Assembly: GCA_016839515.1 (NCBI GenBank)
Contig: JAEOUE010000164.1
Coordinates: 1 to 21,474, forward strand
Direction: 5' to 3'
Source: Candidatus Hodarchaeum mangrovi
Lineage (GTDB): Archaea; Asgardarchaeota; Heimdallarchaeia; Hodarchaeales; Hodarchaeaceae
DNA: 21,474 bases
Shown: one piece after another, positions 1-21,474 of the stretch
Layout of the letters: every line of letters begins with the position of its first letter
Position numbering within the stretch: position 1 is the first letter of the stretch
The notes under the pieces: model-generated
What the model was told of the DNA's origin: nothing
What the model saw: only the letters and a program-made list of their open reading frames with translations
The model's database searches: none
Made by a program: the position numbers and the translations under genes

Positions 1-14
1 ATAAAGGAGTTGAG

Positions 15-881
15 ATGATGAACGTCAGTATTTTTGATATGCCCCCAGAAACAGATATAGCATGGTGCCCAGGTTGTGGTAACTTTAGCATTCTAAAAAT
101 AGTGAAACAAGCATTAGTAGATTTAAATATTAAACCTGAAGAATTAGTTATGGTCTCAGGTATAGGTCAAGCTGCTAAAACGCCTCATTATCTTAAAACA
201 AACATCTTTAATGGTTTACATGGTAGAGCAATAGCATCAGCTATGGCTATTAAAGCTGCTAATCCAGACCTTACTGTTATTGTAGAAAGCGGTGATGGCT
301 GTTCATTTGGTGAAGGTGGTAACCACTTCATTCATAATATTCTTCGAAATCCAAATATTACCCATCTAGCCCATAATAATATGGTATATGGCTTAACTAA
401 AGGACAAGCCTCTCCCACAAGCCAATTCGGGTTCATAACACCAGTTCAAGTTCAAGGAGTAACAAATGAACCTTTTAATCCTATTGCACTAGCAATTGCA
501 TTAGATGCTTCTTTTGTAGCACGGGTGTCCATAACCGATCAAGAAAAAGCCAAAGAAATAATAAAAATGGCTATTAAAAATAAAGGATATTCTTTTGTTG
601 ATATTTTACAACCCTGTGTTTCTTTCAATAAAGTCAATACTTGGAAATGGTTTAAAGAAAATTCATACTATTTAGAGGATACTCATGATTCAACAAATAA
701 GATAGAAGCGTTCAAACGTGCTACTGAAAAAGGAAAATTGCCTTTAGGTGTCTTCTTTAAGCATTCTAAGCCTTGTTTCGAAGATTATTTACCAATTTAT
801 CAAACTAACAAGGACCCCTTGTATAAGCGGGAAGCAAATTTACCAAAATTGGAATCCCTTATCAATTCAATGCGAAAATAG
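15..881 (+). CDS. 2-oxoacid:ferredoxin oxidoreductase, beta (TPP-binding) subunit (KorB/PorB family)
   Basis: [22 protein letters not shown] motif SGDG...[15 protein letters not shown] and [17 protein letters not shown] lies just upstream. Substrate specificity cannot be read from the beta subunit, so no symbol is given. Confidence 0.93.
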
Positions 882-925
882 GGTATATTAATACTTCTAG
901 CATTATTATGCAATTTCAATCTTAA

Positions 926-961
926 AGGATTTTTGACCTCCAAAAAAAGGACTAAAATCCT
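926..961. terminator. Imperfect hairpin between convergent genes, possible bidirectional terminator
   Basis: AGGATTTTTGACCT (926-939) pairs at 12/14 positions with AGGACTAAAATCCT (948-961) around an 8-nt loop, between the stops at 881 and 1042. Confidence 0.4.
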
Positions 962-1041
962 CTAATAATCTCTATTAAATGTGACAATACAATATTCAGT
1001 ACAATTTCTAATTTATCAATGAAGAAGCAATATTGGAGCAT

Positions 1042-1425
1042 TTAAGAAGAAGATTCCTTGTCTTTTGTTGGCAGAAAATTCTCATCATTTGTTGAATTGA
1101 TCTGTTTAGACTTATTTCCCATTATTTGGTTTTTTTCTAAGATTCGAAGGCCAATAATTGATTCTTTGATTAAATAATAACTTAAATAAATGAGTCCTAC
1201 CCCTAAAAGTGAAGCAATAGCTGTTGAAACGGTTAAGGGAATAGGATCTAAATTAATCTGTGAATTAAATAAGGTCGTCACTATTCCATCAATATTTATT
1301 CCAGAAGATGTTTCTAAATAAACATCCAGGATACGACTAAAATATAATGCCCCAATTAGATAGGAAGAACATCCTAAGAGAATCTGTATCCCGTAAAACG
1401 CAAAATTTTCCATTCTCTTCGTCAT
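1042..1425 (-). CDS. Hypothetical small membrane protein (about 2 TM helices)
   Basis: 127-aa ORF with two hydrophobic stretches (FAFYGIQILLGCSSYLIGALYF; TVSTAIASLLGVGLIYLSYYLI) and a polar C-terminal tail. No family recognised. Confidence 0.65.
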   Translation of the reverse strand: MTKRMENFAFYGIQILLGCSSYLIGALYFSRILDVYLETSSGINIDGIVTTLFNSQINLDPIPLTVSTAIASLLGVGLIYLSYYLIKESIIGLRILEKNQIMGNKSKQINSTNDENFLPTKDKESSS

Positions 1426-1535
1426 AATTGTTTCAAACCTGCTTTTTTGACTTTAAATTTGCCTTGATTATGTATTGAAGGAAGAAAACTTTCATTTTTA
1501 TAAACATAATCAGGATAAAAAAGATTTATCATCTT

Positions 1536-2918
1536 CTAGGTTATTATAGCTCCAGAAAAAAGAGGAGATTGATTACTTTTTATATTATCTAGAATTTGAA
1601 AATTCAAACGAAGAGGTGTATGTTCAATATTTTGATAATCTTTAATATTCAGTCTAATAGAACTTTGAGAATTTATAGGTATTTTATCCTCAAAAACGAC
1701 TTTTTCGGTACCACTTGAAAGTAATTGAGTTATAAGAGTTATTAATACAACTAAATCACTCCTATTGTACAGTTCAATCATATTGTTTGAAACACTAAGA
1801 ATTTTAACCGATTTGCTAAATTGATATTGGATACCTTCTTTGAGTGCTTTTAATTCTCCTTTATTGAAATGAGGCCTGTTAGAATTTAAAGCAGATAAAA
1901 CTGGTATAAAATTAAAATTTCTAAGAGAATTGAATATCTGAATAGGGAGAGAATCCTGTAATAAATCAGTTTTATTACAATAATGGGAATAGGGAATACC
2001 CAAGATATTAGATAAGAATAAAAATGATATTCTTCTTGATTCTTTGTATAAATGACAGAAAATTTCTACAAGGCCTTCAGAAATTCCAAGATCTTGAGGT
2101 AAAGAATATTCGAACAAGCTCATAATGTCTGAAGTTTCCCAATTCTCTGTATAATATTCCGAAATTCGATAAAGAACTTTAAAAATTTCTTTTATACTCA
2201 AGTGATTCCATTTTGCGAATTTTCGTGAAATTGAATCTAGATCTCCCTCTGTAATTTTCCCTCTAAATTTTGGAAACTTGCTAAGCAGAAATCGAATTAA
2301 AAAACCTGAAATTTCGGATTCTCGTTCCATATTTGATGGTAAAAAGAACAATAAGCAATAATAGGTAAATAAAAACGATTTTTCAGAAGATTTAATAGGA
2401 ATCTCGATAAACTTACCATCAATTGCGGTCTCATCTATACCAGTTCTCTCATGATCAACTCCACGGATTAATGGTCTATTTTTACGTGTTTTGGAAGGGA
2501 TTTCGAATTTCTTAGCAAGATTTTCCCAAAAAAATTTGAATTTCAAGTCTAATTCTGAACTAGATTCAGCTAAAGTCTTAGGTTTTTGAATTGGAGGATA
2601 ACGACTTACTTTTTTCGATTTTGATTTTATTTCTTTATAAGCAGCTTCAAGATCATCTATAAATGATTGACCATCTATAATTACTCCTTCTTGATTAAAG
2701 CTATACACCCTTAACTCATTTTTCCAGCGAATCAGTGCAAAATAAGATAATCCCTCGGTCGTATGAAAAATTAAAGATGGAAGATTAGGTAATCCTTTCT
2801 TTACTATTATTTTTTCTTTTACTCTCCTCAACTCACCCCAGTCTGCTTTTTTTTCAGCAACTTCTAGCTTGATAAAAGACATGATTTCTTTCCGAAGATT
2901 TCTTCGTGTCATCATCAA
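1536..2918 (-). CDS. Hypothetical protein (~450 aa), divergent from the molybdoenzyme operon
   Basis: A 1.4-kb open frame in AT-rich DNA is unlikely by chance. No motif recognised. Start is uncertain (TTG at 2918 or one of several downstream ATGs, e.g. MSFIK). Confidence 0.8.
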   Translation of the reverse strand: MMMTRRNLRKEIMSFIKLEVAEKKADWGELRRVKEKIIVKKGLPNLPSLIFHTTEGLSYFALIRWKNELRVYSFNQEGVIIDGQSFIDDLEAAYKEIKSKSKKVSRYPPIQKPKTLAESSSELDLKFKFFWENLAKKFEIPSKTRKNRPLIRGVDHERTGIDETAIDGKFIEIPIKSSEKSFLFTYYCLLFFLPSNMERESEISGFLIRFLLSKFPKFRGKITEGDLDSISRKFAKWNHLSIKEIFKVLYRISEYYTENWETSDIMSLFEYSLPQDLGISEGLVEIFCHLYKESRRISFLFLSNILGIPYSHYCNKTDLLQDSLPIQIFNSLRNFNFIPVLSALNSNRPHFNKGELKALKEGIQYQFSKSVKILSVSNNMIELYNRSDLVVLITLITQLLSSGTEKVVFEDKIPINSQSSIRLNIKDYQNIEHTPLRLNFQILDNIKSNQSPLFSGAIIT

Positions 2919-2995
2919 TCACTAGTGTTTGGTTGATTTTAAAACCCATTGATTAAAAGAAGAATCCTTTTCAAGGAATTCCCACTTGATGGAGA

Positions 2996-3331
2996 ATGCT
3001 TATGGTCTCCATTCAAATTAATCTTTATGGTCGACTTGGAACTAATCTGGGAACAAATATCAAACTAGATTTTCTAGAAAACACCAGTCCAACGATTCGA
3101 CATGTAATAACAAAACTTATTGAAATGGATCCAATCCTAAAAGATATCTTGCTAAAAAATGATAAATTAAGTCAAGGAACAATTCTGTTGATAAATGGAC
3201 ATATAATGAATCGATCAGAGTTAGGTTTGGATACTCCACTGAAGGAGGAGGATCATATCACTGTTGATAAACTTGGATTTATAGAAATTGTTGGTGGAGG
3301 TTCAGAAGAGAAAAAATATGACTACAATTAG
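2996..3331 (+). CDS. MoaD/ThiS/SAMP-family ubiquitin-like (beta-grasp) protein with a C-terminal extension
   Basis: I-x-L-Y-G-x-L start, LLING...GLDTPLKEED-x-I and a near-terminal VGGG, the pattern of archaeal SAMP1/MoaD. GGAG at 2991-2994 favours the ATG at 3002 as the real start. Confidence 0.82.
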   Translation: MLMVSIQINLYGRLGTNLGTNIKLDFLENTSPTIRHVITKLIEMDPILKDILLKNDKLSQGTILLINGHIMNRSELGLDTPLKEEDHITVDKLGFIEIVGGGSEEKKYDYN

Positions 3332-3342
3332 GTGAATGGAAC

Positions 3343-5712
3343 ATGCAGAAAATTATTGGTCAATCTATTCCTAGAAAAGATGCTTTTGAAAAAATCACAG
3401 GAAAGGCGATTTTTACATTTGATGTTAATAATATACCACATTTACTTTATGCGAAATTTCTAACCTCACCATATGCTCATGCACGAATTATAAATATTAA
3501 TACATCAGATGCAGAGAAAATATTTGGTGTAAAAGCAATTGTTACGGGAAAAGATTGGCCTGTTAAAATTGGTCTGTATGCAGGAGATCGCGACATCCTC
3601 GCATTTGAAAAAGTTCGGTGGGTGGGACAACCCGTGGTAGCGATTGCAGCTACAACAGAGAAAATCGCTGAAGACGCATTACAAAAAATAAAAATTGACT
3701 ATGAACCATTACCAGCAATATTTGATCCAGTTAAAGCAAAAAAATCAAGAAAAATTCTTGTCCATGAAAAAATGAATGAATATGAACATTCGCCAGCTTT
3801 TAATCCAATAGCTGGAACTAATATCGCCAATCACTTTAAATTACGTAAAGGAAACATAGAAAAAGGTTTTTCCGAAGCAGATCACATTATTGAGAATACC
3901 TATACCATGCCCCAAGTGTCTCATTCATATATGGAACCAATAGTCTCCCTTGGTCATTATAAACAAGATGGATCAATCGAGGTTTGGTCCTCAGCACAAT
4001 CACCCTTTACTGTAAGGAACCTTTTGGGGATTACTTTTGCTATTTCGACTTCAAAAATCACTGTTCATTCTCCATTCATAGGAGGAGGTTTTGGTGGAAA
4101 AGCAGGCTTAAATTTCGAGCCTCTGGTTGTTCTACTATCTAGGAAAGCAGGAAATCTTCCTGTGAAACTTACATTAAATCGTGAAGAAAATTTCAAAAGT
4201 GCTCCTATCAGAGTAGGTATGGTTGCTACAATTAAAAGTGGAATTAAGGGGAACGGAAGGATTATTGCACAGGAAATTGAATACATTTGGGATTCAGGTG
4301 CATGTGCTGACTATGCAGTTAATGTAGGCCGAGCTGCAGGATATGTTTCAATTGGTCCTTATGATATTGAAAATATCAAATCTGATTCCTATACTGTTTA
4401 TACAAATAAACCTTATGCAACGGCTTTCCGAGGTTTTGGACATATGGAGCTGCTATGGGCAATTGAACGCCAAAATGATCTGATTGCAAACAAATTAGGA
4501 ATAAGCCCTGTAGAGTTCCGTTTATTGAACACATTAAAACCAGGAAAATCATATACTGCCAACCAACAAAAACTAAGAGTGGATGCAGGAAGTGTGGATG
4601 AATGTTTGGAAAAAGTTTGGAAAGAATTATTTGACCATAAATCTCCTCCTCCAAAAGAAAAACCATGGTTGTTCAATGGAATAGGTATTGCTTGCTTTAT
4701 GAAAGGCCCTGCTCAACCTCCAAATAGCGCATCTTCAGCATTTGTTAAATTTGATGAAAATGGAGGTATTTTTATTTCTGTTGGAACTACAGAAATGGGA
4801 CAAGGAACGATCACCTCATTAAGTCAAATTGCAGCTGAAGAACTTGGATTACCTATTGAAAAAGTAACAATTAGTGGAATTCGGAATACTGATTCAGATG
4901 CTTATACTTGGCAAACAGTTGGATCACGATCGTTATTCATGGATGGAAATGCTGTAAGAAATGCATGTCTTGACGCCAAGAAACAAATTTTTAGTATTTC
5001 AAGTCAAGTGCTAAAGGTCCCTATCTCTGAATTGGTTTTAGAAAATGAATTAATTTTCTCTAAAGGGGAACCTTGGAAAAACTTAAGCCTAGCAGAGGTT
5101 GTGATGGGATACATGTTTCCATCTGGTGAGTCTATTGGGGGACCTATTATAGGAAGAGGTTCTTATATAGCAAAAATGACAATTTTGGATCCTGAAACAG
5201 GAGCAGGGAATCCTGCAATCTTTGAAACATTTGGAGCTCAAGGTGTCGAGATTGAATTAAATGGTTTAACTGGTGAAATCATTATCAAACGATTGATATC
5301 TGCTTTCGATGTAGGCAAAGCAATTAATCCTTTACTTTGTGAAGGCCAGATAATTGGAGGTAGTGTAATGGCCCTTTCTCTTGCTATGAATGAAGAATTA
5401 AAGTATAACGATGAGGGGATGCTTCTCAATCCTAACCTTGTTGATTATGTCGTTGCTCGCTCAGGTGATGTCCCAAAAGAATTTATTTCATTCTTAATTG
5501 AGAATCCGCAACACGATGGTCCTTTTGGAGCAAGAGGCATTGGGGAATTGACCATGTTAGGAGTTCCCGCTGCCTTAGGAAATGCTATTCAAAATGCAAT
5601 TGGGGTATCAATTAATGACCTCCCTTTAACTGCAGAGAATATCTGGAAAGCAATTCTTACTCAAAAACCTGAGCTAATTCAACAATTAAAAGAAAAAATC
5701 TTGGAAGGCTAG
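3343..5712 (+). CDS. Xanthine oxidase/dehydrogenase-family molybdopterin-binding (large) subunit
   Basis: SPYAHARI, QVSHSYMEP, GGGFGGK, AFRGFG, EMGQG, TVGSRS, DVGKAINP...GQIIGG and ARGIGE (catalytic Glu). AGGTGA RBS upstream. Confidence 0.95.
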   Translation: MQKIIGQSIPRKDAFEKITGKAIFTFDVNNIPHLLYAKFLTSPYAHARIININTSDAEKIFGVKAIVTGKDWPVKIGLYAGDRDILAFEKVRWVGQPVVAIAATTEKIAEDALQKIKIDYEPLPAIFDPVKAKKSRKILVHEKMNEYEHSPAFNPIAGTNIANHFKLRKGNIEKGFSEADHIIENTYTMPQVSHSYMEPIVSLGHYKQDGSIEVWSSAQSPFTVRNLLGITFAISTSKITVHSPFIGGGFGGKAGLNFEPLVVLLSRKAGNLPVKLTLNREENFKSAPIRVGMVATIKSGIKGNGRIIAQEIEYIWDSGACADYAVNVGRAAGYVSIGPYDIENIKSDSYTVYTNKPYATAFRGFGHMELLWAIERQNDLIANKLGISPVEFRLLNTLKPGKSYTANQQKLRVDAGSVDECLEKVWKELFDHKSPPPKEKPWLFNGIGIACFMKGPAQPPNSASSAFVKFDENGGIFISVGTTEMGQGTITSLSQIAAEELGLPIEKVTISGIRNTDSDAYTWQTVGSRSLFMDGNAVRNACLDAKKQIFSISSQVLKVPISELVLENELIFSKGEPWKNLSLAEVVMGYMFPSGESIGGPIIGRGSYIAKMTILDPETGAGNPAIFETFGAQGVEIELNGLTGEIIIKRLISAFDVGKAINPLLCEGQIIGGSVMALSLAMNEELKYNDEGMLLNPNLVDYVVARSGDVPKEFISFLIENPQHDGPFGARGIGELTMLGVPAALGNAIQNAIGVSINDLPLTAENIWKAILTQKPELIQQLKEKILEG

Positions 5713-5714
5713 AG

Positions 5715-6581
5715 ATGAATACAACTATTTCCTACACAACTTTGCCAGAATTTGAGTTTGTGTCTCCAAATACTCTTAAAGAAACTTTATCTTTACTTAA
5801 TATCCATCAATCAAATGCAGTAGTCTTAGCAGGGGGTACAGACCTTTTACCCGAACTTCGTCATAGGATAAAACAACCTAAATTGATTATTGATGTTAAA
5901 AACATACCAGAGTTAAACGAACTGAATTTAAATGATAAATTCCTTACTATAGGAGCTGCCGTTCCTGTAACAAAAGTACTAACCCTCCCAAAATTAGATT
6001 CACTCTTTACTGCATTGTATCAATCACTACAAAATTTCTGTGATGAGATTCTTCGAAATAGAGCCACAATTGCTGGAAATATTGCCACTTCTTCACCAGC
6101 TGCTGACAGTGCTGGTCCATTACTTGTATTTGATGCAATAATAGAAATACAGTCTATAAAAAAAGGAAAATGCACTGTAAAAATTGAAGATTTCTTCAAA
6201 GGAGTTAAACAAAATTGCTTGGAACCTGATGAGCTTATTACAAAAATCAGGTTACCTATACCTGAAGAGGAAACAAAATCAGCCTATCTTAAAATGAAAA
6301 GAGGAGTGGAAGATATAGCACTCGTAGGTGTTACAGGAGCTTCAAACAGGACGAAAACATTGTTTGCTTATACAGCAGTAGCTTCTACACCTATCTTAAT
6401 AGATGTTTCAGCAATTCTGTCAAAGAATCGAAATCAAACCAAAGAAGATCTATTTCAAATCATATGGAAACAAATTCAAGCAAAAATTCAACCAATATCA
6501 GATGTACGCTCTGGAAAGGATTATAGATTTCATATTGCTGAAATATATACAAGAATAATACTACGGGAGTTTCTCAAATGA
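5715..6581 (+). CDS. Xanthine dehydrogenase-family FAD-binding (medium) subunit (CoxM/CutM-like)
   Basis: LAGGTDL, IGAAV, RNRATIAGNI...SPAAD, PISDVRSGKDYR. Starts 2 bp after the large-subunit stop. Confidence 0.95.
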   Translation: MNTTISYTTLPEFEFVSPNTLKETLSLLNIHQSNAVVLAGGTDLLPELRHRIKQPKLIIDVKNIPELNELNLNDKFLTIGAAVPVTKVLTLPKLDSLFTALYQSLQNFCDEILRNRATIAGNIATSSPAADSAGPLLVFDAIIEIQSIKKGKCTVKIEDFFKGVKQNCLEPDELITKIRLPIPEEETKSAYLKMKRGVEDIALVGVTGASNRTKTLFAYTAVASTPILIDVSAILSKNRNQTKEDLFQIIWKQIQAKIQPISDVRSGKDYRFHIAEIYTRIILREFLK

Positions 6582-7045
6582 AAACATCGATTAATTTAAT
6601 AATTAATGGTTCAAAAATAGAAGTTTCGGTGTTACCGAATGAAACCCTTCTTGATGTACTAAGAAATAAACTTGATATTAAATCTGTGAAAGCTGCATGT
6701 TGGCAAGGAGATTGTGGACTCTGCACTGTCTTATTAAATAGAATTCCAGTTAAATCCTGTTTGATATTAGCTATAGAAGCAAAAAACTCAGCGATAACTA
6801 CTGTTGAAGGGTTATCTGATGGAGAAAATCTATCTAATCTACAAAAAGCTTTCATTAAAAATGGTGCAGTACAATGTGGATTCTGTACTCCTGCATTTCT
6901 TCTTATGAGTTATTATTTAATATCAAAACGGAAAATTTTTTCCCGCTCCGAAATAGAACACTCCCTTAATGGAATTATTTGTAGATGCACAGGATATAAA
7001 CAAATCGTTGATAGTATCTTAGATGTTCAAAATCTAGGACATTAA
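6578..7045 (+). CDS. Xanthine dehydrogenase-family 2x[2Fe-2S] (small) subunit (CoxS/CutS-like)
   Basis: CWQGDCGLC...KSC, QCGFCTP and CRCTGY motifs. ATGA overlap with the FAD subunit gene. Confidence 0.96.
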   Translation: MKTSINLIINGSKIEVSVLPNETLLDVLRNKLDIKSVKAACWQGDCGLCTVLLNRIPVKSCLILAIEAKNSAITTVEGLSDGENLSNLQKAFIKNGAVQCGFCTPAFLLMSYYLISKRKIFSRSEIEHSLNGIICRCTGYKQIVDSILDVQNLGH

Positions 7046-7170
7046 TACTTTGATGGATTATTCCATTTAATTTCCTATAAATTAATTTCAATTAAAGCAA
7101 GGAGTTATTGAAAAATCTTCAATGGCAATCTTTGAGCAGAAAGAACACTGAATTATTCATATACTTCTTT

Positions 7171-7198
7171 ATTTGACCTATGTTAAAATAGGTTAAAT
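7171..7198. promoter_or_regulatory. Inverted repeat upstream of the pseudo-hydrogenase pair, possible operator or hairpin
   Basis: ATTTGACCTAT-N6-ATAGGTTAAAT, 10/11 match (the mismatch is G:T), about 90 bp before the ATG at 7287. Confidence 0.35.
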
Positions 7199-7286
7199 CC
7201 AATTTCTATAAAATTATGATTGCTTGAAACCGATTAAATAGAAAGATTAAATTGAACTGTTTATTCTCTAATAATAGGGTTAGATA

Positions 7287-8360
7287 ATGTCAAATCCTGC
7301 TGTACATTTTCCTTTTCTCTCTAGATCTAATCTAAATGCTCAGAAAGCCTTATCAAATTTGAATCCAGCCAATATTTTTACTTTTGTAAATGAAAAATTT
7401 AAAATTAATACCCAAATTTATCCAACACTATTAAATAAATCATATAAAGAATTATTTCCCATCTTAGAACAGAAAACCCATTTAATGGCAATTTCAATAC
7501 AGGTTCATTTATCTGAAGCATTAGAATATTTAGCTGGTATTCGGTTATCACAAAGTGTTCTTCAATTTCGAGGATTTTTATTAAATTTAGAACGAGTGAT
7601 GAACGAGCTATTTATTTTACATTGGTTTTCTTATTTCATCAATGATAGGAGATTGAATGAGCAAACGTATAAAGCATACTCCGAATTTTTAACTATGCTT
7701 GAAAAATACTGGGATAACCTTTCACCTAGAAACATCATCTGTCCAGGAGGTATTAAAGAACCACAAGTTACAATTGATTCAAACAAAGTGAAAGGATTGT
7801 GTATTAGACTCATTAACTCTTTTCAGAAGTTTATAAGAAGGATGGAAAAAAATAAAATATATGCAGAATTTTCACAGGTGAAAACTCCAACTAGTGATCT
7901 ATTAAAAGAGTGGGGAATAAGTGGTCCATTAACAAGGACAGTTAATATTCTACCATATGGAATCAATCTTCATACTAAAATAAACACTTCAACGAAATTT
8001 CTACAATATGCTTATGACAATAATAATACACTTCAAAGTCTCTTAAAAGTTACCTATTCAGAGCTATTTCTTTCTTTGAATAGAATGGTTTCACTAATAT
8101 CAGAGGATTATAAATCAGAAGAAATTAATTTTCCCAATATAATTAATGGGGAAGTTACATCAACCTTTTTATTTCCCCTTGGTGAGGCACATTTGACTTT
8201 AAGAATAGCAGATAATAATATAACTTATTTTAATTATCTATTCCCATATATCAGTAATCTATTTGGTTTTCAAAAAATGCTTGAGAATTATGAAGAGAAA
8301 TATAAGCCAATATTCTTATTATTTTTCAATCCTGAGGTAATTGTTTCAGGAATGGTGTGA
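7287..8360 (+). CDS. Degenerate group 4 [NiFe]-hydrogenase large subunit / complex I 49-kDa (NuoD)-fold protein without Ni-binding cysteines
   Basis: Colinear matches to the family pattern, aligned by eye from recalled sequences: EALEYLAGI..R....LERV, IICPGGI, WGISGPLTR, V...EL..SL, GE.......PLGE, P...NL....KMLE. The RxCGxC site reads QKTHLM and the DPCxxC site reads NPEVIV. Confidence 0.75.
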   Translation: MSNPAVHFPFLSRSNLNAQKALSNLNPANIFTFVNEKFKINTQIYPTLLNKSYKELFPILEQKTHLMAISIQVHLSEALEYLAGIRLSQSVLQFRGFLLNLERVMNELFILHWFSYFINDRRLNEQTYKAYSEFLTMLEKYWDNLSPRNIICPGGIKEPQVTIDSNKVKGLCIRLINSFQKFIRRMEKNKIYAEFSQVKTPTSDLLKEWGISGPLTRTVNILPYGINLHTKINTSTKFLQYAYDNNNTLQSLLKVTYSELFLSLNRMVSLISEDYKSEEINFPNIINGEVTSTFLFPLGEAHLTLRIADNNITYFNYLFPYISNLFGFQKMLENYEEKYKPIFLLFFNPEVIVSGMV

Positions 8361-8692
8361 AATTAACTTTGACACCCCCCCAAATAATGTTTTTATTATT
8401 TTGTACATTAATCTTAATAATTCTATTATTACTTTCACTAGATATTGTACTTCTTTCCAAGCTCTTTTCAAAAAAGAAAAAAAATAAAGAAACAGGTTTA
8501 TTGCAGGATATAATAAAAATTCAAGCCTTTATTACTACTAGACTGCAGGTAAACCAAAATTTAAAGCCTTTGGAGTCTATTTGTCCGACAGAGGCAATAA
8601 ACTACAATTCAGATAACCATTCCATTCAAATCTCAAAAAATCTATGTTTAGGAGTCCTCTGTTTGCGTTGTATTGACTACTTCAACAAATAA
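8357..8692 (+). CDS. Membrane-anchored ferredoxin-like protein (NuoI/EchF-like remnant, one predicted [4Fe-4S] site)
   Basis: N-terminal TM helix followed by KKKKNK, then ICPTEAI and CLGVLCLRC. GTGA start/stop overlap with the upstream gene. Confidence 0.65.
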   Translation: MKLTLTPPQIMFLLFCTLILIILLLLSLDIVLLSKLFSKKKKNKETGLLQDIIKIQAFITTRLQVNQNLKPLESICPTEAINYNSDNHSIQISKNLCLGVLCLRCIDYFNK

Positions 8693-8735
8693 GATCAAAT
8701 CAAGATTTTGATAAATCTCTTCCATCTAATATGTT

Positions 8736-8754
8736 AGAAAAAATAGAAAGAAAG
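8736..8754 (-). terminator. Oligo-T tract after ppsA (archaeal-type terminator)
   Basis: Minus strand reads CTTTCTTTCTATTTTTTCT immediately after the ppsA stop. Confidence 0.45.
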
Positions 8755-8756
8755 AC

Positions 8757-11201
8757 TTAAGGCGAAATCCCTAATTCTTTCTCTTTTTTAGCAATATCTA
8801 ATTTTGTTTTAACCACAGTATCAGGATTCAGGCTCATTGAATCAATACCGCATTCAACAAGAAAAGTCGCAAACTCCGGGAAATCACTAGGTGCTTGACC
8901 ACAAATACCTATTTTCCTACCCTTTTCTTTGGCGATTTTTATAACTGAAGCAACCAGTCTCTTTACAGACTCGTTTCGTTCATCATAAATATGAGCCACA
9001 AGCTCGGAGTCACGGTCAAGTCCTAATGCTAGTTGTGTGAGATCATTACTTCCAATAGAAAACCCATCGAAAACTTCAGCGAATCCATCAGCTTGAATGA
9101 CATTAGAAGGAATTTCAGCCATGACATATACTTCAAGCCCATTTTCACCCTGTTTTAGACCAGCTTCTGACATTACTTGAATGACTTTTCTGCCTTCTTC
9201 TACTGTTCTACAGAATGGAACCATAGTGATAACGTTAGTTAAACCCATATCATCTCGAACTCGTTTAATAGCTTCACATTCCATAACAAAGGCAGGTTTA
9301 AATGATTCATCATAATATCGAGAAGCACCACGCCATCCAATCATGGGATTACTCTCAGTTGGTTCATATAATTTTCCACCAATGAGATTTGCATACTCAT
9401 TTGTTTTAAAGTCCGATAATCTAACTACAACATCATTAGGATAGAACCCTGCAGCAATACGCCCTAATCCCATGGCCAATTGTTCAATAAAGAATTCACG
9501 TTTATTAGGATAAGCAGCAGTTAATTCATCGATCTTTCGAATAATGTCTCGAATCTCAGGATCTTTATCAGCTTTTTTCTTTAATTCATCATAATGATAA
9601 AGCGCTAAAGGATGAATACCTATATATGAATTGATAACAAATTCTTCACGTGCTAATCCTACACCATCATTGGGAATCTGGCCTTGAACAAAAGCCTTCT
9701 CTGGGATTCCTACATTCATCATAATTTTAGTACGAGTTTTTGGCATAGAGTCTAATTTTATTACATCAATTCTAAAGGGGAGAATTCCCTCGTAAATAAC
9801 ACCTTCTTGACCTTCTGAACAAGATACTGTCACTTCCTGGCTGTCTTTGAGAATATCTGTAGCATTTTCTGTCCCAATAATTGCTGGAATGCCTAGTTCA
9901 CGAGACACGATTGCTGCATGACACGTTCTACCACCTCTATTTGTAACAATAGCACTAGCAATCTTCATGATTGGTTCCCAATCAGGATCAGTCATATCAG
10001 TTACTAAGACTTCTCCTTTCTTGAACTCAGTAATCCGAGCAGAACTCTCAATAACATTCACTTTTCCCTGCCCAATTTTGGATCCAACAGCTTGACCAGT
10101 GACTAAAACCTTACTCTTTTCTTCTAATACATAAGTTTCAATTATATTAGCCTCTTTCTGGGAATGAACTGTTTCTGGACGAGCCTGAACAATATAGAGT
10201 TTCCCATCACCTTCGTAATCGCCATCACCATTTTTTGCCCATTCAATGTCCATAGCTTTTCCATAATGATCTTCAATAATTACAGACCATCTCGCCAGCT
10301 CTAATATCTCATCATCAGTTATACAATAATGTTGTCGCATCGAATCAGGAGTTTCTACATTCTTAGTTGGACGACGAAGATCAGATGTATAAACCATCAT
10401 AATTTCCTTGGATCCTAATCTTTTTCCAATTATTGGACGTTTTCCATGTTTTAAGGTTGGTTTGTGAACATAAAATTCATCTGGATTCACCACACCTTGA
10501 ACTACATTTTCGCCAAGCCCATAAGCACCAGTAATAAATACTGCATCCTTAAATCCTGATTCAGTATCAATGGAGAAAATAACTCCTGAAGCAGCAGAGT
10601 CAGATCTAACCATAATTTGGACCGCAATCGAAAGGTAAACGTCAAAATGACCAAATCCTTTATCTGTTCGATAAGAAATAGCACGATCAGTGAATAAACT
10701 GGCAAAACATGATTTGCATGCATCTAATAATGATTCTTCACCTCGTACGTTTAGGAAGGTTTCTTGTTGACCCGCAAAGGATGCATCAGGAAGATCTTCA
10801 GCCGTAGCGCTAGATCGAACAGCTACATCAACATCTGATCGTTCAACTAGTTCACAAAGTTTCTTATAAGCCATCCGAATTTCTTGTTCCAAATCAGCAG
10901 GAAGATCGGCATATCGAATAATTGACCGAACCTTACGACCTCTTTCTTGCAGATTCTTGATATCATGAGTGTCTAAGCCAGCAAGAGCATCACGAATAGA
11001 TTTCTCAATACCAGCATCCTTGAGAAGATGACGATAGGCAGTTGCTGTTACTGCAAACCCATTAGGAATATTGACACCTTTCTCAGTAAGGAAATGATAC
11101 ATCTCACCCAGAGACGCATTTTTACCCCCTACAAGAGGGACATCCGCGATTCTGAGTTCATCAAACCATAATATGTATTTCTCATTTCTGCTTTTTGACA
11201 T
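8757..11201 (-). CDS. ppsA: Phosphoenolpyruvate synthase (pyruvate, water dikinase)
   Basis: VGGKNASLGEM, VAVRSSATAEDLPDASFAGQQETFLN, DIEWA, VQARPETV, phospho-His motif GGRTCHAAIVSRELG, NPMIGWRGASRY, FSIGSNDLTQ, ICGQAPSD. Confidence 0.98.
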   Translation of the reverse strand: MSKSRNEKYILWFDELRIADVPLVGGKNASLGEMYHFLTEKGVNIPNGFAVTATAYRHLLKDAGIEKSIRDALAGLDTHDIKNLQERGRKVRSIIRYADLPADLEQEIRMAYKKLCELVERSDVDVAVRSSATAEDLPDASFAGQQETFLNVRGEESLLDACKSCFASLFTDRAISYRTDKGFGHFDVYLSIAVQIMVRSDSAASGVIFSIDTESGFKDAVFITGAYGLGENVVQGVVNPDEFYVHKPTLKHGKRPIIGKRLGSKEIMMVYTSDLRRPTKNVETPDSMRQHYCITDDEILELARWSVIIEDHYGKAMDIEWAKNGDGDYEGDGKLYIVQARPETVHSQKEANIIETYVLEEKSKVLVTGQAVGSKIGQGKVNVIESSARITEFKKGEVLVTDMTDPDWEPIMKIASAIVTNRGGRTCHAAIVSRELGIPAIIGTENATDILKDSQEVTVSCSEGQEGVIYEGILPFRIDVIKLDSMPKTRTKIMMNVGIPEKAFVQGQIPNDGVGLAREEFVINSYIGIHPLALYHYDELKKKADKDPEIRDIIRKIDELTAAYPNKREFFIEQLAMGLGRIAAGFYPNDVVVRLSDFKTNEYANLIGGKLYEPTESNPMIGWRGASRYYDESFKPAFVMECEAIKRVRDDMGLTNVITMVPFCRTVEEGRKVIQVMSEAGLKQGENGLEVYVMAEIPSNVIQADGFAEVFDGFSIGSNDLTQLALGLDRDSELVAHIYDERNESVKRLVASVIKIAKEKGRKIGICGQAPSDFPEFATFLVECGIDSMSLNPDTVVKTKLDIAKKEKELGISP

Positions 11202-11321
11202 TGTTTACACACGTTTAGAATTTATTTTAGAATTAAAATTATTTTTTCTTATTAAAGACGATTTTATCTCCAAGGATTGGTATTTTCGTCAAATTAACGA
11301 GTCTGAATCTGACTTAATAAA

Positions 11322-11343
11322 TGTAATTTTTAACAAAATTACA
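11322..11343. promoter_or_regulatory. Perfect 9-bp inverted repeat upstream of ppsA, candidate operator
   Basis: TGTAATTTT-TAAC-AAAATTACA, about 120-140 bp upstream of the ppsA start. Confidence 0.35.
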
Positions 11344-11455
11344 ATTCAACCATCTAATTTATACAGTTGGTACAAAACTTTATTCCATCCCTTTACTAAT
11401 TAATATTACAAAAAGATTTGATAATCTGTACTATTTTGGTCGCGTAAGAATAGTG

Positions 11456-11475
11456 AAAAAAGGGAAAAGAAAAAG
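11456..11475 (-). terminator. Oligo-T tract after eno
   Basis: Minus strand reads CTTTTTCTTTTCCCTTTTTT starting about 16 nt after the eno stop. Confidence 0.5.
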
Positions 11476-11491
11476 ATTAGATATGCTTATC

Positions 11492-12766
11492 TTATAGGTT
11501 TCTAAAATTCTTTCCTGCGTACTTGGCGTGATCTCCTAACTGTTCTTCAATGCGAATCAATTGATTATACTTGGCAAGACGTTCAGAGCGACAGGGTGCT
11601 CCAGTTTTAATCTGTCCTGTTTTAAGTCCAACAACTAAGTCGGCAATAAAAGGATCTTCGGTTTCACCCGAACGATGACTTACCATAACACCCCATTTAT
11701 TTTGATGAGAAAGCATTGCGGCTTTTATACTTTCAGTAATTGAACCAATTTGGTTAACCTTTAGTAAAAGAGCATTACATGCTTTTTTCTCAACTGCAGT
11801 CCGAATTCGTTTTACATTCGTGACAAGAAGATCATCACCGACGATTTGGATTTTATCCCCGTTACGAGCAGTAAATTTTTGGAATGTACTCCAATCATCT
11901 TGATCAAATGCATCTTCAATTGATATTATCGGGTATTTTTCAATAAATCCCTCATAAACTTCAATAAATTCATCAGAACTTAATTCCTTTCCATCAACTA
12001 AGTACTTCCCATCATGGTAAAATTCTGAAGCAGCGGGATCAAGTGCTATTTGAAATTTCCCTGTATGACCTGCTTTATCAATAGCATCCATAAGTAACTT
12101 TAAAGGTTCTTCAACCTTATTTAAAGGAGGTGCAAATCCACCTTCATCCCCAACATTGACTGCCGTAACACCATGTTTTGCCTTAATAATTTTCTTCAAA
12201 TTATGATAAACTTCAACTCCTAAAACCATGGCTTCCTTGAAACTTGGTGCATCAATTGGAAGAATCATGAATTCTTGAAAAGCAATATTGTTTCCACCGT
12301 GCTTACCACCATTAATGACATTTAAACAAGGTATAGGGAGAATAAACTTATTATTTCCCCTTAAATTTCCAATATGATTATATAATGGAATTTTTTGACT
12401 TATAGCACCTGCTTTACAGATTGCCATGGAAACACCTAATATTGCATTAGCACCAAGTTTTGATTTATTCTCTGAACCATCAAGATTAATCATTAATTTA
12501 TCAATCTCCTCCTGATTGGCTGGGTCCATTCCTACGACCTTAGGTGCAATCTTATTATTTACATTAGTTATTGCTTTCGAAACAGACTTTCCCATAAGTC
12601 TAGAGCCTCCATCTCGGAGTTCTAGAGCCTCATAAACACCTGTTGATGCGCCTGATGGCACCATTCCTCGCGTAATTGTTCCACTATCGAGATGACATTC
12701 AACTTCTACAGTGGGATTTCCCCGTGAATCAAAAACTTCTCTTGCATGAATTTTCTTAATTTTCAT
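11492..12766 (-). CDS. eno: Enolase (phosphopyruvate hydratase)
   Basis: [68 protein letters not shown]. Start moved from 12787 to the ATG at 12766 ([10 protein letters not shown]), which matches the family N-terminus and follows an AAGGA. Confidence 0.98.
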
Positions 12767-12875
12767 TTCCTTTCGTCCTTTAAACATCTCTTTATCAATT
12801 AAAGATTATCATTTCCATAAAATAACTTATCACTCAATCTTTGTCAAAATGATTTTCAATGTTATTCGAAATAAT

Positions 12876-13862
12876 CTAATAAATTGGAATTTTCTTTCCT
12901 TTAAGTTGCAATCTTTTTTCCCAAATTTTGGAATAAGAAATCCAAGGGTCCGGAACACGAACAGTAATACCTCTGGGTTTTGTGATGAATGTCTCAGGTA
13001 AAAAACCAAGAATTTCTCCATCTGCTTGATATAAGCATTTATTTGCTACAGACTCAACAAAAAATTTAGTTCCTTGAAAAGTTTCGACCTTAGAATGATA
13101 GACATGTTCACCATCATAAATAAGTCTAAATAAACGAAGTAATGTAAAACGACTGACTTTTTTTAAAGCAGTTGTATGAAATATACCATCTTGAACCGAA
13201 GCTGCTGGGCAGATATGCATACCTCCACCATAACGTGTACCATTTCCAATCGCAAGGAGCATTCTTCTCGCTTGGATGGGATCCTGGTCATCTATTGTAA
13301 TTTTTAAATCATAAGGTCGGAATTTTAAGATAGTCTCGAATACAGCAATTTGATAATTTTTTGCTCCTTTGCGTTTCTTTCCGCTTCTATTAGCACGGTT
13401 TGCGACCTCTGCATCAAATCCCATTGAGGCTGCTCCTGCAAAGTATCTATCTGCATTCACACAATAGCCAACATCAAAAGATAAATTGCTACCATTAACT
13501 AGACATTGAATAGCAGCATTTAAATCTTTTTCAGGAATCCCAAAAACTGTGGGAATATCATCTCCTGACCCTAAGGGAATAGCAGCAAATATTCCCTTCT
13601 TATCTGCTTTAAGGACCCCATTTAACACTTCGTTTGCGGTTCCGTCTCCTCCTATTGCACATATAATTTCATATCCCTCGCTTACACGTTGTTTAGCAAT
13701 ATCAATTGCATGATGAGGGTACGAAGTGAACTCGAAATCATAATCAATTCCAATTTCATCAATTAATGGTTTTATAATCTCAGGCCATTGTTTTTTTACA
13801 CGACCGCCCCCAGCAGTGGGATTGATTATCATAAAATACTTCTTCAAGACGAAACCATCCAA
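12876..13862 (-). CDS. Diacylglycerol kinase-family lipid kinase (YegS/DgkB/sphingosine-kinase fold)
   Basis: INPTAGGG, GGDGTANEVLNG, IPLGSGDD, MGFDAEV, GNGTRYGGG, YQADGE. Start is a TTG at 13862 or 13847. Confidence 0.92.
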   Translation of the reverse strand: MDGFVLKKYFMIINPTAGGGRVKKQWPEIIKPLIDEIGIDYDFEFTSYPHHAIDIAKQRVSEGYEIICAIGGDGTANEVLNGVLKADKKGIFAAIPLGSGDDIPTVFGIPEKDLNAAIQCLVNGSNLSFDVGYCVNADRYFAGAASMGFDAEVANRANRSGKKRKGAKNYQIAVFETILKFRPYDLKITIDDQDPIQARRMLLAIGNGTRYGGGMHICPAASVQDGIFHTTALKKVSRFTLLRLFRLIYDGEHVYHSKVETFQGTKFFVESVANKCLYQADGEILGFLPETFITKPRGITVRVPDPWISYSKIWEKRLQLKGKKIPIY

Positions 13863-13989
13863 AATGATTGAAAATTGGGAAAATCAATTATTCTATTAAA
13901 GAAAATAATTTAATTATTATTCTTATCTCCTTTAATAAACCTCTATGCTTTTTATCATTTAAGCAATAATTTGGACAATTTATGATTTT

Positions 13990-14376
13990 TTAATTAATTT
14001 TTGAATAAAATGATAATAAATATCCATCTGGATCTTTGAAGGTAAATTCTCTATCTCCCCAGGGCTTATTTTCAATATCATCAATTATTTCTACTTTATC
14101 TCGAAAGTTTTTATATAATTCATCTACATCTGTAACTCTAATATAAAATTGAACCCCAGAACCATCAATCCCTCTTGGGTGGAGCTTGTGGTTAATATCA
14201 GGAAAAGTTCTTCCGATACCAAAACGATCATTTCCAATACGAACAGCGATCCATGTAGGATTCTCATTATTTGGATAATATTCATCTATTTCAAATCTTA
14301 AAATGTCCCGATAGAATTTAATTGAATTTTCAATGTTTTTTGTGTAAATCATTGGTTCTAATTTCATTAGATTCAC
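13990..14376 (-). CDS. VOC-family (glyoxalase/bleomycin-resistance) protein
   Basis: NIENSIKFYRDILRF, V.DVDELY, KPWGDREFTFKDPDGY. Start may be the ATG at 14367. Confidence 0.9.
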   Translation of the reverse strand: MNLMKLEPMIYTKNIENSIKFYRDILRFEIDEYYPNNENPTWIAVRIGNDRFGIGRTFPDINHKLHPRGIDGSGVQFYIRVTDVDELYKNFRDKVEIIDDIENKPWGDREFTFKDPDGYLLSFYSKIN

Positions 14377-14495
14377 TTACTCACAACAATGAATAATTGT
14401 GTAATAGTATCTTCTAGGTTATTCTCTCTTATATCTAAAGGAGTTTGGTATCAAACCGAATGATAATGAATTGTGTGTTGTTCTTAATATACATC

Positions 14496-16700
14496 TCATG
14501 TGAAACTATAATTTACTAATGGAAGATCAGCTAATGCTTCTGCTATAATTTCAACAAGATCTTTTACCTCGAAAATCTCCTCAAATTGTTGTGTTTTTAC
14601 TGCATCAGTTAACATCGACATACAGAAAGGACAAGCAGTTACCAATAGTTTTTTCCTCTGAGTACTTTTTACATTATCTGCTTTAAATTCATTAAAGGTC
14701 TTTCTAGCCTCTCGAACCCGTCGTTCAGAAATACGCATTTCTACCCATTCAGGGGTGTCTCTGAACATATTTCCTCCACCACCTCCACAACAATAAGAAA
14801 ACTGTTTATGATTTGGCATTTCAGAGAGTTTAATCCCGGGTATAGCCTGAAGCAATTTTCGAGGAGCATCAAAAATATTATTATACCGCCCTAAATAACA
14901 TGGATCATGGAAAACCACATCATAATTTAATTCTTTCGAAAATTTAAGTCTACCATCTTCAAACAGTTCAGAAAGTAATTGACTTATGTGTACAACATCA
15001 AATTTTCCCCCATATTCGGGATATTCATTTTTAATTGTATTATAGGCATGAGGTGATGAACACACAATTCTTTTAACCTCTCGTTTTTTAAACATCTGAA
15101 TATTTTCTTCAGCAAGCATCTGGAATAGGGCTTCTTCTCCTATTCGACGCATTTCATTACCATCGTTCTTTTCAGCGTCTTCAAAAGTTCCATAATCAAG
15201 CCCAATCTTATTAAATATTTCATAGGTTGCACGAGCTACTTTTTGATTTCGTGGGTCATATGCTAAAGTATCCCCTGGTAACCAAAGAAGTTTTGACTCT
15301 GAATCTTTTATTTTAGGAAGGATTCCCTCCTTTAACCATTGTGTTCGATCTCTTTTAGGTTGATTCCAAACATTCCCATATTGATAAACTGATTCAAGCA
15401 TTGTAGTAAAAGTTCCAGGAACTAATCCTTGTTCTACAAGTGTAGCTCTTAATCCAACGATCATATCAACGTGATTAATCATATGAGGACAAGCATTGAC
15501 ACAAGCATAACAGGTCACACAAGCCCATAAAACATCTTCAGTTAAACCAGATTTTTCTTGATTATCAGCTAGTATAGGGACATTTTTTTGAGAACGAATC
15601 AATCCGTATTGCTTTTTTCCCCAATCACGAATATTCTGGATAACTTTCAAAGGGGAAAGTGGTTCCCCTGAGTCTTGAGCAGGACAATAATTATGACAAA
15701 AATGACACTTCATACAAGCAGAAGCTTCCAAGAGTTGGTAAAAGGAGAAATCTTCTATTTTACTTATTCCCTCAGCAGGAAAATTAAGTTGTCCTTTGGG
15801 GATCTCAATATCCTTTAGAAGTATGTTTGCAACCCCAATGCCTACATGGAAAAATTTACCAAATGTAAGATATACAGCTCCAATAAACGCTGCTGTCAGA
15901 TGAGTAAAGTAAAAGAAACTATGAAGCGCAAAAATTTGTGAATTGGTAATATTTGGTGTTAAAAAATATATTATTTGTGCTACTGGCATTGAAATAAATG
16001 ATACCCACTCAAACTCAATAAAATCAGGAGTGTTAATTAATCCATAGAGAATTCTTGTACTTTCGACAAAAAATCCTGAAAATGCTACCCAGAAGAGAAG
16101 GAGTAAAAGGAGTAAATCTTCAAAGCCAGCACGAGGATAATAATCACGATCAATACCATATCGTCTAATAATTGCAAGCAAAACTCCTAAGAAAAGAAGT
16201 ACTCCTGCAAAATCAGCTGCAAATGAGTAAGCCAAATATATTGGTCCAATAAGTAACTTTTCATGAAAAATATATTCATGTATAGTTGCAATTATTGTTG
16301 CTATCATGGCTCCAAGAAAACCCAACATAATCATTAAATGTGCTGCAAAACTTGTTTTTCCCCGAGTATCTCGCTTAAATATTCCTCCACCAATGCTATA
16401 ATAGATCCTTTTCAGGAAAGAGCGTGAAAAAAGGTTTTTAAACCCCTTCTTCATAACAGAAACAAAAAATGAGAAAAATTTCTGATCAGATCTATCATAT
16501 CTCCCATGAAACCAAACACGTATCCCACGATAAATACCAATTATGACTATTATAGTTGCAATTAAAGCACTGATGTAAATTAAGTTAGTAATAACTTGAC
16601 CATAGGGTTCAATCCCTTTTGGCCAATACATTTTTCTTTCTGCGGTCCAAAACCATTCCTGTAATATTTTAAGAATTTCTTGAAACATTTTTAAACCCAT
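14496..16700 (-). CDS. Membrane-bound FeS oxidoreductase, FadF/EMO type (NarI-like cytochrome b + 2x[4Fe-4S] + CCG domains)
   Basis: About 6 TM helices with candidate heme His residues (AAHLM, TIHEY, ALHSFFYFTHL, KFFHV); CMKCHFCHNYCP and CVTCYACVNACP; HDPCYLGR, CCGGGGG, ACPFC. Adjacent to etfAB and an acyl-CoA dehydrogenase. Confidence 0.9.
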   Translation of the reverse strand: MGLKMFQEILKILQEWFWTAERKMYWPKGIEPYGQVITNLIYISALIATIIVIIGIYRGIRVWFHGRYDRSDQKFFSFFVSVMKKGFKNLFSRSFLKRIYYSIGGGIFKRDTRGKTSFAAHLMIMLGFLGAMIATIIATIHEYIFHEKLLIGPIYLAYSFAADFAGVLLFLGVLLAIIRRYGIDRDYYPRAGFEDLLLLLLLFWVAFSGFFVESTRILYGLINTPDFIEFEWVSFISMPVAQIIYFLTPNITNSQIFALHSFFYFTHLTAAFIGAVYLTFGKFFHVGIGVANILLKDIEIPKGQLNFPAEGISKIEDFSFYQLLEASACMKCHFCHNYCPAQDSGEPLSPLKVIQNIRDWGKKQYGLIRSQKNVPILADNQEKSGLTEDVLWACVTCYACVNACPHMINHVDMIVGLRATLVEQGLVPGTFTTMLESVYQYGNVWNQPKRDRTQWLKEGILPKIKDSESKLLWLPGDTLAYDPRNQKVARATYEIFNKIGLDYGTFEDAEKNDGNEMRRIGEEALFQMLAEENIQMFKKREVKRIVCSSPHAYNTIKNEYPEYGGKFDVVHISQLLSELFEDGRLKFSKELNYDVVFHDPCYLGRYNNIFDAPRKLLQAIPGIKLSEMPNHKQFSYCCGGGGGNMFRDTPEWVEMRISERRVREARKTFNEFKADNVKSTQRKKLLVTACPFCMSMLTDAVKTQQFEEIFEVKDLVEIIAEALADLPLVNYSFT

Positions 16701-16852
16701 AATTCATTTGACTTGTTTTGCAAAGAATAATTTGCTTATAATCTTGAAGATTCTTAGAAGTATTTAGTAGGACATAAAATATTCTAAATCAAGAAGATAT
16801 AAAGCAGTTCCAACACTATTGTCCTTTTTCGGAAATTATTTCTTGTTATTGA

Positions 16853-16873
16853 CAAAACTTATTTGAAGTTTTG
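16853..16873. promoter_or_regulatory. Perfect 8-bp inverted repeat upstream of the FadF/EMO-like gene
   Basis: CAAAACTT-ATTTG-AAGTTTTG. A minus-strand TTTATA (16798-16803) lies between it and the start codon. Confidence 0.3.
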
Positions 16874-16940
16874 GCGATTATAATTCAGCTGTTTAATAAG
16901 ACTCAAGGTCATTAAACTAGTAATGTAAAAATTGATTTCA

Positions 16941-16976
16941 GAAAAGAAAAAAGAAAACAGTTTAGATAGTCTAAAC
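16941..16976 (-). terminator. Short hairpin plus oligo-T tract ending the acd-etfB-etfA transcript
   Basis: GTTTAGA-TAG-TCTAAAC (16960-16976) overlaps the etfA stop and is followed on the minus strand by TTTTCTTTTTTCTTTTC. Confidence 0.5.
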
Positions 16977-17924
16977 ATGTTTTGTTAATTCAGGAAGGAC
17001 CGCATGAAGATCTCCAATAATCGCGAAATGAGCAATCTCTAGGATTGGTGCTTCTTCATCAGTATTTACAGCAATAATTGTTTTAGAGTTTCGCATTCCA
17101 ACAAGATGCTGAATAGCACCAGAAATTCCACATGCTATGTAAATATCAGGATTTACAGTACTTCCAGTCTGACCAACCTCATGATCATGTGGTACCCATC
17201 CAGCATCTACTGCTGCTCTACTAGCTGCTACTTCACCACCTAATGCTTTAGCTGTATCAAAAATTATAGAAAATTTCTCTTTGGTACCAACACCACGACC
17301 ACCAGAAACTAAAAGTTTGGCCTTAGTAATATCTACTGATACTTTAGCCATTTTTTCTTCAATAAAATGTTCCCTTTGATCTTTTGTATCAACTACTGGT
17401 GAAAAATTAATAACCTCTCCTGTTAAAGAAGCATCAGGTTCTACTTCGGGATTATTTCCTCGAAGAATAGTAACGAAATTTAATTTATTGAGATCACCTT
17501 CCATCTTAACAAACAATTTTTCTTCAAAGAGAGGATGAATTGCTTCTATTTTGTCAGCATCGATTTTAAGGGATTTTACAGAAGCAAAAATTGCATCATT
17601 AAATCGGGCAGCTAAACGAGGCATCATTTCTTGTGCATATAAACTAGCGCCTGCAACGACAATATTAGGATTTTCTTGTTTTATAATTGCTTCAACTGTA
17701 CGTGTATGGAATAAAATATTTACTCCTTCAAATTGAGGATCATCTACTTTGAATACTTTTGATATGCCATATTTAGTTGCCTCTAAGGCGAGTTCATCGA
17801 TATTATGACCGAGTATAACACCAATTGTCTCGACTCCAAGACCTTTCACGGCAGTTAAACATTCTTTTGTGACTCCAATTAATTTTCCATAAGCAAACTC
17901 TAAAACTACTAGTACTTTTGTCAT
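16971..17924 (-). CDS. etfA: Electron transfer flavoprotein alpha subunit
   Basis: VSGGRGVG, AASRAAVDAGW, VGQTG, YIACGISGAIQHLVGM, AVNTDEEAPI. Start set to the ATG at 17924 because the GTG at 17933 is part of a GAGGTG RBS. Confidence 0.96.
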   Translation of the reverse strand: MTKVLVVLEFAYGKLIGVTKECLTAVKGLGVETIGVILGHNIDELALEATKYGISKVFKVDDPQFEGVNILFHTRTVEAIIKQENPNIVVAGASLYAQEMMPRLAARFNDAIFASVKSLKIDADKIEAIHPLFEEKLFVKMEGDLNKLNFVTILRGNNPEVEPDASLTGEVINFSPVVDTKDQREHFIEEKMAKVSVDITKAKLLVSGGRGVGTKEKFSIIFDTAKALGGEVAASRAAVDAGWVPHDHEVGQTGSTVNPDIYIACGISGAIQHLVGMRNSKTIIAVNTDEEAPILEIAHFAIIGDLHAVLPELTKHV

Positions 17925-17935
17925 TCTTTTCACCT

Positions 17936-18736
17936 CTATTTATATGCTCCAATATTAAGTCCTTTTTCCTTGAGTTTAGTCACTAGAGTGGAAACCATAT
18001 CAGGGATATCTGCATCTTTAATGATTATACACTTCTCAGTTCGAGCAGGAGGAACTTCAATTTCATCAAACTTTACACTTGGCTCTGAAACCTGTACCTC
18101 AAGCTCGTTAACCTGCCAAATAGGAACAACTGTCTTACTCGCAAGCATAATTCGACGGACACTGGTATAACGAGGTTCTTCATAATCACCAGTACTCGCA
18201 ATACTGAGAACAGCAGGAAGTTCAAGCTCAACTGTTCTGGTTCCGCCTTCTATAATCTTATCTACCTTGACCTTTCCACCATCAAAAGAAATTTTCTCAA
18301 CCCAACAGGCAACAGGAAGATCCAAAAACTCTGATACCATGGGGGCCATAGTCGCAGTTCCAAAGTCATAACTTTGCATACCAAATAGAAGAAGGTCATA
18401 GTTTCCAATTTTTTTAGCTGCAGCGGCTAGAATTTTAGCAACTTGAAAAAAGTGAGTTATTTTCTCATTAGAATTATCAATTCTGATTGCCTCATGGCAT
18501 CCCATTGCTATAGCTTCTTTTACTACTTTATCTGCCATTTCAGAACCTAGACATACTACAGTTACTTTGCCTTCACCTTTTCCTTCGACAATACGAAGGG
18601 CAGCTTCAATAGCGTGTTTATCATAATTGTTAGTCATGACATCAGCTTTATCATCTCGATTTCCTGGATGAATTTCATCAGGATCAAGAGGCGCATTTCG
18701 ATCAAGCGTTGCTTTTACAAAAACTATTATATTCAT
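17936..18736 (-). CDS. etfB: Electron transfer flavoprotein beta subunit
   Basis: MNIIVFVK, N.YDKHAIEAAL, EAIAMG, YDLLLFGMQSYD, ELPAVLS, EPRY. GGAGGT RBS; adjacent to etfA. Confidence 0.94.
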   Translation of the reverse strand: MNIIVFVKATLDRNAPLDPDEIHPGNRDDKADVMTNNYDKHAIEAALRIVEGKGEGKVTVVCLGSEMADKVVKEAIAMGCHEAIRIDNSNEKITHFFQVAKILAAAAKKIGNYDLLLFGMQSYDFGTATMAPMVSEFLDLPVACWVEKISFDGGKVKVDKIIEGGTRTVELELPAVLSIASTGDYEEPRYTSVRRIMLASKTVVPIWQVNELEVQVSEPSVKFDEIEVPPARTEKCIIIKDADIPDMVSTLVTKLKEKGLNIGAYK

Positions 18737-18758
18737 TACTTGTTACCTCCGGTTTTTT

Positions 18759-19988
18759 TTATTTTTGAGCACGTTCCAATGCACCACGACCAATAATGGT
18801 CTTTTGCATCTCTGAAGTACCTTCATAAATAGTCAATACACGAGCATCTCGGAATAAACGCTCCACACGATATTCACGTGAGTACCCATAACCCCCATGA
18901 ATTTGAACTGCATCATAAGTTACTTTTTGAGCTATCTCAGTAGCATAATATTTTGCCATTGACGATTCGTTTCGTGTATCTTCTCCTAAATGCTTCATAT
19001 GAGCTGTGTTCAAATAACTTAAACGAGCTTGATGAACACTTGTTGCCATATCTGCTAAAGTAAAATTAATTGCCTGATGATATCCTATTGGCTTTCCAAA
19101 TTGTACTCGTTGAAGCGAATAGTTGATACTTTCTTGAAGAGCGGTTTCAGTAATCCCAACAGCTTGAGCTGCTATCCCAATTCGACTAGATGCTAAACTT
19201 CCAAGAATAAGGCGAAATCCATCATTTTCTTGTCCTAATAAGTTATCTTTGGGAACTTCAGCTCTATCTAAAGCGATCTGTGCAGTAATTGATCCATGTA
19301 AACCCATTTTTTCCTCAATACGAACAGTTTCCAAACCATCCTTAGCAATTTTAGGATCTATTATAAAAGCACTAAGGCCCCTTGGTCCCTTATCTTTATC
19401 TGTCACAGCAAAAGTAATATAAGTCCCTGCTACCCCTCCATGAGATAACCAAATCTTATTCCCAGTTAAAAAGTACGAATCCCCTTCTTTTTCTGCTTTT
19501 GTTGAGACTGCAGAAATATCAGATCCAGCATTAGGTTCAGAAAAAGCCATAGCACCTATTGCATCACCTGATCCAAGAAGAGGTAGGTATTTTTCTCGGG
19601 CTACATCCGTTCCGAAGTTTTTAATAATTTCTATGTTCAACCCCTGACTCGGAAAAAACATAGAAAAGGCTAAAGATGCTCTTGCCATTAATTCAATGAT
19701 TGCAGTCCAAAGAGTATAACTTAAACCAAAACCATTATAGTCTTCTGGAACAATAATTGAAAATAGATCATTCTGTTGACATTTCTTATATAATTCCATC
19801 ATTCCAGAAGGAAAGGATACGATCTTTGTTGCAGGATCAAAATGAGCCCCCTCAGAATCCCAATCCTGCTCTTTTTCTATGATTTCATTCATAGCTAAAT
19901 CATAAACCATCTCTAGTATCATATCATTTTGTTCTTGTGATTGCTTGTCAAAATTAAAAGTTTTCAATATCTTCTTTATTTGCTTCAT
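18759..19988 (-). CDS. Acyl-CoA dehydrogenase (short/branched-chain-like)
   Basis: FSEPNAGSD, LTGNKIW, EEKMGLHGS, RIGIAAQAVG, RVQFGKPI, QIHGGYGY, IYEGTSEMQK (catalytic Glu in the SCAD/MCAD position). GAGGT RBS. Confidence 0.96.
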   Translation of the reverse strand: MKQIKKILKTFNFDKQSQEQNDMILEMVYDLAMNEIIEKEQDWDSEGAHFDPATKIVSFPSGMMELYKKCQQNDLFSIIVPEDYNGFGLSYTLWTAIIELMARASLAFSMFFPSQGLNIEIIKNFGTDVAREKYLPLLGSGDAIGAMAFSEPNAGSDISAVSTKAEKEGDSYFLTGNKIWLSHGGVAGTYITFAVTDKDKGPRGLSAFIIDPKIAKDGLETVRIEEKMGLHGSITAQIALDRAEVPKDNLLGQENDGFRLILGSLASSRIGIAAQAVGITETALQESINYSLQRVQFGKPIGYHQAINFTLADMATSVHQARLSYLNTAHMKHLGEDTRNESSMAKYYATEIAQKVTYDAVQIHGGYGYSREYRVERLFRDARVLTIYEGTSEMQKTIIGRGALERAQK

Positions 19989-20156
19989 CTAACTGACCTC
20001 TAATAATAGAAGAAGTAGAATTCTAACAAAAGAGTTTAAATCAATCATTTCTAGTGTTATTTCTAAGTTGTAAAGAACTGTGTATAAAGTTTTATGGGGT
20101 CACGACATAATTACATATGAGCAAGATTAGTAATCTAATAGTCCTTAAACTGTATT

Positions 20157-20191
20157 AAAAGGAGAAAAACTAGGAAATTATAAGTAATTTC
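20157..20191 (-). terminator. Hairpin plus T-rich tract after the small GTPase gene
   Basis: GAAATTA-TAAG-TAATTTC (20174-20191) is followed on the minus strand by CTAGTTTTTCTCCTTTT. Confidence 0.35.
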
Positions 20192-20210
20192 AAACAGATG
20201 GGAAATAATC

Positions 20211-20894
20211 TTATTGACTTTTAATTTGCTCTGATATCATTTTTTTTTGGCTGGTTTTGCGATCGTTTCTTTCCTTTTCTTGATGATCTACACTGGAAAT
20301 AATCTCTTTTGCGAGTATCAGAAAATCTTCATCCACATTAATTTGATCTTTGGCAGAGGTCTCAATATAGTGAATTTCAAAGCCATTTTTTTCTCTAACG
20401 AGCTTGGTGAGCTCAGCTGCATATTGTTGTCCATGTTTGGAAGCAACTTGATTAGGAAATGCTGGATTCCCTCTTAGATCACATTTTGCACCTACAATGA
20501 TTAGAGGTAACTTCCCTCTTCCATTAAAATCCCAGTAATTTTTAATCCATTCTACTAAATTCATGTAGGATTCCTGATTGGTTATATCAAAGAAGCACAG
20601 AGCACCAACTGCACCCCGATAGTATAAATCACGTACAGCTTTAAACCTAGGCTGGCCTGCGAGATCCCAAATTTGAAATTTAATGATATAATTCTTTTTA
20701 GTTGGCGAAAAATAAAAATTAATCTCTTTAGAAGCAAAATCTGCGCCAATAGTCATTAAATATTCAGTCTTAAAGCCTTCACCCAACCAAGCACGGCGGA
20801 GAGCTGTCTTACCAACACCACCATCGCCAATTAAGACGATTTTTGCTCGTAACTTTTCTCCTAGAATTTTACGCGATGTTGATCGATCCGCCAT
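20211..20894 (-). CDS. Ras-superfamily small GTPase, Rab-like
   Basis: G1 GDGGVGKT, G2 YLMTIG, G3 WDLAGQ, G4 GAKCD, G5 ETSAK. Rab-like signature segments IGADF, KFQIW, RFKAV, YYRGA. GAGGT RBS. Confidence 0.95.
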   Translation of the reverse strand: MADRSTSRKILGEKLRAKIVLIGDGGVGKTALRRAWLGEGFKTEYLMTIGADFASKEINFYFSPTKKNYIIKFQIWDLAGQPRFKAVRDLYYRGAVGALCFFDITNQESYMNLVEWIKNYWDFNGRGKLPLIIVGAKCDLRGNPAFPNQVASKHGQQYAAELTKLVREKNGFEIHYIETSAKDQINVDEDFLILAKEIISSVDHQEKERNDRKTSQKKMISEQIKSQ

Positions 20895-21170
20895 GTATTA
20901 TACCTCAAAATTAAACTCTTTTATCAACCACGAAGGAAAAAAAGAGTCCTATTTCTGGAATGTCTTCTGTCTAAAAGCCTTAGCTCCTACTCGTAATTTT
21001 AAGTAAATGCCCTTTATAAGCTATTCGTTTTAGATTACAGTGGGAGGCGTATTTAAAAACACTACTTGTCTTTTTATCAATAAAAAACACATCAATCAAA
21101 GAATATAATTAGGAAAGTATAAAATTAGAAGTTTTTACTTTGATACCATAAAATCAAAGAGGTTATACCC

Positions 21171-21474
21171 ATGAATACTGCAGTAATAACGAGTTTAGTG
21201 AGAACTCCTATGGGGAAGATGTCTGGCGCGTTTTCAAATACTCCTGCTGCTCAACTGGGAGCAATAGCTATTAAAGAAGCAGTCAAGAGGTCGAAATTAG
21301 ACCCCGTAGATATAAACCATGTAATAATGGGACAAGTAATTTCTGCGGGGTGTGCACAAAATACCGCACGACAAGCATCTATTTATGCAGGACTACCTGT
21401 TTCGACAGGAGCCATCACAGTCAATAAAGTATGTGGTTCTGGAATGGCAGCTGTCATGTGGGCTGCTCAAATGG
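21171..21474 (+). CDS. Acetyl-CoA acetyltransferase (thiolase), N-terminal part, truncated by the window end
   Basis: Not in the ORF track. Manual translation gives MNTAVITSLVRTPMGKMSGAF...QLGAIAIKEAV...VIMGQVISAGCAQNTARQA...AGLP....AITVNKVCGSGM, including the acyl-enzyme Cys. AGAGGT RBS at 21158-21163. Confidence 0.95.
   Translation, partial: MNTAVITSLVRTPMGKMSGAFSNTPAAQLGAIAIKEAVKRSKLDPVDINHVIMGQVISAGCAQNTARQASIYAGLPVSTGAITVNKVCGSGMAAVMWAAQM

Follow-up and report, generated by a model that had tools for sequence, protein, structure and literature searches.

The forward strand of the window, by which we mean the whole 21,474-nt stretch of DNA that was analysed, carries two overlapping genes between positions 7287 and 8692. 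The first (7287..8360) encodes a 357-aa protein, P0001, that resembles NuoD and the large subunit of [NiFe] hydrogenases and lacks all four Ni-Fe cysteines, while the second (8357..8692) encodes P0002, a 111-aa protein that is predicted to cross the membrane once and carries four cysteines in a ferredoxin half-motif. An earlier, sequence-only reading of this DNA had described an intact 357-aa open reading frame coupled by a GTGA overlap to a smaller one, and both frames were confirmed, with the GTG start of P0002 overlapping the TGA stop of P0001 at 8357..8360. A TTG at 8369 is an alternative P0002 start that agrees with the N-termini of related proteins, and the two genes are tightly coupled whichever start applies.

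Upstream of the pair on the same strand, a 241-nt, AT-rich spacer (7046..7286) follows the gene for the 2Fe-2S subunit of an XDH-family enzyme. It contains just three ORFs, each of at most 38 aa, and may hold the pair's own promoter, judging by its sequence; in an upstream alignment that is poorly anchored because the ORF starts differ, a TATA-like stretch at 7203-7216 lines up with a block conserved in the relatives. A promoter and terminator scan built on a bacterial model, and so uninformative for an archaeon, returned 17 promoter-like sites (11.2 +/- 4.1 expected) and no terminators. The pair region is the most AT-rich part of the window (28-30% GC). Neither Rfam searches nor tRNA scanning of the window gave a match.

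The sequence-only reading had placed P0001 in the group 4 [NiFe] large-subunit fold. The fold was corroborated: P0001 has the NuoD/[NiFe]-hydrogenase large-subunit fold and is a member of that superfamily. When the family profile was compared with the PDB, 46 of the 49 matches were NuoD, NDUFS2, NdhH, MbhL, MbsL or HycE, the best being 8e9g_D (E 1.9e-8) and the MbhL match reaching E 3.4e-8, and hhalign aligned the family to E. coli HycE at 85.9% over 287 columns. P0004, an orthologue 73% identical to P0001 that we used as its stand-in, has an ESM Atlas model, which matched hydrogenase-3 large subunit and NuoD clusters with a TM of 0.83 over 344 aa. The assignment to group 4 was not established, as the scores to NuoD/FpoD and to MbhL/HycE were tied.

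At the level of sequence families, the best matches of P0001 were the NCBIfam NuoD and FpoD models (E about 1e-6), with NuoD scoring 27.3 bits (E 1.5e-6) against a cut-off of 360. P0001 itself matched neither Pfam Complex1_49kDa (PF00346, gathering score 24 bits) nor NiFeSe_Hases, the two profiles against which the sequence-only reading had proposed to check it; its homology was visible only through NCBIfam, family profiles and structure. The PF00346 gathering score was, however, passed by the relatives P0011, P0013, P0015, P0016, L001 and L004, and 11 of 20 family members matched Complex1_49kDa at E <= 0.01. No membrane helix was predicted in P0001 (KD(19) maximum 1.2). Only six proteins came up when the family profile was used in a word-indexed search, and all database names seen for members of both protein families were 'hypothetical protein'.

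The two sites that bind the Ni-Fe centre in hydrogenases could be located in P0001 by alignment. HMM and hhalign alignments to MbhL (6cfw_L) and E. coli HycE, anchored on the motif E/D-R-x-C-G-x-C, placed the L1-equivalent site at E61-Q-K-T-H-L-M67 (7467..7487), where T64 and M67 occupy the cysteine positions. The L2-equivalent site is N348-P-E-V-I-V353 (8328..8345), which hhalign aligned with D-P-C531-x-x-C534 of HycE; E350 and V353 take the place of the cysteines, the second being assigned by register because the HycE alignment stops one residue short. Both placements, originally made by eye, were thus upheld by the HycE alignment, and that of L1 by MbhL as well. The legend to Fig. 7 of PMC7886697 gives the consensus of these sites as C[GS][ILV]C[AGNS]xxH for L1 and [DE][PL]Cx[AGST]Cx[DE][RL] for L2, each with two Ni-Fe cysteines. 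Regular expressions for these motifs matched none of 25 family sequences and both sites of the HycE control, and a CxxC of any kind was absent from all 25. As judged from its sequence, P0001 cannot bind Ni-Fe through the canonical cysteines, consistent with the earlier view that it is not a hydrogenase.

Across 20 family members, the L1 cysteine columns are variable (Q/S/D/N... and N/T/M/L...), as is position 353, which is hydrophobic, while E350, at the first L2 cysteine position, is kept in 16 and P349 in all 20. Other residues near the old site are also conserved, namely E61 (19/20), Q72, E80 and H/Y302 (20/20 each). R95, G96 and G299 are conserved too, and there is no invariant cysteine or histidine anywhere in the large protein family. 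The arginine of the P-R-G motif is replaced by leucine in P0001. The tyrosine of R-x-D-Y aligns to column 65, which is histidine in P0001, tyrosine in P0004 and mostly proline elsewhere, and the N-terminal 48 residues of P0001, the region where the quinone-site loop histidine would fall, did not align to NuoD. The lack of conservation at the R-x-D-Y tyrosine position and the NuoD score of 27 bits agree with the earlier conclusion that P0001 is not a canonical NuoD. Regular expressions for NuoD motifs missed the E. coli NuoCD control and were not used as evidence. All five scaffold motifs said to survive were found in P0001 (LER 101-103, PGG 153-155, G.SGP..R 210-217, P.GE 297-300 and P...NL 320-325), with their key residues invariant or nearly so in the family, and most of the conserved residues of the family are scaffold residues shared with the aligned MbhL, HycE and NuoD.

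P0002 had been described as a small membrane FeS protein, and the membrane helix and the cysteines behind that description were both found. The predicted transmembrane helix spans residues about 10-33 (8384..8455), with a KD(19) maximum of 3.19 for the span starting at residue 10. Lysine and arginine number one in residues 1-9 and six in residues 34-48, a charge pattern that favours an orientation that is probably N-out/C-in. The candidate [4Fe-4S] ligands form the pattern C76-P...C97-x4-C102-x2-C105 (8582..8671), and C76-P77, C97, C102 and C105 are invariant in 10/10 relatives and, in a larger set, in 30/30. In alignments with ferredoxin domains, this pattern corresponds to their CP...CxxCxxC part, apart from an insertion of 2 residues. 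Only CP and Cx4Cx2C of the canonical CxxCxxCxxxCP are there. The four cysteines are put forward as putative ligands of one [4Fe-4S] cluster.

The matches of P0002 to known families were weak. Ferredoxin domains in the PDB were matched at E 0.021 (DsrA ferredoxin domain) and E 0.03 (HycB3), and the Pfam matches of the small proteins (LdpA_Fe-S-bd in 4/10 members and Fer4_7 in 1/10) were all sub-threshold. One relative, P0028, bears the precomputed label PF27867.1, which our Pfam search did not return. Values from hhalign of 0.06% for NuoB and 0.09% for HycG indicate no relationship and ruled out P0002 as a homologue of NuoB or of the hydrogenase small subunit, while those for NuoI (9.4%) and HycF (11.8-21.7%) reflect generic motif resemblance only, and likewise for HycB. 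The Atlas model of the small-protein relative P0039 was poor (pTM 0.25), and none of its matches reached 0.9 or a TM of 0.5.

The sequence-only reading had reported that no small-subunit, NuoH/NuoC-like, antiporter or hyp gene lies in the window. Consistent with this claim, NuoB, NuoC, NuoH, antiporter and Hyp domains were not found above threshold in the 19 window ORFs; an MnhG match on a 127-aa ORF (1042-1425) scored 15.3 bits against a cut-off of 63.1 and was treated as chance. Nor were Nuo, Mbh, Mrp or Hyp domains found among 138 neighbouring ORFs within ~10 kb on each side of the pair in 10 related loci, so that the term orphan pair applies to the stretch covered in these loci. Of the nine loci with at least 7 kb of upstream sequence, seven have XDH-family genes upstream of the pair and in its orientation. 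In the window, L001 and L006, the XDH L/M/S genes are the immediate neighbours of the pair, about 65 to 241 nt away, while in the four loci with a full A/V-ATPase gene trio, this oppositely oriented trio is located between the XDH genes and the pair, and in L002 and L005 the pair is away from XDH genes. PADLOC gave two weak, unrelated matches and PHROGs none, and we therefore rejected a defence-system or viral origin.

The related loci were found by scanning genomes with a 6-sequence alignment, whereas a scan with three close homologues returned no locus. The sequence-only reading had asked whether the two-gene unit is conserved, and the pair recurs in all nine assessable Asgard MAG loci in addition to the window, with spacings of -4 to +6 nt. 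The constant partner of the large protein is a single-helix, four-cysteine protein of 109-119 aa. Full-length, intact ORFs are present in the window, all 10 loci and about a dozen further clusters. For both genes of the pair, dN/dS was 0.17-0.27 in unsaturated comparisons, while most neighbouring genes fell at 0.02-0.15 (PEP synthase 0.02-0.05, enolase 0.07-0.09 and XDH-L 0.08-0.11), such that the pair is about 2-6 times less constrained than most of its neighbours. The pair showed 31-36% identity versus 85-87% for PEP synthase. Thus, the pair is a conserved but fast-evolving two-gene unit under purifying selection. The relaxed constraint on the pair would fit a scaffold and also a gene of marginal function.

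Since the loci are closely related (PEP synthase 85-97% identical), conserved synteny, including the link to XDH, carries little weight. The pairwise distances of P0001 and P0002 correlate with an r of 0.89 over 45 pairs and a partial r of 0.76 given PEP synthase, and the observed value was reached in 0 of 5000 permutations of a Mantel test, although the relatedness of the taxa makes this correlation weak evidence. Taken together, the pair is most likely a lineage-restricted two-subunit unit of Asgard archaea.

The best overall explanation, which we hold at roughly even confidence, is that a catalytically dead NuoD-like scaffold and a membrane-tethered Fe-S protein with one cluster make up a two-subunit unit. 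P0001 keeps the whole NuoD/large-subunit fold after losing the four Ni-Fe cysteines, the P-R-G arginine and, probably, the quinone-site tyrosine, and since three of the four old ligand positions are variable in the family, it is, on sequence grounds, most likely a pseudo-enzyme whose active site has not been rebuilt. P0002, whose translation would be coupled to that of P0001, would be anchored by its one N-terminal membrane helix, probably N-out/C-in, and would expose a cytoplasmic domain of ~45 aa whose four invariant cysteines are enough for a single [4Fe-4S] cluster. The two proteins could then bind as a heterodimer at the cytoplasmic face of the membrane, in which there would be no redox centre other than this cluster and the NuoD-like subunit would provide a platform that docks and shields it. 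Placed between a soluble oxidoreductase and a membrane partner, such a unit might relay single electrons or serve as a redox-sensing adaptor, with the XDH-family Mo/FAD/2Fe-2S enzyme encoded upstream as the candidate oxidoreductase; it would have no hydrogenase, quinone reductase or ion-pump function. We infer the physical binding, cluster, topology, electron-relay role and partner of the pair from these features.

The pair could instead represent detached subunits of a larger complex I-, Mbh- or Ehr-like membrane complex whose NuoB/C/H/L-type genes are located elsewhere in the genome, which we regard as unlikely. The nearest family found consists of Cys-less NuoC-NuoD-like fusions (P0019-P0022; hhalign 99.3%), Asgard genomes are reported (10.1101/2024.07.04.601786) to carry group 4 and complex I-like clusters, and the HC1 preprint (10.1101/2025.02.26.640444) mentions dispersed Nuo-related genes and describes Nuo-related subunits of cultured Hodarchaeales as 'associated with other oxidoreductases'. 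However, no such gene occurs within ~10 kb of the pair in 10/10 loci, the constant partner is not NuoB-, NuoI- or HycF-like (hhalign 0.06%, 9.4% and 11.8%), and evolution this much faster than that of a core respiratory subunit would be unusual. The supplement of the same preprint could place the pair in a larger system. Another proposal is that the pair is dedicated to the neighbouring XDH-family molybdo-flavoenzyme, tethering it to the membrane and letting electrons leave or enter it. This would be analogous to the coupling proposed for FDH and Ehr; a pairing of Ehr complexes with a Mo/W enzyme has been suggested (PMC6349859). We consider this proposal quite improbable: although the XDH genes are upstream in 7/9 loci and adjoin the pair in three cases (L001, L006 and the window), the A/V-ATPase trio intervenes in four loci, L002 and L005 have no XDH genes nearby, the pair evolves 2-3 times faster than the XDH genes, and among such close relatives common descent rather than function may account for the synteny.

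Conversion of the old Ni-Fe/quinone pocket into a new substrate or cofactor site fed by the single Fe-S cluster, yielding a new enzyme, would be consistent with the retention of E350 in place of the first L2 cysteine in 16/20 members and with the conservation of E61, Q72, E80, P349 and H/Y302 around the old site. Nevertheless, three of the four old ligand columns vary, the large protein has no invariant cysteine or histidine, most of its conserved positions belong to the scaffold and recur in MbhL, HycE and NuoD, and constraint on the pair is relaxed, making this conversion very unlikely. Decay of an old hydrogenase or complex I operon, with the pair as a pseudogene in progress, is largely refuted and receives almost no credence from us. 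While the pair is the window's most AT-rich stretch and has diverged much more rapidly than the genes around it (31-36% identity versus 85-87% for PEP synthase), the ORFs are intact and full-length in the window, all 10 syntenic loci and about a dozen further clusters, dN/dS in both genes is well under 1, the four cysteines are invariant in 30/30 partners, and the tight coupling of the genes is conserved. A decaying relic, which the sequence-only reading had named as one outcome that would undo its proposal, is thus not what these data show.

Beyond the preferred reading of a dead scaffold with a tethered Fe-S protein, we tentatively advance a bolder possibility that is itself improbable, namely that the pair forms the core of an undescribed use of the hydrogenase/complex I fold. 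This would be a minimal two-subunit redox module of an Asgard lineage, without Ni-Fe, quinone site, NuoB or ion-translocating subunit, whose wiring is a one-cluster ferredoxin stub carried on one membrane helix and which tethers a soluble molybdo-flavoenzyme or other oxidoreductase to the membrane or senses redox there. We found no description of the pair in the literature that we searched, and the P0001/P0002 family is absent from the available portions of 10.64898/2026.05.29.728830 and PMC9585477. Domain-based surveys would miscount P0001 as 'NuoD' or 'hydrogenase'. A stand-alone Cys-less version, if true, would mean that the fold can persist without any known chemistry or partners, and it would bear on how the hydrogenase-to-complex I module is dismantled and reused. 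The hydrogen metabolism of Asgard archaea and the origins of complex I are under debate.

Several large membrane complexes, namely complex I, Fpo, Ndh, Ehr and Mbx/MBS, are known to contain Cys-less relatives of [NiFe] hydrogenases. Ehr, Mbx and MBS are described as membrane complexes of many subunits, some of them Mrp antiporter-like. NuoB- and NuoH-like subunits belong to these complexes as well. P0001 is like the Ehr large subunit in being a large-subunit homologue without Ni/Fe ligands, and MbsL (6u8y_L) was among its family's PDB matches (E 3.3e-5). In contrast with Ehr, Mbx and MBS, the pair has no antiporter-like, NuoB- or NuoH-like genes within ~10 kb in 10/10 loci, and, unlike in Ehr, the sole constant partner of the P0001 family is the 109-119 aa four-cysteine protein. 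With NuoD, FpoD and NdhH, P0001 shares the fold (TM 0.83 for the P0004 model) and the absence of Ni-Fe cysteines. It differs from NuoD in scoring far under every curated cut-off (27 vs 360 bits), in the [DN]-P-E C-terminus of its family, where aligned NuoCD-like proteins have E-V-D-R, and in lacking a nuo operon context (19 window and 138 flanking ORFs, ~10 kb).

The group 4 enzymes MbhL, HycE and EchE offer a different set of likenesses. P0001 aligns near full-length to HycE (287 columns), its family keeps the D-P of D-P-C-x-x-C and P0001 ends a few residues beyond, and a ferredoxin-type gene directly follows P0001, as hycF follows hycE in E. coli. Setting it apart from this group, P0001 lacks all four cysteines and any CxxC and has a leucine for the arginine in P-R-G, and no small-subunit, membrane-subunit or hyp genes are near the pair (~10 kb in 10 loci, and the window). 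The closest family found, P0019-P0022, comprises uncharacterised metagenomic proteins of about 500 aa that are Cys-less NuoC-NuoD-like fusions. They matched the P0001 family at E 1e-6 to 2e-5 with hmmsearch and at 99.3% (E 2e-20, 302 columns) with hhalign, and the NCBIfam NuoD models gave them 146-189 bits, under the cut-off. Like P0001, these fusions have neither L1 nor L2 cysteines, but, unlike it, they have a Complex1_30kDa (NuoC) domain at the N-terminus and close with K-E-V-E-R in the manner of NuoD.

The large protein of the pair, P0001, is encoded as a 357-aa ORF at 7287-8360 that overlaps, at a GTGA, the ORF of the 111-aa small protein, P0002 (8357-8692). P0001 had no match to Pfam Complex1_49kDa or NiFeSe_Hases and fell below every curated family score cut-off; NCBIfam NuoD and FpoD matched residues 50-220 (E ~1e-6) with 27 bits against cut-offs of 360-600. 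A profile built from P0001 and two close homologues, at 83% and 73% identity, was searched against the PDB; 12 of the 13 matches at E <= 10 were NuoD, NDUFS2, NdhH or MbhL. A scan of 1.84 billion representatives returned relatives of ~350 aa in about a dozen clusters, with identities of 20-31%. With the profile of the 20-member family alignment (A5), 46 of the 49 PDB matches at E <= 1 were NuoD-type, MbhL, MbsL or HycE (best 1.9e-8), the remaining three being PINK1, and Pfam Complex1_49kDa matched 11 of the 20 members. By hhalign, the family aligned with E. coli HycE over 287 columns (85.9%, residues 53-358) and with NuoCD over 146 columns (63%). Because the ESM Atlas model of the 73%-identical orthologue P0004 (pTM 0.82) superposes (TM 0.83, 344 residues) on clusters that carry the names hydrogenase-3 large subunit and NuoD, the NuoD/large-subunit fold is confirmed for this orthologue as a predicted structure. 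The profile searches, the HycE alignment and this model thus uphold the fold claimed in the sequence-only reading. Its assignment to the group 4 hydrogenases was not established, since scores to NuoD-type and hydrogenase references were tied in the NCBIfam, PDB and Atlas searches; these scores favour neither descent of the family from a hydrogenase nor descent from a NuoD-type ancestor.

The four Ni-Fe cysteines of [NiFe] large subunits lie in two motifs, L1 and L2. In P0001, E61-Q-K-T-H-L-M67 aligns with L1 (E/D-R-x-C-G-x-C) and N348-P-E-V-I-V353 with L2 (D-P-C-x-x-C). A search with the motifs as quoted in the Fig. 7 legend of PMC7886697 found L1, L2 or any CxxC in none of 25 family sequences, with the HycE control positive for both motifs, so all four cysteines are indeed replaced, as had been claimed. 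Across the family, the two L1 cysteine columns contain Q/S/D/N and N/T/M/L, respectively, among others, while the first L2 column is E in 16 of 20 sequences and the second is I/V/L/F and others. In the P-R-G motif, L or F stands in place of the Arg, and the column aligned with the quinone-site Tyr of NuoD is mostly P. The conserved residues (E61, Q72, E80, R95, G96, E102, G213, G299, N324 and P349) are largely scaffold residues common to the aligned MbhL, HycE and NuoD. The former Ni-Fe site therefore reads, at the level of sequence, as lost rather than replaced, with some room for a new pocket that E350 and the surrounding polar residues might form.

P0002 is predicted to be a small membrane protein, in agreement with the original description, having a single strongly hydrophobic segment at residues ~10-33 (KD 3.19), after which the sequence is rich in K. 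C76-P77, C97, C102 and C105 are invariant in all 10 syntenic homologues and in all 30 sequences of a set enlarged by database search. In ferredoxins, a [4Fe-4S] cluster has as its four ligands one CP cysteine and three cysteines of the following motif, and P0002 would likewise bind one such cluster. The only similarity seen for P0002 was with the CP...CxxCxxC portion of ferredoxin domains: PDB matches were weak (DsrA ferredoxin domain, E 0.021; HycB3, E 0.03), a match to LdpA_Fe-S-bd was below threshold, and hhalign gave 38% for HycB, 12-22% for HycF and 9% for NuoI. HycG and NuoB showed no relationship by hhalign (0.09% and 0.06%). One relative is labelled Pfam PF27867.1, and the database names seen for members of both protein families were "hypothetical protein".

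All ten related loci (L001-L010) come from Asgard MAGs and carry an intact large-protein homologue in GTDB species genomes. The two-gene unit is conserved, with a small ORF at -4 to +6 nt after the large ORF in all 9 loci whose downstream sequence is available (L002 was left out because of a contig edge). A convergent PEP synthase lies downstream in 8 of 9 loci. Of the 9 loci with enough upstream sequence, 7 have XDH-family genes upstream of the pair in the same orientation; these genes directly adjoin the pair in the window, L001 and L006. The window copy (2996-7045, +) comprises a ThiS/SAMP-like ORF and then the genes of an XDH/CODH-family enzyme (Mo, FAD and 2Fe-2S subunits); no NCBIfam subfamily score reached its cut-off, the best being 4-hydroxybenzoyl-CoA reductase alpha (491 vs 994 bits). 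The XDH genes are separated from the pair by a divergent trio of A/V-ATPase membrane-sector genes (I, C/AC39, K; -) in L003 (5921-9642), L007 (5935-9669), L009 (6081-9745) and L010 (5935-9685), and in L008 only the I gene (921-3059) is visible before the contig ends. This trio is isolated, as neither catalytic gene (A or B) lies near it, and it does not occur in the window, L001 or L006. Among the 138 flank ORFs scanned there was no Nuo, Mbh, Mrp or Hyp domain, which extends to the related loci what had been claimed of the window.

The window (~33% G+C over 21,474 bases) also encodes a pyruvate:ferredoxin oxidoreductase beta subunit, PEP synthase, enolase and a YegS-type kinase. At 14496-19988 (-), a 734-aa protein with a QmoC-like membrane N-terminus, two 4Fe-4S motifs and a CCG (HdrD/TfrB-like) domain adjoins ETF alpha/beta and acyl-CoA dehydrogenase genes, an arrangement suggestive of an ETF-linked membrane Fe-S oxidoreductase cluster. 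This cluster is kept in L001, L008 and L009; in L007 and L010 the HdrD-like gene is missing and only the genes for ETF and acyl-CoA dehydrogenase remain. A gene for a small GTPase of the Ras family, a signature typical of Asgard archaea, is found at 20211-20894 (-) and in L006 (14010-14528), L007 (19784-20476) and L010 (19795-20487). The 127-aa hydrophobic ORF at 1042-1425 (-) and the 460-aa ORF at 1536-2918 (-) had no family match except a sub-threshold MnhG (15 vs 63 bits); judged by size and position, not alignment, the former has counterparts in L002 and L006 and the latter in L001, L002 and L006.

The locus records name four phyla (Hod-, Heimdall-, Hermod- and Promethearchaeota). With identities of 85-97% in PEP synthase and 80-92% in enolase, the loci and the window represent one fairly narrow lineage; by these identities, the phylum labels are inconsistent and no measure of phylogenetic breadth, and shared synteny gives little support for a function. 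L005, L007 and L010 have a mutual dS of only 0.3-0.5. Against this conserved background the pair is, in its aligned sequences, strikingly divergent, the window's large and small proteins being 31-36% and 26-34% identical to those of the loci. Nei-Gojobori dN/dS in unsaturated pairs was 0.17-0.27 for the large gene and 0.21-0.29 for the small gene (0.43 in one saturated pair), with 0.02-0.05 for PEP synthase, 0.07-0.09 for enolase, 0.08-0.11 for XDH-L and 0.19-0.22 for ATPase subunit C. These values indicate that both genes are under purifying selection with relaxed constraint, which largely rules out a decaying relic; the relaxation would be more in keeping with a non-catalytic role than with a core enzyme. 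The lowest G+C of the window falls at the pair (7001-9000, 28-30% vs 31-39% elsewhere), consistent with its fast evolution.

We give roughly even odds to a working model in which P0001 and P0002 would form a heterodimer tethered to the cytoplasmic membrane face, a dead NuoD-like scaffold holding a single-cluster ferredoxin stub, and in which this heterodimer would serve as a relay for electrons or as an adaptor that senses redox state. The neighbouring XDH-type enzyme is the best candidate partner, and a weak one. We found no description of the pair in the literature searched, including the available portion of an Asgard bioenergetics preprint (10.1101/2024.07.04.601786). The main rival, which we consider unlikely, is that the pair belongs to a larger complex of the Nuo type or of the energy-converting hydrogenase-related (Ehr) type encoded elsewhere. 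It draws support from the nearest relatives of the large protein found, P0019-P0022, which are ~500-aa Cys-less NuoC-NuoD-like fusions ending in K-E-V-E-R (hhalign 99.3%), and from the accessible text of a cultured-Hodarchaeales preprint (10.1101/2025.02.26.640444), which associates Nuo-related genes with other oxidoreductases. However, NuoB-like, NuoH-like and antiporter-like partners are the defining context of complex I and of Ehr/Mbx (Ehr complexes as described in the available part of PMC6349859), and none lies near the pair; what P0001 has in common with the Ehr/Mbx-type and complex I-type subunits is the loss of the Ni-Fe ligands.
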